Shown here one piece after another: positions 1 through 64,000 of a stretch of 64,000 bases of DNA (the first letter of the stretch is position 1; each line of letters begins with the position of its first letter). The notes under the pieces are model-generated. The model made no database searches, was not told where the DNA came from, and saw only the letters and a program-made list of their open reading frames with translations. The position numbers and the translations under genes were made by a program. The stretch is from positions 800,001 through 864,000 of the forward strand of contig CAWIIP010000004.1 of assembly GCA_963836235.1 (NCBI GenBank), written 5' to 3'. Source of the stretch: an uncultured Pseudomonadota bacterium. GTDB lineage: Bacteria > Oederibacteriota > Muellerivitia > Muellerivitales > Muellerivitaceae.

Positions 1-80
1 TATTTATATGGTGCAGGGGAAAGACATTCGACACCGCAGGGGATGACATAGAAAAACAAGCTAAACCGAAACTATTTTAG

Positions 81-109
81 GCCTGGGAAAAAATATCCCA
101 GGCTTTTTT
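81..109 (+). terminator. Intrinsic terminator of a gene running in from the left edge
   Basis: GCCTGGGA/TCCCAGGC stem followed by T6. Confidence 0.75.
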
Positions 110-474
110 ATTGCCTAAATGAGGATCACTAAATTAAAACCGGCCGGCGGCTTTCGAGCCGAGTGGGGCAGGAGGTGTCATCCGGGCCTGGATATTGACC
201 CATACCTGCCTCAGCTTTGATAGCGGCCTTATGTGAATGGAACTTCAATTTGGTGGAATTGAATAAAAAACGAGAAAGATGAGCAAACGGCATGAACAGT
301 AAGCCAACCCTGAATTTGAGCTCCACTTAAAAATACTTTCCACAAAAAAGTTTAATTGCCCGGATTGTGTAGCATGGTTCGTTCATAGCGCGAACAATCT
401 AATCGAGAGTATTTTGACTAAAGTCCGTTATCGTAATGACAAGCGATTGGTTTGGAAGCATTTGGGGAAACCGG

Positions 475-503
475 TTGAAAATTAAGGGTTTTTTACTTAA
501 ACT
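475..503 (+). promoter_or_regulatory. Sigma70 promoter of the csp gene, giving a ~140-nt 5'UTR
   Basis: TTGAAA-17 nt-TAAACT; long 5'UTRs are typical of csp mRNAs. Confidence 0.55.
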
Positions 504-648
504 GAGGTTACATCGTTGAAAGCATCAAGGGCGATGGCTTGGCCGCTGAGGGCATCTTAAGTCGGCATCCCTGTTTCAGGAACGCGACGGAGGGAAGTCA
601 CTAAGGCGGCGGGGGTTTTAGCGATGCGGAAAAGGAAGGGTCCGAAAG

Positions 649-855
649 ATGCCAAACGGGCGAGTGAAGTGGTTTAATGCGGGCAAGGGCTATGGGTTCA
701 TCGAGCAAGACGGCGGGGAAGACGTATTCGTCCACTTCTCAGCCATTCAAGGCGACGGGTTCAAGACTTTGACGGCGGGCCAAGAAGTAACTTTTGAGAT
801 TGTGCAGGGCGCGAAGGGTAAGCAGGCGGCGAATGTAACTAAAGCCGGCGGGTAA
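649..855 (+). CDS. cspA: Cold-shock protein (CSD)
   Basis: GRVKWFN, KGYGFI (RNP1), DVFVHFSAI (RNP2); AAGGAAGG RBS. Confidence 0.97.
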
Positions 856-868
856 CGACACCTATTCC

Positions 869-902
869 AAAGGCCTCTCCCGAAGGGGGGAGGCCTTTTT
901 TT
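869..902 (+). terminator. Intrinsic terminator
   Basis: AGGCCTCTCCC/GGGGGAGGCCT stem plus T-run. Confidence 0.9.
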
Positions 903-986
903 GTTTGCGGACAGATAAATAAAATGCGAAATTAAAAGAGTAACACGAGAGAATGCGGGTTTATCGAAGGCTTTGGGAGTGTTGAG

Positions 987-1730
987 TTGAAAAAGAATAT
1001 CCAAACATTTGAAACGGTTGCTCCCGGTGGAGCCACCCCTAACGGCGCCAAGGTGGATGTGTTGGCTTTTGGCGCGCATCCGGATGACGTTGAAATAGCT
1101 ATGGGTGGAACAATCCTTTCCTTGAAAGCCCAAGGGGCCAAGGTGGTGGTTTGTCATTTGACTGATGGGGAACCCACGCCTTACGGTAACCACAAGACCC
1201 GCTTGAAAGAAGCGGAGGCCGCGGCTAAGTTATTGAGGTTGGACGACTACCGCATTCTCCCCTTAAAAAACCGTGAACTTCAGGACACGATTCCGGCTCG
1301 AAAGAAAGTGGCTGAAGTCATCCGCCAATATCGGCCGGCCATTGTCTTCGCTCCTTATTGGGTGGATGCCCATCCCGATCATTGGGGAGGAAGTGAATTG
1401 GTTCAGGCCGCCCGCTTTTGGGCGAAGTTGGTGAAAACCGACATGAAACATGATCCCTGGTACCCGCCGAAGTTTTACTACCATCTTTGCTCCCACCTGC
1501 GGCCCAACGTTCAGCCTTCTTTTATAGTGGATACCTCCGCTTATCACGAACAAAAACTCAAAGCGATCTCTTGTTACGAAAGCCAGTTCATTAAGAAGCC
1601 AGGAAGCCGGGCATTGGAATTTATTAACGTGGCTAATAGATATTGGGGTTCCATGATCGGAACCCAAACCGGAGAGCCCTTCTTTTCAAAGGAAAATCTG
1701 GGGGTTGAAGACCCACGATTGTTTATTTAA
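987..1730 (+). CDS. bshB1: PIG-L family deacetylase, bacillithiol biosynthesis BshB1-like
   Basis: AFGAHPDDVE and HPDH motifs; T.GE, K..AI.CYESQF, GEPF. Confidence 0.8.
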   Translation: MKKNIQTFETVAPGGATPNGAKVDVLAFGAHPDDVEIAMGGTILSLKAQGAKVVVCHLTDGEPTPYGNHKTRLKEAEAAAKLLRLDDYRILPLKNRELQDTIPARKKVAEVIRQYRPAIVFAPYWVDAHPDHWGGSELVQAARFWAKLVKTDMKHDPWYPPKFYYHLCSHLRPNVQPSFIVDTSAYHEQKLKAISCYESQFIKKPGSRALEFINVANRYWGSMIGTQTGEPFFSKENLGVEDPRLFI

Positions 1731-2024
1731 AACTGACAAATTGCGGGAAAGACTGACGGCAGGAAAGTTAAATTATCTTATCCTTGTCTTTGCTGAAAGG
1801 CGCTAGAGCCCGGCCTGCCATATAGACCCCTGACATCACGAAAAACGCCAGAAAATCCAGGATTACTTTTCCCGATAAGTTTTTGATTTTGCGGCTCATA
1901 GGAGCCCCCTTCAATGAGTCTTCACTTATTCAGACGGGTGAAGCCTCGCTTTAGTTCAAAAGTGCATAACTGATGCCAAAATCCCACAAATTCTTCTCCA
2001 ATTGGGTGGTTTTTGTCGGGTCTG

Positions 2025-2080
2025 AAAAGTATACAGCCGTATACTTTTTTCTTGACAGGGGCATTGGGGGCTTTTAGGAT
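2025..2080 (+). promoter_or_regulatory. recA promoter with adjacent palindromic operator candidate
   Basis: AAAAGTATAC-agcc-GTATACTTTT (2025-2048), then TTGACA(2052)-17-TAGGAT(2075). Confidence 0.65.
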
Positions 2081-2125
2081 GGCGTTATTCAGTTGGAAGT
2101 ACTTATTTTCTTAAGGAGAAGCGAA

Positions 2126-3295
2126 ATGGCGACCGAGAAGCAAAAAGCGTTGGATATGGCGATCCTGCAGATTGAGAAGGACCACGGCAAGGGAGCAATT
2201 ATGAAACTGGGGGATGCCAAGGTACAGGACGTCAAATCCATCTCCACGGGAGCTATCTCCGTCGACATCGCCACCGGTATCGGGGGAGTACCCCGAGGCC
2301 GTATCATTGAAATATATGGACCGGAATCCTCCGGTAAAACCACCCTGACCCTTCATATTGTGGCTGAGTGCCAAAAAGCCGGTGGAACCGCTGTTTTTAT
2401 TGACGCCGAACATGCCATGGATCCGGTTTACGCCAGGAAATTAGGCGTTAACGTGGACGAACTCCTGATTTCTCAACCCGATTCAGCCGAAGAGGCCCTC
2501 CAGATCGCCGATACCCTTATTCGTTCCGGCGCCATTGATGTGCTCGTTGTGGACTCGGTGGCGGCCTTGGCTCCACGGGCAGAGTTAGAAGGGGACATGG
2601 GTGATGCCCACGTGGGTCTGCAGGCCCGCTTGATGAGTCAGGCCCTTCGGAAGTTGACGGCTTTGCTTTCCAAGTCCCATACTTGCGCCATCTTCATCAA
2701 TCAAATCCGTGAGAAAATTGGGGTCATGTTCGGTAACCCCGAGACTACCCCGGGTGGACGCGCTTTGAAGTTTTACGCCTCCATGCGACTGGATATACGC
2801 CGAGTGGAAGCCATCAAGAGCGGCGACCAGAACATCGGTAACAAAGTGAAGGTCAAAGTCGTGAAAAACAAGACGGCACAACCTTTCCGGGAAGGGTTCG
2901 TTGATATCATCTTCGGCGAAGGTATTTCGAAAGAAGGCTCCCTCATTGATGTGGGCGTCGAAATGAATATCGTGGACAAAAGCGGCACCTGGCTGAGCTT
3001 CGGGGAGAACAAAATCGGACAGGGCCGGGAAGCCGCCAAGACTTTCTTGAAGGAACATCCGGAAGTGATGGCCCAGATCGAAAAGAAAATCAAGGAAAAG
3101 ACCGGATTAATACCAGCCCCGACGGTCCCAGTTGAAAAAGGGAAAACCGAGACTTCCGGATTGGCCACAGTGAGTCCGTCAAATGCTCCGGTGCAAAATA
3201 AACTAGTGGCTACCTCAGCGGTTGTGCCACCGCAAATTAAAAAGGACAGCGTTTTTGTTCCGACTGATAAGGCCAAGGTCGCATTGAAGAAATAA
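2126..3295 (+). CDS. recA: Recombinase RecA with ~55-aa low-complexity C-terminal extension
   Basis: [43 protein letters not shown]; AAGGAG RBS before ATG 2126. Confidence 0.99.
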
Positions 3296-3321
3296 AATCA
3301 GTAAACTAATTTTACCCGTTG

Positions 3322-3359
3322 AAAGGGGCGTGGGAAACCACGACCCCTTTTGTTTTTTT
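3322..3359 (+). terminator. Intrinsic terminator after recA
   Basis: AAAGGGG-CGTGG-gaaa-CCACG-a-CCCCTTTT plus T-run. Confidence 0.8.
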
Positions 3360-3420
3360 CAATAGGTTCATTTCACTTGAATTGAATACAATAAGCGAAC
3401 CCCAAATGGAGGACGATCTT

Positions 3421-5754
3421 ATGACGAAGACGCCCATCAATAAACTTTTGAAATTCATTCTGTGGACTGGCGGTCTAATCGTCGGACTTTTTGTGCTCTT
3501 ATTGATTGCCGCAGCCATCATCATCCCCATCAAGTTCCCGCCCGAGAAGTTAAAGGCTATGGCCACGGAACAACTCACCCAAGTCCTTAAGCACAAAGTG
3601 ACCATCGGTTCCGTCCATTTCAACATCCTCAGCGGGTTTGGTATCCAAGACCTAGTGGTAGCCAACCGGTCCGGTTGGGCCTCGAAACCCCTACTTCAGG
3701 CGGCGGATATTTCCATTTCTTACCATTTGCTGCCCTTGCTTTGGGGACAGGTTTCTTTAGGGGAAATTAAACTGAACCAGCCCCAAATCCTGGTGGAAAA
3801 ACGGGGACCCGGCAACTTCAACTTTAGCGATATGACGGGTTCCAGCTCGGCCCCGGCCGCCACGGCTCCTGCGGCCAGACCCGTCTCCGCCAAGGCCAAA
3901 TCCAAAGCCAAGACCAAAGGGAAGAAGAAGAGACGCGCTGAATTTATCCAATCCGAGGAAGCTCCTGTTCAAACCTCCTTCTTCGCGGACAGCGCTTGGG
4001 CTGGGACGGCTTCCAGCGCTTCCACCTCCTCAAAAATCATCCAACAGCTTTCAGTGGACAGCGTCAATATTGTCCACGCCCATTTGGAATACCTGGACGA
4101 GTCGGTTTCGCCCGCGCAGAAATCGGTGGCGGATGACCTGAACGTCAAGATCAAGAATATCTCGCTGGATGGCGGGAAAATCACCTATTCCATTGACACG
4201 CCTTTTACCTTCAATAAGTTGACTTACAAGTTCAGCGTCGGGGGAAGCGCGCGTTATTTCTACGCCAGTCAATCCATCAAGGAACTAGCGCTAAAGGGCG
4301 CCGTGAACGATTTGGGTTTCAACCTTTCGGGAGACGCGCTCAACATGACGGGCAATTACAGCCCGAACATGGACGGGGAAGCTTCTTTAAACATGCTCAA
4401 ATTCGTCGGGTTGGTTCCTAGCTCGCTCTACCAGATGCCCCAAGGCTTGTCGCTGACGGGCCCGGCCAAGGTGGATTTCCACCTGGCGGGAAGCCGGGAC
4501 AGCGGGTTGGAGCTTTCGGGAACCGCTGATGGGTCCGAACTGGTTATCCAATATAAAGACCTTTTCGTGAAGACCGATAAGACAGCCTGCAAGATCGATT
4601 TCAAGACCGTCAACAACTTGATACGAGGGGTCTATGACGTGCCCTCTTTCACGGTGGTATACGGTGATTGGAATGTGACGGGTTCTTTTCATTACAGCGC
4701 GAACGCGCCCTGGTCCTGTAAAATTCACTCGGATGCCCTGCCTTTCAAGGGCCTGCCGGGCATGCTGCCGAAAATGAAAAACACAACCGTGGACGGCACC
4801 GGGTCGGTGGACCTTTCCATCGTCTCGTCCCCCGGCAAATCCCTGCCGTTCCTTGTGAACGGGCAAATAGAGCTCAAGGGGGTGGGGGTTACACTGCCGA
4901 ACGAACCCTATCTTCAAAACATGACAGGGCCCATCTATTGTGCCAATAACGTGATTCGAATCCCTTCCATTACTTCCAAGTCCTTCGATGGTGACATCGC
5001 TATGGGGGTCACCCTGAACGGCCCCGCTCAAACTTATAGCTATGCCTTTCGATTGACCAACGTGGACTCCCAAAAGGCTATCGACGGCAGTATCGACGCC
5101 TATGTGACCACTAAGGACTATTCACAATATAAGGACAAGCTTTTCGGCAAGATGAACCTGGCCTATGCCGGTTATGGCAAAGGTTTCTCCGGTGACGCCA
5201 TGATGGCCAGCCAAGTCGGGCAAGGGAATTACAGCCTGACAGACACAAAACTCAAGGGGTTCAGCGCCATCAAAACCGTAAACAGTCTTTTGAAGGACAA
5301 GAGCGACGAAATCCATTTCGATAACACCACGGGTAACCTGGCCATGCGCAACAAGGTTTTCTCCTATACTTCCAGTAACATCGGGAAAATCGGCAGTGTG
5401 GCGGTGGTGTGGGGCATGGACGTCGTCAAGATGACTTACTCGCCTGACATGCAGGTGAAGTGCAACATCAAAAAAGACTTGGTGGATACGAATGCTGTTC
5501 TCGGGGTTCTTCCTCAATCCCTGAGGGGTATGGCGAAGGTCGATTACTTGGCGGACGATAATGGAAATATTCCAGCGGACGTCAAATTTACCGGGCCGGT
5601 CTCAGAAAACCATTATTCCTGGGATACCACTCGTATTGGAAACAATGTCAAAAAGCACTTGGGAAGTATTATTCAACAAGGGTTGCAGTCGCCCGGCGCG
5701 CAAAACACGGTCCAGGACCTAGGCAATAAGCTGAAAGGCCTTTTCGGCCATTGA
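3421..5754 (+). CDS. AsmA-family (AsmA-like lipid-transport) protein
   Basis: N-terminal TM anchor, 'LLPLLWGQV..GEIKLNQPQI.VEK...G.FNFSD' AsmA-N signature, repeated beta-rich units; GGAGG RBS before ATG 3421. Confidence 0.75.
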   Translation: MTKTPINKLLKFILWTGGLIVGLFVLLLIAAAIIIPIKFPPEKLKAMATEQLTQVLKHKVTIGSVHFNILSGFGIQDLVVANRSGWASKPLLQAADISISYHLLPLLWGQVSLGEIKLNQPQILVEKRGPGNFNFSDMTGSSSAPAATAPAARPVSAKAKSKAKTKGKKKRRAEFIQSEEAPVQTSFFADSAWAGTASSASTSSKIIQQLSVDSVNIVHAHLEYLDESVSPAQKSVADDLNVKIKNISLDGGKITYSIDTPFTFNKLTYKFSVGGSARYFYASQSIKELALKGAVNDLGFNLSGDALNMTGNYSPNMDGEASLNMLKFVGLVPSSLYQMPQGLSLTGPAKVDFHLAGSRDSGLELSGTADGSELVIQYKDLFVKTDKTACKIDFKTVNNLIRGVYDVPSFTVVYGDWNVTGSFHYSANAPWSCKIHSDALPFKGLPGMLPKMKNTTVDGTGSVDLSIVSSPGKSLPFLVNGQIELKGVGVTLPNEPYLQNMTGPIYCANNVIRIPSITSKSFDGDIAMGVTLNGPAQTYSYAFRLTNVDSQKAIDGSIDAYVTTKDYSQYKDKLFGKMNLAYAGYGKGFSGDAMMASQVGQGNYSLTDTKLKGFSAIKTVNSLLKDKSDEIHFDNTTGNLAMRNKVFSYTSSNIGKIGSVAVVWGMDVVKMTYSPDMQVKCNIKKDLVDTNAVLGVLPQSLRGMAKVDYLADDNGNIPADVKFTGPVSENHYSWDTTRIGNNVKKHLGSIIQQGLQSPGAQNTVQDLGNKLKGLFGH

Positions 5755-5777
5755 TTCACCTGTCAAAATTAATTTGA

Positions 5778-5812
5778 AAAAGTGCGGGAAAACTCCCGCT
5801 CTTTTTATTTTT
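5778..5812 (+). terminator. Intrinsic terminator
   Basis: GCGGGA-aaac-TCCCGC stem followed by T-rich tract. Confidence 0.6.
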
Positions 5813-5822
5813 AAGGACCCCA

Positions 5823-7121
5823 ATGTTTGATTTGTTCTTTTCCTATGTCTATCGGTTTTTGCACCGCTATTTGGGCGTGCGGCGGCCCCTTTCTGATAAG
5901 GAAAAGACATTGGCTTGGATGTTCAGCCTTTATGACTTTAATTACGCCTTATCCTCGCTTTTTTTGAATGTCTTCCTCTTTAAAAAACATCAAGATTTCC
6001 AAACGGTGGGCCTCTTTAACCTGACGCAATTCGCGATTATTGCCCCCGCCTTTTGGTTGGGGGGGCATTTATCCAAAAAATTCGGAAATTTGCTTTCGTA
6101 CCAGCTTGGATTTGTTTTTAGCGCATCCGTTTTTGCGGCAACACTTATCCTCCGAGAGAACGCGCCCAATCATCCCTGCCTACTTGGATTATTAGGAGGG
6201 TTGGGAATCGGTTTTTATTTCCTTGGGGAGCATTCCTTGACCCTGGACATGACGACTGAGGAGACCCGCGATTATTTTCTTTCCCTGACGACTTTTTTTT
6301 CATCGATTCTCTGCATCTTAAGCCCGGCCATGGCTGGATGGCTCATTGCCGCCTTTAGAAAATCCTCTTCCGGCCTTTCAGGGGATACGGGCTCCCTGAT
6401 GGGCTATTACCTTGTTTTCACCATCGCGCTGTTTCTTTACCTGGTTCTCACCTTCAAGAGTTTCCAATTCCACGCGAAACCGGCGGACCAGGGTTTTTTC
6501 TTTTGGAAAGTGCTTACTTTCCGTAATAACGGGGATTGGAACCGATTAATGGTCGCTCAATTTCTGTTAGGCTTGCGAGGGGGCGTTTTTTGGTTTGTGG
6601 TGCCCCTTTTGGTTTACCGGTTTTCCCTCAATGAGGTGATTGTGGGTGGCTACAGCATGTTCGTGAACTTCCAGGGGGTTTTAACCACATACGCGCTTTC
6701 CCTCTGGGCGAAGGCAGGCAACCGTTGGAAAGGCCTTTGGATTTCGTCCTGGTTGCTGGGATTTGCCTTCGTTGGCCTTTTTATCAAAATCAATTATTTC
6801 ACTTTTCTTCTTTATGCGCTCTTGGTTGCCACGGGGGGAACATGGGGCCAAGTTGTTTTCGGAGCTTTTTCTTTTAAAATTTTAGAAAAAGCAAGGGAAG
6901 CCAAGTCCGGCAAAATTGAGTATCTGGCCATTCGGGAATTCCCATTGGGTCTGGGCCGGGTCCTGGGAGTGGTGGGCTTTTTAGGAGGGCTGTATTATTT
7001 CGGGGAAACGGGACTTCGAACGGCCTTGCTCGTCTTGGGATTCGCCCATATGGGCGTGTTTTTCTTCCTTCCCAAAAATAAATCCGTTGAAATCTCCTCT
7101 CCAGGCTTGGAAAAAGCGTAA
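5823..7121 (+). CDS. MFS-type transporter (about 12 TM)
   Basis: About 12 hydrophobic segments; LNVFLFK and EY..IRE..L.LGR patterns. Confidence 0.75.
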   Translation: MFDLFFSYVYRFLHRYLGVRRPLSDKEKTLAWMFSLYDFNYALSSLFLNVFLFKKHQDFQTVGLFNLTQFAIIAPAFWLGGHLSKKFGNLLSYQLGFVFSASVFAATLILRENAPNHPCLLGLLGGLGIGFYFLGEHSLTLDMTTEETRDYFLSLTTFFSSILCILSPAMAGWLIAAFRKSSSGLSGDTGSLMGYYLVFTIALFLYLVLTFKSFQFHAKPADQGFFFWKVLTFRNNGDWNRLMVAQFLLGLRGGVFWFVVPLLVYRFSLNEVIVGGYSMFVNFQGVLTTYALSLWAKAGNRWKGLWISSWLLGFAFVGLFIKINYFTFLLYALLVATGGTWGQVVFGAFSFKILEKAREAKSGKIEYLAIREFPLGLGRVLGVVGFLGGLYYFGETGLRTALLVLGFAHMGVFFFLPKNKSVEISSPGLEKA

Positions 7122-7151
7122 AATGTACAAAATCAAGCGGGAGAAATTTTA

Positions 7152-7820
7152 GTGATCTACGCCATTGGCGACATTCACGGTTGTTTGAAAGCCTTGAAGG
7201 AATTGATGGATGAATTACCGGTAACGGACAGCGATGAAGTCGTGTTCCTCGGCGATTACATCGACCGGGGGCCGGACAGCAAAGGTGTTTTGGATTATCT
7301 CTTATCCAACCAAAAGCCGAATTGGCATTTCCTGCGTGGAAACCACGAGCAGATGCTGTTGGACTGGCTTGGCACGCCCAACCCGCTAGCGGCCGCCAAT
7401 TGGCTCCTCAACGGCGGTCACCAAACCCTTCAATCCTACGTGCCTAAAGAGAAGCTGGATGAGGTACGCGGGGAAGGGGCCCATATTTTGCTTCAGTCTT
7501 ATATTCCCCATACCCACGTGGAGTTTTTGAATGCCCTTCCCTTGATTCTGGACCGGCCCGAAGCTTTCTTTTGCCACGCCGGAATCAACTTGGATAATCC
7601 CTTGAGCGCGCAGGAACCGGACGACCTTTTGTGGATCCGCCGGAAATTTATACAGGATCCTCGACCCACACCCAAGCTGATTGTCCATGGACATACCCCC
7701 ATCCTGGAGTTGGATACGACCCGCGACCGCATCAATTTGGATACGGGGTGTGTTTATGGCAATTATTTGACCGCCATGTCCCTGCCTGATAAAAAGATTT
7801 ACCAGACCAAACAAAATTAA
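7152..7820 (+). CDS. Metallophosphoesterase (PPP/PrpA-like Ser/Thr phosphatase)
   Basis: GDIHG, GDYIDRG, GNHE, HAG, HGHT, DTG motifs. Confidence 0.93.
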   Translation: MIYAIGDIHGCLKALKELMDELPVTDSDEVVFLGDYIDRGPDSKGVLDYLLSNQKPNWHFLRGNHEQMLLDWLGTPNPLAAANWLLNGGHQTLQSYVPKEKLDEVRGEGAHILLQSYIPHTHVEFLNALPLILDRPEAFFCHAGINLDNPLSAQEPDDLLWIRRKFIQDPRPTPKLIVHGHTPILELDTTRDRINLDTGCVYGNYLTAMSLPDKKIYQTKQN

Positions 7821-8509
7821 TTTTTTGGGCTTGACTCAAGTTTACGAAACTTCTTTTCGAATTTAGACGAGGCTTCGGCCAAGGCCATTTCGGCGTGGAT
7901 GCCGGTGGATTGGGCAAGCTGGGCAAAAGTCAGGAGGAACTCCCCGGCGGATTTCTCTTTCTTCTTTTTGCTGCCGTCGGCCAATGACCGTTGGAAGCTT
8001 TTCCAAAGTTTTTCCAGTTCTTTTTCAAGTTTTAAGTCTCTTTTGGTTTTACGGTGTTTTGAGATCTTTTCATGCATCCGCTGGGCGCGCAGAAGCGCGG
8101 GAAGGGACTTGGGGAGTCCGTCTAAGGTGGATTTTCTTTCGGGTTTTTCCTGGCGCTTCAATTCTTCCCATTTGCGGTTGATATCGGCAATCTTTCGGCT
8201 GGCTCCCTTGCCGAACACATGGGGATGGCGTCGGACGAGTTTGTCGCCGATGGTTTTGGCCACGTCCTGGAGGTTAAACCGGCCCTTCTCCTTCTCTAAT
8301 TGGGCGTGAAAAACCACTTGGAGAAGGACGTCGCCCAGTTCTTCCCGCAGTGATTCAGGGCTGCCGCTGTCGATAGCGTCCAAGGCCTCATGGGCTTCCT
8401 CCAGCAGGTAAGGTTTCAGGCTCTTGTGGGTCTGCCGCTTGTCCCAGGGGCAACCGCTTTTGGAACGTAATCGGGTCATTAATTTTTCCAGCCGATTAAG
8501 ATAATCCAT
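7817..8509 (-). CDS. mazG: MazG nucleoside triphosphate pyrophosphohydrolase (second domain degenerate)
   Basis: GCPWD..QT, EEAHE, EELGDVLLQVVFH, KLVRRHPHVFG, LPALLRA. Confidence 0.92.
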   Translation of the reverse strand: MDYLNRLEKLMTRLRSKSGCPWDKRQTHKSLKPYLLEEAHEALDAIDSGSPESLREELGDVLLQVVFHAQLEKEKGRFNLQDVAKTIGDKLVRRHPHVFGKGASRKIADINRKWEELKRQEKPERKSTLDGLPKSLPALLRAQRMHEKISKHRKTKRDLKLEKELEKLWKSFQRSLADGSKKKKEKSAGEFLLTFAQLAQSTGIHAEMALAEASSKFEKKFRKLESSPKN

Positions 8510-8580
8510 ACTTGCCTCCGAAGTGGAGGGACTTTAACATGAAGCCGTATTAATTCCAATCGAGATACCGGAAGGGGAAA

Positions 8581-10329
8581 ATGCCATTACCTTTATGGAC
8601 TGAACGGCTCCTGAAACTGCCGGGAGTCAAACACTTTAAGTCCCACATGCTTAAAAGCGGCCACACCGAAGAGGAATCTAACGCGGGCGCCCTGGCCGCC
8701 GGCGGCTTAGCCTTGTTTTTGGCGATTATTATTTTTAACACTTTTATATTTGGAGTCATTCGGGGTTCTTTTCAGAACATTTGGAACTATTGCCAAAAGA
8801 ATCAAAACGAGGCCATTGGGGTCGCTATTTTCGGGACGATGATGCTTTTGGCTCTCCTCTTCCAGCTCTTAAGAAGCATGAGTTTGAAGACCGCCGAAAA
8901 AGAAAGGGGAATTCGGAATATCCGGCACAAAATTGAGGAGAAAAGGGATTATTTAAAAAGAGGCGCGATGGGAAACGTGGAAGAAATCCTCCGCTTTTAC
9001 CTTTCGGAAAAGTACCCGGAAATTGAAATCAAGTCGGTCCATATGGTCGATATGATCCCGCGCGTCCGTTTTATGGTCAGGCGGTTCAATACCGAATTGG
9101 GCGGCGAAGTGGACAAGAACTATGAGCTTTTTCGGGACACCCTTTTCGCGGACACCTTGCATGTCCTGGAGGTCGTTTTTTTCCTTTCCGAAAACATCAA
9201 CGTGGCCATCGTGGATGGGATGATGAACTTTATCAGCGGGAAAGCCAAGTATTACGACGGGCATGTCTTGAGCGTGAAGGCCCAAAGGGATGTTTTTGAG
9301 CATACCCGGGAAAAGAAATTAGCGCCTTTCAAGGTCCTCACCTCCTTTGACCTCCGTTATAACGATGGAATGGAAGTGAAGCCCATGCCCGAAGAGGAAA
9401 GCAAAACGGCCAAGGTCATCGAACGCCTCATGGAAAACGCTCCGAGGATTAACGTGCGGTATGAATCGGCAAAAACCAAAGTGGAAGACGGGTGGGAAAA
9501 ACCCAAGGTTATGGAAGAGCCCGAGGTCATTCAGGAAACCCTTCGGGGAAAAGAATTCAGCTCGATGCCCCTCGCCGAGTTCCAAGACCTGGTTTTGAGG
9601 GTTTTGGCGAAGATGAGCTTTGAAGTTCAAAAGGTCAAAAAGGTTCCCGGCGGAACCCTTCAAATCCAGGCCGATTTCTCCCATCCGGTGGTGGGGGGGA
9701 GTTTCCTGGTGCTGGCGAGGCAATATCCCGAGACCGCCCCGGTTCACGCGGATTTGATCCGTGAATTGGATGAGGTGACGAGGGAAGAAGCCTGCAAAAG
9801 GGGCATCTATATCGTGACCGGCCGATTTACGGAAGAAGCCAAGAATATATCCCGCAAGATGGCGGTGGATTTGGTGGATGGGGTGAAGTTGACTGAGCTG
9901 ATCGAGGGCCCGCATTACGACGGAAGGTGGACCTTCCGTGTGGTGGATGAGAAGGGCGTGGTCACGGATTTGAGCAAAATGCCCCTTTTGAATTTCGAGA
10001 GGGAAGTGGATCTGTTTTTGAAAAGCATGGGGTTTCGGCTGGATAAAATCCGGCGGGTTCCGGGAGGGGCGGTGGTGGCGGTAGCCGACTTCCCCCATCC
10101 GATAACGGGCGGTAAATTTTGCGTGTTGGGAAGACAATTTCCGGCGGGAGAAAGGGTTCCCGCCGAATTGGTCAGCGAAATGAGCCATGTCATGAGATCC
10201 GAATTTTGTTACCGGGGAATATTGCTGGTTCCCGCCGACTATGCCATGGACGCGAGGGCCTTGGCGAGGTTCTCCAACGTGGAACTGGTGGACCGGAATA
10301 CCTGGGAAAATCTCCGGCGCCAAATTTGA
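8581..10329 (+). CDS. Membrane-anchored protein with two tandem Mrr-like (restriction endonuclease fold) domains
   Basis: Two N-terminal TM helices; two repeats ending in RGI....FT.EA.....VDLVDG and RGI.....A.....VELVDR. Confidence 0.65.
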   Translation: MPLPLWTERLLKLPGVKHFKSHMLKSGHTEEESNAGALAAGGLALFLAIIIFNTFIFGVIRGSFQNIWNYCQKNQNEAIGVAIFGTMMLLALLFQLLRSMSLKTAEKERGIRNIRHKIEEKRDYLKRGAMGNVEEILRFYLSEKYPEIEIKSVHMVDMIPRVRFMVRRFNTELGGEVDKNYELFRDTLFADTLHVLEVVFFLSENINVAIVDGMMNFISGKAKYYDGHVLSVKAQRDVFEHTREKKLAPFKVLTSFDLRYNDGMEVKPMPEEESKTAKVIERLMENAPRINVRYESAKTKVEDGWEKPKVMEEPEVIQETLRGKEFSSMPLAEFQDLVLRVLAKMSFEVQKVKKVPGGTLQIQADFSHPVVGGSFLVLARQYPETAPVHADLIRELDEVTREEACKRGIYIVTGRFTEEAKNISRKMAVDLVDGVKLTELIEGPHYDGRWTFRVVDEKGVVTDLSKMPLLNFEREVDLFLKSMGFRLDKIRRVPGGAVVAVADFPHPITGGKFCVLGRQFPAGERVPAELVSEMSHVMRSEFCYRGILLVPADYAMDARALARFSNVELVDRNTWENLRRQI

Positions 10330-10460
10330 CAAGGTGTTGATTTCGGCGGCCTTCATTTCCAGGCGCGGTATTTGACGATCGATAATCTCCTGTTTGCGCT
10401 CTTGACATATAAAAAAAGTAGAAGTATTCATTGTGTTAAATTCCCTTAAGGAGGACGCCT

Positions 10461-10889
10461 TTGGCCCGCAAGCGTGGTCACGAAGAAGATGAGGATATCC
10501 GAGATGACGATGAAATGGACGATAAGAAAACCGTTGATGATGATGATGATGATGATGATGAGGATGACGACGACGATGACACCATCGATTTAGACAAAGC
10601 CGAAGAAGAGGAAGATGACGACGACGACGTCGATGATGATGACGACGATGAGGAGGACAAGGGCAAGTCCGTCGAGCAGATCGAGCGTCAGAAGCTGTTT
10701 CAGGCCGAGGCGGAAGACATCCTGGAAAGCCTGACAATGGACGATGTCCGGGAGGTGCTGAAAGAAAACGACTTGGAAGAAGGCTTAGCCTCCAAGTTGA
10801 AGAAACATTTGCTGGAAGTCATCAACGAAGGGGAAGTGGTTTCGATGGACGAGGCCTGGGAAGAAGCTATTGAGCGGCTGGAGGAATAA
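10461..10889 (+). CDS. Highly acidic hypothetical protein
   Basis: AAGGAGG RBS, TTG start, long Asp/Glu tract, followed by terminator. Confidence 0.75.
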   Translation: MARKRGHEEDEDIRDDDEMDDKKTVDDDDDDDDEDDDDDDTIDLDKAEEEEDDDDDVDDDDDDEEDKGKSVEQIERQKLFQAEAEDILESLTMDDVREVLKENDLEEGLASKLKKHLLEVINEGEVVSMDEAWEEAIERLEE

Positions 10890-10903
10890 AAGGTTTTGAC
10901 GGC

Positions 10904-10936
10904 AAGCCCGGGAAGATTACTTCCCGGGCTTTTTTG
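10904..10936 (+). terminator. Intrinsic terminator
   Basis: AAGCCCGGGAAG/CTTCCCGGGCTT stem plus T-run. Confidence 0.9.
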
Positions 10937-10995
10937 TTTCCGGCGATGGTTGTGGGTGACACTTGAATGATGGGTTGTGTTAAACTCTAGCCACC

Positions 10996-11526
10996 ATGGT
11001 CCAAGAATATTTTTTAAATTTAAGCTTTTTGTGGCTTCGGCCTTCCGAGTTTTTTCAAAAGCATTACGACGCCGACGGCGAGAATAAGGCCTTTCGTTTC
11101 GCCAATATCACCGGGATTCTCGTGGCATTGGAATTGGGGGTGGCCGAAATCTTTTCCGGCGGCTCCGTCACCAATGTGATCCTTGTGACGCTGGTGATGC
11201 TTTTGGGGATGCCTTTTTTCGTCAATGCCTGGATTTACCTTTGGTCGGGTTTTATGAAACTTTGCGCTTATATGCTGGGGGAGACCCTGCCTTTGGAGCC
11301 GGTGAGGCAAGTAGTGGCCTATTCGGTGGCCGGGCTCACGCTTTTCGGAGTCGGGTATGGACTGGGGAAGTGGCTGGCCCTGGCGACCTTTGTTTTTCAG
11401 ATATTCGGAGTCGAAAAAGTCCTGCGGTGCTCCCGTTGGACGGCGGGGATTTACGTGGGACTGCCTTTTTCCCTCGTCGCGGTTTTAACCGGTTTTGTGA
11501 TCTTTATGTTCAAGGTGTTTAAATGA
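10996..11526 (+). CDS. Yip1-like membrane protein
   Basis: 'LRPSEFF' start, 5 TM segments, 'VVAYS' motif. Confidence 0.6.
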   Translation: MVQEYFLNLSFLWLRPSEFFQKHYDADGENKAFRFANITGILVALELGVAEIFSGGSVTNVILVTLVMLLGMPFFVNAWIYLWSGFMKLCAYMLGETLPLEPVRQVVAYSVAGLTLFGVGYGLGKWLALATFVFQIFGVEKVLRCSRWTAGIYVGLPFSLVAVLTGFVIFMFKVFK

Positions 11527-11876
11527 AAGCCCCATTGTCCTCATCCCCGCCGCGAACTTCCCGTCTTGGGGTGACTTCCCGCGGGGTGAGAGTTTCCGCC
11601 GCCGGAGGAGCAGCCGACACGGAACAAGGCATGGTCCTTTCCTACCGTTGGGTTTGGTACTTACTTTCATTTTTTATCCCTTTCTCGGGCATGTTGATCG
11701 CCCTTTTCTTGTACGACCAGGATTCACGGGAAGTCTGGAAGGTGGGCCGTAACTGCCTGCTGATCGCCTTTATCGTTTGGGTGATATTGCCCCTGGTCGT
11801 GCTTTTTACTCTTTTCTTGGTGTGCGTCCTCGCCTTCGCCGATTGGTTCACCGACATCTTGTCGCCGACGGATTAA
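11523..11876 (+). CDS. Small 2-TM membrane protein
   Basis: ATGA overlap with upstream stop; 'LLSFFIP..G..I' hairpin. Confidence 0.6.
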   Translation: MKAPLSSSPPRTSRLGVTSRGVRVSAAGGAADTEQGMVLSYRWVWYLLSFFIPFSGMLIALFLYDQDSREVWKVGRNCLLIAFIVWVILPLVVLFTLFLVCVLAFADWFTDILSPTD

Positions 11877-11946
11877 CCGTTATTTCCCCTTCGATTTGAC
11901 AGGCGCCTGAAATGAAAAAAAACTTCAAACGAAAAGTGGCTTCCTG

Positions 11947-12678
11947 ATGCCGTCGGTCCTGATTACGGGGGGTACCCGTGGGATCGGCTTAGCCCTCAGC
12001 AAGGCCTTCGCCCAAAAGGGCTGGACCGTGGCCGCTTGCTACCATCAGGATGAGGCGTCCGCCGCCCAAGCCTCGCAAGAACTATCGTCGATCACCCCGA
12101 AATTTTTCCTGTCCAAGTGCGATGTTTCCGTCGAAAGCGAAGTGTCCGGGTTGGTTCAATTCGCCCTGGAAAAATTGGGGAGCTTAGACTGCGTGATCCA
12201 CAACGCGGGCGCCACTTGGAACGCCCGCCTTCTCAACGTGGAAGAGGCCCAATGGGACGCGACCATGGGGGTCCATTTGAAAGGCGCGTTCCTGCTTTCC
12301 AAAGCCTGCCTCCGGCCCATGCTCAAACAAAAAAACGGCCACTATATCTTTATTTCATCGGTGGTAGCCACCACCGGCAATATCGGACAGGGAAGTTACA
12401 CGGCAGCCAAAGCCGGCATCATCGGACTGGCCCGCAGTGTGGCCCGGGAATATGGCGGTAAAAACATCCGGTCCAACGTGGTTTGTCCCGGTTTCCATAA
12501 AACGCGCATCGCGGACGGGCTTTCCCCTGAGGCGGAGGAGAATATCCGAAGCCGTCATCTCTTGGGAAAGACCACGGATTTAAACGAAGTGGCCGAATTC
12601 ACGGTTTGGCTGGCCGGCACTCAATCCATATCGGGGCAGGTCTTTAACCTCGATTCGCGGTTGCCGGGATGGCTATAA
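11947..12678 (+). CDS. fabG: SDR oxidoreductase, FabG-like
   Basis: TGGTRGIG, HNAG, SS, GNIGQGSYTAAK (YxxxK), PGF. Confidence 0.8.
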   Translation: MPSVLITGGTRGIGLALSKAFAQKGWTVAACYHQDEASAAQASQELSSITPKFFLSKCDVSVESEVSGLVQFALEKLGSLDCVIHNAGATWNARLLNVEEAQWDATMGVHLKGAFLLSKACLRPMLKQKNGHYIFISSVVATTGNIGQGSYTAAKAGIIGLARSVAREYGGKNIRSNVVCPGFHKTRIADGLSPEAEENIRSRHLLGKTTDLNEVAEFTVWLAGTQSISGQVFNLDSRLPGWL

Positions 12679-12722
12679 AAGGCGGGTTTGAGTTTTGAAT
12701 TTTGAGCTCTTAGTTACAAACC

Positions 12723-13901
12723 ATGACTGAATCTATCGTCGTGACCGGGTATGGAATGACGACCCCCCTGGGGGCCAATTCCGAAACGACCTGGAACTCA
12801 CTGATGGACGGCCGCAAGGCATTTCAGGTTTTGAAGGGCCAAGAATGGGAGGCCTTTGACCATCCCCGCGCCGCCCAGGCTTTGGAAGTCTGGATTCCGC
12901 AAACCTTGATCCGGTGTGACCGGTCCCTCCAGTTGGGTGTGGTCGCCGCCCAGGAAGCTTGGAAAGCCGCTGGTTTGTACCGAGTTTCTCCTGACCGGAT
13001 CGGCACCACTTTTTCTTCCAGCAAGGGTGGCGTGCTGAGCCTTTTACAGGTGGGGTTGGACCCTACTGTCAGCTGGGATTTCCTCAACGAATTCTTTCCT
13101 CACGCGGGCGGGCGATTGTTAGCCGAGTGTTTTGGGTTTAACGGCCCCTCCCTTTCCGTCGCGTCTGCCTGCTCAACCGGCTTGGGAAGTTTGGCGATGG
13201 GCGCCCGGCTGTTGGAAGACGGGGAATGCGACGCGGTTATCGTGGGAAGCACTGAAGCTTCCATTCATCCCCTCATTTACGCCGGGTTTCAAAATATGGG
13301 GATATTCACCCACAAACCGGAAGGGCCATCCCCCTTTGATTCCACGAGGGATGGTTTTTTAATGGGCGAAGGATCGGCGGTGCTGATTTTGGAAAGGGAA
13401 AAGTCCGCCAAAAAGCGAAAGGCCCCCATCTTCGCCAGGGTCTCAGGCTGGGCTTTGGGCGCGGACGCGACGGCAATGTTGGAAATGGAACCCCAGGGCC
13501 ATTCTATTGTCTCGGTGATCGAAAGAACGCTTCGCAAGGCCGGATTGAAACCCTCCGACATCGGCTATATTAACGCCCATGGCACGGGGACGCCTTTGAA
13601 CGACCGGGTGGAATCCAAGGCTTTGAACCGGGTGTTTGGTGACTCTCAAACCTGGGTCAGTTCGACCAAGGGGGCGACGGGCCATCTGTTGGGAGCGGCG
13701 GGAAGCGTGGAGGCGGTTTTGTCCATCCTGGCTTTGAACCGGGGGGAACTGCCCGAGACCCGGAATTTGGAGAACCCCGACCCGGAATGCCAGATTCGCC
13801 ATGTCGAAAAGGGCGGTATGAAGCGGAAGGTGGATCATGTGATGTCGCTGTCTTATGGTTTTGGGGGGCAATTAGGGGCGGTTGTTTTTTCAAAAGCCTG
13901 A
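12723..13901 (+). CDS. fabF: Beta-ketoacyl-ACP synthase II-like (FabF/FabB family)
   Basis: SACS (Cys), NAHGTGT (His), TGHLLGAAG (His), DGFLMGEG, SYGFGG. Confidence 0.8.
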   Translation: MTESIVVTGYGMTTPLGANSETTWNSLMDGRKAFQVLKGQEWEAFDHPRAAQALEVWIPQTLIRCDRSLQLGVVAAQEAWKAAGLYRVSPDRIGTTFSSSKGGVLSLLQVGLDPTVSWDFLNEFFPHAGGRLLAECFGFNGPSLSVASACSTGLGSLAMGARLLEDGECDAVIVGSTEASIHPLIYAGFQNMGIFTHKPEGPSPFDSTRDGFLMGEGSAVLILEREKSAKKRKAPIFARVSGWALGADATAMLEMEPQGHSIVSVIERTLRKAGLKPSDIGYINAHGTGTPLNDRVESKALNRVFGDSQTWVSSTKGATGHLLGAAGSVEAVLSILALNRGELPETRNLENPDPECQIRHVEKGGMKRKVDHVMSLSYGFGGQLGAVVFSKA

Positions 13902-13904
13902 TTG

Positions 13905-13998
13905 AACCACCAAGACACTAAGGGCACCAAGAAAATCGATAAATTGGAACTTTAAAATCATACTTGCCTTACTTGGTGCCCTTGGTGTCTTGGTGGTT
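13905..13998. repeat. Palindromic intergenic element, CACCAAG family copy 1
   Basis: 27-bp inverted arms (26/27 match) AACCACCAAGACACYAAGGGCACCAAG around an AT-rich spacer. Confidence 0.9.
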
Positions 13999-14024
13999 AA
14001 CATTTTGTTTGAAAGAGGTTTTTC

Positions 14025-15179
14025 TTGAGCTGGATTGACGACATACATGAGGAACTTCACATATTAGATCACGATGGCCTGCGGCGGCGTCTTCGTGTCG
14101 TGGATTACCTCGGCGGCATGAGGGCTTCCGTTAATCACAAGGATTGCGTCCTCTTTTGCACCAACAACTACTTGGGGCTGGCCGACCATCCGAAGGTTTT
14201 GGAGCGTTCCCAAAAGGCACTTCTGCGCTTCGGCGCGGGGGCTCAGGCTTCCCGGTTGGTCTCGGGGCATTTTCCCATTCATATGCAGTTGGAGGAAATC
14301 ACGGCTCTCTTTAAAGGGTCGGAGGCTTGTCTGTCATTCCCGACAGGTTATATGGCCAACCTGGCGACCATTTCGGCCATGGTGGGGGAAGAAGATGCCA
14401 TTCTTTGTGACCGTCTGAACCATGCCAGCCTAATCGATGCTTGCCGAATGTCCAAGGCCAAGTTCCTGATTTACGAGCATCTCAATCTGGATGATCTCAA
14501 AAAACAATTGGAACGGGCGAGTGAATACCGCCGCCGGTTGATCGTCACCGAATCCCTTTTCAGCATGGATGGGGACTTGGCTCCGCTTCTCAAAATTACC
14601 AACCTGGCCCATGAACATGATGCCTTGGTTATGGTGGACGACGCCCATGGAACAGGGGTGTTGGGAGAGAGCGGACAGGGGGGTACCCATCATTTTCCCT
14701 TGAAGCACTTTCCGGCGGTGGTCACGGGCACTTATAGCAAGGCGCTGGGCAGCGTGGGCGGGTTTGTCTGCGGCCCGCAGATTTTCATCGAGTATCTTTT
14801 AAATAAAGCCCGCACTTTTATTTACACCACCGGCCTGCCGCCCGCCGCTTGCGGGGCTTCGCTGGGCGCTTTGGAGGTTTTACAGCAGGAACCCCAAAGG
14901 GTGGAGAAGCTTTGGGACAATGCCAAGAAAATCCGGGATGGTTTGCGGGCTTTGGGCTACGACATTCCCCGGGGCGGTTGGCCGATCATGCCGATCATCG
15001 TGGGGGAAAATGAGGAAGCGGTGAAGATGTCCGAAAAACTCTTGGAAGAAGGCATACTGGTGGTCGCCATCCGCCCGCCCACGGTGCCTAAAGGTACGGC
15101 TCGTTTACGGTTGTCCGTTTCAGCGGCCCATACGGATGAAAATATTCAAAAGCTGTTCGATGCGTTTAAAAAGCTTTAG
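14025..15179 (+). CDS. bioF: 8-amino-7-oxononanoate synthase
   Basis: NNYLGLA, SRLVSG, TGYMAN, NHASLID, FSMDGD, DDAHG, T.SKALG, IRPPTVP. Confidence 0.95.
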   Translation: MSWIDDIHEELHILDHDGLRRRLRVVDYLGGMRASVNHKDCVLFCTNNYLGLADHPKVLERSQKALLRFGAGAQASRLVSGHFPIHMQLEEITALFKGSEACLSFPTGYMANLATISAMVGEEDAILCDRLNHASLIDACRMSKAKFLIYEHLNLDDLKKQLERASEYRRRLIVTESLFSMDGDLAPLLKITNLAHEHDALVMVDDAHGTGVLGESGQGGTHHFPLKHFPAVVTGTYSKALGSVGGFVCGPQIFIEYLLNKARTFIYTTGLPPAACGASLGALEVLQQEPQRVEKLWDNAKKIRDGLRALGYDIPRGGWPIMPIIVGENEEAVKMSEKLLEEGILVVAIRPPTVPKGTARLRLSVSAAHTDENIQKLFDAFKKL

Positions 15180-15187
15180 TCTTATGT

Positions 15188-15359
15188 GTCATTGCGAGGA
15201 GGCCTGGGTTTCAGGCCGAGAAGCTTGTGGTAGTTGGCCTTTGGCCAACCATGCTTGGCCGCAGGCCAAGTACAATCCAAACCATTCAACGAACTGCAGT
15301 TTTTGGACGATTTTCGATTGCCACGTCGGCCCCTAACTGCGGGGCCTCCTCGCAATGAC
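15188..15359. repeat. Palindromic element (RPE/MITE-like) with 17-bp terminal inverted repeats
   Basis: GTCATTGCGAGGAGGCC / GGCCTCCTCGCAATGAC perfect TIR plus four internal hairpins. Confidence 0.85.
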
Positions 15360-15401
15360 GGATTTTTTTCAAACCGATTCACTACGGTTTTATCCTCATT
15401 C

Positions 15402-15430
15402 TTGACATATTTATGTACTAGTAATATGCT
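15402..15430 (+). promoter_or_regulatory. Sigma70 promoter of vapBC (probably leaderless)
   Basis: TTGACA-17-TATGCT, ATG 7 nt downstream of the -10, no RBS. Confidence 0.7.
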
Positions 15431-15437
15431 TTTATGC

Positions 15438-15695
15438 ATGAGAACGACCCTTCAATTAAATGAACACCTTTATCGGTCAGCCAAACAATTGGCGGCCAAA
15501 ACCCACCGGACCTTGACGGCGGTGATTGAGGATGCCTTGCGGGAGTCCCTTGGCCGCAATAAGAATAAATCCGCTTCCAAAGTTCCCGTAAAGCTTCCCG
15601 TCTTCAACGGTAAAGGCCTTCGCCCAGGGGTGGATTTGGATGATTCAAGCGCCCTCTTGGACCTAGTGGAATCGCATGATCCTTCTGGACGTTAA
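15438..15695 (+). CDS. vapB: VapB-type antitoxin (RHH/CopG-like)
   Basis: MRTTLQL...L...AK..A.....TLTAVIEDALR; GLRPGVDLDD; overlaps the PIN gene. Confidence 0.85.
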   Translation: MRTTLQLNEHLYRSAKQLAAKTHRTLTAVIEDALRESLGRNKNKSASKVPVKLPVFNGKGLRPGVDLDDSSALLDLVESHDPSGR

Positions 15696-16116
15696 CGTAC
15701 TCGTTTACGCCCATCGAGAAGATTCACCCCGCCATTCGGAATACCGTAAATGGTTCGAACAATTGCTGGGAAGCGGCCAAAGCTTCGGCCTTTCCGAATT
15801 GGTCTTGAGCGGCTTTCTGCGGATCGTCACCCATCCCCGTGTTTTTGAAGTACCGACGCCCTTGCCTAGTGCCCTTGAATTCGCCGAAATCCTTCGCCAA
15901 CAGCCCCAATGCGTTTTGGCTTCACCGGGGCCCCGCCATTGGGAAATTTTCAAGGAGCTTTGCTTGGATTGCGAAGCCAAAGGAAACCTAGTCGCGGATG
16001 CCTATCATGCGGCTTTGGCGATGGAAACGGGGATGGAATGGATCACCACTGATCGGGATTATTCCCGTTTCAGGGGTTTGAAGTGGCGGCACCCGCTTGA
16101 AAAGAAGTCGAAGTGA
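15676..16116 (+). CDS. vapC: VapC PIN-domain toxin
   Basis: LLDVNVLVYA, GNLVADAYHAALA, T.DRDY.RF. Confidence 0.92.
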   Translation: MILLDVNVLVYAHREDSPRHSEYRKWFEQLLGSGQSFGLSELVLSGFLRIVTHPRVFEVPTPLPSALEFAEILRQQPQCVLASPGPRHWEIFKELCLDCEAKGNLVADAYHAALAMETGMEWITTDRDYSRFRGLKWRHPLEKKSK

Positions 16117-16125
16117 AGAATCACG

Positions 16126-16164
16126 GATATTCAAAAATTGTTCGATGCTTTTAAAAAGCTTTGA
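16126..16164 (+). repeat. Duplicate of the bioF 3' end (last 12 codons plus stop)
   Basis: Reads DIQKLFDAFKKL* versus NIQKLFDAFKKL* at 15141-15179. Confidence 0.85.
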
Positions 16165-16188
16165 AGTCTTCAAGAGGCGAAAAATCTT

Positions 16189-16410
16189 ATGATTTCAATT
16201 ACTAATGTTGTGTTTTTAACTCTTGCTTTAATTATTTTTGCGTTTTTGTGTCAAAAGTTTTATCTTCGCTCTTTGAAAAAATTGGCGGAAGGTAATTCGA
16301 ATAAATCAAAGATGATTTTATTCTTTGTGTTTTTAATTGTTTTCCTTTTGGCTTTCAATTTTGGGAATCGCTTGATTATGTGGCTTTTTTTCTCAGACCA
16401 TTCCAAATAG
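16189..16410 (+). CDS. Small AT-rich 2-TM membrane protein
   Basis: AGAGG RBS, two hydrophobic segments. Confidence 0.55.
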   Translation: MISITNVVFLTLALIIFAFLCQKFYLRSLKKLAEGNSNKSKMILFFVFLIVFLLAFNFGNRLIMWLFFSDHSK

Positions 16411-16421
16411 GGAGCTGCTTG

Positions 16422-17093
16422 GTGAAAAGCTTAGGAGTTTTTGTAAGCGGAACAGATACGGGGGTTGGGAAAACAATCGTGGCCGCTGGGTTGGCCAGGA
16501 TGCTGGTAAACCGGGGTGTCTCCGTGGGGGTTTTCAAACCCGTGGCTTCCGGGGGAACCATTAGCGAAGACGGGAAGCTCCTCCAAAAAGCGGCGAAATT
16601 CCCGGATTCGGATTACCCTAATATCGTCCCGGTTCATTACAAACAACCCCTGGCCCCCTGGGTGGCGGGATGGGAAGAGGGGCCGGTGAACCTGCTCCAA
16701 GTTGAAAAAGCTTACCAAAAGGCGAAGGCGGCCTGGGATTGCCTGATCGTGGAAGGGGTGGGTGGCGTCCGGGTACCCATCGCCCAAGAGTTCTTCGTGA
16801 CCGATTGGATGTTGAGGTGGAAATTGCCGGTGCTAGTGGTGGCCCGGGCGGGTTTGGGAACCCTCAACCACACCCTGCTGACGGTGGAGGCCCTTCAAAG
16901 CCGCAAGATCAAGCTTTTGGGAGTCCTGGTGAACGGCTATACCGGCAAGGGAATAGCGGAACAAACCAACGTGAAGGCCCTGAAGAAGCTTTTAAGGGTA
17001 CCCGTCTATGGGCCCCTGAAGCATGACCCCCGATACCCCAAGGACTTAGACCTCCTAGCCCAGGACATGGCCAAGCTGGGACTGTCGGTCTAG
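16422..17093 (+). CDS. bioD: Dethiobiotin synthase
   Basis: SGTDTGVGKT, FKPVASG, VEGVGG, LGTLNHTLLT; start TTG 16419 or GTG 16422 after GGAG. Confidence 0.95.
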   Translation: MKSLGVFVSGTDTGVGKTIVAAGLARMLVNRGVSVGVFKPVASGGTISEDGKLLQKAAKFPDSDYPNIVPVHYKQPLAPWVAGWEEGPVNLLQVEKAYQKAKAAWDCLIVEGVGGVRVPIAQEFFVTDWMLRWKLPVLVVARAGLGTLNHTLLTVEALQSRKIKLLGVLVNGYTGKGIAEQTNVKALKKLLRVPVYGPLKHDPRYPKDLDLLAQDMAKLGLSV

Positions 17094-17611
17094 CCCCCCC
17101 TTAGGGGGTATCCCCTAAAGGGGGTCTAACCTCTCGTTTTGTTCAAAGTTTGAACAAATCAGCCCAACCCTGGTGACTCCTATCAACCGGCATACCTCTG
17201 GCTGGTTTTTAGGCGATTCTGGTAAAGGGTTGAATTGATGCTTTTCCAATGCCCCGTTTTAAAGGCTGTTTTTACTCATTGGGAGTAAAACATGAGTAAG
17301 AATCTAGGGGTCGAATTTCACCGAATTTGACCAGCGGCTGATCAAAGGTGATTGGGCTTTTGCGCAATTGCGCGAACCGTCGCGCGAATTATGGCACAAT
17401 TAAATACCCTGAATTAAAGAGGTTTTAGGGTTTGGCGCAATTCGATAGGCCTACCGGGAGCTAGGGCCTGTCGGGGTGGTGGGTGGGTTGACCGCCCCAT
17501 ATATTTCCGGTGGGGATCTAGACCGGTTCTCGCAGAGCCAATTGGGCTAAAATACGGCAATTTGAATGGGATGGTGCATCGGTTCGAGTGCAACCCGGGG
17601 AGACCTGAAAC

Positions 17612-18121
17612 GTGAGTAAAGTAGGTAAAAAAGATCGTTCGTATAAAAAAATTGAAATTTCAGATTTAAAGAAGTTGACGGTTATTGCTCGCAATGATCG
17701 TAAACAGTTTTTTCGGAACCACTCGATCTGGGAAAAACATTATGCCGATCATGTTTTATGCGTTGCTCTTTGCCAAGGGTCGGCAAATCATTATTTGGAC
17801 GGGAAAGCGGGGATAAATGATTTTGATGTTTATACATTCTATAAAAGCAATCCAACAAAAAAGTGGTGCTATAGAAGGAAAGTATTCTATGACTATGATG
17901 ACCCTAAATTTGGTCAGTCTAAAGACAAACCAAAATACGTTGGTAGGCGCGTGGATTGCCTTGGCCGAGCAATTGACTTGAAAGACGGTGAAAGTATTAT
18001 TTCTGCTTTGAGGCGATATTTGGGGGGCGGAAAGACCGAAACGGCAAGATGTTTAGCGGAAAAAGCTGTTGTTTTGCTTGAACCAAACTGTGGCAAAATC
18101 GCTTGGCCTCTCAAGGTCTAA
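17612..18121 (+). CDS. Hypothetical protein, putative Pol-beta-like nucleotidyltransferase fold
   Basis: QGS-x12-DFD motif plus downstream RVD; AT-rich. Confidence 0.5.
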   Translation: MSKVGKKDRSYKKIEISDLKKLTVIARNDRKQFFRNHSIWEKHYADHVLCVALCQGSANHYLDGKAGINDFDVYTFYKSNPTKKWCYRRKVFYDYDDPKFGQSKDKPKYVGRRVDCLGRAIDLKDGESIISALRRYLGGGKTETARCLAEKAVVLLEPNCGKIAWPLKV

Positions 18122-18235
18122 AAGGTAATACTGTATTTAATCACATATTATTTGGAAATTAATAGTTTGCAAATCGTATGGGGAGGAACTCAAGGTTGAT
18201 GTGAAAGTCCATAAACTTGTGATTGGGAGGAAATA

Positions 18236-18517
18236 ATGGGAGCGTTTGGATTCAAAAAAATGAAGAGCGTTACGTACAAACTCGTAAGAAATAATAGAGC
18301 GGTTTATATTGGAACAACCAATAACCCATACGTTAGAAAACAACAACATGCACAATCAGGGAAAAAATTTGATGCTATGGTGGTCACGTCTCCAAGACTT
18401 CCGAGACAAGTAGCAGAAAGAAGAGAGGTAAGAAACATAAAATCATACAAAGAGGCTACAGGTAGAAATCCCAGATATAACAAAACTTCTGATGGTAAGT
18501 TCAAGAAACGTTATTGA
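18236..18517 (+). CDS. Small stand-alone GIY-YIG-like nuclease
   Basis: VTY...VYIGTTNNP..R..QH, later E and P.YN; GGAGG RBS. Confidence 0.65.
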   Translation: MGAFGFKKMKSVTYKLVRNNRAVYIGTTNNPYVRKQQHAQSGKKFDAMVVTSPRLPRQVAERREVRNIKSYKEATGRNPRYNKTSDGKFKKRY

Positions 18518-18595
18518 TCGACCGGGACGGGGAGCCTTATCGAACTGAATTCTATTTTCGGGCCCGACAACTTTGTTCCTTTTGCTTGGGTCGGA

Positions 18596-18814
18596 TTAGT
18601 GACCACATAAAATAGCGAATAGTAATAGAAAGATAATCAAAAGAAAAGCAAAAGAGATAAGTTTGACGCCTTCGACGGAAAAAAGATTTGTTGGGGTCAG
18701 GGCACCAAGTACACCCAAAAACTTATGTTGAATAGGGCAACCACATTTTGGGCATGAGGTGGCTTTTTCAGAAACCTCGTTTTTGCACTCAGGGCACTTA
18801 ATAAGCGACATCAT
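18596..18814 (-). CDS. Zinc-ribbon membrane protein
   Basis: LIKCPEC..EVSEKA..CPKCGCP plus C-terminal TM. Confidence 0.75.
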   Translation of the reverse strand: MMSLIKCPECKNEVSEKATSCPKCGCPIQHKFLGVLGALTPTNLFSVEGVKLISFAFLLIIFLLLFAILCGH

Positions 18815-18982
18815 CAAATCCTGTTTTTGAAATGACAAGCAACAAAATCATTATAGGCCAATTTCCAGAAAATATATTCCGAGGCATGTGGGTTTTGGGA
18901 ACAATTGGGTGTTCGAGGGTTGGAGGGGGAAGGAAGTAAACTCAAGGCGGTTTTGTCCAGAATGGAGAGCCATGTTGAATGC

Positions 18983-19011
18983 TTGAAGATGTGGCCCATA
19001 CGTGCTACAAT
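18983..19011 (+). promoter_or_regulatory. Sigma70 promoter of the dinJ-yafQ-type TA
   Basis: TTGAAG-17-TACAAT. Confidence 0.6.
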
Positions 19012-19041
19012 TCTTTTAGTTCCTAAAAAAGGGTGGGCAAC

Positions 19042-19302
19042 ATGGCAAAAGAAGCGACGGTCCGCGCGCGGTTGGAACCGCATTTGAAAGCCGATACGGA
19101 AAAATTGTTGCACCAACTGGGTCTTACGGCCAGCCAGGCCATCTCCATTTTTTACAGTCAAATCCTCTTGAGGCGGGGGATACCTTTCGAAATCGCCTTG
19201 CCTAACGCGAAAACGAAAGCCGTTTTCAAGTCGACGGATAAGGGGCGTCACCTGGTCCGAACCAAGAATGCCGAGGACATGTTCCGCAAACTCGGCATCT
19301 GA
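19042..19302 (+). CDS. RelB/DinJ family antitoxin
   Basis: VRAR....LK......LGLT.SQAI.IF..QI....GIPFEI..PN..T. Confidence 0.9.
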   Translation: MAKEATVRARLEPHLKADTEKLLHQLGLTASQAISIFYSQILLRRGIPFEIALPNAKTKAVFKSTDKGRHLVRTKNAEDMFRKLGI

Positions 19303-19571
19303 TGCTCAATCCTTCCTACACCAACCAATTTCAAAAAGACCTTAAGTTAATGATCCGGCGTGGTAAACCTGTTGAAAAGTTCAAGGGTGTGGCCAATCGT
19401 TTGATCGCCCAGGGTGTCTTGGACCCTCGATTGCGAAATCATAAACTTTCAGGGAATTACAAAGACCGCTGGGAATGCCATTTGGACCCCGATTGGTTGT
19501 TGGTTTATAAGCTTTCAGGGAACGAAATCATTTTTGAAAGAACCGGAACGCATTCAGATTTATTTATATAA
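19302..19571 (+). CDS. yafQ: YafQ family mRNA interferase toxin
   Basis: F.KDLK, H.L.GNYKD.WECH..PDWLLVY, RTGTHSDLF; TGATG coupling to the antitoxin. Confidence 0.93.
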   Translation: MLNPSYTNQFQKDLKLMIRRGKPVEKFKGVANRLIAQGVLDPRLRNHKLSGNYKDRWECHLDPDWLLVYKLSGNEIIFERTGTHSDLFI

Positions 19572-19597
19572 GACTAAAAAACTTAACCCGAAAAAAA

Positions 19598-19818
19598 ATG
19601 AACCACCAAAACCTTTCTAAAAAAGACAAAAAATACCTCTGGCGTCCATTCACCCAACAACAAGAATGGGAACGGGATCAAGACATAACCATCATCACTA
19701 AGGGTAAGGGAACTTATCTTTACGACGCGAAGGGACAAAAGTATTTAGACGGTGTTTCCTCCCTCTGGTGCAACGTCCATGGCACCAGGTTCCTGAAATC
19801 GATAAAGCATTCAAAAGA
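19598..19818 (+). pseudogene. Duplicated 5' fragment of bioA (frameshifted, truncated)
   Basis: First 62 aa are 58/62 identical to BioA at 20303; then 1-bp loss and break. Confidence 0.9.
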
Positions 19819-19819
19819 A

Positions 19820-20101
19820 TCAAAGCCCTTTGGGGTTGTCCTTCGTGGTGATGACGATCTCGTATTCCCGGGTTTTGCGGCTGACGCGGGAAAGAATGAT
19901 GAGGGGGTGGCCGCCTTTCCACCTTTGTTGAAGTTCCTTGGATTCCGCGATCATTCCCTTTAAATAAAGGTCGAGTTGTTCTTGGGCGTATTTGCGGACG
20001 GTGTCCAACCCTTTTTCCGTGGGGCGCATATGGCCAAAATGCCTCATGACATTGGCCTGGATGACGGTCGTTAATTTTTGGATGATCTCTAAATTCTCCA
20101 C
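19820..20101 (-). CDS. Hypothetical protein lying between the bioA fragment and intact bioA
   Basis: AGAGG RBS before GTG; stop abuts the end of the bioA fragment. Confidence 0.6.
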   Translation of the reverse strand: MENLEIIQKLTTVIQANVMRHFGHMRPTEKGLDTVRKYAQEQLDLYLKGMIAESKELQQRWKGGHPLIILSRVSRKTREYEIVITTKDNPKGL

Positions 20102-20302
20102 GGCAAACCTCTTTGAGAAAGCGCGAGTTCAAAAATATGGTAATCCATAGAGTCTGTCCTGGAAATAAAAAATCGAGGATGACTGATGGAAATTGTGGGA
20201 CTTTTGGTAAATTGGGCTGGCTCGTGAATGGGAATGATCGGGTATTGGCGCTCTTAAAATTTAACCAAGGTTTAAAATGCGAATCCACTTAGCTCAGAAA
20301 TC

Positions 20303-21700
20303 ATGAACCACCAAAATCTGACCCAAAAAGACAAAAAATACCTCTGGCACCCCTTTACCCAACAACAGGAATGGGAAAGGGACCAAGACATCACCATTAT
20401 CACGAAAGGGAAGGGCACTTATCTTTACGACGCGAAAGGTAAAAAGTACTTGGACGGTGTCTCGTCCCTCTGGTGCAACGTGCATGGACACCAGGTTCCC
20501 GAGATCGATAAGGCCATTCAAAAGCAACTGAAGAAAATCGCCCATTCGACCCTGCTGGGCGCTTCCAACGAACCCGCCATTCTCTTGGCTGAAAAGCTGG
20601 TGAGGCTGGCGCCCAAGGGGCTGACCCGGGTTTTCTATTCCGACTCCGGTTCGGAGGCCAATGAAATCGCCATGAAGATGGCTTTTCAATATTGGCAACA
20701 AGCCCATTCGACTTCCGTTGGTCGCTCAGGGCAGGCCACCGCCGCAAAGTTCAAAAAGAATCTTTTCTTGACGGTTAAGGAAGGTTATCACGGAGACACA
20801 GTTGGGTCGGTCAGTTTGGGCGGGATTGACCTGTTCCATGGGATATTCGGCCCCCTTCTTTTTAAGACCCTCAAAGTCAAAAGCCCCCATCAATATGCCA
20901 GTCGCAAGGTTTCCAACTCGAAATGGCTTCAAGATTGCGTTCGGGAAGCCGAAGGTGTTTTCCGCAAATATGGCTCCCGATTTGCGGCGGTTCACATGGA
21001 ACCTTTGATTGAAGGGGCGGGGGGAATGTTGGTTCACCCTTGGGGTTACCTGAAAGCCATTCGCCGGTTGTGTGACCGATACAAGGTGCTCTTGATATTG
21101 GATGAAGTGGCGACCGGGTTTGGACGGACAGGGACCATGTTTGCCTGCGACCAAGAAGGGGTAAGCCCAGATATCCTTTGCGTGGCGAAGAACCTGACGG
21201 GTGGGTATTTGCCCGTAGCGGCCACCCTGACGACTGAGAAGGTTTATAAGGCCTTCCTGGGAACTTTTGAATCCGCCCGGACCTTTTACCATGGCCATAC
21301 CTTTACGGGAAACCAATTGGGATGCGCGGCGGCATTGGCCAATCTTCAATTGATTGAAAAGAAGGGTTTTCTGCCATCGCTTCAAGAAAAGTGCGACTTG
21401 CTTCAAGAGCTGTTAGAACCTTTGGCGGCTCATCCCCATGTATCCGACATCCGGTTGAGGGGCCTGATGGGGGGGATTGAACTGGTTAAAAATAAGAAAA
21501 CAAACGAACCCTACCCTTATCCCATGAAGATGGGCTACCGGGTTTGCGCCGAAGCGAAAAAGATGGGGGTCTTATTGCGGCCCTTGGGAAATGTGATTGT
21601 CCTGATGCCGCCTCTGGCGATTACGAAGAAAGATTTGGTGTATTTGATAGAAGTGATTTCAAAAAGTATCAACCAAGCAACAGAAAAAAAGAATATTTAA
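20303..21700 (+). CDS. bioA: Adenosylmethionine-8-amino-7-oxononanoate aminotransferase
   Basis: LWHPFTQ, SSLWCNVHGH, DSGSEA.E.A.KMA, YHGDT, DEVATGFGRTG, AKNLTGGYLP, HGHTFTGN. Confidence 0.97.
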   Translation: MNHQNLTQKDKKYLWHPFTQQQEWERDQDITIITKGKGTYLYDAKGKKYLDGVSSLWCNVHGHQVPEIDKAIQKQLKKIAHSTLLGASNEPAILLAEKLVRLAPKGLTRVFYSDSGSEANEIAMKMAFQYWQQAHSTSVGRSGQATAAKFKKNLFLTVKEGYHGDTVGSVSLGGIDLFHGIFGPLLFKTLKVKSPHQYASRKVSNSKWLQDCVREAEGVFRKYGSRFAAVHMEPLIEGAGGMLVHPWGYLKAIRRLCDRYKVLLILDEVATGFGRTGTMFACDQEGVSPDILCVAKNLTGGYLPVAATLTTEKVYKAFLGTFESARTFYHGHTFTGNQLGCAAALANLQLIEKKGFLPSLQEKCDLLQELLEPLAAHPHVSDIRLRGLMGGIELVKNKKTNEPYPYPMKMGYRVCAEAKKMGVLLRPLGNVIVLMPPLAITKKDLVYLIEVISKSINQATEKKNI

Positions 21701-21711
21701 AACCCAATTTT

Positions 21712-21818
21712 AACCACCAAGACACCAAGGGCACCAAGAACGTCGAAAAAAAGAGGTTGAAATTTTGTAAGACCCAATTCTTTTTGCTTTTCTTGGTGAC
21801 TTGGTGCCCTTGGTGGTT
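21712..21818. repeat. Palindromic intergenic element, CACCAAG family copy 2
   Basis: AACCACCAAGACACCAAGGGCACCAAG ... CTTGGTGACTTGGTGCCCTTGGTGGTT. Confidence 0.9.
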
Positions 21819-21869
21819 CAATTGTCTTTCTTTTGATTTTTGTTTAGGGTTCTGCTGTAAAATCCTTCC

Positions 21870-23534
21870 ATGCCCAAAGCTTCCCACAAGTCCCGAATCT
21901 TTCTTTTCGCGGTTTTGTTCCTCGCTTTCGACTTCCAGGCTTTATACCTGGTTCACCATTATTCCCTCACCAATGACGAACCCTTCGAAATAACCGGGGG
22001 ATATTACTATTGGACCAAGGGGGATGTGGTAAGCCCCCGGATGAACCCTCCCACCGCCTCGGCTCTCCAGACCCTGCCTCTTTTGTTCCTGAATTTGGAA
22101 AAGGCCCATGGGTTTATGGACGCCGATCAAAGGGCTTATGAATTCTTTTTCGTGGCGAACCCCGATAATATTCAAGCCCTGACCCTCTTTCCACGGCTCA
22201 TTGGATTGGTCTTCGCTTTAGCCTTGGGATTGCTTTTGTGCAGTGTGGCTCGAAACGAATCGGCGGTTTACCTGGTGGCGGTCGCCGCGCTTTGGGCCTT
22301 TGACCCCACTTTTATCGCCCATTCGGCGCTGGCCAAATCCGATGTGATGACGGCTTTTTTCTTTTTGGCCTCGGTTTTGGTCTTCAACCGGGTGCGGCAA
22401 TATCCGGGTTGGGCCTGGAGCCTTTTGACCGGGGTTCTGGCCGGGATGGCCATTACTTCCAAGGTCACGGCCCTGGCCCTGGGGCCCCTCTTTTTCATCC
22501 TTGAGGCCATCGACTACTTTTCCGCCAGGGCGAGGCAAAAGAAGGGGACGGAGATTCTCGCCCGATGGGTTTTTATGGGAATAGGTTTATTGGGCTTGGT
22601 GGGGTTGGTTTATCTTCCGGGGACATTAATGCTTCCGGACCACCGCTGTCCTTATGTTTATTTTTGGAACCGTGTCATGGCGGGATGGCAAATGCCCCAA
22701 AAGGGCTGGGCCTATTTCCGGTTTTTAGGTAGTACTAGCGATAGCGGGAACGCGCTCTATTTGCCGATTGCCTTTCTTCTTAAATCCACCCTTCCGTTCT
22801 TGGTCTTGTTTTTTGCCGCTCTTGTCCTAATGGCGCGCGGAAAAATCCGGGTGGAAGGCTGGGTGTGGATTACGCCTTTGGTTTTTTTGGCCACAGTCCT
22901 GCCGGGGTCCAGTATTGGAATGAGATTGTTTCTGCCTGCTTTTCCTTTTCTTTACCTTCTCGCGGGCCGTGCGGCGGAATGGATGTGGGATAAGTCCGGG
23001 AAAAACAAACCCCTCTTCCGGAAACTTCTGGGAGGATTGGCGGGTTGGGCGTTAGTCAGTTTAATTTTGCATTTCCCGAATTATTTAAGCTACGCCAATG
23101 AATTAGTGCCTCCAGAGAAAAAGGGTTATTTTTTCGCCAATGGCGACCTGGATTGGGGACAAGATACCCTGCGGTTGGCCCGTTTCGCGGAGGACCACCA
23201 ATGGAAAAACATAAAGCTGGCTTATCTATCAGGCGTCGATCCTCATTTTTACGGTATGGACTGGGCCCCTTGGACCCAAAAGGATCTACAAGGGCCCCAA
23301 CCGGGATGGGTTTACCTGGTCAATGATAGTTTCCTTCATCTAGCCCCCGTTTATTCCCCGGAGACCAGGCCCATTGCGGAAGGTTGGATTTCAAGCAAGG
23401 CTACCGGCAAGGTGGGGGACACCTGGAGATATTACGAGTCTCCCGGAAACCAGGAAACCGACGCTAGCCCTCTCCTTCATTCCGCCCCTGTTTTGCGCTA
23501 TTACTGGAAGGGAAACTCACGGGTTTTTTATTAA
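21870..23534 (+). CDS. ArnT/PMT-like (GT39/GT83) polytopic glycosyltransferase
   Basis: T.DE...I.GG, NPP, P.F.AHS.LA..D, K.TAL, YANE, DLDWGQD. Confidence 0.8.
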   Translation: MPKASHKSRIFLFAVLFLAFDFQALYLVHHYSLTNDEPFEITGGYYYWTKGDVVSPRMNPPTASALQTLPLLFLNLEKAHGFMDADQRAYEFFFVANPDNIQALTLFPRLIGLVFALALGLLLCSVARNESAVYLVAVAALWAFDPTFIAHSALAKSDVMTAFFFLASVLVFNRVRQYPGWAWSLLTGVLAGMAITSKVTALALGPLFFILEAIDYFSARARQKKGTEILARWVFMGIGLLGLVGLVYLPGTLMLPDHRCPYVYFWNRVMAGWQMPQKGWAYFRFLGSTSDSGNALYLPIAFLLKSTLPFLVLFFAALVLMARGKIRVEGWVWITPLVFLATVLPGSSIGMRLFLPAFPFLYLLAGRAAEWMWDKSGKNKPLFRKLLGGLAGWALVSLILHFPNYLSYANELVPPEKKGYFFANGDLDWGQDTLRLARFAEDHQWKNIKLAYLSGVDPHFYGMDWAPWTQKDLQGPQPGWVYLVNDSFLHLAPVYSPETRPIAEGWISSKATGKVGDTWRYYESPGNQETDASPLLHSAPVLRYYWKGNSRVFY

Positions 23535-23554
23535 AAGATATAGAAAAATCTTTT

Positions 23555-23665
23555 AACCACGAAGGCACGAAGGGCACCAAGAAAGACAAAATCAAAGCCT
23601 GTTTTCCAACAACTTTTGATATTTCATCTTTCGCTGTTCTTGGTGCCCTTCGTGTCTTCGTGGTT
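23555..23665. repeat. Palindromic intergenic element, CACCAAG family copy 3
   Basis: AACCACGAAGGCACGAAGGGCACCAAGAA ... TTCTTGGTGCCCTTCGTGTCTTCGTGGTT. Confidence 0.9.
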
Positions 23666-23776
23666 CAAATTGTCTTTTTAATGAAAACTCCATGAAAACA
23701 AAGGGCTATCAAAGGATTTTCGAATCGGAATGTGTTATTCTTAGCCCGCTTTTATCACCTTTGAGGAAACCCGTTT

Positions 23777-25153
23777 TTGAAAAAAGCCATCGAAAATAAA
23801 ACCAAAACCGTCGCGGTCATCAGCTTGGGTTGCCCCAAGAACACGGTGGATTCCGAGGTGATGTTGGGCAAGCTGGCCCAGGATAACTACGCTTTAGTGA
23901 AGGACCCTTCGGAAGCAGAGGTCGTGATCGTCAATACCTGCGGGTTTATTGAGGCTTCTAAAAAGGAATCCATCGATACCATCCTGGATGTGGCTAAGCT
24001 TCGCAAAAGCGGCCAGTTGAAATCCCTGGTGGTGGGCGGCTGCCTGGCGCACCGTTATGGCGATGAACTGAAGAAAGAATTGCCCGAAATTGACATCTTG
24101 TTCGGGTTGAATGACGTGGAAAATGTGGCCAGCCAGATTAAAGGAACGCCCCTGCCCGTCCATCCGTCCCAAGTGGATCGTAAGCCTTTGCTGCCCAATT
24201 CTTTGAATGAAGCCACCTATGTTTATGACGCCTCTTCGCCCCGATTGCTTTCGACCCCTGGCTATTTTGCCTATGTGAAGATTTCCGAGGGGTGCGATCT
24301 GCCCTGCACTTTTTGCATTATTCCCAAGATCCGGGGGCATTACCGGAGCCGTTCCCTGGAGGATATTGAGCGGGAAGCCCGCCAATTGGCATCCCAAGGG
24401 GTGAAAGAACTTTGTTTGGTGGCCCAAGACAGCACTTGGTATGGCGCGGACCGTTATGGAAAGCCAAAAATCGCCGAGCTTTTGGAGCGCTTGGCCAAGG
24501 TTGAGGATATTGAATGGGTCAGGCTTCATTATCTATATCCCAGCCGCGTCACGGACGAAATGTTGGACGTGATGGCCGCCTATCCCAAGATAGCGCCCTA
24601 TTTTGATGTGCCCTTACAACATGCCAGTAATAAGATTCTCAAATCCATGCAACGGATCGGCGACAGGGCTCTTTTGGAAAAGATGATCAGCCGAATCCGC
24701 ACCAAATTGCCCCACTCTTCCATCCGATCCACTTTTATCGTGGGTTTTCCGGGCGAGACGGATGAGGACTTCAATGAATTGATTGAATTTTTAAAGAGTT
24801 CCCAATTGGACTATGTCGGCTTTTTCTCCTATTCCCAAGAGGAGAATACCCCGGCGGGAGTCATGGAAAACCAAGTGCCGGAAGGGATTAAGCAAAAGCG
24901 GTTGGCTGAGGCCTACCGGGTCCAAGAAGAAATCGCCGAGAAGTCCCACCAAAGGTGGGTAGGAGAAAAGTTATGGGCGGTAGTCGAATCGGTGGATGAA
25001 AACGGGGAAGTCCAAGGGCGCACCCGCTACCAGGCTCCCGAAGTCGACGGCATCGTTATGATCGAAGGTCTTTCCGGGCCTCAAGTAGGCCAATTGACGC
25101 AGGTGGAAATCACCCATACTCTCCAACAGGACCTCGTGGCAAAAGCGATATGA
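23777..25153 (+). CDS. rimO: Ribosomal protein S12 methylthiotransferase
   Basis: SLGCPKNTVDSE, NTCGFI, EGCDLPCTFC (radical SAM), APEVDG. Confidence 0.96.
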   Translation: MKKAIENKTKTVAVISLGCPKNTVDSEVMLGKLAQDNYALVKDPSEAEVVIVNTCGFIEASKKESIDTILDVAKLRKSGQLKSLVVGGCLAHRYGDELKKELPEIDILFGLNDVENVASQIKGTPLPVHPSQVDRKPLLPNSLNEATYVYDASSPRLLSTPGYFAYVKISEGCDLPCTFCIIPKIRGHYRSRSLEDIEREARQLASQGVKELCLVAQDSTWYGADRYGKPKIAELLERLAKVEDIEWVRLHYLYPSRVTDEMLDVMAAYPKIAPYFDVPLQHASNKILKSMQRIGDRALLEKMISRIRTKLPHSSIRSTFIVGFPGETDEDFNELIEFLKSSQLDYVGFFSYSQEENTPAGVMENQVPEGIKQKRLAEAYRVQEEIAEKSHQRWVGEKLWAVVESVDENGEVQGRTRYQAPEVDGIVMIEGLSGPQVGQLTQVEITHTLQQDLVAKAI

Positions 25154-25183
25154 TGGCGAGTTTGAATTAAAAAAAGGTGATCT

Positions 25184-25837
25184 TTGGAAGATTCGAATAA
25201 AACCAAGAGCCCGTCACATTGGAACTCCGCCAACCTGGTCACGATGTCCCGTATCGCCGTGACGCCCCTGTTCCTGATTTTTATTTTTAGGGACGAGCTT
25301 TGGGCCAAGTGGACAGCCGGACTTTTGTTCGCTTGGGGAGCGATCAGCGATTACTTGGACGGTTACCTGGCCCGCAAGTACAACTTGAAAACCGATTTTG
25401 GCGCGCTCTTGGACCCTTTCGCGGATAAAATCCTCATTGTCTCCGTCTTCGTGTCCTTCGTGGCCCTCGACCTAGTCCCGGTATGGATGGTGGTCATTAT
25501 CGTCGCCCGTGAATTCCTGATTACGGGATTGCGGCAAATGGCGCAAAACCAACACATCATTATCGCCGCCAGCCGCGCGGGAAAACACAAGACGGTTTCC
25601 CAGATCATCGCCATCTCTTTTATCCTGGCGATTATTTGCGCCCAGGGAACCGTGGAGGCCTATCAAGGGAAATGGGACTTGTTCGTGGCCCGGCTGGGCA
25701 ATATGGGGGAATGGCTGGATAACGTGGTTTGGTACGGGCCCTATTGGCTGATGTTTTACGCAACCGTTATGTCAATTATATCGGGCGTGGACTACGTGGT
25801 AAGAAACCGTCATATTTGGAACGGGGCGAAAACTTGA
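25184..25837 (+). CDS. pgsA: CDP-diacylglycerol--glycerol-3-phosphate 3-phosphatidyltransferase
   Basis: DYLDGYLAR...FGALLDPFADK, REFLITGLR, GK.KT..Q. Confidence 0.95.
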   Translation: MEDSNKTKSPSHWNSANLVTMSRIAVTPLFLIFIFRDELWAKWTAGLLFAWGAISDYLDGYLARKYNLKTDFGALLDPFADKILIVSVFVSFVALDLVPVWMVVIIVAREFLITGLRQMAQNQHIIIAASRAGKHKTVSQIIAISFILAIICAQGTVEAYQGKWDLFVARLGNMGEWLDNVVWYGPYWLMFYATVMSIISGVDYVVRNRHIWNGAKT

Positions 25838-26307
25838 AACATTTTTATTTTTTGATCGCGACATTTTTAGGGATCGGCAAATTGCCTCTCGCGCCGGGAA
25901 CCTGGGCTTCCCTGGTGGCGGCCCCCTTTTTTTATCCTTTGATCGATTTTCCGGCGACCCAAGCTGAAATATTGGTGGTGATCTATTTTGTGGGAGTTTT
26001 CGCTTGCACCCGATACGCCAAAGATATGGGTCAAGTCGACCCCTCTAGCGCGGTTATCGATGAGGTATTAGGAATGGGGATCGCGATGATGGCGATTCCA
26101 TCCAACAAGGGCCTTTTTTATAAGCTGGCTTTTGTCGTTGTGGCCATTATTCTTTTCCGTCTTTTTGATATTTGGAAGCCCTATCCTATCCGCAAGATTG
26201 AAAAGCTTCCGGGAGGCTGGGGAATTATGACGGACGATCTTGTCGCCGGGGTCTACGCCCGTGTCTGGATACAAGTCGGCATATGGGTCGTCAATTTGCT
26301 TCAGTAG
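25834..26307 (+). CDS. pgpA: Phosphatidylglycerophosphatase A
   Basis: APGTWAS, DP...VIDEV.G, FRLFDIWKP.PI, GG.GIM.DD..AG. Confidence 0.95.
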   Translation: MKHFYFLIATFLGIGKLPLAPGTWASLVAAPFFYPLIDFPATQAEILVVIYFVGVFACTRYAKDMGQVDPSSAVIDEVLGMGIAMMAIPSNKGLFYKLAFVVVAIILFRLFDIWKPYPIRKIEKLPGGWGIMTDDLVAGVYARVWIQVGIWVVNLLQ

Positions 26308-26322
26308 GGACAAGGAAAACCA

Positions 26323-27582
26323 TTGAACGCTGAAATCGTGGCTATCGGCACTGAAATGCTGTTGGGCCAGAACGTCGATACGAATTCTTCCTGGATTGCC
26401 GGGGAACTGGCCCTCCTTGGAATTGACGTTTATGGGTTTCAAGCGGTGGGGGACAACGAAAAAAGGATCGAAACGGCCCTCAAGTTGGCATGTGAGCGCA
26501 GCCAGATGGTCATTACGACCGGTGGCTTGGGGCCGACGGTGGATGACGTAACCCGCAAGGTCATGGGACGATTGGCCCAGAAACAGTTGGTTTTTCATGA
26601 CCATCTGGCCAAAAAAATCGAGGAACGGTTCGCGAAATTTAGGCCCGGTAAGCCTTTCCCCAAAGTGAACTTGAACCAGGCTTTTATTCCCCAAGGAGCC
26701 ACCATTATCCCGAATGAAAATGGAACGGCCCCCGGATTTATCCTCAAAGTTGGAAAGTCACATTTAGCCTGTCTGCCAGGTGTTCCCTCGGAAATGAAGG
26801 CCATGTTTGAGGAAAACTTGAAGCCTTTCCTAAAATCCCTTTCGCCTAGCGGAACCATTATCAAGTCACGGGTTTTTCGGACGACGGGTATTGATGAATC
26901 GGCGCTGAACGAAAAAATCGTCGATATCTTCGAAAAGTCGACCAACCCGACGGTGGGCGTTTTGGCCCATTGGGAGGGGGTGGACATTCGTCTTTCCGCC
27001 AAAGCGGAAAGCGAGGTTCAGGCCGACCGGCTGATCGAGGATTTGGGGAAGACCCTCACGACCCGGCTTCCGAATTACATTTATGGCTGGGACAAGGATG
27101 ATTTGGAAACCATAGTGGGCCGGATGCTGACCACCCGGCAAATGACGATCGCGACGGCGGAATCTTGTAGCGGGGGACTCATCGCCCATCGCGTTACCCA
27201 GGTTCCCGGAAGTTCCAATTATTTCCTCCGGGGTTATGTGGTTTACAGCAATGAGGCTAAGCACGACGCTTTGGAAGTGGATTCCCAATTAATCCGGCTC
27301 AAAGGGGCCGTCAGCCGGGAAGTGGCGGAAGCTTTGGCCGCCAATGTCCGCCGGATCGCCAAGGCCGACATCGGCCTTTCTACCACGGGGATTGCCGGAC
27401 CTTCGGGCGGTTCCGCGGAAAAACCCGTGGGCTTGGTTTATGTCGGAATTACCGACGACCAATCCACCCAAGTTTTTGAATTTCGTTTCACCGGCAACCG
27501 GGAAAGCGTTAAAAAAAGAACCAGTCAGGCCGCTCTCGAAATATTGCGTCGGCATTGCCTTCAGATGCCGCTTCGGGATTAA
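26323..27582 (+). CDS. cinA: Competence/damage-inducible protein CinA (MoCF-like plus PncC)
   Basis: IGTE.LLG...DTN, TGGLGPT.DD, GTAPG, AESCSGG, TGIAGP.GG. Confidence 0.95.
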   Translation: MNAEIVAIGTEMLLGQNVDTNSSWIAGELALLGIDVYGFQAVGDNEKRIETALKLACERSQMVITTGGLGPTVDDVTRKVMGRLAQKQLVFHDHLAKKIEERFAKFRPGKPFPKVNLNQAFIPQGATIIPNENGTAPGFILKVGKSHLACLPGVPSEMKAMFEENLKPFLKSLSPSGTIIKSRVFRTTGIDESALNEKIVDIFEKSTNPTVGVLAHWEGVDIRLSAKAESEVQADRLIEDLGKTLTTRLPNYIYGWDKDDLETIVGRMLTTRQMTIATAESCSGGLIAHRVTQVPGSSNYFLRGYVVYSNEAKHDALEVDSQLIRLKGAVSREVAEALAANVRRIAKADIGLSTTGIAGPSGGSAEKPVGLVYVGITDDQSTQVFEFRFTGNRESVKKRTSQAALEILRRHCLQMPLRD

Positions 27583-27586
27583 CCCT

Positions 27587-28153
27587 ATGGCTGAGTTGAG
27601 GCTTTTTGTGGCGGTTTCCCTTCCGCCTTCAGTGGAAGACCAGGTCGAGTTGGTTTTGGCCAAGGTGGCCCGTTACCAGGAAATAAAGTGGGCGCCTCGA
27701 TCCCAGTTTCATATTACGGTCAGGTTTATCGGTGATTTTGATGAGGCAAAGTTACCCGCACTTGAGGGGCTGTTGAATGAGGCCGCGCTTTCTTTCGAGC
27801 CCTTTGAGGCGGAAATGAAAGGATTGGATGGTTTTCCGAACTTAAAACATCCAAAAATTTTATTCCTGTCCGTCGCGAACGGAGAAGAATCCTTCACGAA
27901 ACTATCAAGGCTCATTTCCGCTCGAATCCACCTGCTTGGGATTGGCCGAGAAGATAAGGACTTTCGGGCCCATCTCACCTTGGGCCGGGTGCGCGAGGGC
28001 CAGAACGCCCACAAGGCGGTCCAGGCGCTTCGGGAAAGCGGGTTAGCCTTGGGGCTGGGCTGGAAAGTAGATCGGGTTTCACTTTTTCAGAGCCGATTAA
28101 CCCCCGAAGGCGCGCTTCATACTTTCCGAAAGGAATTTGAACTTCGGGGATAG
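27587..28153 (+). CDS. thpR: RNA 2',3'-cyclic phosphodiesterase (2H family)
   Basis: RLFVA, HITV.F.G, HLTLGR, S.L.P.G; follows cinA. Confidence 0.9.
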   Translation: MAELRLFVAVSLPPSVEDQVELVLAKVARYQEIKWAPRSQFHITVRFIGDFDEAKLPALEGLLNEAALSFEPFEAEMKGLDGFPNLKHPKILFLSVANGEESFTKLSRLISARIHLLGIGREDKDFRAHLTLGRVREGQNAHKAVQALRESGLALGLGWKVDRVSLFQSRLTPEGALHTFRKEFELRG

Positions 28154-28234
28154 AAGTCCAGGTCTCGGTTTCTATAAAATAAAAGAAGAGCTTATGCGGC
28201 TCAGGCCGTCCATTGAAAGTCAAAGGGATTGAAA

Positions 28235-28726
28235 ATGGCATTGGAACACCAGCGGGATCACGAGGGGCCGGAACTCAGCGAAGAAGAAATGGAAGAGCAA
28301 ATAAAGGCTTTTCAACAGTCTCAGCAGGTTTATTTGGAACAAACCTTCAAATGGCTGATCGACTTCATCGCCAGCTACTTTCCGGAGGACCAATTGGCCA
28401 TCCGGGACATGGATTTGGAAGTCCATTTTGTCCATCAAGTGATTGAAGCTGGCAAGCCCTTGGGAGCCTTGGTTTACCGATTTCGAAAATTCGTGGATAA
28501 GAAGGATTACTTCAAGGAAATGGCTGGGGATTACAAGGAAGGATTGAAGTTGCCGGAGGTGTTGTTTGTTGATACGGAGACTTCAAAGTTTGAGCCGCCC
28601 GAGAGTTTGGAGGGGGATGGACCTTACGTGGAAATGCCGGGTGATAAGTTAACCGGGAAAATTCGGGAATTAAGGGAAGAGTTAAAACGGCGGGCGCGAC
28701 TTAGCCTGCTTCGACAAAGTCTTTAA
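28235..28726 (+). CDS. Hypothetical protein
   Basis: Uninterrupted ORF with host-like composition; no recognised motif. Confidence 0.6.
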   Translation: MALEHQRDHEGPELSEEEMEEQIKAFQQSQQVYLEQTFKWLIDFIASYFPEDQLAIRDMDLEVHFVHQVIEAGKPLGALVYRFRKFVDKKDYFKEMAGDYKEGLKLPEVLFVDTETSKFEPPESLEGDGPYVEMPGDKLTGKIRELREELKRRARLSLLRQSL

Positions 28727-28742
28727 AATTTCAGGGAGGCGG

Positions 28743-29243
28743 ATGATGAAAATTTATTTGAAGAAAACCATGTGGATCGTGTTTCTGCTTTTCGGTTTGA
28801 TTTGGATGCCGGTTCGAGTTCTAGCAGGGGATTCGCCTATTTTAGGAGGCGGCAATTTCGGGTTGGGATTGGAACTGGGCGATCCGGGAGCCTGGGGAGC
28901 GGTGGGGAAAATATGGATTGATAAAGCCAATGCTTTCCAGCCCGCCGTGAAAATAGGCGATGGATTGACCCTGCTTCAATTGGATTACCTCTGGCACGAT
29001 TACGATGTTATCCATCCCGAACATGGACTCATGCCGCTGTATTTTGGCGTGGGCGGGGATTTGGATCTCCAAAGTAACGTGGCGGTCGGGGCCCGGGGCG
29101 TGGTGGGGATTTCTTATTTGTTTAACCGTGTCGACGTACCGGTCGATATTTACGTACAACTTGTGCCGGAAATTTGGTTTTATAGCGGAGGCGTTTCCAA
29201 CTTTCAACTCTATGGAAATATTGGATCCCGTTATTACTTCTAA
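28743..29243 (+). CDS. Small outer-membrane beta-barrel protein
   Basis: Signal peptide, FGLG..LG.P, alternating beta strands, C-terminal RYYF. Confidence 0.7.
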   Translation: MMKIYLKKTMWIVFLLFGLIWMPVRVLAGDSPILGGGNFGLGLELGDPGAWGAVGKIWIDKANAFQPAVKIGDGLTLLQLDYLWHDYDVIHPEHGLMPLYFGVGGDLDLQSNVAVGARGVVGISYLFNRVDVPVDIYVQLVPEIWFYSGGVSNFQLYGNIGSRYYF

Positions 29244-29266
29244 TTTGAAATATTAAGGATTTTAAA

Positions 29267-30412
29267 ATGCCTTCGAAAGCCACGTCTTCCAAAAGCGCCT
29301 TAATGATGTACGCCGCCAGCGAGTATGATTCGAACCTTTATTATGCCGTGAAGTTCTCCGTCCCGGACCCTTTTCCCTATTTTCGAATCGGCGGGAAAAG
29401 CATGATCTTGATGAGCGACCTCGAATTAGGAAGATCCCAAAAGCAAGCGAAAGTCGACGAGGTTATTTCTTATTCGGATATCCAGGTAAAGGCCCGGAAG
29501 AACGGCGCCGAACGGCCAGGCGTGGCTGATGTTACGTCCTATTTCCTCAAATCTAAAAAGGTTAAAAAAATCCAAGTGCCGGATAATTTCAACCTGGGTT
29601 TAGCCGATGCCCTGAGAAAAAGAGGGGTCGAAGTCGTGAGTAAACCCGACCCCTTTTTTGAGGAGCGGGTTTATAAGTCCAGTCAGGAAGTAAAGATGAT
29701 TACGGCGTCCCTTCGTTATACCGAGGCCGCTATCCACAAATTAGAGGACTTGCTCCGAAAGTCCAAAATTATCGGAAAAAAAATATCCTACCGGGGTCAA
29801 TGGGTCACTTCCGAGTTGCTGAAAAAGGTTCTGAATGTCTCCATGATGGAGAATAACTGCGTGGGGAGCCATACCATCGTGGCCAGCGGCAACCAAGGAT
29901 GCGACCCCCACAACACGGGAACGGGGTTTGTCTGGACCAACCAGTCTTTGATCGTGGATGTTTTTCCCCGGTCAGGAGATACCTTTTATTACGCCGATAT
30001 TACCCGGACCTTTGTTAAGGGAAAGGCTTCCCCTGCGTTGAAAGCCCAGTATGACGCCGTCAAGGTGGCCCAAGAAAAGGGCATCGACATGGTCGCTCCC
30101 GGCGTAAACGGAAAAGACGTCCACCAAACGATTATGAGGGATATGGAAGGCCAGGGTTACATGACCGAGCGCCGAAAGGGAACGATGGTAGGCTTTTTCC
30201 ATGGGACTGGCCATGGGTTGGGACTGGATGTGCATGAACCGCCAAGGGTTAATTCCTCGGACCATGTTTTGAAAAAAGGCGAGGTGGTGACGGTGGAGCC
30301 GGGACTTTATTATCCGGGTGTGGGCGCGGTACGCATCGAGGATTTGCTGGTGGTCACGGATAAGGGACATCAAAACTTGACGGTTTATCCGAAAAAGCTG
30401 GAAATTCCCTAA
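29267..30412 (+). CDS. Xaa-Pro peptidase (M24B family)
   Basis: DITRT, HGTGHGLGLDVHE, TVEPGLY, VRIED. Confidence 0.93.
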   Translation: MPSKATSSKSALMMYAASEYDSNLYYAVKFSVPDPFPYFRIGGKSMILMSDLELGRSQKQAKVDEVISYSDIQVKARKNGAERPGVADVTSYFLKSKKVKKIQVPDNFNLGLADALRKRGVEVVSKPDPFFEERVYKSSQEVKMITASLRYTEAAIHKLEDLLRKSKIIGKKISYRGQWVTSELLKKVLNVSMMENNCVGSHTIVASGNQGCDPHNTGTGFVWTNQSLIVDVFPRSGDTFYYADITRTFVKGKASPALKAQYDAVKVAQEKGIDMVAPGVNGKDVHQTIMRDMEGQGYMTERRKGTMVGFFHGTGHGLGLDVHEPPRVNSSDHVLKKGEVVTVEPGLYYPGVGAVRIEDLLVVTDKGHQNLTVYPKKLEIP

Positions 30413-30453
30413 GAAGGATCGATTCTGGACAAGGGTTGGAAAAGAAAAATGAC

Positions 30454-30666
30454 CTAAGGTTGTTGCTGTTGTTGGGGCATCAGGGTTTTTAAAACGGCTT
30501 TGGAAGTGTCGTCACTGCTTCCCCCGGAAAACAAGAAATAAGAAAGAACAATTAACACTCCACCCCAAATCATCATTTTGGGGTTTTGGATTTTTTTTCC
30601 ACGAACTAGCATGTATGTTCCGATCGTTCCCATCGCGAAAGATACGAGTGTTAAAAAAATCGTCAT
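30454..30666 (-). CDS. Small membrane protein
   Basis: Two TM segments; directly follows the PBP gene. Confidence 0.55.
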   Translation of the reverse strand: MTIFLTLVSFAMGTIGTYMLVRGKKIQNPKMMIWGGVLIVLSYFLFSGGSSDDTSKAVLKTLMPQQQQQP

Positions 30667-30676
30667 CCGATACCGC

Positions 30677-32503
30677 CTATTTCTTATCGTTGTTTGAAGT
30701 TAAATCCATGAAATCCATGATTCCCTCGAACACTTTCTTGGCGATGGGCGCGGCAATGTCTTTTCCGGTCCCGCCATTTTCGGCGATGATCGCCATGGCA
30801 ATTTTGGGATTTTCCACGGGGGCAAAACAGATAAACCAGGCGTGGAAATTAGGGTCGCGGCTACCGGATGTACCGGTTTTACCAGCGATTTGGATTCCCT
30901 TGACTCTGGCCTTCACCCCTATACCTCTTTCCACATCGTTGAGCATCATAGTGGTGAGGAATTGGGCTGTTTGGCGGCTGATGGTATTTTTGTAGAGGAC
31001 CGGTTTGTTTTCCTGGAGGACCTTACCGTTGATATTGGTCAGTTTGTCGGTGAGGTAGGGAGACATCATGACCCCGTCATTGGCGATGGCGGAAACCATC
31101 ATAGCGGCGTTTAGAGGCGTAATGCGAAAGGCCGGGCCCAATCCGGTGGCGGTTTCAGCCAATTCATATCGGGTCAGTCCCAATTTGGGGGAAGTACTGG
31201 CGGTTACTGGGAGTTCAATGGTTTTCGGAACGGAGTTGAAGCCAAACCGGTTGTTGTATTCAAAAAGGGTGTCTTCCCCTAAAGCGAAACCAAGACGGGC
31301 ATAAGCCATATTGCAGGAGGTGTCAAAAGCTTCCTCTAGGCTTTTGATAAATTTGTGCTTACCCCAATCCATGAAAATCTTGCCGTCGATATAAGTATAT
31401 CCCTTGCAATAAAAGGGAAAAACCGGAGTGAGGCTGATGTTTTTCTCGACGGCCGCCGCCGAGCTGATAATTTTAATGATAGAACCAGGTTCATAGAGGG
31501 TTTCAAAGGCCCGGTTTTTCAGGGGTGTGTTTTTATTCGCGATGTAATTCCACCATTCGTCATGGACTTTTTCAGGAGTATAGGTGGGTTGGGAGACGCA
31601 ACCGAGAATCTCCCCGGTGCGGGGGTCGAGAGCCACAATGGAGCCTTTTTGCCATCCTAAGGCCTTGGAAAGGACCCGTTGGATGCGGCTGTCGATGGTC
31701 AGGTAAAGCTTATTGCCGGGAAAATATTGCTGATAAACCTTTTCGAGGCCGGTCGCCCCCCGGTTATTGGTAGCTTGCTGGTCCACATAACCAATAAGGT
31801 GGGCGAATTCCTTGCCCATGGGATAACCGCGTTCGCCGTTTTTCGTCCATTGGAGAGCGAGAGGAACGCCGTTGCGGTCGAAAATGTAATAAACCGAACC
31901 CCGGTCCCGCTCCTCGCGGGCCTGTTCCAACAGGACCTGCATCTTTTTGTTCTTTGGGTCGTAATTAAGGGCCGCTTCATAATACTTTTCACCCTTGCTG
32001 ACCTGGCCGAGAGCCCTTTCAACAGTTCCCAAAGCGACGTATATGTCGGGATTATTGGGTTGGAGTTCCAAGGCGTGCTGTAACTCTAATTCAGCGATGT
32101 TGTATTTACCATCATCGATAAATGTTTGGCCGGTTTTCAAATGGCTGAATTTCTTGCTGAACCCCAAACCCATTTTCATGGCTTGGTCGTAAAGCTCCTT
32201 CGCCTTATCCAGGTTCCCCGATTTCATTTCGATCAAACCCAGGCCATCGACCGCTTTTGCGTCACCTGGGGTTCGGGTCAGAACCTTGTTGAATTCCATT
32301 TTGGCCAGTTCTAAATCTCCGGACCTCCAATATTTTAGGCCCTTTATATAGTTGTATTGGTTCATTAAGGAGGTTTTGGACATGACCAAACCAATAAATA
32401 ATAGCGAAAACACGATTACTGTACGAAAGGAGGGAAGCTTGGTGCGCCGATGCCGCGAAAGGGGCAATGGTTTGTAACGCTTAAAAGGGTCAATCAAAGC
32501 CAT
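30677..32503 (-). CDS. TPR-repeat / penicillin-binding transpeptidase fusion (class B PBP-like)
   Basis: TM anchor, several TPRs, then LTID..IQ, PGSIIK (SxxK), SCN, KTGT; AAAGGAG RBS before ATG 32503. Confidence 0.85.
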   Translation of the reverse strand: MALIDPFKRYKPLPLSRHRRTKLPSFRTVIVFSLLFIGLVMSKTSLMNQYNYIKGLKYWRSGDLELAKMEFNKVLTRTPGDAKAVDGLGLIEMKSGNLDKAKELYDQAMKMGLGFSKKFSHLKTGQTFIDDGKYNIAELELQHALELQPNNPDIYVALGTVERALGQVSKGEKYYEAALNYDPKNKKMQVLLEQAREERDRGSVYYIFDRNGVPLALQWTKNGERGYPMGKEFAHLIGYVDQQATNNRGATGLEKVYQQYFPGNKLYLTIDSRIQRVLSKALGWQKGSIVALDPRTGEILGCVSQPTYTPEKVHDEWWNYIANKNTPLKNRAFETLYEPGSIIKIISSAAAVEKNISLTPVFPFYCKGYTYIDGKIFMDWGKHKFIKSLEEAFDTSCNMAYARLGFALGEDTLFEYNNRFGFNSVPKTIELPVTASTSPKLGLTRYELAETATGLGPAFRITPLNAAMMVSAIANDGVMMSPYLTDKLTNINGKVLQENKPVLYKNTISRQTAQFLTTMMLNDVERGIGVKARVKGIQIAGKTGTSGSRDPNFHAWFICFAPVENPKIAMAIIAENGGTGKDIAAPIAKKVFEGIMDFMDLTSNNDKK

Positions 32504-32687
32504 GAAAGAAAACTCCTTTGGATGAGAACCCAGGCATTTTAATGGTAATGAAAGAGTAATAAAGGGAAAAAACCCCTCATTTGGGTTCGGCATTTTTTCT
32601 TCGGGAAGAGAGATTGCGCCAGGATTCAAAGACCACTATAACGAAAGGTGGTCGAAGTAGGAGTACACCGTTCGAAAAAGGTAATAA

Positions 32688-33935
32688 ATGACTCAGGAAT
32701 GGTTTTTGATTGTGGCGGGATTTGCCCTTGGAATTTCGATATTAATCCTCCAACTTAAGAAATCTGAAAACAGGTCGAATGCTTCTTTTGAGAGTCAATT
32801 GATGAATTTGGCCAAAGAGCAGGAACGCTTTGAAAAGGTGCTCAAGGATGAAATGGGCCGGGGTAGGGAGGCTTCCAGTGTCCAAGAAAGGGCGGCAAGA
32901 GAGGAATTAAACCGTCTGCTTTTGCAAATAACTCAAGTGAATGAGCAAAAACTTGAGGCCATCCGACAAACATTGGAAAAACAATTGAAAACTTTGCAAG
33001 AGGATAACGGGCAAAAACTTGATCAAATGAGATTAATCGTGGACGAGAAGCTTCAAGCGACCCTCGAAAAGAGGTTGAGCGATTCTTTTCGGCAGGTGAG
33101 CGAACGCTTGGAAAAGGTGCACCAGGGATTGGGCGAGATGCAAATCTTGGCATCGAGCGTGGGGGATTTGAAGGCCGTTTTAACCAATGTTAAAACCCGT
33201 GGAACCTGGGGTGAAGTCCAATTGGAGAGCCTGCTCTCGCAGATGCTTTCCCCAGAACAATTTACAAAAAATGTGGCGACGAAAAAAGGAAGTGAAGACA
33301 GGGTGGAGTTTGCGATCCGATTGCCGGGGCGAGGCCCAACCGACGAGGACGAAATTTGGCTTCCGATTGATGCCAAGTTCCCCTTGGAAGATTACCAGCG
33401 ATTGATGACCGCGTTAGAAGTTGGAGATGTCGCCGGAGCTGAAGAACATTCAAAAAACCTCGTCCAGCGAATCAAAATGGAAGCCAAGGCTATCAAAGAA
33501 AAGTATTTGGACCCGCCTTATACCACCGATTTTGGGATTTTGTTTCTCCCGACCGAGGGCTTGTACGCGGAGGTACTTCGTCAGCCGGGACTTTCGGATT
33601 TTTTGCAACGGGAACACCGTATCGTCATAACGGGACCCACGACATTAGCCGCAATATTAAACAGCCTGCAAATAGGTTTCCGTACCTTAGCTATTGAAAA
33701 AAGATCCAGCGAGGTGTGGATTTTATTGGCGTCGGTCAAGAAAGAGTTTGGTTTATTCGCCGATATTTTGGATAAAACCCAAAAAAAATTGCAGGAAGCC
33801 AGCAACACTATTGAAAGGGCGTCCGTCAAAACACGTACGATTGAAAGAAAGCTTAAGGGTGTAGAGGGACTTTCGATTGCGGAAAATGTACCTTTGGCAG
33901 AAGAACAACATGATTTATTAAGCGAAGATGAATAA
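32688..33935 (+). CDS. rmuC: DNA recombination protein RmuC
   Basis: LTNVKTRGTWGE.QL, LPIDAKFP.EDY, FLPTEGLYAE, GPTTL.A.LNSLQ.GF. Confidence 0.95.
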   Translation: MTQEWFLIVAGFALGISILILQLKKSENRSNASFESQLMNLAKEQERFEKVLKDEMGRGREASSVQERAAREELNRLLLQITQVNEQKLEAIRQTLEKQLKTLQEDNGQKLDQMRLIVDEKLQATLEKRLSDSFRQVSERLEKVHQGLGEMQILASSVGDLKAVLTNVKTRGTWGEVQLESLLSQMLSPEQFTKNVATKKGSEDRVEFAIRLPGRGPTDEDEIWLPIDAKFPLEDYQRLMTALEVGDVAGAEEHSKNLVQRIKMEAKAIKEKYLDPPYTTDFGILFLPTEGLYAEVLRQPGLSDFLQREHRIVITGPTTLAAILNSLQIGFRTLAIEKRSSEVWILLASVKKEFGLFADILDKTQKKLQEASNTIERASVKTRTIERKLKGVEGLSIAENVPLAEEQHDLLSEDE

Positions 33936-34132
33936 AATCCAGGCCTGTTTATTGGCTTTACTTTGGAAAAGATTGAACTTTTTATTTGTTTATCTAATAT
34001 TAGTTGAGCAATACCCACCCATTTTGGGTAGATGGCTGAACTTTAAGTAAGCCCTTTTTACCCTGTGATGGAAATCCATTGGCTTCCTGAAAACCAATTT
34101 ATTGGCATAGTAAGGTAAGCAAAGGAATACAA

Positions 34133-36349
34133 ATGAAAATTACTTCGGTTGCTCCCGGTTGTTATCATTTAGAAGGGCCGACAAGTTGCGCCTTGTTGGG
34201 TAGTCCGCCCGAAATCCTAAAAGCTCTTCTTAAACAAAAGAAAAAAATCCCTCACGTTGGCCTTTTACCGGACATCTCTCACAAAAATGGTGTTTCCCAA
34301 ATGGCGTTCGAATTTTTGGGTTATTGGTTTTTATTCATTGATCAAGGATACCAACTTGGTAAAAGATTCCGTGTTTTGGGAACAAGAAAAATGTGCGAAA
34401 AGCTTTACGATATCCTTCGAATTACGCTCTTGGGTCCTAGTCGCGACGATATGAAAAGATGGGGACTAAACAAAAACCGTATTGATATGCTGGCTAAAAT
34501 GGCAGAAGGAATGGCCATTAAAAAAGGGAAGCGAATACTTCAGATCGAGGATTTGTTCGACTTTGTTCATATGCCCGAGGAAGAGGGCGAAGTTTCGGTT
34601 CCGATCTTCTCCGATTCTAATGGTTTTTTGATTAAACGGATGGGAAACAATCGGTATGAAATATCGGATCGCGGAATTCTTCACCAAATCAACTTGAATT
34701 TTGAAGGGGAACAATTGCATCCTTTGGTGGATTTGACGGGTGAGGTTGAAAAACCGGAAGCTTTTCGGCTGAAGGTTTTGGGATGTTATACGGGTTTTGA
34801 TCCTGCCGGCCCTACTACAGGAATGCTATTGTGGGTGAACGGTAATGGATTTCTTATTGATTCGCCCGCGGGAATCAGTAAATATTTAAAACAAGTTGGA
34901 GTGGCAAAGAACCGGTTAACTGCCATCCTTCAAACGCACGTTCATGACGATCACTGCGCCTTAAGCGAGTTGATGCTTTCCGAACATTCTTTTTCTCTCA
35001 TAACCACCAGGGAAATTTTTGAATGCACCGTGATTAAAGTGGCTCATATCATTGATGAGCCGGTGGATGTTGTGAAAACCATGGTGAAGTTTGTAGAGGT
35101 AATCCCCGGAAAGATTTATCGCATGTTTGGGGCCACCTGGGAATTTTTTTATACGGTGCATTCCATTCCGACGATTGGTTTTCGAGTTGCGGTTGCGGAT
35201 GAGAATGGAAAGCCCTGCACACTCCTGCATTCCAGTGACTTGGATCATTTTAAAGGGATGGAACAACTGGTATTAGAGGGTTCCATTAGTCGGGAACATT
35301 ACGACCGGATGAAGAATCTAGTTCGTGGGGATGAGCGGTTAGCCATGATTGATGCGGGTGGTGGCTTGATTCACGGTGAAGCATCGGATTGGGATGGGAT
35401 GATTGCCCGATATCCCGAAACAGAATTTCTTTTTTACCATGTGAATCCATCCAAGGTTGATTCGAAGAAGTATCAGGTGGCTCAGCCAGGATGGGGCAAA
35501 ACCTTGATGAAAGAAAGACATTTTCCGCAGTCGGTTTATTCAGGTGTCTTACAAACTTTAAAATTGTTTGAAGTGAAGGATCACCATTGGATCAACGTGA
35601 TTTTCTCACTTGGGCAGTTGGTGGAACTACCAAATCATTTTGAGGTGGTCAAAAAGGGCCAGGAGGGGGACTCGTTTTATTTTATTCTTTCTGGGGTGTT
35701 GGATGTTCTGGATCCAGAGAATAAAAAAGATACATTGCTAGCGACTTTGGAAAGTGGAGATTTTTTTGGTGAAATGTCAATTATTAATAAGTCGAAAACC
35801 AATGCGACAGTAGTATCCCGAACTCCGGTCATATTATTCAAACTGGCTGGTGATCTGTTTCTGGAATTTGTCGAGAAAAATGACTTGAAGGAAAGTTTTT
35901 CGAACCTTTGGCGAAGAAGGCCCTTAATATCGTCGATTTCTATTTTTCGAGATCTAGATCCAACCGCTAAACATGAGATTTCCCTTTTGGCCAAAAATCA
36001 GAATTTTTCAAAAGATGAGATGATTGTAAGACAGGGAAGCAAAACGGAGGATTTCTATATCATTTCTTCTGGAAAGGTTGAAATTTATCGAAAGAACGAT
36101 CACGGTAACGTGGCTTTTTCAACCGAATTGAAGTCAGGTGATTTTTTTGGAGAGAACGTTGCCATGGGTTATGCAGACAAACGGAACGCAAGTGCCCAGG
36201 CCATAACGGAAGTGACCACGCTTGTTATTTCGTCAAAGGAGTTGAGGAATCTTGCTAAACGAATGCCGATTCTCCGCCATAAACTTCATTTAGTTATGAA
36301 GAGCCGTGGGGTGGGGGAAGAGGTGTTAGAAAAGGTAATGATTTCTTAA
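34133..36349 (+). CDS. MBL-fold metallohydrolase with two C-terminal cNMP-binding domains
   Basis: THVHDDH, HSIPT; two GDFFGE...A motifs. Confidence 0.8.
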   Translation: MKITSVAPGCYHLEGPTSCALLGSPPEILKALLKQKKKIPHVGLLPDISHKNGVSQMAFEFLGYWFLFIDQGYQLGKRFRVLGTRKMCEKLYDILRITLLGPSRDDMKRWGLNKNRIDMLAKMAEGMAIKKGKRILQIEDLFDFVHMPEEEGEVSVPIFSDSNGFLIKRMGNNRYEISDRGILHQINLNFEGEQLHPLVDLTGEVEKPEAFRLKVLGCYTGFDPAGPTTGMLLWVNGNGFLIDSPAGISKYLKQVGVAKNRLTAILQTHVHDDHCALSELMLSEHSFSLITTREIFECTVIKVAHIIDEPVDVVKTMVKFVEVIPGKIYRMFGATWEFFYTVHSIPTIGFRVAVADENGKPCTLLHSSDLDHFKGMEQLVLEGSISREHYDRMKNLVRGDERLAMIDAGGGLIHGEASDWDGMIARYPETEFLFYHVNPSKVDSKKYQVAQPGWGKTLMKERHFPQSVYSGVLQTLKLFEVKDHHWINVIFSLGQLVELPNHFEVVKKGQEGDSFYFILSGVLDVLDPENKKDTLLATLESGDFFGEMSIINKSKTNATVVSRTPVILFKLAGDLFLEFVEKNDLKESFSNLWRRRPLISSISIFRDLDPTAKHEISLLAKNQNFSKDEMIVRQGSKTEDFYIISSGKVEIYRKNDHGNVAFSTELKSGDFFGENVAMGYADKRNASAQAITEVTTLVISSKELRNLAKRMPILRHKLHLVMKSRGVGEEVLEKVMIS

Positions 36350-36409
36350 TTCATAAGTAAATTTTCAAATCTGCTGGAGAAAAACCAAGGGACTTTGAAA
36401 GATTTTGAC

Positions 36410-37021
36410 TTAGGGTTTATTTTCATCTTCTTTTTGAATTTGTTGAACTGTGTAAAGGATTTCGTTATCCGTGGGTCGGTCGACGGCATTCTTTCCGATA
36501 TATTTAAACCGGACTTTCCGATAGGGATCGATGATGATGATTGTCGGACGGGCGATGTCGTGAATTCCATGCCCCCCCACGTGCCGTGCTCCGTAAGCGT
36601 CAATTACTTTAAGGGTTGGGTCTGACAAAAGAGGGAATGGAAAATTCCATTGCCGGTTGAGATCGGACGAATCCTCAAGTTCGTCCACGCTAATTGCCGC
36701 TATAGTGGCGTGGAGGGCGGTAAATTTGGGATAATCTGTTTTCAGTTCGGCCAATTGCTCTTGGCAAGCACCACACCAGTGGCCCCGATAGAGTACCAAG
36801 ACTAAGTACCAGCCTGGGGATACTTGCGACATTTTTACCAATTGACCCGTGCTGCTCATAAGGGAAAAATCGTAGGCCATGTCTCCGGTCTGGAGGCCGC
36901 CTGGTTTCAAAATCAGCCTATCCTCGTTGGAGTCGCAACCAGAAAAGAAGGCGAGACCCAAAGCTAATAGAAGAAATAATATTGTTGAATGAAAATTCGA
37001 AAATCGATAGTTTTTTTTCAC
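36410..37021 (-). CDS. Peroxiredoxin-like AhpC/TSA family lipoprotein
   Basis: Lipobox-like FSGC, YRGHWCGAC, FPLLSD. Confidence 0.8.
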   Translation of the reverse strand: MKKNYRFSNFHSTILFLLLALGLAFFSGCDSNEDRLILKPGGLQTGDMAYDFSLMSSTGQLVKMSQVSPGWYLVLVLYRGHWCGACQEQLAELKTDYPKFTALHATIAAISVDELEDSSDLNRQWNFPFPLLSDPTLKVIDAYGARHVGGHGIHDIARPTIIIIDPYRKVRFKYIGKNAVDRPTDNEILYTVQQIQKEDENKP

Positions 37022-37498
37022 TGTAAAGACTCTTTATTAAGAACTTTCACTGGCTACTAGTGTGTTCAAACTTTTGTCAGCTTCAAAGTTTTTTGGCCTA
37101 GCCTAGAAAAAATAAATTTTATGGAATCCCCGGTTTTTGTTCTTTTTCTGGGATGATTGATTATTACTAAATCTTAGATTTTTGCGTTCAGTGGACTACA
37201 CCATGGAGTAACCGTCTTTATTTTCCTCGAATTCCCCCTTTGGAGGGAAGGTCAAAGTAGGGTAGCTTAGATCGACTTGATAAGAGAAACAGCACCCCTA
37301 TCTCAAGGTCAGAGGGTTGCTGAGTAGGCGCCACAAGTGGGTAGTGAGTTTTATTTAAATTGAATACTATCGTCAGTTACTAGACGATTTTTGTCAAAAT
37401 TTGTGACAATTTAATTTAAACCGGAAACGTTTAAAAGGATTGAAAGACCTTAATTTATTGAATATCTGTGTTTACCATTAAACTAAAATGCTTGAAAA

Positions 37499-37512
37499 GG
37501 CATGAAAATTGC
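37499..37512 (+). promoter_or_regulatory. Sigma54 -24/-12 promoter candidate
   Basis: GGCATGAAAATTGC (GG-N10-GC). Confidence 0.6.
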
Positions 37513-37617
37513 TTAAATTCACACAAGCTAGTTGTGGTAAACTTTAAATGTGCTTAAATTCGCCCAATACGACTACTAAAATAAATTTTGATCGGATAAA
37601 AATTGAGAGTTGGCTTA

Positions 37618-40600
37618 ATGAAAACGATATCTGAATTTTTATCCACCCTTCGAAAGTCAAAAACTAGTCTTTTGGGTTTTGTAATTTTGATTTTTTCAAA
37701 CACTGTTCTCTTTGGGGCTCAACCTTATAGTTACAGCAATTATTTGGCAATTCCAACAGCAATGAATACACCCCAGTGGTGTCCCAGTGATGCCCCGATT
37801 ACCTATGAAATGAATCAGCCTACTAATTATGCCGTGCCAACAAGTGATACTGCTTGCGGTTATCCACCCAATACGTACGATCCAAACTATTATGCGGCTA
37901 TTGACAGTGATTCTTTCGGCGATACGGGGGCTTCGGGTGGGAATGGTGCGGGGGGTGGAGGCTTTCCTTGCGGGGCTTGTGCGGCTTTGTACAACAGCGC
38001 CACTTCTAAATCGGTAACCGTGATGATTGTCGATGAATGCCCCCAAGGTGGTAACAATGCGAACAATTGTTGGGTTGGGTCCTATCATTTGGATATATCT
38101 CTTGCTGCCTATAATGGGTTATTGAATGGTGGTTCATTTCCTTCGAACAGCGGAACAAATACATTGAGTGGGTCGACTGTGACGTGGCGTTTTGTTCAGT
38201 GTCCTTTGACGGGAAGCGCGGGCGTTACTTTTAACAACTCGACTGGAAAGATTGCTTATGAATGGGCCAATGGATCAAAATCCACATATAGCCCACTTAT
38301 GTTTCTCGATAATATATTCCCCATCAAATCAGTAACGGTTAATGGAACTTCTGTATCTCGGGATTCTGCGAACCAAGTTCCTAATTTTTGGGGAGGGACA
38401 AGTGGTTACTCAGGGACTTTGACTTGTGTGTTGACGAGTTATGAAACCAGTGTTGGTACTACCACTTTTACCGTGAACGGAAGTAGTTATAGTCCCATTG
38501 AAGCGGCCCCGCCGGGAACCACTACGGGCCAATTTAGCACTTGTGTAGTTGGACCCACGCCGACGCCGACTGCGACACCGATACCAGGGACTCCAACCAG
38601 CACTCCAACCAAAACTGCCACGTCTACGCCAACAGGTACGCCGACACCAATCTCCGGTTGTGAAACACTTTATTACAATGGAACGTCCCCAACAAACCTG
38701 GCTTCTGGAGTGATTCCTTACCAGGGTAATGCGACTTTGACCGAAACGGCGGCTGCGGCCTATACCGGTGACACTAACGGCATGAACATTGCCTTGGCGG
38801 CACCTGCGGCCTCTTACGGTGAGGTTGAATGGAATTGGGCGAATTACGGTACGGCCAAAGAAGTCAATTTGGCAAATGTTTCTACTTTGCAATTTGAAAT
38901 TGACAATACAACCGCGTCCACTGCTCCTATGACTATAGAAGTTTTCTTGTCAGACATAGCTGGAGCTGGAAGTACGGGACAAACACAATCGAAGCCGGTG
39001 ACAATAATTCTTGCGTCCACTGGCTGGCAGACAATTGATTTACCCGTCTCTGATTTTTCCACTGGCGGCTCAAGTTACGTTACGACAACGATTGGGGAGA
39101 TTGATTTTGAATGGATTTCCTCGACGACAGCAATAACAGCGACAATCTATGTTGATAATATTGGGTTCTATGGAACCTGTCCGACTAGTACGGCTACTCC
39201 TACCAAGACGGCTACAAGCACCGCTTCCGGGACACCTACTTCTACTCGAACCTCAACGACGACAAATACCATTACGAACACGCTCACAGCGACAGCAAGT
39301 TCGACCCCAACGGCCACCAGGACAAACACGCTTCCCAGTACTCCGACTTCCACTCCTACGAACACCGCGACATCAACGCCCACGGCCACGAAAACCAATA
39401 GCCCCACCAATACCACTACTGCCACAACCAGCGCTACTTATACCAACACGATTGCCAGCACGCCCACGTCAACAACCACAAGTACGGCCACATTGACTTT
39501 AACTCATACTTTGACTTCGACCCCTACATATACTTTAACCAGCACTCCTACCGCCAGCCGGACCAATACGACGACAGCCACTGCCAGTGGAACTGATACG
39601 AATACACCCGCCAATACTCTTACCGCGACGCCTACTTCGACAGCCACCCTGACAAAGACAAGTACACCTACCAACAGCGTTACTTCTACAACCACCTTAA
39701 CTCCGACATCGACCATTACTCTTACGAGAACGAGTACGACTACCAATACCACAACGAATACGGCGACGAACACAGCCTCGCCTACGATTACCTCCACCCC
39801 TACGGATACGAATGTGATAACTCCCACCTATACTGGGACACCGACTAACACGCCTTCTTCAACTAAAACATCCACCCCAACAAGCACTGCTTCAAATAGT
39901 CCGACGTTAACTCCGACGAATACGGTAGGCAACACTTCCACGGCAACTGTCACTTCGACGGCTACGCTCACCAAAACTAGCACATCCACCAATAGTGCCA
40001 CCTCTACGACTACCCTAACACCAACCTCGACCGTTACACTGACCAGGACTAATACCACTACTAGCACCCCGACGAATACGGTAACAAACACAGCAACGCC
40101 CACGATCACACTGACTCCGACAAATACGAATGTGATAACTCCGACCTATACTGGGACGCCGACTAACACGCCTTCTTCCACTAAAACTTCAACTCCGACA
40201 ACCACTTCTACGAATAGTCCAACCTTGACGCCGACCAACACGACCGCGAATACACCGACGGCGACAATCACATTCACTCCGACGAATACGAATGTTATTA
40301 CTCCAACCTATTCTAATACTCCCACCAATACTGCCACTTCAACAACGTCCTCCACACCCACCAAGACTTCCACAAATAGCCCCACTTTGACGACGACAAA
40401 TACAGTAGTGAATACATCCACTGGTACTCCAACGAGTACGGTTACGAACACAGGAACGCCTACGATTACATCCACGCCTACGAATACGAATGTTATTACT
40501 CCAACCTATTCCGATACCCCCACCAATACAGCCACTTTAACAACGTCCTCGACACCCACCAAGACTTCTACGAATAGCTCCACTTTGACCCCAACTAATA

Positions 40601-41589
40601 CAGTCGTTAATACGGCAACTCCTACCATCACATCAACGCCTACGGATACGAATATTATTACGCCTACTTTTAGCAGTACCCCCACTAATACGGTTACTTT
40701 GACAACAACTCTGACCCCGACATTCACGGCAACGCAAACACTCACTAATACTTTTGCTAATACGGCTACCCAAACAGCTACGACAACTCCGACTTCTACG
40801 GAAGTAACGGTACAGGCCACGCAAGGAACATCTCCCCCTTCCAATTCCTCACAATCGCCAGGAGCTTCTAATGTATTAGTTCAACAGATTCAGTTGACCA
40901 ACCCTGGCAACACAGTTGTTACGATGAGCGGGTTGACCCTTATGGAGTCGGGTGCTTCCCCCACGGGAATCACGTCGGTATCCCTTGTTCAGAATGGAAC
41001 GGTCATCTCCACAGCCAGCTTCAGCGGATCAAACGCGACATTTGTTTTCACCAATCCCATTCCCGCGAGTAATGGGGCAGTGACTTATCAGGTGGTAGCT
41101 AACTTCTCGAGTAGTGCCCCAGCCGGAAACTATCAGTTTAGTGTGATAAACGGGTCAGGAAACAATGGCCAGTCAGTTGGATTCACCGGATTACCGGTCA
41201 GTGGCGCCACTGTCACGATTGGCAATCCCACTCCTACGCCATCGTCAACACCCAATGCTTCAGACACAGCAACTCCGAGTTTTACGCCGACTCCCCTTGT
41301 GGTGACGGTCATTGGGTCGGCCTATCCCAATCCTGCCACGGGAACGGTTCCGGTTTCAGTGTCTGTTGAGGTTCCGGGGCCTTCCTCTGTTAGCTTGGAC
41401 GTGTTCACGACGGCCTTCCGCAAAGTCGTAAGTCAGCCGCCGATTCAGGTAACCGGTTCTTCGAACCTTCATTGGGATTTGAAAGACAACTGGGGTAATC
41501 CTGTGGCTGATGGCCTTTATTACGTGCGTATTCAAGTGAGTGGAATTCAACCAACGGTAAAAATCCTAAAAATCCTAGTTGTTCATTAA
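37618..41589 (+). CDS. Secreted expansin-like protein with CBM-like domain, long Thr/Pro repeat and C-terminal FlgD/T9SS-like domain
   Basis: TACG, YAAI, CGAC, V.V.IVDECP, HLDIS, W.FV.CP (DPBB/expansin); IYVDNI.F; several hundred aa of T/P/S repeats; YPNP..FTTAFRKV..WDLKD..G..VADGLYY. Confidence 0.75.
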   Translation: MKTISEFLSTLRKSKTSLLGFVILIFSNTVLFGAQPYSYSNYLAIPTAMNTPQWCPSDAPITYEMNQPTNYAVPTSDTACGYPPNTYDPNYYAAIDSDSFGDTGASGGNGAGGGGFPCGACAALYNSATSKSVTVMIVDECPQGGNNANNCWVGSYHLDISLAAYNGLLNGGSFPSNSGTNTLSGSTVTWRFVQCPLTGSAGVTFNNSTGKIAYEWANGSKSTYSPLMFLDNIFPIKSVTVNGTSVSRDSANQVPNFWGGTSGYSGTLTCVLTSYETSVGTTTFTVNGSSYSPIEAAPPGTTTGQFSTCVVGPTPTPTATPIPGTPTSTPTKTATSTPTGTPTPISGCETLYYNGTSPTNLASGVIPYQGNATLTETAAAAYTGDTNGMNIALAAPAASYGEVEWNWANYGTAKEVNLANVSTLQFEIDNTTASTAPMTIEVFLSDIAGAGSTGQTQSKPVTIILASTGWQTIDLPVSDFSTGGSSYVTTTIGEIDFEWISSTTAITATIYVDNIGFYGTCPTSTATPTKTATSTASGTPTSTRTSTTTNTITNTLTATASSTPTATRTNTLPSTPTSTPTNTATSTPTATKTNSPTNTTTATTSATYTNTIASTPTSTTTSTATLTLTHTLTSTPTYTLTSTPTASRTNTTTATASGTDTNTPANTLTATPTSTATLTKTSTPTNSVTSTTTLTPTSTITLTRTSTTTNTTTNTATNTASPTITSTPTDTNVITPTYTGTPTNTPSSTKTSTPTSTASNSPTLTPTNTVGNTSTATVTSTATLTKTSTSTNSATSTTTLTPTSTVTLTRTNTTTSTPTNTVTNTATPTITLTPTNTNVITPTYTGTPTNTPSSTKTSTPTTTSTNSPTLTPTNTTANTPTATITFTPTNTNVITPTYSNTPTNTATSTTSSTPTKTSTNSPTLTTTNTVVNTSTGTPTSTVTNTGTPTITSTPTNTNVITPTYSDTPTNTATLTTSSTPTKTSTNSSTLTPTNTVVNTATPTITSTPTDTNIITPTFSSTPTNTVTLTTTLTPTFTATQTLTNTFANTATQTATTTPTSTEVTVQATQGTSPPSNSSQSPGASNVLVQQIQLTNPGNTVVTMSGLTLMESGASPTGITSVSLVQNGTVISTASFSGSNATFVFTNPIPASNGAVTYQVVANFSSSAPAGNYQFSVINGSGNNGQSVGFTGLPVSGATVTIGNPTPTPSSTPNASDTATPSFTPTPLVVTVIGSAYPNPATGTVPVSVSVEVPGPSSVSLDVFTTAFRKVVSQPPIQVTGSSNLHWDLKDNWGNPVADGLYYVRIQVSGIQPTVKILKILVVH

Positions 41590-41838
41590 GATTTACCCGC
41601 TGAAAATTGAAAGTCTGTCGATTTTTTCAGAGTTACCAAGAGTCTGGCAATTTTGAATTTTATAATTGAGAAACTTTCCTAATTAAATTGGCCCACCGGA
41701 TCGTCGTATTATTTAAAATTTTGTAAGATTCTGAACTAATTTTCTCCCCATTCTTAAGTATCCAGAAGCGGATGTTTTTGTTTTCCGTGAAACTCAGATG
41801 TTTGACGACGATATAAAATCTTATGTACCGCTAAAAAG

Positions 41839-41852
41839 GGCATGGAAATTGC
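41839..41852 (+). promoter_or_regulatory. Sigma54 -24/-12 promoter candidate
   Basis: GGCATGGAAATTGC (GG-N10-GC). Confidence 0.6.
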
Positions 41853-41973
41853 AGTTTTTTACCCATAAAATGCGGCAATTCTTTTGGAGACGACATCGAA
41901 TTTTATAATCTGAAATTTAAAGGCAAACCAATTGATTTTTGAAACCCCTTTTATTCAAGCTAAACGGTTTAAT

Positions 41974-44900
41974 ATGCCTTTTGCGCGCATCGGCGGGGTT
42001 TTACCAATAATTCTCTTTGTTATCTTAGGATGTTACTTTTTTGTTCCCCGAAATGCTGAATCTCAAACTATCACTGGGCTAAATATAACTGCCTTGCCCG
42101 CGAATCCTGTTCCCAGCTCGGTAGTAACCCTTACAGTGAGTTATTGCACGACAGATGCTTATAATCCAACAGCTATTCTCGTGGCTGTTAACGACAATGG
42201 AGTGGCGGGGTTCCAAAGCTGCTCTGCCGCTACGGCGGGTCAAAATTTTTTGGTTTACAACACCGGAACCGGCACTGTGGCTGGAAACGTGGCCAACGGC
42301 AACGCCGCAGCGGTGACCAACGGTTCGGAGGATGGTTACCTGATCAATCCACTTCCCACACCAGTAGGTGGCGGCTGTACGCCTGTTACAGAGACTTATT
42401 ACTACACGGTGCCAGCTTCTAGTTATGGGATTACTTATAACTTTTCCGTTCTTGCGAACGATGATAATTTTTATTGCGGAGGTTCCGGGGTTACGGCCAC
42501 AACGGCGATTAGTGTTTCGTCCGGTGGTGGACGTGTAGGTTCGGCCACCAAAACGGTGAACGGTTCGATCGCCAATGGGGCCAGCGCGGCACCTGGCGAC
42601 TTGATCCTCTTCAGCATCAACTATGATTTTTATAATACCAATACAGTTAATGGCATCAGTGACGCGATACCACCGGGAACCACCCTGGTTTCCGAGGGGC
42701 CACCGGGATATGTCAGCAGTACGGCGGGGCCTGTAAGCTGGACGATTCCCGCATCGGCCTCCAATAAAACCGGGACGGTTTGGATGTTGGTATCAGTGAA
42801 CGCAGGTACGACCGGCACCATTAACAATACAGCCACTTTGACCGGAAGTTTTGGAACTACGACGACGAATACGGCACAGGCTACCGTCAACGGGGGCGGA
42901 TTCCAACTGGTTAAGAGCCAGTCCTCGGCGGTCTTGGCGCCAGGGCAGGATGAAACCTATACGTTGAGCTATAACATCAACGGGGAAAGCCTTCAGTATT
43001 ACGATTCTTATGACAATGATGGCGTGGGCACTTCAGGAGCTGGCATCAAGGACATGAGTAGCAACCCCTACACCCTGATACCGAGCAACGGGGACAGCGG
43101 GAGCATTACGATCGCCCAGGGCCCTGACGGGAACAACTATATTGCCACTACCGTTGCCTACAGCTCCTCGAGCGGGAATTACCCCGTTTTGCTTCGAAAC
43201 GGAGGTGTGAGCATGTGTAATGGCAGTACCTTCACCGTTGAAGGGGATCTGGAAATCCCGGCGGGTGCTCCGGGAGCAACGGGATCAAGCGCGGGGGGGG
43301 ATGCGACCATGGTGATTGCCTACCAGGTTGACGCTGGAGTCACCTATGCCCTGATGGGAATATTGTCCCTCGATACAGCCCCCGCCAATGGATACATTGG
43401 GGTACAGGTGGGTAACGCTGGCACCAACAGCTGGCCTTGTGGAAACGAAACCATGCCAGCTCCCGAAGCGGGGGTATGGTACACAATGGAAGCCACGGTC
43501 ACGGATGTTGGAAACACCCAGACGGTGACAATTCAGCTTTGGCAAAAAGGAAATATCGCGGCTGGGGTTTGGACCACCAGTTGCACAACGTCATTGCCTT
43601 GCGCTGGTGGGCTTTGGCAACAAGGCTGGCAGGTGGACGCCACGGCGGGCCAGGATAATTACGGCAACTTGATGCTTTTTACCGACGATGCGGTGGTGGA
43701 TACCAAATTAACGGATGCCGTACCAACGGGGATGACTTTTGTGGGTTGTAGCACTGCCAATGCCGGAGTGGCGGGTATTGCCTGCCCTGGCTCAGGTCCG
43801 AACTTGACTTGGAATTTCCCAGCGACGGTTTACAACCTGTCGGGGGCCATTACCTGGTGGGGTTCGGTGAGTTGCGGGGCGGCGGCTTCGGTGACTTACA
43901 TCAATTCGGCGGCCATTACGGCTAATGGGGACGCCGCGGTTACGTCCAACGCGGTGACAGCCGTGTTAAAATGCAGCACGCCAACGCCAACGCCCACGAA
44001 TACCATCACCAATACCCCAACCAATACTCCCACACCAACCATTACCAATACCTTTACCAATACCCCCACAAAAACCCCCACATTTACTCCAACCAATACT
44101 CCCACCATTACTCCTACTTATACTCCAACCCTTACTCCAACCAATACCCCAACTAAAACACCAACCAATAGCCCCACCAATACCCCAACCTTGACGCCTA
44201 CTTTTACGCCCACAAATACCCCGACGAAGACAAACACCGCTACGCCGACCAATAGTCCAACCAATACACTGACGCCTACCCCCAGTAACACTTATACCAA
44301 CACCCCCACGAAGACGAATACGGCCACGCCGACCAATACACCTACCAATACCTCAACCCCCACTCCCAGTAATACCTTCACTTATACCCCGACGAAAACC
44401 GTGACCAACACCGCGACCAATACGCCGACTCCCACGAACACGCTCACTCCGACCAACAGCCCTACCTTTACTCCAACTTTTACACCCACCAACACTCCGA
44501 TTAATACTTATACCCCAACCAATACACCTACCCTTACTCCGACCCGAACCCCCACTAACACTCCAACTCTCACGGACACGCTTACTCCAACCAACAGCCC
44601 TACCTATACTCCGACGCTTACTCCAAGCAATACCCTCACCAATACGCCGACGAAGACCCCGACTTTTTCCCCCACGAATACGCCAACCAATACCGCTACT
44701 CCAACGATTACGCCCACTCCCACTAATACGGATGTAATCACACCTACAGCCACTTATACACCTACGAATACGACTACTCCGACACCAACCTTCACGCCGA
44801 CAAATACGGCCACTAATACCGCCACACTGACTCCTACGAACACGCCTATTAATACCTTCACCCCAACCAATACTCCAACCGATACCCCGACCGCTACCCC

Positions 44901-46566
44901 TACTAACACACCTATTAATACCTTTACGCCAACCAACACTCCTACCGATACCCCGACGGCGACTCAAACTAATACATTAACTAACACAGCGACCGAGACT
45001 CCCACCAATACACCCATTAATACCTTTACGCCTACCGATACGCCCACGAATACCAACTCATTTACCCCTACCAACACCCCGACTAACACGGCGACGGCAA
45101 CCCCAACGAGCAGCCCGACGAACACCGTCACAAATACCGCCACCTTTACCGCCACTTCGACACCCACGAATACGGCTACGAATACGGCGACCAATAGCCC
45201 GACGAATACCGCGACCGTTACTCCCACCACGACACCGACCAACACGCCACTACCCGCGGCGGTGAGTATCACCAAACAGGCTTCCGAATCGAGCGCAAAG
45301 TCGGGGGATGTCATCACTTATACGCTTTCTATCCAGGTGACGGGTAACAACGTGAATAATGTCGCGGTTACCGATGTGCTGCCACCCAACGAGACCTTCC
45401 AATCGTTCCTTTCCAGCCCGGCGGGAACAACCGCCGGCTCGACCGTGATCACGGGTTCCAGCGGACCCGCCACCCAATTGACGTGGGATCTTCCGAACAG
45501 CCTGACGGTGGGAAGCTATCAAATAAGCTATACGGCCCAGGTGAATAATTTCCTCAAGGGTGGGACGACACTGAACAATTGCGCCCAATTGAGCTATACG
45601 GGCGGAGCGCCCGTATCCAGCTGCGTGAGCATTCCGGTTTCAGGCCAGTTCACCGTAAAGATCGGGGTTTACAACGAGGCCGGTGAAATCGTGATGGAAT
45701 TCCCGGTGGCCCAGTACTCCCAGCCGATTTTGAACGTGACTTTGCAGGCCAGCAATGTGATTACGACTCTCACCGGACCCGGAAGCACGATTAATATTTA
45801 CTACGAGGGCTATTTGCTGGGGACTTGGAATGGAACGACCAGCAGCGGGACCTTGGCGACGAACGGGAGCTATTACATCAAGATCGACAACATCGACGCC
45901 AATGGAGTGGACGAGTCGACGACAGTGCCGGCGGTGGTCAGCCGGTCGCTTTATACGACGACAGTACTGATTTATAACGAGGCGGGGGAGGTCGTGCGCC
46001 ACCTTTACGCTTACACGGACAACCCGGGCGGATCGATTGTGACGAGCGCGCAATTATCCACGAACGTGATCGAGCCCAGCAATGGCGTGCCGGGAGCGGG
46101 GACGCCGTCACAGGTAACGATCATCTTGAGCAATGGAACAACGGTGGTATGGGACGGGAAGAGCGACACCGGAACCGTTGTCCAAAACGGCCAGTATTTC
46201 GTGGAGATCAGCTCGGTGGACGGACATGGCGGGGATACGGTTATTGAGCAGCGGATATCGGTCATCGATGGAAACGCGAACAATGGGATGGGGTCGGTAT
46301 TGGCGAAGCCGAATGTATTGGACAGCGCGAACAGCTTTTCCACCGTCTTCGAGGACACGACGAGCGAAAACCTCACGCTATCGGTACGCATTTACACGAT
46401 CGCGGGAGAATTGGTGACGGTGGTGAACGGAGCGGCGGGGACCAACATCGCGCCCTGGAACGCTACCGGGTTGGCCAGCGGCCTCTACATCGCGGTCGTC
46501 GAATCCTTAAATTCAACCGGCGGGATTGCCGATCAAAAAGTGTTAAAGCTTATCGTCGTTCACTAA
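41974..46566 (+). CDS. Secreted DUF11-repeat, PT-rich surface protein with FlgD-Ig-like C-terminal domains
   Basis: K......GD.I.Y/F and TD.LP/DAIP.G DUF11 motifs; TPT repeats; YNEAGE.V, WDGKSD.G..V.NG.Y, ASGLYI. Confidence 0.75.
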
Positions 46567-46739
46567 GGCGGAAAATCCTAAAGCCTTCGTTCACGCGTTT
46601 TTCCTTTTAAACCAACTTTATCTTAGTCAAATGATGGAATATTTCCTTTTTGTCCGTCACCCTCCAGGCGGTATGATGAATATGGTTTCCGGTTTAACTG
46701 AAGGGGAGCTCCATTTCTTATCCAAACCAGGAGGTTTTG

Positions 46740-47210
46740 ATGACCATCCAAAAAAACGCGAAAGTTTCCAATTTCTTGAAAGAGGTCGATCTTTTCGAGG
46801 GAATGGACAATAAAGTCCACAACCAAATTTTTAAACTGGGATTGGTTCAAAACTTTCGCAAAGGGGATGTCATCATCCGCGAGGGCCAGCCGGGCGGGAA
46901 CCTTCATATTCTCATCAACGGCAAAGCGGAAGTGGTGAAGGCGGTTAAGGGAAAAGCCAAAGGGAAATTATTGGCCCGGCTTCAAAAGGGCTCGGTCTTT
47001 GGTGAAATGAGCGTATTTGACGGGGCGCCCTATTCGGCTTCCGTGCGAGCCCTGGAGGATTGCGACCTCTATATCATCCGCGGCTCTGATTTCGAGGATT
47101 TCCTCCAGCAAACCCCCCAAGCGGCTTATGGCATTTTCCGCACGCTCATTTGTTCCATCTCCAATCGTTTGCGCCGCACCAATCTGGCCCTCTCGGCCAT
47201 GGCCAAGTAA
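46740..47210 (+). CDS. Stand-alone cNMP-binding domain protein
   Basis: G.VIIREG, G.VFGEMS.FDG.P.SASV.A; no HTH; GGAGG RBS. Confidence 0.85.
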   Translation: MTIQKNAKVSNFLKEVDLFEGMDNKVHNQIFKLGLVQNFRKGDVIIREGQPGGNLHILINGKAEVVKAVKGKAKGKLLARLQKGSVFGEMSVFDGAPYSASVRALEDCDLYIIRGSDFEDFLQQTPQAAYGIFRTLICSISNRLRRTNLALSAMAK

Positions 47211-47214
47211 CCCT

Positions 47215-47733
47215 ATGGACATGGTTAAAAGCAATATCGGGGATTTGACCATCCGCAAGGCCGACGTCCAGGATAAACCCACCGTTATCCACATTAAACA
47301 AGAAGCCGCCCGTTGGTTGGAGAATAAGGGCATTCACCAGTGGGCCGGGATCCTTATGGCACCGGGTGAGGATATGGTCCACAAGCGTTTTCCCGAGGGT
47401 GAGTTTTATCTGGCCTATAAAGGCGAGGAACCGATTGGAACGGTCACCCTTCTTTGGGAAGACACGGTGAGTTGGGGCGAGAAGGGAAAGGATGGGAAGG
47501 CCGGGTACATCCATGGTATCGCTGTTTTGCGCCAATACGCGGGTAAGGCCGTGGGCAAGGTTCTCTTGGATTGGGCCATGGGGAAGATTAGGCAAAAAGG
47601 GAAGATCGTGCGATTGGACTGCATGGCCGAAAACCCGCGCATCAATCAGTACTACATCGACCTTGATTTTACTTCCGTAGGAACGGCGACCCTCCCCAGC
47701 GGGTTCAAGATTAGCTTGTACGAAAAAAGTTGA
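47215..47733 (+). CDS. GNAT family N-acetyltransferase
   Basis: WL..KGI.QW, YIHGIAV.RQYAGKAVGK.LL, VRLDC...N...YY. Confidence 0.88.
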   Translation: MDMVKSNIGDLTIRKADVQDKPTVIHIKQEAARWLENKGIHQWAGILMAPGEDMVHKRFPEGEFYLAYKGEEPIGTVTLLWEDTVSWGEKGKDGKAGYIHGIAVLRQYAGKAVGKVLLDWAMGKIRQKGKIVRLDCMAENPRINQYYIDLDFTSVGTATLPSGFKISLYEKS

Positions 47734-47966
47734 TCTAAATAAAAAAGCCCCGAAGGTTTTCGCCTCGGAGGCTTTTGGGTTTCGAAAAGACTTTGTGGAC
47801 GGGTTGTTGAAAAATCTCCTGAAGGATCCTTTTTCTTATCTTTGTCGCGAACCAACCCTTCGGGTTTACCGGTCCGCTCCTAACCCCTGGCCGTCGATAA
47901 AGGTCTAGTCTAAATAAAAAAGCCCCGAAGGTTTTCACCTTCGAGGCTTTTGGGTTTCGAAAAGAC
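47734..47966. repeat. Duplicated 58-bp bidirectional terminator (47734-47791 and 47909-47966)
   Basis: 55/58 identical; AAAAAAGCC..GAAGG/CCT..GAGGCTTTT hairpin. Confidence 0.85.
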
Positions 47967-47971
47967 CTTTA

Positions 47972-48172
47972 TTAGATCTTGACGACGTTTTCGGCCTTGA
48001 GGCCTTTTTCCCCGCGGGTGACCTCGAATTCAACGCGGTCCCCCTCGTTCAGCGATTTGTATCCCTCGCCTTGAATTGACGAATGGTGCACGAATACATC
48101 CTCACCACCATCTTGGGAGATAAAACCAAAACCCTTCTCGTTCTTAAACCACTTCACAGTTCCTTGAGCCAT
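47972..48172 (-). CDS. Cold-shock protein (second paralog)
   Basis: [21 protein letters not shown]; AGAGG RBS. Confidence 0.96.
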
Positions 48173-48568
48173 TTGCGTAAAACCTCTACTTTTTTCTAAA
48201 AATTTAACTACTTCTTCCAAGCTGTTTTAGCCCCGAAAGATGCTTATATCTTACATGGAAAGGCAAAAATAGGTAGAAAATCGGATTTAAATTAAAGAAA
48301 GTTCCCAATTGGTTTAATGGGCTAAAGCGCCTTTATTGGGGGAAGTTAGCGTCTTCGGAGAATCATTTCCCCACTTTGCGCTAAGAGCACAAGGTTGTTC
48401 TCATCTTGCTTTGAAAGGGTGAAAAACATGAAAAAGAGAGGGTAAGCCTTTTGGAGCTGTGCTCGGCCTTTTTGTAAGCTTTAAAAGAAGGTTCATTCAG
48501 GCGTATTTTGCGGGAAAATGTGTTTTAAAATGGGGTTAAAAATTATAATCGGATTCAAGGGTGGCCGA

Positions 48569-50518
48569 ATGACCAGAAAAACGCGGCAAGTTGTTATCGT
48601 TTTGAGTTTGCTGGGGGTTCTGTCACCGTCCTGGGCGAAACCGGCCCATTTCGTTGTCGGCTATTCCGCCGCGTGGTTTGACGGCGTTTATCCGCCGGAA
48701 AGTTACAATTACGGCGCCTTTACCCACATTCTCCGGGCCTTCCTGGTCCCGAAGGCGGACGGAAGCATCGGTGCCCAGGGCGGTTACTGGGACCCGGACT
48801 TGGAACGGCTGGCCCATGCCCATGGGGTGAAGTTATTGGCGTCCCTCGGCGGAGCGGCCCCCACTGCGGACAACTGGCTGGCCATGGCCCGCGATTCTAA
48901 AGCCGAAAAAACATTCTTCGATAACCTCGAAAAATTGATTACCGACCACCATTACGATGGCGTGGATATTGATTGGGAACCTTCGGCCTTGACGGACGCG
49001 GACCAATCGACTTTTACCGACTTCATGAAAGCCCTGCGGGCCCGTTTCCCCAACTGGATCATCAGCGCGGCCCTGGGCGCGAGTGATTATTTCGGCAAGC
49101 ACATCTCCTGGGCCGAAGTCACCCAACAGGTGGATTGGATCAACTGGATGACCTATGACTTCGCGGGCAAATGGAGCGAGCATTCGGTTCATGACGCCAA
49201 TCTTTACGCGCCTAAAGACTCGAAAGTGGACAGCAAGGTCAGTATCGATCAAACCCTGACCCGGTTTGAAACCCAGTATCACCTGGCCCCCGATAAGCTG
49301 GTTTTGGGCCTGCCTTTTTACGGCATTCAATTTTTCACTTCCCATATGGGCGATCCCTTTTCCGGTGATACCTACTCACAAGGCTCGGAGGTTCAGTTTT
49401 ACGAAATCGCGCCGCTGATCGCCGACAAGGGGGAATACAAAGTTTTCTGGGATGAGGGAGCGAAGGCGCCTTACTTGGAGAAGATCGGCGGCGGGCTTGT
49501 GATTTCTCATGATGATCCAAAGTCCATCGCCCTTAAGTGCGATTACGCGGTCCAGAAGGGACTTCAGGGTGTCATGATTTGGAACATGGGGGCGGACCTG
49601 GTGGGGGAACATACCCCCCTTTTGGACGCAATCGCCGGCGCCTATGGATATCCCATGTCCGAGATGCCAACAAGTGGACTGGCCAAATCCATTCAAAACC
49701 TGGGATTCATGGCGCAGGACTCCTATGGGAAGTTACAGGCGGCCCGGGGCAAATTGACGGCCGCCGGTAAAACGGATGACGCTAAAAATACGGATCCTGG
49801 GCCCCTACCGGATGTCACGGTTCCAACAGGCGTGGACGTTAAAACCCTCGGGAAAAAACTTTGGGATATTCAGTACGCCTTGAGCGCGATTGACCGGAAA
49901 TTACAAAGTGCCCGGGCGGTTCTGGATTTATTGCCGGTTAAAGAAGTCATCGGTCAAAAAGTTGAGTCCCCAGGCGATAAGCTTTTGATTGATGATTTTG
50001 AGAAGGGAGGCGGCGCTAACGCTTTGGGCGGAAGCTGGTCCGCAGATTGCGATCAGAATCATTTGGGCACGGTATTAAATCCGCTCCCTTTCACGCCGAC
50101 CGCCGGGGGAGTCCCGGGATCAGAAAAATACGCGGCCCATATCTCCGGCCACTTGGGAAGGAGTGTCGCCCCCTGGCCCTACGCGGAACTCACCGGCTCC
50201 TTGAACACCTCCGGAACGGCGGCGGACTTGAGCGACTTCAAAGCCATCGAGTTTTGGGCCAAGGGCGATGGGAAATTTTATTCGCTCGTATTGGCCCGGG
50301 CGGCGGTGGAGGACTATGGTAACTATCGATTGGATTTCAAAGGCGCGCCGGAATGGACCAAGGTGGTTTTAAACTTCACCGACTTTAAGCAACCCAACTG
50401 GGCAAGGCAAGTTCCCTACAAATTAAGCGACGTGCTTTTCCTGGCATTCGAACCCAACGCTGATTTCAGCGATGAGGATTTCGATTTATGGCTTGATGAC
50501 ATCACCCTCGTGAAATAG
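48569..50518 (+). CDS. GH18 chitinase-like hydrolase with C-terminal CBM11/CIA30-like domain
   Basis: Signal peptide, SLGG, DGVDIDWE, MTYDF, GLPFYG, GVMIW; FWAKGDG, LWLDDI. Confidence 0.88.
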   Translation: MTRKTRQVVIVLSLLGVLSPSWAKPAHFVVGYSAAWFDGVYPPESYNYGAFTHILRAFLVPKADGSIGAQGGYWDPDLERLAHAHGVKLLASLGGAAPTADNWLAMARDSKAEKTFFDNLEKLITDHHYDGVDIDWEPSALTDADQSTFTDFMKALRARFPNWIISAALGASDYFGKHISWAEVTQQVDWINWMTYDFAGKWSEHSVHDANLYAPKDSKVDSKVSIDQTLTRFETQYHLAPDKLVLGLPFYGIQFFTSHMGDPFSGDTYSQGSEVQFYEIAPLIADKGEYKVFWDEGAKAPYLEKIGGGLVISHDDPKSIALKCDYAVQKGLQGVMIWNMGADLVGEHTPLLDAIAGAYGYPMSEMPTSGLAKSIQNLGFMAQDSYGKLQAARGKLTAAGKTDDAKNTDPGPLPDVTVPTGVDVKTLGKKLWDIQYALSAIDRKLQSARAVLDLLPVKEVIGQKVESPGDKLLIDDFEKGGGANALGGSWSADCDQNHLGTVLNPLPFTPTAGGVPGSEKYAAHISGHLGRSVAPWPYAELTGSLNTSGTAADLSDFKAIEFWAKGDGKFYSLVLARAAVEDYGNYRLDFKGAPEWTKVVLNFTDFKQPNWARQVPYKLSDVLFLAFEPNADFSDEDFDLWLDDITLVK

Positions 50519-50633
50519 CTTGGGCTGATGAGCTGAAAGTCGCACGTGAAACTTTCGCGTCTCGATCTGGAACAATAAAAAAGCGGCGTGAATTCAATCA
50601 ATCGTCATTGACCCCCTCATTTTGTGATACATT

Positions 50634-53600
50634 TTGAACCAGTTAACCACCGTTCCACCGATTGGAATTTTTGAATTGACCTTAAATCGATATAAAAAGA
50701 TATTTCCACGGCATTTCATAAAACAGGTTTATCTTTTTTTCATTTTGTTTATGTTTTCGGTTGTCCCTTCCGTTTTCGCTTCCACTTATATCCCCTCACA
50801 GGCTTGGAGCCGGGACATCGATGCCGGGGGTTATACGGATGGTGCCCCGGTTGGTGGTTTTGGCGCCGGAAGCTATACTTGGAATTTCGCGGGGGATTTT
50901 TACCTGAGCCGCCTCAACATCGCCACCGCTCCCACCACCTGGACCAACAACAATCCCTATACGGTTGACGGCAATTGCGGTTTTTATATGTACCAAAAAC
51001 CCCTGGGCCAAGCCGCCGTTACCTACCGCCTGGATGCCGCCGCGTTGGGTACGGGTCAGGCCAACTATTACTCCCTCTTCCCGAAAGCCTGGGTGGATTA
51101 TTACGGTTCGGATTTTGCCTGTAAGGCCCGGGTGACGCAATTTACGCCTCTCATCCCCGGGGATTACACCCGAAGCAGTTATCCCGAGGGCATCTATGAG
51201 TGGGATCTTTCCAATCCCACTTGCACCACGACGGATGTGGCCATCATGCTGACCTGGGACAATAGTTTTGGGGGCACCACCGCGGCGGTCACCACCTCCG
51301 GGAGTGACACGGGACTGGTTTTAACCCGGACCAGCGGGAGCGCCACCAGCAAGTCCCAGGGTGAGTTCACCCTGGCTTGTTCCTCCGGCTCCGGGGTGAC
51401 GGTCACCTACCAATCCGCCACGGGCGTCGCCGCCCTTCAAACTTCTTTTGGGGCAGCCGGGACCTTGAATAATACCGTGGGGAACAACACCATCGGCGGT
51501 ATCGCTTTTAAAGTGACCCTCGCCCCCGGAAAATCGGTGAAAATTCCCATCGTGTTGGCTTGGGACATTCCCCTGGCCCAACCGGGGACCGGCGCCCAAT
51601 GGTACCGGGAGTACACCCGAACCTACGGAAAGACGGGGCTCAACTCTTTTTCCATCGCCAATGAGGCTTTGTCCAATTACGCCACATGGGAATCGTCCAT
51701 CGATAGTTGGCAAGTGGGAATACTCGGAGGGCCATACCCGGATTGGTTCAAACAAATGCTTTTCAACGAGCTTTATTATTACGTCATTGGTGGAACGCTT
51801 TGGGAGGCGGGGCAGTATGGCTCCACCCAATTTGACGCCGGGCCCGACATGTTCAGCAGCCTTGAATCCTATGTTTATACCTTTTACGGAACCTCGGACG
51901 TGCGTTTTTATAGTTCCTGGGCACTGGCTGAAAATTGGCCCAATATCGACAAACAGGAAGTCGAACAGTTTTGTGACAGCGTGACGATTAATAGCTCTCA
52001 AACTCTTCCCAGGCCGGTGGCTATTGGCACCTGCGCGCATGATTTCGGGAGTTTGAACGATGTCTTCACCGCGTGGAACGACTACACCTACCGGGATTCC
52101 ACCACTTGGAAAGACTTGAATTCCAAATTGGTTCTCATGGTTTACCGGGATTGGCAATTGACGGGACAAAGCGATAGCACCTTCCTCAATTATTGTTGGC
52201 CCGCCATTCAAGTAGCCATGGCCAAAGTGCACAGCCAATGCGTCTCGGGTGGCGTCACCTATAACCTGCCCATCTCGAACGGCATCGACCAAACCTACGA
52301 CAACCTGGGCCTTACCGGGGAGACCTCCTATTGCGGAAGCCTTTACCTGGCCGCCTGCGAGGCCGCCCAAGCCATCGCCACGACCGAGGGGAACGGCGTC
52401 TTGGCCACGACCTATCAATCCTGGTTGACCCTGGGGCAGTCCGACTTCGAGGGAAATCTTTGGAATACGACAGGGAATTATTACAACATTGATACCGGAA
52501 GCGGGGCGGGCGGTGTCACGGGCGTGGCCCGCATCATGAGCGACCAGCTTTGCGGACAATGGTACGCCAAGGCCTGCGGCCTGGCGGACGTGGTTCCTGC
52601 GACCCACGCGGTAAGCGCCTGGCAGGCGGTTCACGACAACAACTGGGCCAAGTTCGACGCGGGGGCCCATGGGGAAGTGAACGTGATGACCTCGGCCGGC
52701 AATATCGACACCAGCACTTCCCAAACTCAGGAAGCCTGGGTGGGAACAACTTGGGGCGCGGTGGCGGGAATGATCCAAGAGGGAATGTTCACCCAGGCGG
52801 TCTCCATCGGCAACAGCCTCTATAACAGCGTTTGGAACTTGGGGCAGATGTGGTATCGAACGCCGGAGGCTTGGACCACGGGCCTTACCAATATCCGCGC
52901 GCCTTATTACATGAGGGCCAACGCCATTTGGGGCGCCAAGCACGCTTATGACGTCACCTCTCCCTGCGGAAGCGCCAGTTGTACGCCCATCCCCACCTTT
53001 ACGCCCGTCCCGACGGCGACCTTAAATTGTCCCACGACCGCCACCCCTACACCCACCGCCACCGGCACAGCTACCTTAACTCCGTCTAAAACAGCCAGCC
53101 CCAGCCCCAGTTCGACGATCACTTTTTCCCCCACTTCCAGCGTGACCAAAACACTCACTTCCACCCCCACTTCAAGTCTCACCGGCACCCCAACTTGGAC
53201 TTCCACCCTCACCAGCACGAAAACCGCGAGCGCCAGCCCAACGCAAACCATCTCCCAGACCGCCAGTTCCTCGGCTACCTCTAGCGCCACCTATACCGCC
53301 ACCAACTCCCGGACATCCACTCCCATCTCCAGCTCGACCGCCTCCTGGACCTCCACACCCACATTCTCCTCCACGGCCACACCCACCAGCACGACCACCC
53401 AAACCCTCACCCGCACTCCAACCGCCACTATGACTTCAACCACTAGTTATACCGTTAGTCCTACCTTTTCGATGACGGCTTCCTTGACGCCCAGTGAAAC
53501 CGTAACCTCGACCGCCACAAGCTCCCGGACATCCACCCCTTCCTTAACACCCACTCCGTCCACAACGGCCACCCCAACCGGCACTGTCACCAGCACGCTC

Positions 53601-54455
53601 ACCATTACCTCGACTGCTACGGAAACCCCGACCACTAGCTCCAGTTCCACCGCGATGTCCTCGCAAACCCCCAGCGCCACCGCCACGACGTCCCTAACGC
53701 CCTCCACCACATTCACCCCCACTTTGACCGTCACCGAAACCTCGACCCCTTCATTAACCACTACACCCTCGGCCACTTCATCAAGCAGTCAAACTTCCAG
53801 TCCTACTTTGTCCTTCACCGTTACCTCCACGGTTTCCTCTTCCGCCACCAGCACCGCCAGCCCGACCGTCACCCTCACGCCCACTGGAACTAAAACTCCA
53901 ACTCCCACCTTGACCGCCACATCCAGTGCGACCTCCACGGCCAGCGCCACTCCCACCATGACTTGGACCAAAACATCCACCCCTAGCCAAACTCCGAGCA
54001 CCACCCTTACTTTCACAGTGACCACGACTTCCACCGCTTCAAGCTCCTTCACCCCCTCCTCAACCCCCTCCACCACCACAACCGCGACCTCCTCGGTCAG
54101 CGCCACCATGACACCCACTCCAATATTCACCGTCACCTTTACCCCCACCGCCTCCGCTTATTCCTCCCCAGTGACACTCCTGCCGCCCTATCCCAATCCC
54201 GATAAGGGAGGCGAACCAGTGACCATTGCCATTGAGGTGCCAGGTCCGGTGGTTGTGACTTGGAAAGTCTTCACCACGGCATTTCGAATGATCGATGGGG
54301 GAACATCTAGTTTTTCCGGAAACGGGACTATCCAATGGGATATGAAAGACAAGTTGGGAATCGAAGCGGCCGGCGGCCTTTACTACATTCGGGTTGAAGT
54401 CCAAACCAGCGGCGGGACTACACGGAAAATCTTTAAAATACTGGTAATTCGATAA
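50634..54455 (+). CDS. Secreted GH116 beta-glucosidase-like protein with Ser/Thr-rich stalk and FlgD/T9SS-like C-terminal domain
   Basis: G.P.GGFGAG, LFNELYY, LES..Y.FYGT.DV.FY, WKDLNSK, DQTYD, M.DQL.GQWY, E.W.G, RTPEA, YMR; start uncertain. Confidence 0.85.
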   Translation: MNQLTTVPPIGIFELTLNRYKKIFPRHFIKQVYLFFILFMFSVVPSVFASTYIPSQAWSRDIDAGGYTDGAPVGGFGAGSYTWNFAGDFYLSRLNIATAPTTWTNNNPYTVDGNCGFYMYQKPLGQAAVTYRLDAAALGTGQANYYSLFPKAWVDYYGSDFACKARVTQFTPLIPGDYTRSSYPEGIYEWDLSNPTCTTTDVAIMLTWDNSFGGTTAAVTTSGSDTGLVLTRTSGSATSKSQGEFTLACSSGSGVTVTYQSATGVAALQTSFGAAGTLNNTVGNNTIGGIAFKVTLAPGKSVKIPIVLAWDIPLAQPGTGAQWYREYTRTYGKTGLNSFSIANEALSNYATWESSIDSWQVGILGGPYPDWFKQMLFNELYYYVIGGTLWEAGQYGSTQFDAGPDMFSSLESYVYTFYGTSDVRFYSSWALAENWPNIDKQEVEQFCDSVTINSSQTLPRPVAIGTCAHDFGSLNDVFTAWNDYTYRDSTTWKDLNSKLVLMVYRDWQLTGQSDSTFLNYCWPAIQVAMAKVHSQCVSGGVTYNLPISNGIDQTYDNLGLTGETSYCGSLYLAACEAAQAIATTEGNGVLATTYQSWLTLGQSDFEGNLWNTTGNYYNIDTGSGAGGVTGVARIMSDQLCGQWYAKACGLADVVPATHAVSAWQAVHDNNWAKFDAGAHGEVNVMTSAGNIDTSTSQTQEAWVGTTWGAVAGMIQEGMFTQAVSIGNSLYNSVWNLGQMWYRTPEAWTTGLTNIRAPYYMRANAIWGAKHAYDVTSPCGSASCTPIPTFTPVPTATLNCPTTATPTPTATGTATLTPSKTASPSPSSTITFSPTSSVTKTLTSTPTSSLTGTPTWTSTLTSTKTASASPTQTISQTASSSATSSATYTATNSRTSTPISSSTASWTSTPTFSSTATPTSTTTQTLTRTPTATMTSTTSYTVSPTFSMTASLTPSETVTSTATSSRTSTPSLTPTPSTTATPTGTVTSTLTITSTATETPTTSSSSTAMSSQTPSATATTSLTPSTTFTPTLTVTETSTPSLTTTPSATSSSSQTSSPTLSFTVTSTVSSSATSTASPTVTLTPTGTKTPTPTLTATSSATSTASATPTMTWTKTSTPSQTPSTTLTFTVTTTSTASSSFTPSSTPSTTTTATSSVSATMTPTPIFTVTFTPTASAYSSPVTLLPPYPNPDKGGEPVTIAIEVPGPVVVTWKVFTTAFRMIDGGTSSFSGNGTIQWDMKDKLGIEAAGGLYYIRVEVQTSGGTTRKIFKILVIR

Positions 54456-54527
54456 ATTGAAAAGAACATGGCAATCAACGCCAAGACTTAAGGAAATGGG
54501 ATTGGCTAGGTTCCTGGGTTACTGCGT

Positions 54528-54555
54528 TGTCCACGACGGGGACCCTTCGTGGACA
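54528..54555 (+). repeat. 28-bp cassette-boundary site R1
   Basis: TGTCCACGACG-GGGACC-CTTCGTGGACA. Confidence 0.9.
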
Positions 54556-54595
54556 GGTAAAAGACCCATGAATACCTATTTCGGGAGTGAATTTA

Positions 54596-55024
54596 ATGGG
54601 AAATGATATTAAGGTTTGCTCAACCGACAATACCCAATGCGTAATTATAAAATTGTTGGAAATCGCAAAAGAGAATTATCCAAGTTTGAAAATATCAGTT
54701 GAGATTAAATTGACGGAGTTCAGCGGAAGTTCAACGGCTTGGATTAGCCAAGATGTTCTTAAAAGTTTCGCTAACTCATTAGATGAACTTAGTCGAAAAA
54801 GAACCGGGCAAGTATATTTAGAATCGATGAGTCCCAAGCATCTGCAACTTGCCATTTCTCCGTTAGATTCTGTCGGACATTTTCTCCTAGAAATTACGGT
54901 ATCAAAACATGTTCCTATCGACCGAAAAATGGTGGATCACCAGGTGTCAGGCGGCTTCGAACTTGACCCTGGAAATCTCCCTGAACTAGTTCGTGAGTTT
55001 AAAAATTTAGTATCAAAGTGTTAA
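54596..55024 (+). CDS. Hypothetical protein, possible WapI-like immunity protein
   Basis: AT-rich; FSG...WI....L..F...L..L....G...LESMSP..L.L....D..GH pattern; GGGAG RBS. Confidence 0.55.
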   Translation: MGNDIKVCSTDNTQCVIIKLLEIAKENYPSLKISVEIKLTEFSGSSTAWISQDVLKSFANSLDELSRKRTGQVYLESMSPKHLQLAISPLDSVGHFLLEITVSKHVPIDRKMVDHQVSGGFELDPGNLPELVREFKNLVSKC

Positions 55025-55030
55025 ATTCAT

Positions 55031-55058
55031 TGTCCACGATGGGGACCCGCCTTGGACA
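55031..55058 (+). repeat. 28-bp cassette-boundary site R2
   Basis: TGTCCACGATG-GGGACC-CGCCTTGGACA, 6 bp after the stop codon. Confidence 0.9.
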
Positions 55059-55145
55059 ATAAAATGGATAATGTTGGCCTACCCCGCTTTTCTTTTATAA
55101 GCCGGGTAGATAAAAAAAGTTAATAGAATTCAATCGAGGCTGAAA

Positions 55146-56465
55146 ATGGAATCTCCCCAGACAAACACGCGTCCGAAAGCACTCCTGTTTTCGGTCAGAA
55201 CGCCCAGGGTAACTGATACCGAAGCGATGGAATCGATGATCGAACTCGAACGGCTGGTGACGACCTTGGGTTACGAGGTGACCGGAACTATGTCCCAGCG
55301 GCAACCCAGCACAAAAGGGGTCACTGTGGTGGGTGAGGGAAAACTGATGGAACTCGCCCAACTCACCGGCGGAAAGGGCTACCGGGATAGAGTTAAGGGG
55401 CAGTCCGAAGCGCCAAAACAGGAACAAGTCCCGGCCTCGACTCCCGAGGGACCCGCGATGGTGGTCGTTTTTGACTGTGATTTGAGCCCGTCCCAGATTC
55501 GAAATGTCGAAGAGGCTTTGGGGGTTCCGGTGCTCGATCGAACCGGGGTGATTATCGAAATCTTCAACCGGCACGCGAAGACCCGGGCGGCGCGACTCCA
55601 GGTCGATATCGCGCGCCAAACCTATCAGGCTCCCCGTCTCAGGGATACGGGGGTTGGAAAGGAACGCCAGTCTGGCCGGGGATCCGGGGAAACCATCATC
55701 GAGACGGAAAAGCGCAAAGTCCGCGACCGCCTGGCTGAGCTGAGGCACGAGTTAGAAGCGGTTCAAAGAGAAGAGGAACATCGCCGGATGAAACGCGCGG
55801 AACTGCTCGGCGCCGCGCTCGTGGGCTACACGAATGCCGGAAAATCATCCCTCATGCGGGCGCTGACCGGCAGCGACGTCCTGGTGGAGGACAAGCTCTT
55901 CGCGACCCTGGATACGACGATACGCGCCCTACAACCAGAGACCCAGCCGAGAATTCTGATCACCGATACGGTGGGTTTTATCCACAAGCTTCCACACGAT
56001 CTGGTAGCGTCCTTCCGTTCCACGCTGGATGAGGCCCGCGGCGCCGCCCTGCTTCTTTACGTGGTGGATGCCGCTGATCGAAACTTTCGTTCCCAGCTCG
56101 AGGTGGTTCGGGAAGTCTTGGGTGAGATTGGCGCCGACAAAACGCCATATCTTCTCATTCTCAATAAGGCCGACTGCTTGAGCGAATGGCAGAAGCAGGT
56201 TCTCGGGTCGGAGTATCCGGACGCGGTTTTAACCTCGACCCGAAGTCCCGAGGACATGCGAATCGTCAGTGAACGCCTCATTCATTTTTTCGAGAAAGAC
56301 ATGATTGAGAAGGAAATTCTCGTTCCCTATAAAGCTCAAGGTGTCATCCGAGAAATGCGTTTGAATATGAAAATCTTGAGGGAGAGCTTTACCGAAGAAG
56401 GCGTTCTACTGCTGGTTCGCTCTCGTCCGATTGACCTTCAGCGCCTGAGTAAAGTGATGAAGTAG
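55146..56465 (+). CDS. hflX: GTPase HflX
   Basis: LSPSQ.RN, DRT..I.EIF..HA.T, LVGYTNAGKSSL, LFATLD, DTVGFI..LPH.LV.SF.STL, NKAD. Confidence 0.95.
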   Translation: MESPQTNTRPKALLFSVRTPRVTDTEAMESMIELERLVTTLGYEVTGTMSQRQPSTKGVTVVGEGKLMELAQLTGGKGYRDRVKGQSEAPKQEQVPASTPEGPAMVVVFDCDLSPSQIRNVEEALGVPVLDRTGVIIEIFNRHAKTRAARLQVDIARQTYQAPRLRDTGVGKERQSGRGSGETIIETEKRKVRDRLAELRHELEAVQREEEHRRMKRAELLGAALVGYTNAGKSSLMRALTGSDVLVEDKLFATLDTTIRALQPETQPRILITDTVGFIHKLPHDLVASFRSTLDEARGAALLLYVVDAADRNFRSQLEVVREVLGEIGADKTPYLLILNKADCLSEWQKQVLGSEYPDAVLTSTRSPEDMRIVSERLIHFFEKDMIEKEILVPYKAQGVIREMRLNMKILRESFTEEGVLLLVRSRPIDLQRLSKVMK

Positions 56466-56660
56466 TGCCTGCGGTGTGTGCCGCCCTTCGATTTTAGATA
56501 TAGAGGGCGGTACTACACCTGCATCGAGGCTTCAAGCCGAGATGCAAGCTTTGGTTGTACCTGTCGAAATAATAATGCGGTAGGTACCCCGTACGATTCA
56601 CATGTGAATCGTGAACCAGGGGTGTCCCAGACGGGCTCGCAAGCTTGGTTGATAAGAAAT

Positions 56661-56688
56661 CGTCCACGACGGGGACCCGTCGTGGACA
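56661..56688 (+). repeat. 28-bp cassette-boundary site R3
   Basis: CGTCCACGACG-GGGACC-CGTCGTGGACA. Confidence 0.9.
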
Positions 56689-56765
56689 AACAAAATAACT
56701 TGAATTATGTCTGCAATTGAAATATTTCGGGAGTGGATTTTAGGTTGTCCACGAAAGAGGCCTTT

Positions 56766-57656
56766 ATGAAAACCATAGTCCTTTTCCTGATGGAGGCCGT
56801 ACTTCTTTTACCCACCTTTTTATGTGCCCAAACTCAAACTCCATCGCTGAGTGAAGATTGGACGCCAAAAGTCGAATTGGTATGGCCCACTCCCCGACCA
56901 AGCCTCGGGGATCACGATGACCATGTTTATCCCGCCGAGATCAATAAGATTAAACGCGTAAAACTCCCTTTTGATCTATTCACGTTTTTTGAAAATTTGG
57001 ATCTTGCCTTAGAACGTGATAGTGACGAGTCTGACATTGATGAAAAAGACGTTAAGAAATGGAAGGAGGATTACCAGAAGCTTCAAGAACTGGGTTGGTC
57101 GAAGGGAGAAGGCCTTGACATGATCCGGGAAAAATGGGTTCGCAAAAGGGGTTCCTTCGGCTTTGTATGGTTTGGAAGAAGCATTTACTTTATCGATCTT
57201 ATGAAACCGACAGAAGCCATTGTGCTGTTGTCGGGAACCTACGGAAGGGACGCAAGGCCGGCCAAGGAAAGGGGCAAATTCGCGAATGAGGTGGATGGAA
57301 TTGAAATTGAAAAAATAGGTGATGATACCTATCGGATTTTTGCGCAGGGGCTCGGCGGGGACATGAAGTTCGGTTTTTCTCCCAGCACTGAAGTTTGGGA
57401 TTACAAATTAAACAGCGATTTTATTACTTATTATGATTTTAGCCACTCCTTCGGGAAAGACCTGGAAAAGAACGGCCACCGGGATATCGTGGTCTATGGC
57501 GAAGGATATCGTCAGCTCGGACCCGGAAATGTGCATTATGAGCTGCAGGGTCTCGGCGTGTTTTCTTGGAACGGGAAAAAATGGATAAATATAAGCGACA
57601 AGGAAAAAGAATTTTTGGCCGAATTGTCAAAGATTTTCCCGGCCTACAGCCTCTGA
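56766..57656 (+). CDS. Hypothetical secreted protein
   Basis: Signal peptide MKTIVLFL...CAQ; DLEKNGHRDIVV (FG-GAP/Ca-loop-like); AGAGG RBS. Confidence 0.7.
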   Translation: MKTIVLFLMEAVLLLPTFLCAQTQTPSLSEDWTPKVELVWPTPRPSLGDHDDHVYPAEINKIKRVKLPFDLFTFFENLDLALERDSDESDIDEKDVKKWKEDYQKLQELGWSKGEGLDMIREKWVRKRGSFGFVWFGRSIYFIDLMKPTEAIVLLSGTYGRDARPAKERGKFANEVDGIEIEKIGDDTYRIFAQGLGGDMKFGFSPSTEVWDYKLNSDFITYYDFSHSFGKDLEKNGHRDIVVYGEGYRQLGPGNVHYELQGLGVFSWNGKKWINISDKEKEFLAELSKIFPAYSL

Positions 57657-57663
57657 ATGCACT

Positions 57664-57691
57664 TGTCCACGACGGGGACCCGGATTGGACA
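57664..57691 (+). repeat. 28-bp cassette-boundary site R4
   Basis: TGTCCACGACG-GGGACC-CGGATTGGACA, 7 bp after the stop codon. Confidence 0.9.
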
Positions 57692-57718
57692 GGAGTACAA
57701 CGTTATGTGGAGGGCAAG

Positions 57719-59569
57719 ATGGAGAACTGGCGTCCTTGGTTATATCCCGACCTTAGTTTCGGGAGTTATTTTCGGAAATATCCATACGTATTCCTATTTA
57801 GCTTTATCTGCGCTTTTTGCTTTATTTTCAATATCGACACCCCCTGGTTCTTCCTCAATCCCAGCACCCGTCTCTCGAACGTAGGGCACTTCACTCCTTG
57901 GATCTACTGCTGTATGTTCGGGTTGCCTCTCTACTCATTCATTCACCTACTACTCAACAGCCCCAGGTTGAAGAACTTCAAGTTCCACGTAACTATCTAC
58001 ACCTTAGGGTTGGCCGTCCTGTTGGGGATGTTCTTTAGCTTGAGCGAGGGTGATCGGCTTTGGTCCGATTTTTTCCATCCTTTCTTATGGGTTTCCTTGA
58101 CCGCCTTTTTGTGGCCTCTCGTGGGCTGGGGCCTTTCAAAGGACGAAACCCACAGCTATTTTTGGAACTTCCTGGCGGGTCTGCTCAAGGCCTTTTTGGC
58201 CTTTTTCCTTTGTGTCGGAATGTTCCTATGGCTTAACAGGTTCTTCGGCGGTTTTTTGAACGGTAATTATTTAATCCCCGCCTGGGCCCGGAATTTTTTC
58301 AATGCCAATAATATCATCGGTCTGGCTTTGCAGGTCGTGACCCCCTTGGTCTTTCCCTGGTACATCCTTGGGAGCTTGGAAAAAACTTTGGGCACGGCCG
58401 GGGAAACGCAACCTGAGGGGATCCCTTTTGGGCGAAGGACAACCCTCGGGGTCTTAGGCCTGTTGGCGGTCGGGTTCCCCCTTGAATTTTGGAAAGTCAT
58501 CCAACAATTGCGTTCTCACCAATCCATCTATTTCTTCGATGAAAAAATGCTCTTGTTCCTATTCGCCTTGCTTTCCATCGGACTCTTGCAGGCGGGGAAA
58601 GTGAACTGGCCGGAAAAGTGGCTGGGGATCTATCCCAAGGTGGTATCCGGCCTTTCCCTTTTGTTGGTTCTCATTTCCGGATTCACTCTTCCGTTTAATT
58701 TGGGAAGGAATGATATAGCTGGGGTTTATTATTCGCTGATCTACATAGTTTGGTTCGGCTTGGTTTTTATTTATTTTTTCTTCCGTCCCCAGATGGGCTG
58801 GGTAAGGCCGCTCTTAACCCTGTGGGTGTTATTGCTCCTCACCCTGTGGGGCCCCTTGAGCCCGGCTAGTCTAGCCTTGAGGGATAATGAAAAAGGATTG
58901 AAAAATTACATGGTCCAGGCCGGCCTATTGAAAGACGGCCTACTGGTAAAGGCCCCGCCGCCGCAGGATCCGAAACACCCCCTGAACCAGGTCGTTTGGC
59001 GGCTTCAGGACTTATTTCGATGGGATGGATTGGACTGGCTGAAAGGTTCCTTTCCCCTTGAATTGCGGAAACTGGATTGGGACAAGGAAAAGGGCCTCGC
59101 CAACCTGCCCAAACTGATGGATTGGCTGGGCCTGCCCCTGATGAACGGCCAAACCAACGTAAACGAATACCAATCGTACTCCGTTCAATACAACCGGCGG
59201 GATCGGACGAAGCATTTTGGGCCTTACCAGCTTGTGGATTTCAACGCCTATCAAGGAGGCGGAGCGCCCAGTAATGCCCCTGAATTTTATCTCTCCCTGC
59301 CTAAGCCGAGCGAAAGCCTGGAGCTTTACGACAATGGAAAGTTGGCGGGCGTGATCCCATTGAAGAAGGTCTATGCCCATCTGGAAAAGTATGAGCGGGT
59401 CCATACCCAACGGAGCTTGGTTCTCCCCAAGGACATGGAATTAGAGTATGAAAATAAAAAAATACAGGTGGAGATCAATATCACTTATCTTCAGTTAAGG
59501 GTCCTCGAAGGGAAAGGTGTCATTCAATATTGTTCGGGGGAAATGCTGGTCAGGCGAAAAGGTCGATAG
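57719..59569 (+). CDS. Polytopic membrane protein, DUF4153-like
   Basis: Many TM segments, 'YFWNF', 'WGPLS..S', 'GLLKDG.LVK'; GGAGG RBS before ATG 57719. Confidence 0.65.
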   Translation: MENWRPWLYPDLSFGSYFRKYPYVFLFSFICAFCFIFNIDTPWFFLNPSTRLSNVGHFTPWIYCCMFGLPLYSFIHLLLNSPRLKNFKFHVTIYTLGLAVLLGMFFSLSEGDRLWSDFFHPFLWVSLTAFLWPLVGWGLSKDETHSYFWNFLAGLLKAFLAFFLCVGMFLWLNRFFGGFLNGNYLIPAWARNFFNANNIIGLALQVVTPLVFPWYILGSLEKTLGTAGETQPEGIPFGRRTTLGVLGLLAVGFPLEFWKVIQQLRSHQSIYFFDEKMLLFLFALLSIGLLQAGKVNWPEKWLGIYPKVVSGLSLLLVLISGFTLPFNLGRNDIAGVYYSLIYIVWFGLVFIYFFFRPQMGWVRPLLTLWVLLLLTLWGPLSPASLALRDNEKGLKNYMVQAGLLKDGLLVKAPPPQDPKHPLNQVVWRLQDLFRWDGLDWLKGSFPLELRKLDWDKEKGLANLPKLMDWLGLPLMNGQTNVNEYQSYSVQYNRRDRTKHFGPYQLVDFNAYQGGGAPSNAPEFYLSLPKPSESLELYDNGKLAGVIPLKKVYAHLEKYERVHTQRSLVLPKDMELEYENKKIQVEINITYLQLRVLEGKGVIQYCSGEMLVRRKGR

Positions 59570-59611
59570 TCTTGGGCTGGCCGAAAATCCGCTTAGTGAG
59601 GAGTGGTGGCC

Positions 59612-59639
59612 TGTCCACGACGGGGACCCGTCGTGGACA
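59612..59639 (+). repeat. 28-bp cassette-boundary site R5 (perfect arms)
   Basis: TGTCCACGACG-GGGACC-CGTCGTGGACA. Confidence 0.92.
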
Positions 59640-59668
59640 ACGAAACGGTACCTAAAAGACCTAACAAG

Positions 59669-60175
59669 GTGAATGATTTGGAAGCCAAACAGCATGATGA
59701 ATCCAAACAAGTGAAAGTTTTGTTCAGGACACCTGCCGAGAAGGACGAAGCTTTTGTGGAAACCCTCTGGGCTATTCCACAAGGTGGCGACCTCTACAAG
59801 TTAGATAACAACCCCATCTATCCTTATGGTGTTTCTTCCGGAGATATTGTCGAAGCGCCTTTCGATCCAGATGAACAGTTTCGAAAGTTTACAAAAGTCG
59901 TAATAAAATCTGGAAACAAAACGGTAAGAATTATTTTTGATAAAAAAGTTGAGGAATCAAAAGAGGATCAAGCAATTTTGGATAAGTTGGTTCAAATGGG
60001 TTGTGACTATGAGGGTTTGAACCAGATACATTTTTCTATAAATGTTCCCTCTTCAGCTAATTTTAAAGAAGTTTGCGAATTCCTAACGGCTTTAAAAATT
60101 CAATGGGAACATGCCGATCCGAGTTACGACGAACTTTATGGTGGAAAGAATAAAAAGTGGTGGTGGCCGTTTTGA
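59669..60175 (+). CDS. DUF4265-like protein
   Basis: ETLWA......YKLDN.P.Y.YGVS.GD.V, SGN.T.R, GC.YEG, S.NVP, WE.ADP; start GTG 59669 or in-frame GTG 59633 inside R5. Confidence 0.75.
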   Translation: MNDLEAKQHDESKQVKVLFRTPAEKDEAFVETLWAIPQGGDLYKLDNNPIYPYGVSSGDIVEAPFDPDEQFRKFTKVVIKSGNKTVRIIFDKKVEESKEDQAILDKLVQMGCDYEGLNQIHFSINVPSSANFKEVCEFLTALKIQWEHADPSYDELYGGKNKKWWWPF

Positions 60176-60178
60176 GGT

Positions 60179-60206
60179 TGTCCACAACGGGGACCCGGCG
60201 TGGACA
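60179..60206 (+). repeat. 28-bp cassette-boundary site R6
   Basis: TGTCCACAACG-GGGACC-CGGCGTGGACA, 3 bp after the stop codon. Confidence 0.9.
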
Positions 60207-60563
60207 GCGGACAGAGTGAATCAGAAAGGGATTTTATGAAACACAAACTGATGTTATTAGCTTTTTGTTTTATTATGTCACCAATATTTAGCGCTGATTC
60301 AACAAGTGGACAAAATTAACAATAAAATCGGTGTGGTCTGGCTTGAAATTCACTCCTTGTAAAGTTCGTGCAGTGGCCGCGATATCATTTCTTCGTTGCC
60401 ACGCTGAACTTCGACTTTCGTCCCAAATCTCGCTTACCCGCAGACCCTGGCTTTACACTCGGAAAAAATTCGGAGGGTGACCGCTTGACCATTACTAAAA
60501 GGATTTAGTTTAAGGACCAACTTTCGATTTTCCGATGGAAAGTTTTTTTCGATCGATGGTTTT

Positions 60564-60592
60564 TTGACTCCCCGCCGAAACTGGGGTTTAAT
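60564..60592 (+). promoter_or_regulatory. Sigma70 promoter of the LacI regulator
   Basis: TTGACT-17-TTTAAT. Confidence 0.5.
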
Positions 60593-60678
60593 CTATTGAG
60601 CCAACAGTAGGCACCTCGGTTTTTGCGACGGGTTTTTGTTCCAAAGTTAAAATTCCGATTATTCCGTTAGGAGAAAAA

Positions 60679-61737
60679 ATGCAGGTTACCATTTATGAAG
60701 TCGCCGAAAAGGCGGAAGTTTCCATCTCCACTGTTTCCCGTGTCATTAACAACAAGCCCAATATCCCCGAATACACCAAGCGCAGGGTCTTAAACGCCAT
60801 TGAAACCCTCAACTTCAAGCCCAATCTTATCGCGCGGGGCATGGCCTCCAAGAAGGTCAACCTGGTCGAGGTTTTTTTTTCCTGGCACAAGCAGAGCCCC
60901 TGGTTCACGGACCTCCTCCATGGAATCAATAAGGAGTTGCGGGAACAGGAATACGGCCTTCTCGTCAACACACTCGATGGGGCGGCTATTTTCAACCCCA
61001 AAGAAGTCCATCGAAGGCTCTTCCACAATGCCGTGGACGGAGTCCTGATGATCGCTCCTTATTTGGAGGAGAAGGATCTTCTTCTTTTGGCGGAAAGCGG
61101 CGTGCCGATAACCCTCATCGGGTACCGGTCGCAAAATAAAGCCATCAGTTTCGTTGACAGCGACAATATCAACGCGGCTTCAGCGGTGGTAAGCCATTTA
61201 TTCAAGTTAGGACACACTCATATTTCCTGCATTACCGGTCCTACGGAAACTTCGCCCAACGCCGCCGACCGTCTCGAGGGATATCGGCAGGCCATGGTCC
61301 GGCATCAATTGAAAATTCCGGGCAGTTACGTAATAGGGGGGGATTTTGTCCGGCAGACGGGTAAGGAAGCGATGCAGAAGCTTTTGGCCCTGCCCATGAG
61401 ACCGACAGCTGTTTTTGCCTGCAACGATGAAATGGCCTTAGGGGCTTGGCACGCCCTCCAAGAAGCGGGGTTGACCGTTGGAAAAGATATGGCCCTGGTG
61501 GGTTTTGACGACATGTTCGAGGCCAGTAAGGCGCCTTATTCCCTAACCACGGTGCGACAGGATTGGATGAACATGGGAGTGAAAGGGGTCCGGATTTTGA
61601 TGGATAAGATTCGGCAAAAGGGGCATGGGGAATCGCAACAGGTTCTCGTCCCCGGGAAGTTGGTTGTGCGCGGTTCCTGCGGATTTCCGGTCCAAAGCCC
61701 CAAAAGGAAAGTCGCCCAGCCGCTCCTGAAACCTTGA
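60679..61737 (+). CDS. LacI family transcriptional regulator
   Basis: TIYEVAEKAEVSISTVSRVIN, F.PN..AR, PTAVFACNDEMA, VGFDD, LTTVRQ. Confidence 0.96.
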   Translation: MQVTIYEVAEKAEVSISTVSRVINNKPNIPEYTKRRVLNAIETLNFKPNLIARGMASKKVNLVEVFFSWHKQSPWFTDLLHGINKELREQEYGLLVNTLDGAAIFNPKEVHRRLFHNAVDGVLMIAPYLEEKDLLLLAESGVPITLIGYRSQNKAISFVDSDNINAASAVVSHLFKLGHTHISCITGPTETSPNAADRLEGYRQAMVRHQLKIPGSYVIGGDFVRQTGKEAMQKLLALPMRPTAVFACNDEMALGAWHALQEAGLTVGKDMALVGFDDMFEASKAPYSLTTVRQDWMNMGVKGVRILMDKIRQKGHGESQQVLVPGKLVVRGSCGFPVQSPKRKVAQPLLKP

Positions 61738-62241
61738 TCGAGGGGATATTCCGCATTTTTTGTAAGTTTACCCATAAGGTGTTTTTCGTTGGTGCTTTTC
61801 TCGCCCAGCGCCTCCTTTTCTTAAATTGCGTTTAAAACTTTAATCATCTTTATGATTCGGCGGCCCAGCCATGATAAAGATGACGATGACGGCGAGTGCG
61901 TGTGACGTGGCGGGAGAACTGATATCGTGGTCCTGAACTTGAACGATCTCTACGCCACCTTCGTGCAGAAACAGACTTCCAAAATTGTACTTCAGCGGTA
62001 ATGGAAACTTTCTAAAAACCCCCTCTCAAAAATTTTGAGCATTTGACGTCAGAGCTTTCTAGAAGTTAGATTTCTATTTTTTGCCATTTTCATAAAAGCG
62101 TTTTCGCAGAGATAGCAAAACAAGGTTTTTGTGTGGAGGCGTGACTTTTAACTTTTCGTGGCGGCTTACCAAAGGCTACCCTCTGTGAAATAGACTTTTT
62201 TTCTTCGTCATGAGGGAAGAATTTGGATAAGGAATGGGATT

Positions 62242-62685
62242 GTGAAGCAAAAGTGGTCAAAAGAAAAAATTGTTGAAACTATCCGAGAATTGCGAAAACA
62301 GAATATCGACATCTCCGCGGGTAACATTTCAAAAAATTATATTCCCCTTTTCATGGCTGTTTGTTCCAAACGCTACTTTTCCAGTTGGGGGAGCGCGGTA
62401 ACCGCTGCCGGCATTGATTATGAGCAAATAATGGAGGCGGGGCAAAAGCGCCGCCTTCAAAAATTAAGGAAATGGTCAAAAGAAAGGATACTGGAGGAAA
62501 TCCGCGGAACAGGTTTCCGGGAATTGGTGAAAACTTATCGGGACCGGTTGCCACTCTATTCAGCCGCACGAAAGGAATTTGGAAACTGGCATCTGGCCCT
62601 GGCGGCTGCGGGTTACCAACTCGCGAAGGGGACTTATAAAAACTCAAAGCGGATTAATTCGGCTAAGAAAAAGGAAATCCATTGA
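62242..62685 (+). CDS. Small basic protein with two homing-endonuclease-associated-repeat-like units
   Basis: Two repeats of KWSKE.I.E.IR ... F.SW/NW..A..AAG. Confidence 0.6.
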   Translation: MKQKWSKEKIVETIRELRKQNIDISAGNISKNYIPLFMAVCSKRYFSSWGSAVTAAGIDYEQIMEAGQKRRLQKLRKWSKERILEEIRGTGFRELVKTYRDRLPLYSAARKEFGNWHLALAAAGYQLAKGTYKNSKRINSAKKKEIH

Positions 62686-63234
62686 TTGGCAGAAAAAAAG
62701 AAAACATCCAACTTGTTCTTCCGAAAAAATTGGACTACTTTTTTTCAAAGGGATGATTCGCGACCGTGAAAGGAATCCCTGAAAAGGGGATTCACATCCT
62801 GTTAAAACCCAAAGTTTTATGGGCGGCATCGGCCACCCGTCCGCGGCTTGGGTGATGAGGTCCCCCTGGGTCGAAGCCCCCAGTTGAGACCCACGGTTTG
62901 GTTGTGCCAATTCCAAAGGGGAATTGGCCCCATGGGATGATGACTGTGGTGAACTTGCCGAATCCGCTTCCGGCGCGGAGGGGTGTATCATTTGGGTTCC
63001 GTCGGGCGTCATCTCGTTAAATCCGGCGACCTTATCCGTCCCGCCCGGCTTATGGAAAAAAATGATCCTGGCCGCCACGGGTTTTTTGGATATAAGCATT
63101 TCAGGTAGTTTTTGGATGAAACTCCACCTATCTTTTGCGTCCGCGGAAAAGATCAAATATAGAAAAGATATCTTACGTTATCATAAAACCCATCTTCCCC
63201 CAGACAATTCAAAGCTTTTCGATATAATGTGCCC

Positions 63235-64000
63235 ATGAAAAATTCAGCCAAGCGCTCCAAAAAAAAATTAGGCCCCATCCGCATCGGGGTGATCGGCCTG
63301 GGCCAGATCGCCCTGAAGGCCCATCTTCCTGGTTACGCCAAAACAGAAGGTTGCCTGCTGACCGCAATTTATTCGCAAAGGGAAGCCCACGCCAAGCAGG
63401 TGGCGATGCAATATGGAATCCCTCATATCTATAAGGATTGGCGGCGTCTTTTGGAGTCAGACCACGTTGATGCTGTCTCCATTTGCACCCCGAATTTCAC
63501 CCATGCCCCCATCTCTTTAAAGGCCTTTCGGGAGGGCAAGCACGTGATGTTGGAAAAGCCAATGGCCCTTACCCGGGCCGAGGCGCTGGACATCATTCGG
63601 GCGGCGAAAAAAGCGGCCGGGTTTTGATGATTCACCACAATATGCGGTTCGATCCGGCGGTTCGGACGGCCGAGAAGTTGTTTCGGAAAAACATTATCGG
63701 CGACATTATCGCTTTTCGGGGGGCCTTGACCCACCGGGGGCCGCAAGCCTGGAGCCCTAAAGCCACTTGGTTTTTCAACAATTCAAAATCAGGCGGAGGG
63801 GCCCTGATGGACCTGGGACCCCATGTCTTTGACAGCCTCAGTTTTCTGCTGGGGGAATCCTTGGTTATGGCAGGGGCGGTGGGGGTATCGGGGAAGGGAA
63901 TCAGCGTCGGGAAGGGGATACCCCAAACCCAGGACGAGATCCATTGCGCCTGCACGCTTCGGGTTAAAACCGGGGCGATCGGGACGGCGACCGTGGGCTG
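63235..64000 (+). pseudogene. Gfo/Idh/MocA oxidoreductase, frameshifted near 63607-63627, running off the window edge
   Basis: GVIGLGQIA, ICTPN..H, GKHV.LEKP in the first frame; HNMRF and GGGALMDLG.H continue in the -1 frame. Confidence 0.75.

Follow-up and report, generated by a model that had tools for sequence, protein, structure and literature searches.

Integrons are the textbook route by which single genes are stockpiled and reshuffled, and they need one dedicated integrase together with folded attC sites, which span 57-141 bp and carry R''-L''...L'-R' boxes (RYYYAAC / GTTRRRY), extrahelical bases and a variable loop. The bacterial dif core has the form ATAA-N6-TTAT, and pdif sites reside on plasmids, where they alternate in orientation. 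To our knowledge, the phylum FCPU426, a candidate division, is known from metagenomes only; the papers sampled from the literature on it are ecological surveys, as far as their titles and the opening of their abstracts indicate, and the literature found on Xer, dif-like sites and cassettes covers known systems only. The rAID-1 clusters of Bacteroidales, in the parts of 10.1101/471110 that define them, are headed by a 5' XerD-like recombinase gene, and their intergenic repeats, whose motifs are displayed in Fig. S4 of that report, are described there as "reminiscent of integrons".

In this work, we analyzed arrays of single-gene cassettes bounded by a 28-bp palindromic site in one FCPU426 family, starting from a window (the whole stretch of DNA analyzed, 64,000 nucleotides) in which a sequence-only reading had named six co-oriented copies of the site and proposed a cassette system. 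All six were recovered at the positions named, as + strand copies of tGTCCACGACGGGGACCCnnnnTGGACa, against 0.04 expected by chance (100 shuffles); no other copy was found in the window, even at 3 mismatches, and a 16-mer of the site had no match in the published literature. The features are as follows.

50634-54455, + strand: conserved chromosomal gene for a GH116 glycoside hydrolase, flanking the array upstream
54456-63228, + strand: stretch missing between the GH116 and orf63229 homologues in four relatives; apart from the array it includes 60679-61737 (LacI-type regulator) and 62242-62685 (ORF with HNH repeats)
54528-54555, + strand: site 1, array start, 74 bp past the GH116 stop codon; PWM score 52.1 bits
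54556-55030, + strand: cassette 1, ORF 54587-55024, 145 aa, WapI-like immunity protein (PF24716, E 2.5e-09); GC 0.38
55031-55058, + strand: site 2, pattern match
55059-56660, + strand: cassette 2, hflX-type GTPase, ORF 55146-56465, 439 aa, with a 196-bp 3' tail
56661-56688, + strand: site 3, a perfect palindrome except for the central GA; DNA hairpin of -13.7 kcal/mol
56689-57663, + strand: cassette 3, ORF 56733-57656, 307 aa, without Pfam family
57664-57691, + strand: site 4, in which the right arm CGGATTGGAC and the left arm form no palindrome; -6.0 kcal/mol, z -1.75
57692-59611, + strand: cassette 4, ORF 57707-59569, 620 aa, without Pfam family
59612-59639, + strand: site 5, pattern match
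59640-60178, + strand: cassette 5, ORF 59669-60175, 168 aa, DUF4265 (PF14085, E 1.4e-26); GC 0.39
60179-60206, + strand: site 6, array end

These 28-bp coordinates, which are those of the sequence-only reading, count one extra flanking base relative to the 26-bp cores, which begin on the + strand at 54529, 55032, 56662, 57665, 59613 and 60180. As that reading also had it, each of the five intervals holds one + strand gene (145, 439, 307, 620 and 168 aa) and three sites abut a stop codon: in cassettes 1-5 the stop codon is separated from the following 26-bp core by 7, 196, 8, 43 and 4 bp, the three abutting sites being those at 7, 8 and 4 bp. The final 95 bp of cassette 1 and its site are found again at C1:403314-403436 with 98% identity. 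The hflX of cassette 2 is the sole hflX of the genome (a single tblastn hit), and its nucleotide identity across genera is 84-95%, against 65-79% for the neighbouring GH116 gene; one relative (G021) has two copies, and the site adjoins hflX in several relatives.

All six window copies match GTCCA-N5-GGGACC-N5-TGGAC exactly. The core GGGACC and the outer GTCCA/TGGAC ends are without variation, while the inner right arm reads CTTCG, CGCCT, CGTCG, CGGAT, CGTCG and CGGCG in sites 1-6, the variability of this arm having been noted before; site 3 is preceded by C, not T. The site as a whole reads GTCCACGACGGG-GA-CCCGTCGTGGAC, with the asymmetry limited to the central GA. The geometry of a Xer/dif-type site is present (28 bp, inverted arms of ~11 bp, a centre of 6-8 bp), but only 2 bases are asymmetric, and, as the palindrome continues into the "core", the proposed 11-6-11 division with an asymmetric 6-bp core survives as one possible parse and not the sole one, its asymmetry being reduced to the GA. 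Conservation is confined to positions -1 to +29, the site measures 28-30 bp, and A-rich sequence follows it. Of 355 sites, 216 carry the consensus left arm and 96 the consensus right arm.

In the genome that contains the window, a PWM scan recovered 77 sites, 69 of them within 13 arrays, so the motif clusters in co-oriented arrays and is not scattered; at one mismatch or less there are 57 copies, against 0 for a reversed control pattern. Within arrays all sites point the same way except for one weak site. The intervals, of 140-4721 bp, are coding: ORFs begin just past one site and finish just short of the next, of the 54 ORF-holding intervals, 50 have their largest ORF in the direction of the sites, and in 36 of those 50 the stop codon lies at most 50 bp before the next site (usual distance 3-50 bp). 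Promoter-like sites are not in excess (7 vs 6.1 expected), and the mean GC content of the cassettes is 0.455 (range 0.31-0.60), compared with 0.507 (sd 0.05) for size-matched random stretches. The products are mutually unrelated and mostly not immunity proteins; besides the WapI-like and DUF4265 proteins and HflX they include two HAD hydrolases, LOG, BrnT with an RHH partner, a GNAT protein, NHL repeats, an outer-membrane barrel, AraC, hemerythrin and AhpC. The idea that the sites mark the replication terminus did not hold, the arrays being far from the gene-orientation switch at C1:~327.2 kb.

The site is present in 28 of 31 genomes of one FCPU426 family, covering 15 of its 17 genera with unrelated flanks, and was not found in any of 68 genomes from 22 other families of the phylum, which suggests a conserved reader of the sequence. 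Arrays of the same layout occur in those 28 genomes and at no fewer than 107 loci from records of differently named isolates. Copy number ranges from 0 to 89 across the family and from 1 to 89 inside one genus. According to the record titles, the source habitats are soil and peat.

Comparison between genomes reveals units of exactly one cassette. Window positions 56662-57681 (cassette 3) are 100% identical over 1020 bp to G045:C15:1026-2045, from another genus; the flanking DNA differs as far as the left site on one side and, on the other, beyond position 17 of the right site. Besides this case, at least four whole-cassette matches end at sites; matches with other genomes that run from one site to the next have identities of up to 99.5% (2858 bp), 96.2% (1675 bp) and 96.6% (788 bp), and an identical 1276-bp unit lies in two arrays with different neighbours. 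For reference, DNA identity of GH116 is 65-79% and amino-acid identity of the Xer-like protein across the family is 56-79%. At the orthologous locus of four relatives (G018, G046, G002, G003), the homologue of orf63229 follows GH116 after ~60-210 bp and the window array is absent. In a same-genus genome the flank of another array aligns at 80%, yet only 1 of 10 cassettes is common to both, and this one is placed elsewhere and matches from site to site. The expectations that relatives would differ in gene content at the locus and that homology between shared cassettes would break within sites are thus borne out, and, judged by these alignments, cassettes move as units. In principle, carry-over between the bins of related assemblies could have produced the exact G045 match; graded matches of 88-99.5% elsewhere argue against it as a general explanation.

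We further examined the place of exchange by an arm-flank linkage test on pairs drawn from 355 unique sites, which are not independent because one cassette in several genomes yields several pairs. Pairs sharing only the upstream flank (n=31) kept the left arm (0-1 differences at positions 1-8) and differed at positions 18-20 with frequencies of 0.58, 0.45 and 0.39, compared with 0.58, 0.50 and 0.51 for random pairs. Pairs sharing only the downstream flank (n=51) differed at positions 19-21 with frequencies of 0.14, 0.20 and 0.00, compared with 0.50, 0.51 and 0.35, and their left arms differed at the random level. This linkage places the apparent crossover in the invariant centre of the site, although plain homologous recombination between 28-bp repeats gives breakpoints in the centre too, so that the linkage is no proof of an enzyme. 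In public sequencing runs no circle, recombination product or empty site was seen: in nine runs at most 0.15 of the words were present, four of them yielded mostly site-sized pieces of other organisms' contigs, and three site-site "joints" had sides of only 20-30 letters and were ambiguous.

Taken together, these results make it probable that the 28-bp palindromes are recombination sites bounding mobile, mostly promoterless cassettes in head-to-tail chromosomal arrays of one FCPU426 family. The earlier interpretation as a cassette system is supported; its mechanism is unproven. A cassette would begin with the right arm of a site (positions ~18-26), continue through a short leader and a single ORF, in some cases a toxin-antitoxin pair or a few genes instead, and close with the left arm and invariant centre GGGGACCC of the site that comes next. 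Both arms would be bound, via the invariant TGTCCA/TGGACA boxes, by a recombinase whose gene lies elsewhere and which exchanges strands within the invariant centre, the asymmetric central GA setting the direction. When two direct repeats recombine, the cassette between them would be released as a circle with one hybrid site, and reaction of the circle with any chromosomal site would lead to insertion, so that cassettes would be shuffled within the genome and passed between genera. We infer the enzymatic, site-specific nature of the exchange, the circular intermediate and the identity of the enzyme.

The arrays share with integrons and CALINs the layout that had been recognized in the window, that is, units of a single co-oriented ORF, mostly lacking a promoter and followed 3' by the site; they also resemble them in their length, in their unrelated small genes with toxin-antitoxin pairs and acetyltransferases among them, in occurring several times per genome with contents that vary between close relatives, and in sites that attract group II introns and IS110-family elements. 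In contrast to integrons, a search of all 31 family genomes gave no integron integrase above the cut-off (the best TIGR02249 score in the window's own genome is 77.9 bits, the cut-off being 265), no attI-like start was seen beside an integrase, and the site, 28 bp long, keeps a constant sequence across genera. The boxes, extrahelical bases and variable loop of attC are absent by eye. This agrees with the earlier reading of a non-integron system whose site matches neither attC nor canonical dif; the site is also unlike the dif core. The introns found here run in the direction of the cassettes, while those of the attC type, according to PMC3001079, enter the bottom strand, opposite to the cassettes.

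With Xer/dif and the pdif modules of Acinetobacter plasmids, the sites have in common a length of 28 bp, inverted arms, a short centre, one conserved and one degenerate arm, and discrete gene modules between them; the recombinase in those systems is a housekeeping enzyme encoded elsewhere, as the candidate Xer would be here. They differ from dif in their unrelated sequence, in not being single-copy at the terminus but direct repeats in chromosomal arrays far from it, and in the presence of a single Xer-like protein instead of a XerC/XerD pair; they differ from pdif in lying on chromosomal contigs and in forming direct repeats throughout each array. With rAID-1, as far as 10.1101/471110 describes it, they share co-directional low-GC genes, repetitive intergenic sequence and immunity-type genes (WapI-like and DUF4265 in the window), but most cassettes here are not immunity genes, the phylum differs, and the comparison once drawn with these clusters fails on their defining feature, as no recombinase adjoins the arrays (a tyrosine recombinase in 1 of 107 foreign loci). 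Finally, CRISPR spacers are non-coding and of 25-50 bp, in contrast to the coding intervals found here.

The suggestion that the sites lie near a tyrosine-recombinase gene was not confirmed. No recombinase family recurs at array ends of the window's genome, and, of the 107 foreign site-bearing loci, one has a P4-like integrase and one a RAYT-like gene. With no recombinase gene beside the arrays, any enzyme must act in trans, in keeping with the prediction of a recombinase encoded elsewhere. Several candidates were rejected. P4-like island integrases (six paralogues of ~368 aa and one of 425 aa, with tRNA genes adjoining four of the six and the 425-aa one) have counts that track the sites only loosely. 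RAYT-like Y1 transposases neither flank nor track the sites; they are bordered by their own GGGGTCAG repeats, two of the three in the genome pass the NCBIfam RAYT cut-off, and 11 of the 31 genomes, among them one with 89 sites and 99% completeness (G018), lack them at E up to 1e-10. A truncated 278-aa large serine recombinase adjoins the last site of the array at C2:164699, with homologues at the array ends of 6 foreign loci; as the general enzyme it was discarded, the ~280-aa form being present in only 5 of 31 genomes and missing from site-rich ones (G023, G021, G005). The IS110 family, which gave no match in the window's own genome, was discarded as well.

The Xer-like tyrosine recombinase (G000:C1:328834-329895) is the only one that is single-copy and present in 30 of the 31 genomes, the missing genome being 63% complete, and its gene lies 1-2 genes from the terminus-marking orientation switch in all 12 genomes examined; site-free genomes (G017, G007, G019) encode it too. 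A search for a chromosomal dif returned no credible candidate among inverted repeats around the xer gene and terminus, no ATAA-N6-TTATG site near the terminus, just a tRNA and a terminator among conserved 11-mers and 11-N-11 palindromes across 12 xer loci, and, for outer-box-only patterns, one match (C1:326690) inside an ORF and not conserved. We tentatively name this Xer-like protein as the leading candidate enzyme, the link consisting of two elements and nothing else: the geometry of the site and the standing of Xer as the sole conserved tyrosine recombinase. That the family possesses an integron without integrase, in which its single terminus-encoded Xer captures, stacks and exchanges promoterless cassettes at short dif-like sites of a dozen or more chromosomal arrays, the sole hflX included, is a possibility that we hold to be rather doubtful.

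Several other explanations may account for the arrays. One accepts the cassettes and assigns their movement to folded single-stranded DNA, with the lagging-strand-template hairpin read by an integrase analogue or HUH enzyme and one strand exchanged. The consensus site indeed forms a hairpin with a 12-bp stem of -13.7 to -14.7 kcal/mol (DNA), a stability reached by 0 of 200 shuffles, and the sites attract retroelements of kinds for which the literature reports a link to folded DNA: one group II intron with RT and maturase (RF02005, RF00029; no endonuclease domain seen) lies inside two sites, between positions 17 and 18, a second intron type (RF02003) begins just past sites (6 places, 3 foreign loci), and IS110-family ORFs start ~95 bp past sites in at least 4 foreign loci, the family having no match in the window's own genome. 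Group IIC-attC introns likewise insert into attC, according to the part of PMC3001079 that concerns them, but the opposite orientation of the introns here, the lack of an integron integrase and the absence of RAYT-like genes from site-rich genomes, together with the separate repeats that flank these genes, count against the proposal. Furthermore, the stem is perfect in only 64 of 355 sites and has two or more mismatches in 194, the arms show no covariation (Fisher p 0.65), and shuffled sequences fold as well as two of the six window copies do. The top strand of the sites is the G-rich strand, taken as leading, in every array; this bias is expected anyway because most genes of this genome run with replication, and orientation relative to replication was set aside as evidence of mechanism. 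Overall, we regard folded-strand chemistry as unlikely.

The palindromes might also be passive REP-like RNA or regulatory repeats, for example hairpins that stabilise or process messages in long operons, the cassette pattern arising from homologous recombination and horizontal transfer. They are short, imperfect extragenic palindromes right 3' of genes, would be co-transcribed, and occur in a genome with RAYT-like genes; no dedicated enzyme emerged from profile searches or array neighbourhoods, and recombination through short homologies would be expected to confine crossovers to the identical centre. Against this, the copies are clustered and co-oriented, neither dispersed nor in inverted doublets, and the link to a REP transposase failed. 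The hairpin is not kept while the outer boxes and centre are invariant, so that a DNA site read by a protein fits better than an RNA stem. An intrinsic terminator would show a GC-rich hairpin and a T-run, whereas here there is no T-run, terminator-like sites are not in excess (14 vs 9.8 expected), and one was scored at only 1 of the 6 window sites, on the opposite strand. The retention of one 28-mer in 15 of 17 genera amid unrelated flanks, the spread of its copy number within one genus and the 96-100% identical cassettes cut exactly at sites in foreign contexts also speak against passive repeats, which we consider quite improbable. Assembly or binning artefacts, by which repeats would join unrelated fragments, deserve mention as the genomes are metagenome-assembled, repeats can mislead assemblers and one match to another bin is exact. 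Nevertheless, the window is an internal part of a contig of 953,724 bases, the genome comprising 5 contigs with 99.4% completeness and 0.14% contamination, like-built arrays recur in the 28 genomes and the isolate loci described above, and ORFs end just before and start just after the sites, which makes such an origin highly implausible.

Altogether, the reading that we favor, that of recombination sites bounding mobile cassettes, amounts to an integron-like genomic outcome reached via a different, far shorter site and with no dedicated integrase found. The system is directly testable, with a 28-bp site, a one-gene candidate enzyme and habitats, soil and peat, that are often sampled. If the exchange is enzymatic, cassette platforms would have arisen more than once, and integron-finding software would overlook some of them. 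If it is driven by Xer, the principle of small plasmid-borne pdif modules would be extended, in this family, to gene exchange across the chromosome.

A pattern search recovered six copies of the site on the plus strand of the window, at 54528-60206, where the sequence-only reading had placed them (0.04 expected by chance), and each of the five intervals that they delimit contains one plus-strand ORF. As that reading had also stated, GTCCA, GGGACC and TGGAC are unchanging among the window copies, only the inner right arm being variable, and three of the sites lie closely 3' of a stop codon, at 4-8 bp when counted to the 26-bp core. The proposed layout of two arms and a short centre holds, but the site is better seen as a palindrome of 26-28 bp that is almost perfect, tGTCCACGACGGG-GA-CCCGTCGTGGACa, whose asymmetry is limited to the central GA. 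Outside it, conservation extends to a single T-rich base pair on the left and to A(A/G) on the right, beyond which the sequence is A-rich; no excess of promoter-like or terminator-like sites was found in the window stretch. A motif, TTTCGGGAGT, occurs 25-67 bp downstream of three window sites (at 54579, 56725 and 57757) and may serve the three cassettes concerned as a common leader or ribosome-binding region; 14 copies were counted in the genome, versus about 7.6 expected by chance, and none of the others is near a site. Besides, an approximately 80-120-bp repeat at window ~61880-62001, between a LacI-type gene and an HNH-repeat ORF, has copies of 87-90% identity at C2:1432978, C1:299899, C2:260199 and C2:254422 of the same genome and is a separate small repeat family.

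Across the 3.97 Mb and 5 contigs (C1-C5) of the window's own genome, G000, the site pattern at ≤1 mismatch gave 57 matches versus 0 for the reversed control. A weight matrix scan returned 77 sites. As anticipated, most of them are clustered: 69 form 13 arrays, which have 2-15 sites each and are spread over four of the 5 contigs, with one direction per array except for one weak site, and 8 are solitary. Of the 54 intervals that contain an ORF, 50 have their largest ORF in the direction of the sites, usually starting 3-60 bp downstream of a site, and in 36 of these 50 the stop codon of that ORF lies ≤50 bp before the next one; in several intervals there are two small ORFs that overlap. The mean GC content of the cassettes is 0.455 (range 0.31-0.60), versus 0.507 (sd 0.05) in size-matched random stretches. 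The cargo of three of the arrays is as follows.

Window array: WapI-like immunity protein, HflX-type GTPase, two proteins without a Pfam family, DUF4265 protein
Two other arrays: two HAD hydrolases, LOG-family protein, BrnT with a ribbon-helix-helix partner, NHL-repeat protein
The same two arrays: GNAT acetyltransferase, outer-membrane barrel, zinc-ribbon protein, AraC regulator
The same two arrays: hemerythrin, SPW protein, peroxiredoxin

Several observations show cassettes shared between loci with their limits at the sites: (i) one C2 array and one C4 array of the own genome have in common an identical 1276-bp unit, which encodes a 377-aa NHL protein and has a site at each end, with unrelated neighbours on either side, (ii) window 56662-57681 matches contig C15 of G045, a genome of a different genus, at 100%, the upstream flank being divergent up to the left site and identity being lost after position 17 of the right site, at the end of GGGGACCC, beyond which the right arms differ, and (iii) further site-to-site matches in other genomes, all of them between unrelated neighbours, cover 2858 bp at 99.5% (a cassette of four ORFs), 1675 bp at 96.2% and 788 bp at 96.6%. 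For comparison, the GH116 gene adjoining the window array (50634-54455) has 65-79% DNA identity across the family, and the Xer-like protein 56-79% amino-acid identity. The hflX gene (window 55146-56465), the only one of its genome, is itself inside a cassette, whose DNA is 84-95% identical in 11 other genomes across genera, with two copies in G021; a site precedes it and often another follows.

Whole arrays come and go as well, as had been expected from a comparison of the locus across relatives. The window array is missing between the GH116 gene and the downstream ORF 63229-63627 in four genomes (G018, G046, G002 and G003), in which the homologue of that ORF lies ~60-210 bp downstream of the GH116 homologue; the 8.8 kb missing there correspond to the window array, the LacI-type regulator and the HNH-repeat ORF. 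Similarly, G001, of the same genus, keeps the flank of array C4:135628 at 80% but lacks the array itself, and one of its ten cassettes is found in G001 at 88% identity, as a site-to-site match inside another array. The site is present at ≤1 mismatch in 28 of the 31 genomes of the window's family, in 0-89 copies, and copy numbers inside a single genus were 89, 16, 9 and 1. Among 99 genomes of the phylum, exact copies were detected in 27, every one of them from this family, and none of the 68 genomes from 22 other families had any; a sister-family genome has a single copy at 1 mismatch. Contigs matching the site belong mostly to candidate division FCPU426 by record label, with a few labelled otherwise. 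It is likely that the sites are recombination sites bounding mobile cassettes.

The position of the exchange was approached through the linkage between arms and flanks across 355 unique sites, taken from the own genome and from site-bearing loci elsewhere (foreign loci), by comparing pairs, not independent of one another, with one flank in common. In 31 pairs sharing only the upstream 40 bp the left arm was kept, with 0-1 differences at positions 1-8, whereas positions 18-20 differed at the rates of random pairs (0.58, 0.45 and 0.39 versus 0.58, 0.50 and 0.51). Conversely, in 51 pairs sharing only the downstream 40 bp positions 19-21 differed at 0.14, 0.20 and 0.00, versus 0.50, 0.51 and 0.35 at random, and left-arm differences were at or above the random level. 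The left arm therefore goes with the preceding cassette and the right arm with the following one, which locates the exchange somewhere from about position 9 to about position 19, inside the invariant GGGGACCC or at its borders. No linkage to either flank was seen for positions 9 and 18; since the changes most often found there, C to T and G to A, correspond to CpG transitions on one strand and the other, our guess is that they are hypermutable. Homologous recombination between the repeats would also predict crossovers in the identical centre, which tempers an enzymatic reading of this result; even so, it seems reasonably likely that the exchange is site-specific and proceeds through an enzyme encoded elsewhere.

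The main rival to a protein-read duplex site is a mechanism acting on folded single-stranded DNA. The consensus site does fold well in that form (-13.7 to -14.7 kcal/mol), but two of the six window copies are no more stable than shuffles, a perfect stem occurs in only 64 of the 355 sites, and no covariation between the arms was found among them. The consensus left arm is present in 216 of the 355 sites versus 96 for the consensus right arm, and a combination of unchanging outer boxes, an unchanging centre and one degenerate arm is more suggestive of a duplex site read by a protein. Notwithstanding, we keep the single-strand mechanism as the main rival because the sites attract mobile elements of kinds that the literature ties to folded DNA; according to the accessible text of PMC3001079, group IIC-attC introns go into attC, bottom strand. 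The elements at individual site-bearing loci (L numbers) are the following.

L118:2562-4491 (contig C2) and L125:~3049-4978 (contig C1), both of the own genome: group II intron of 1930 bp
L044:2564-4569 and 7664 onwards; L048:3398, 5898 and 7607; L106:~7291: second group II intron type (RF02003)
L062:5301-6472, L081:1894-3065, L044:5803-6975 and L020:2058-3230: IS110-family ORFs of 358-381 aa

The two 1930-bp copies (99.85% identical; RF02005 and RF00029; a 436-aa RT plus maturase) are co-oriented with the cassettes and both lie inside a site, between its positions 17 and 18, i.e. between GGGGACCC and TTCGTGGAC. In three foreign loci, the RF02003 intron starts at six places a few bases after complete sites, where the junction reads GTGGACATC|GTGCC; an ORF of 132 aa that recurs there, antisense to the RNA of this intron, is probably spurious. 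The IS110-family ORFs, assigned by eye from sequence features, start ~95 bp downstream of a site in at least 4 foreign loci, and their common distance and junction, GTGGACAGGTAACA, suggest an insertion sequence that would target the sites.

The recombinase had been expected to lie away from the arrays, and the 107 foreign site loci hold only one P4-like integrase and one RAYT-like gene, so any enzyme would act in trans. Candidate genes of the own genome are listed below.

Eight tyrosine recombinases: six paralogous P4-like integrases, one 425-aa protein and one 352-aa Xer-like protein (C1:328834-329895)
C5:263448-264407, C2:1841972-1842925 and C2:2047689-2048630: three RAYT-like Y1 transposases, 313-319 aa
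C2:163827-164663 (L160:3827-4660): serine recombinase truncated to 278 aa, converging on the last site of an array

The six P4-like integrases and the 425-aa protein were set aside as island integrases, since five of the seven adjoin tRNA genes. One of them (C2:1185612-1186715, beside tRNA-Ser) has 88-90% protein identity in six other genomes, five from other genera; being more alike across genera than its own P4-like paralogues (~60%) or the Xer-like protein are, it is probably part of an island that has been spreading recently. The RAYT-like genes were rejected as the enzyme, as they are missing (E up to 1e-10) from 11 of the 31 genomes, including G018 with its 89 sites and 99% completeness. 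Two of the three pass the NCBIfam cut-off and one has a weak DnaA-like C-terminal match; all three have their own GGGGTCAG-type repeats upstream, one also inverted downstream, and up to 29 matches occur in relatives, many with in-frame stop codons. The truncated protein, one of two serine recombinases, retains Resolvase and Recombinase domains and also converges on array-end sites in L016, L053, L014, L023 and L070; it was found in 6 foreign loci, yet just 5 of the 31 genomes carry it, and it was rejected as a general enzyme. At C2:164699-164760 the last site of the array is interrupted after position 17 by ~31 bp (CTAGGGGACGACCCCCTTGACCCTTTTTGGG), whereupon the right arm resumes; this is also the position of the intron insertion and of the cassette breakpoints. 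L053, L014, L070 and position C1:399377 of the own genome have a half-site junction, GGGGACCC|AAAAGGAACACTCAGTACTACTGA, in common.

The Xer-like protein is the only conserved candidate. Its top family scores are XerC, XerD and archaeal XerA, all below cut-off, and its gene is single-copy in 30 of the 31 genomes, although it is also found in the three genomes without sites. Most genes are co-oriented with replication, and their orientation switches sharply from plus to minus at C1:~327,200, which we take as the replication terminus; in each of the 12 family genomes examined, the flip and the Xer-like gene are 1-2 genes apart. No chromosomal dif for comparison with the site was found near the terminus or the xer gene. 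That the enzyme is the Xer-like protein is put forward only tentatively.

Among known systems, integrons are alike in array layout and behaviour, but no IntI was found in any of the 31 family genomes, as had been foreseen, and the site is not attC-like, so this is not an integron. Xer/dif and pdif modules share the site geometry and the trans-acting logic proposed here, but the present sites differ in sequence, in being direct repeats and in their chromosomal location. With rAID-1, going by the accessible text of its description (10.1101/471110), the arrays share co-directional genes of low GC and repeats between the genes, whereas the adjacent XerD-like gene that is defining there is lacking here and most cargo is not immunity genes. 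Tests for a REP/RAYT, CRISPR or terminator identity were negative, and no published description of this cassette system was found in the literature searched. Altogether, the six-site array is as the sequence-only reading described it, and comparative genomics supports its interpretation: a site-bounded gene cassette system, in an uncultured phylum, that is directly testable.
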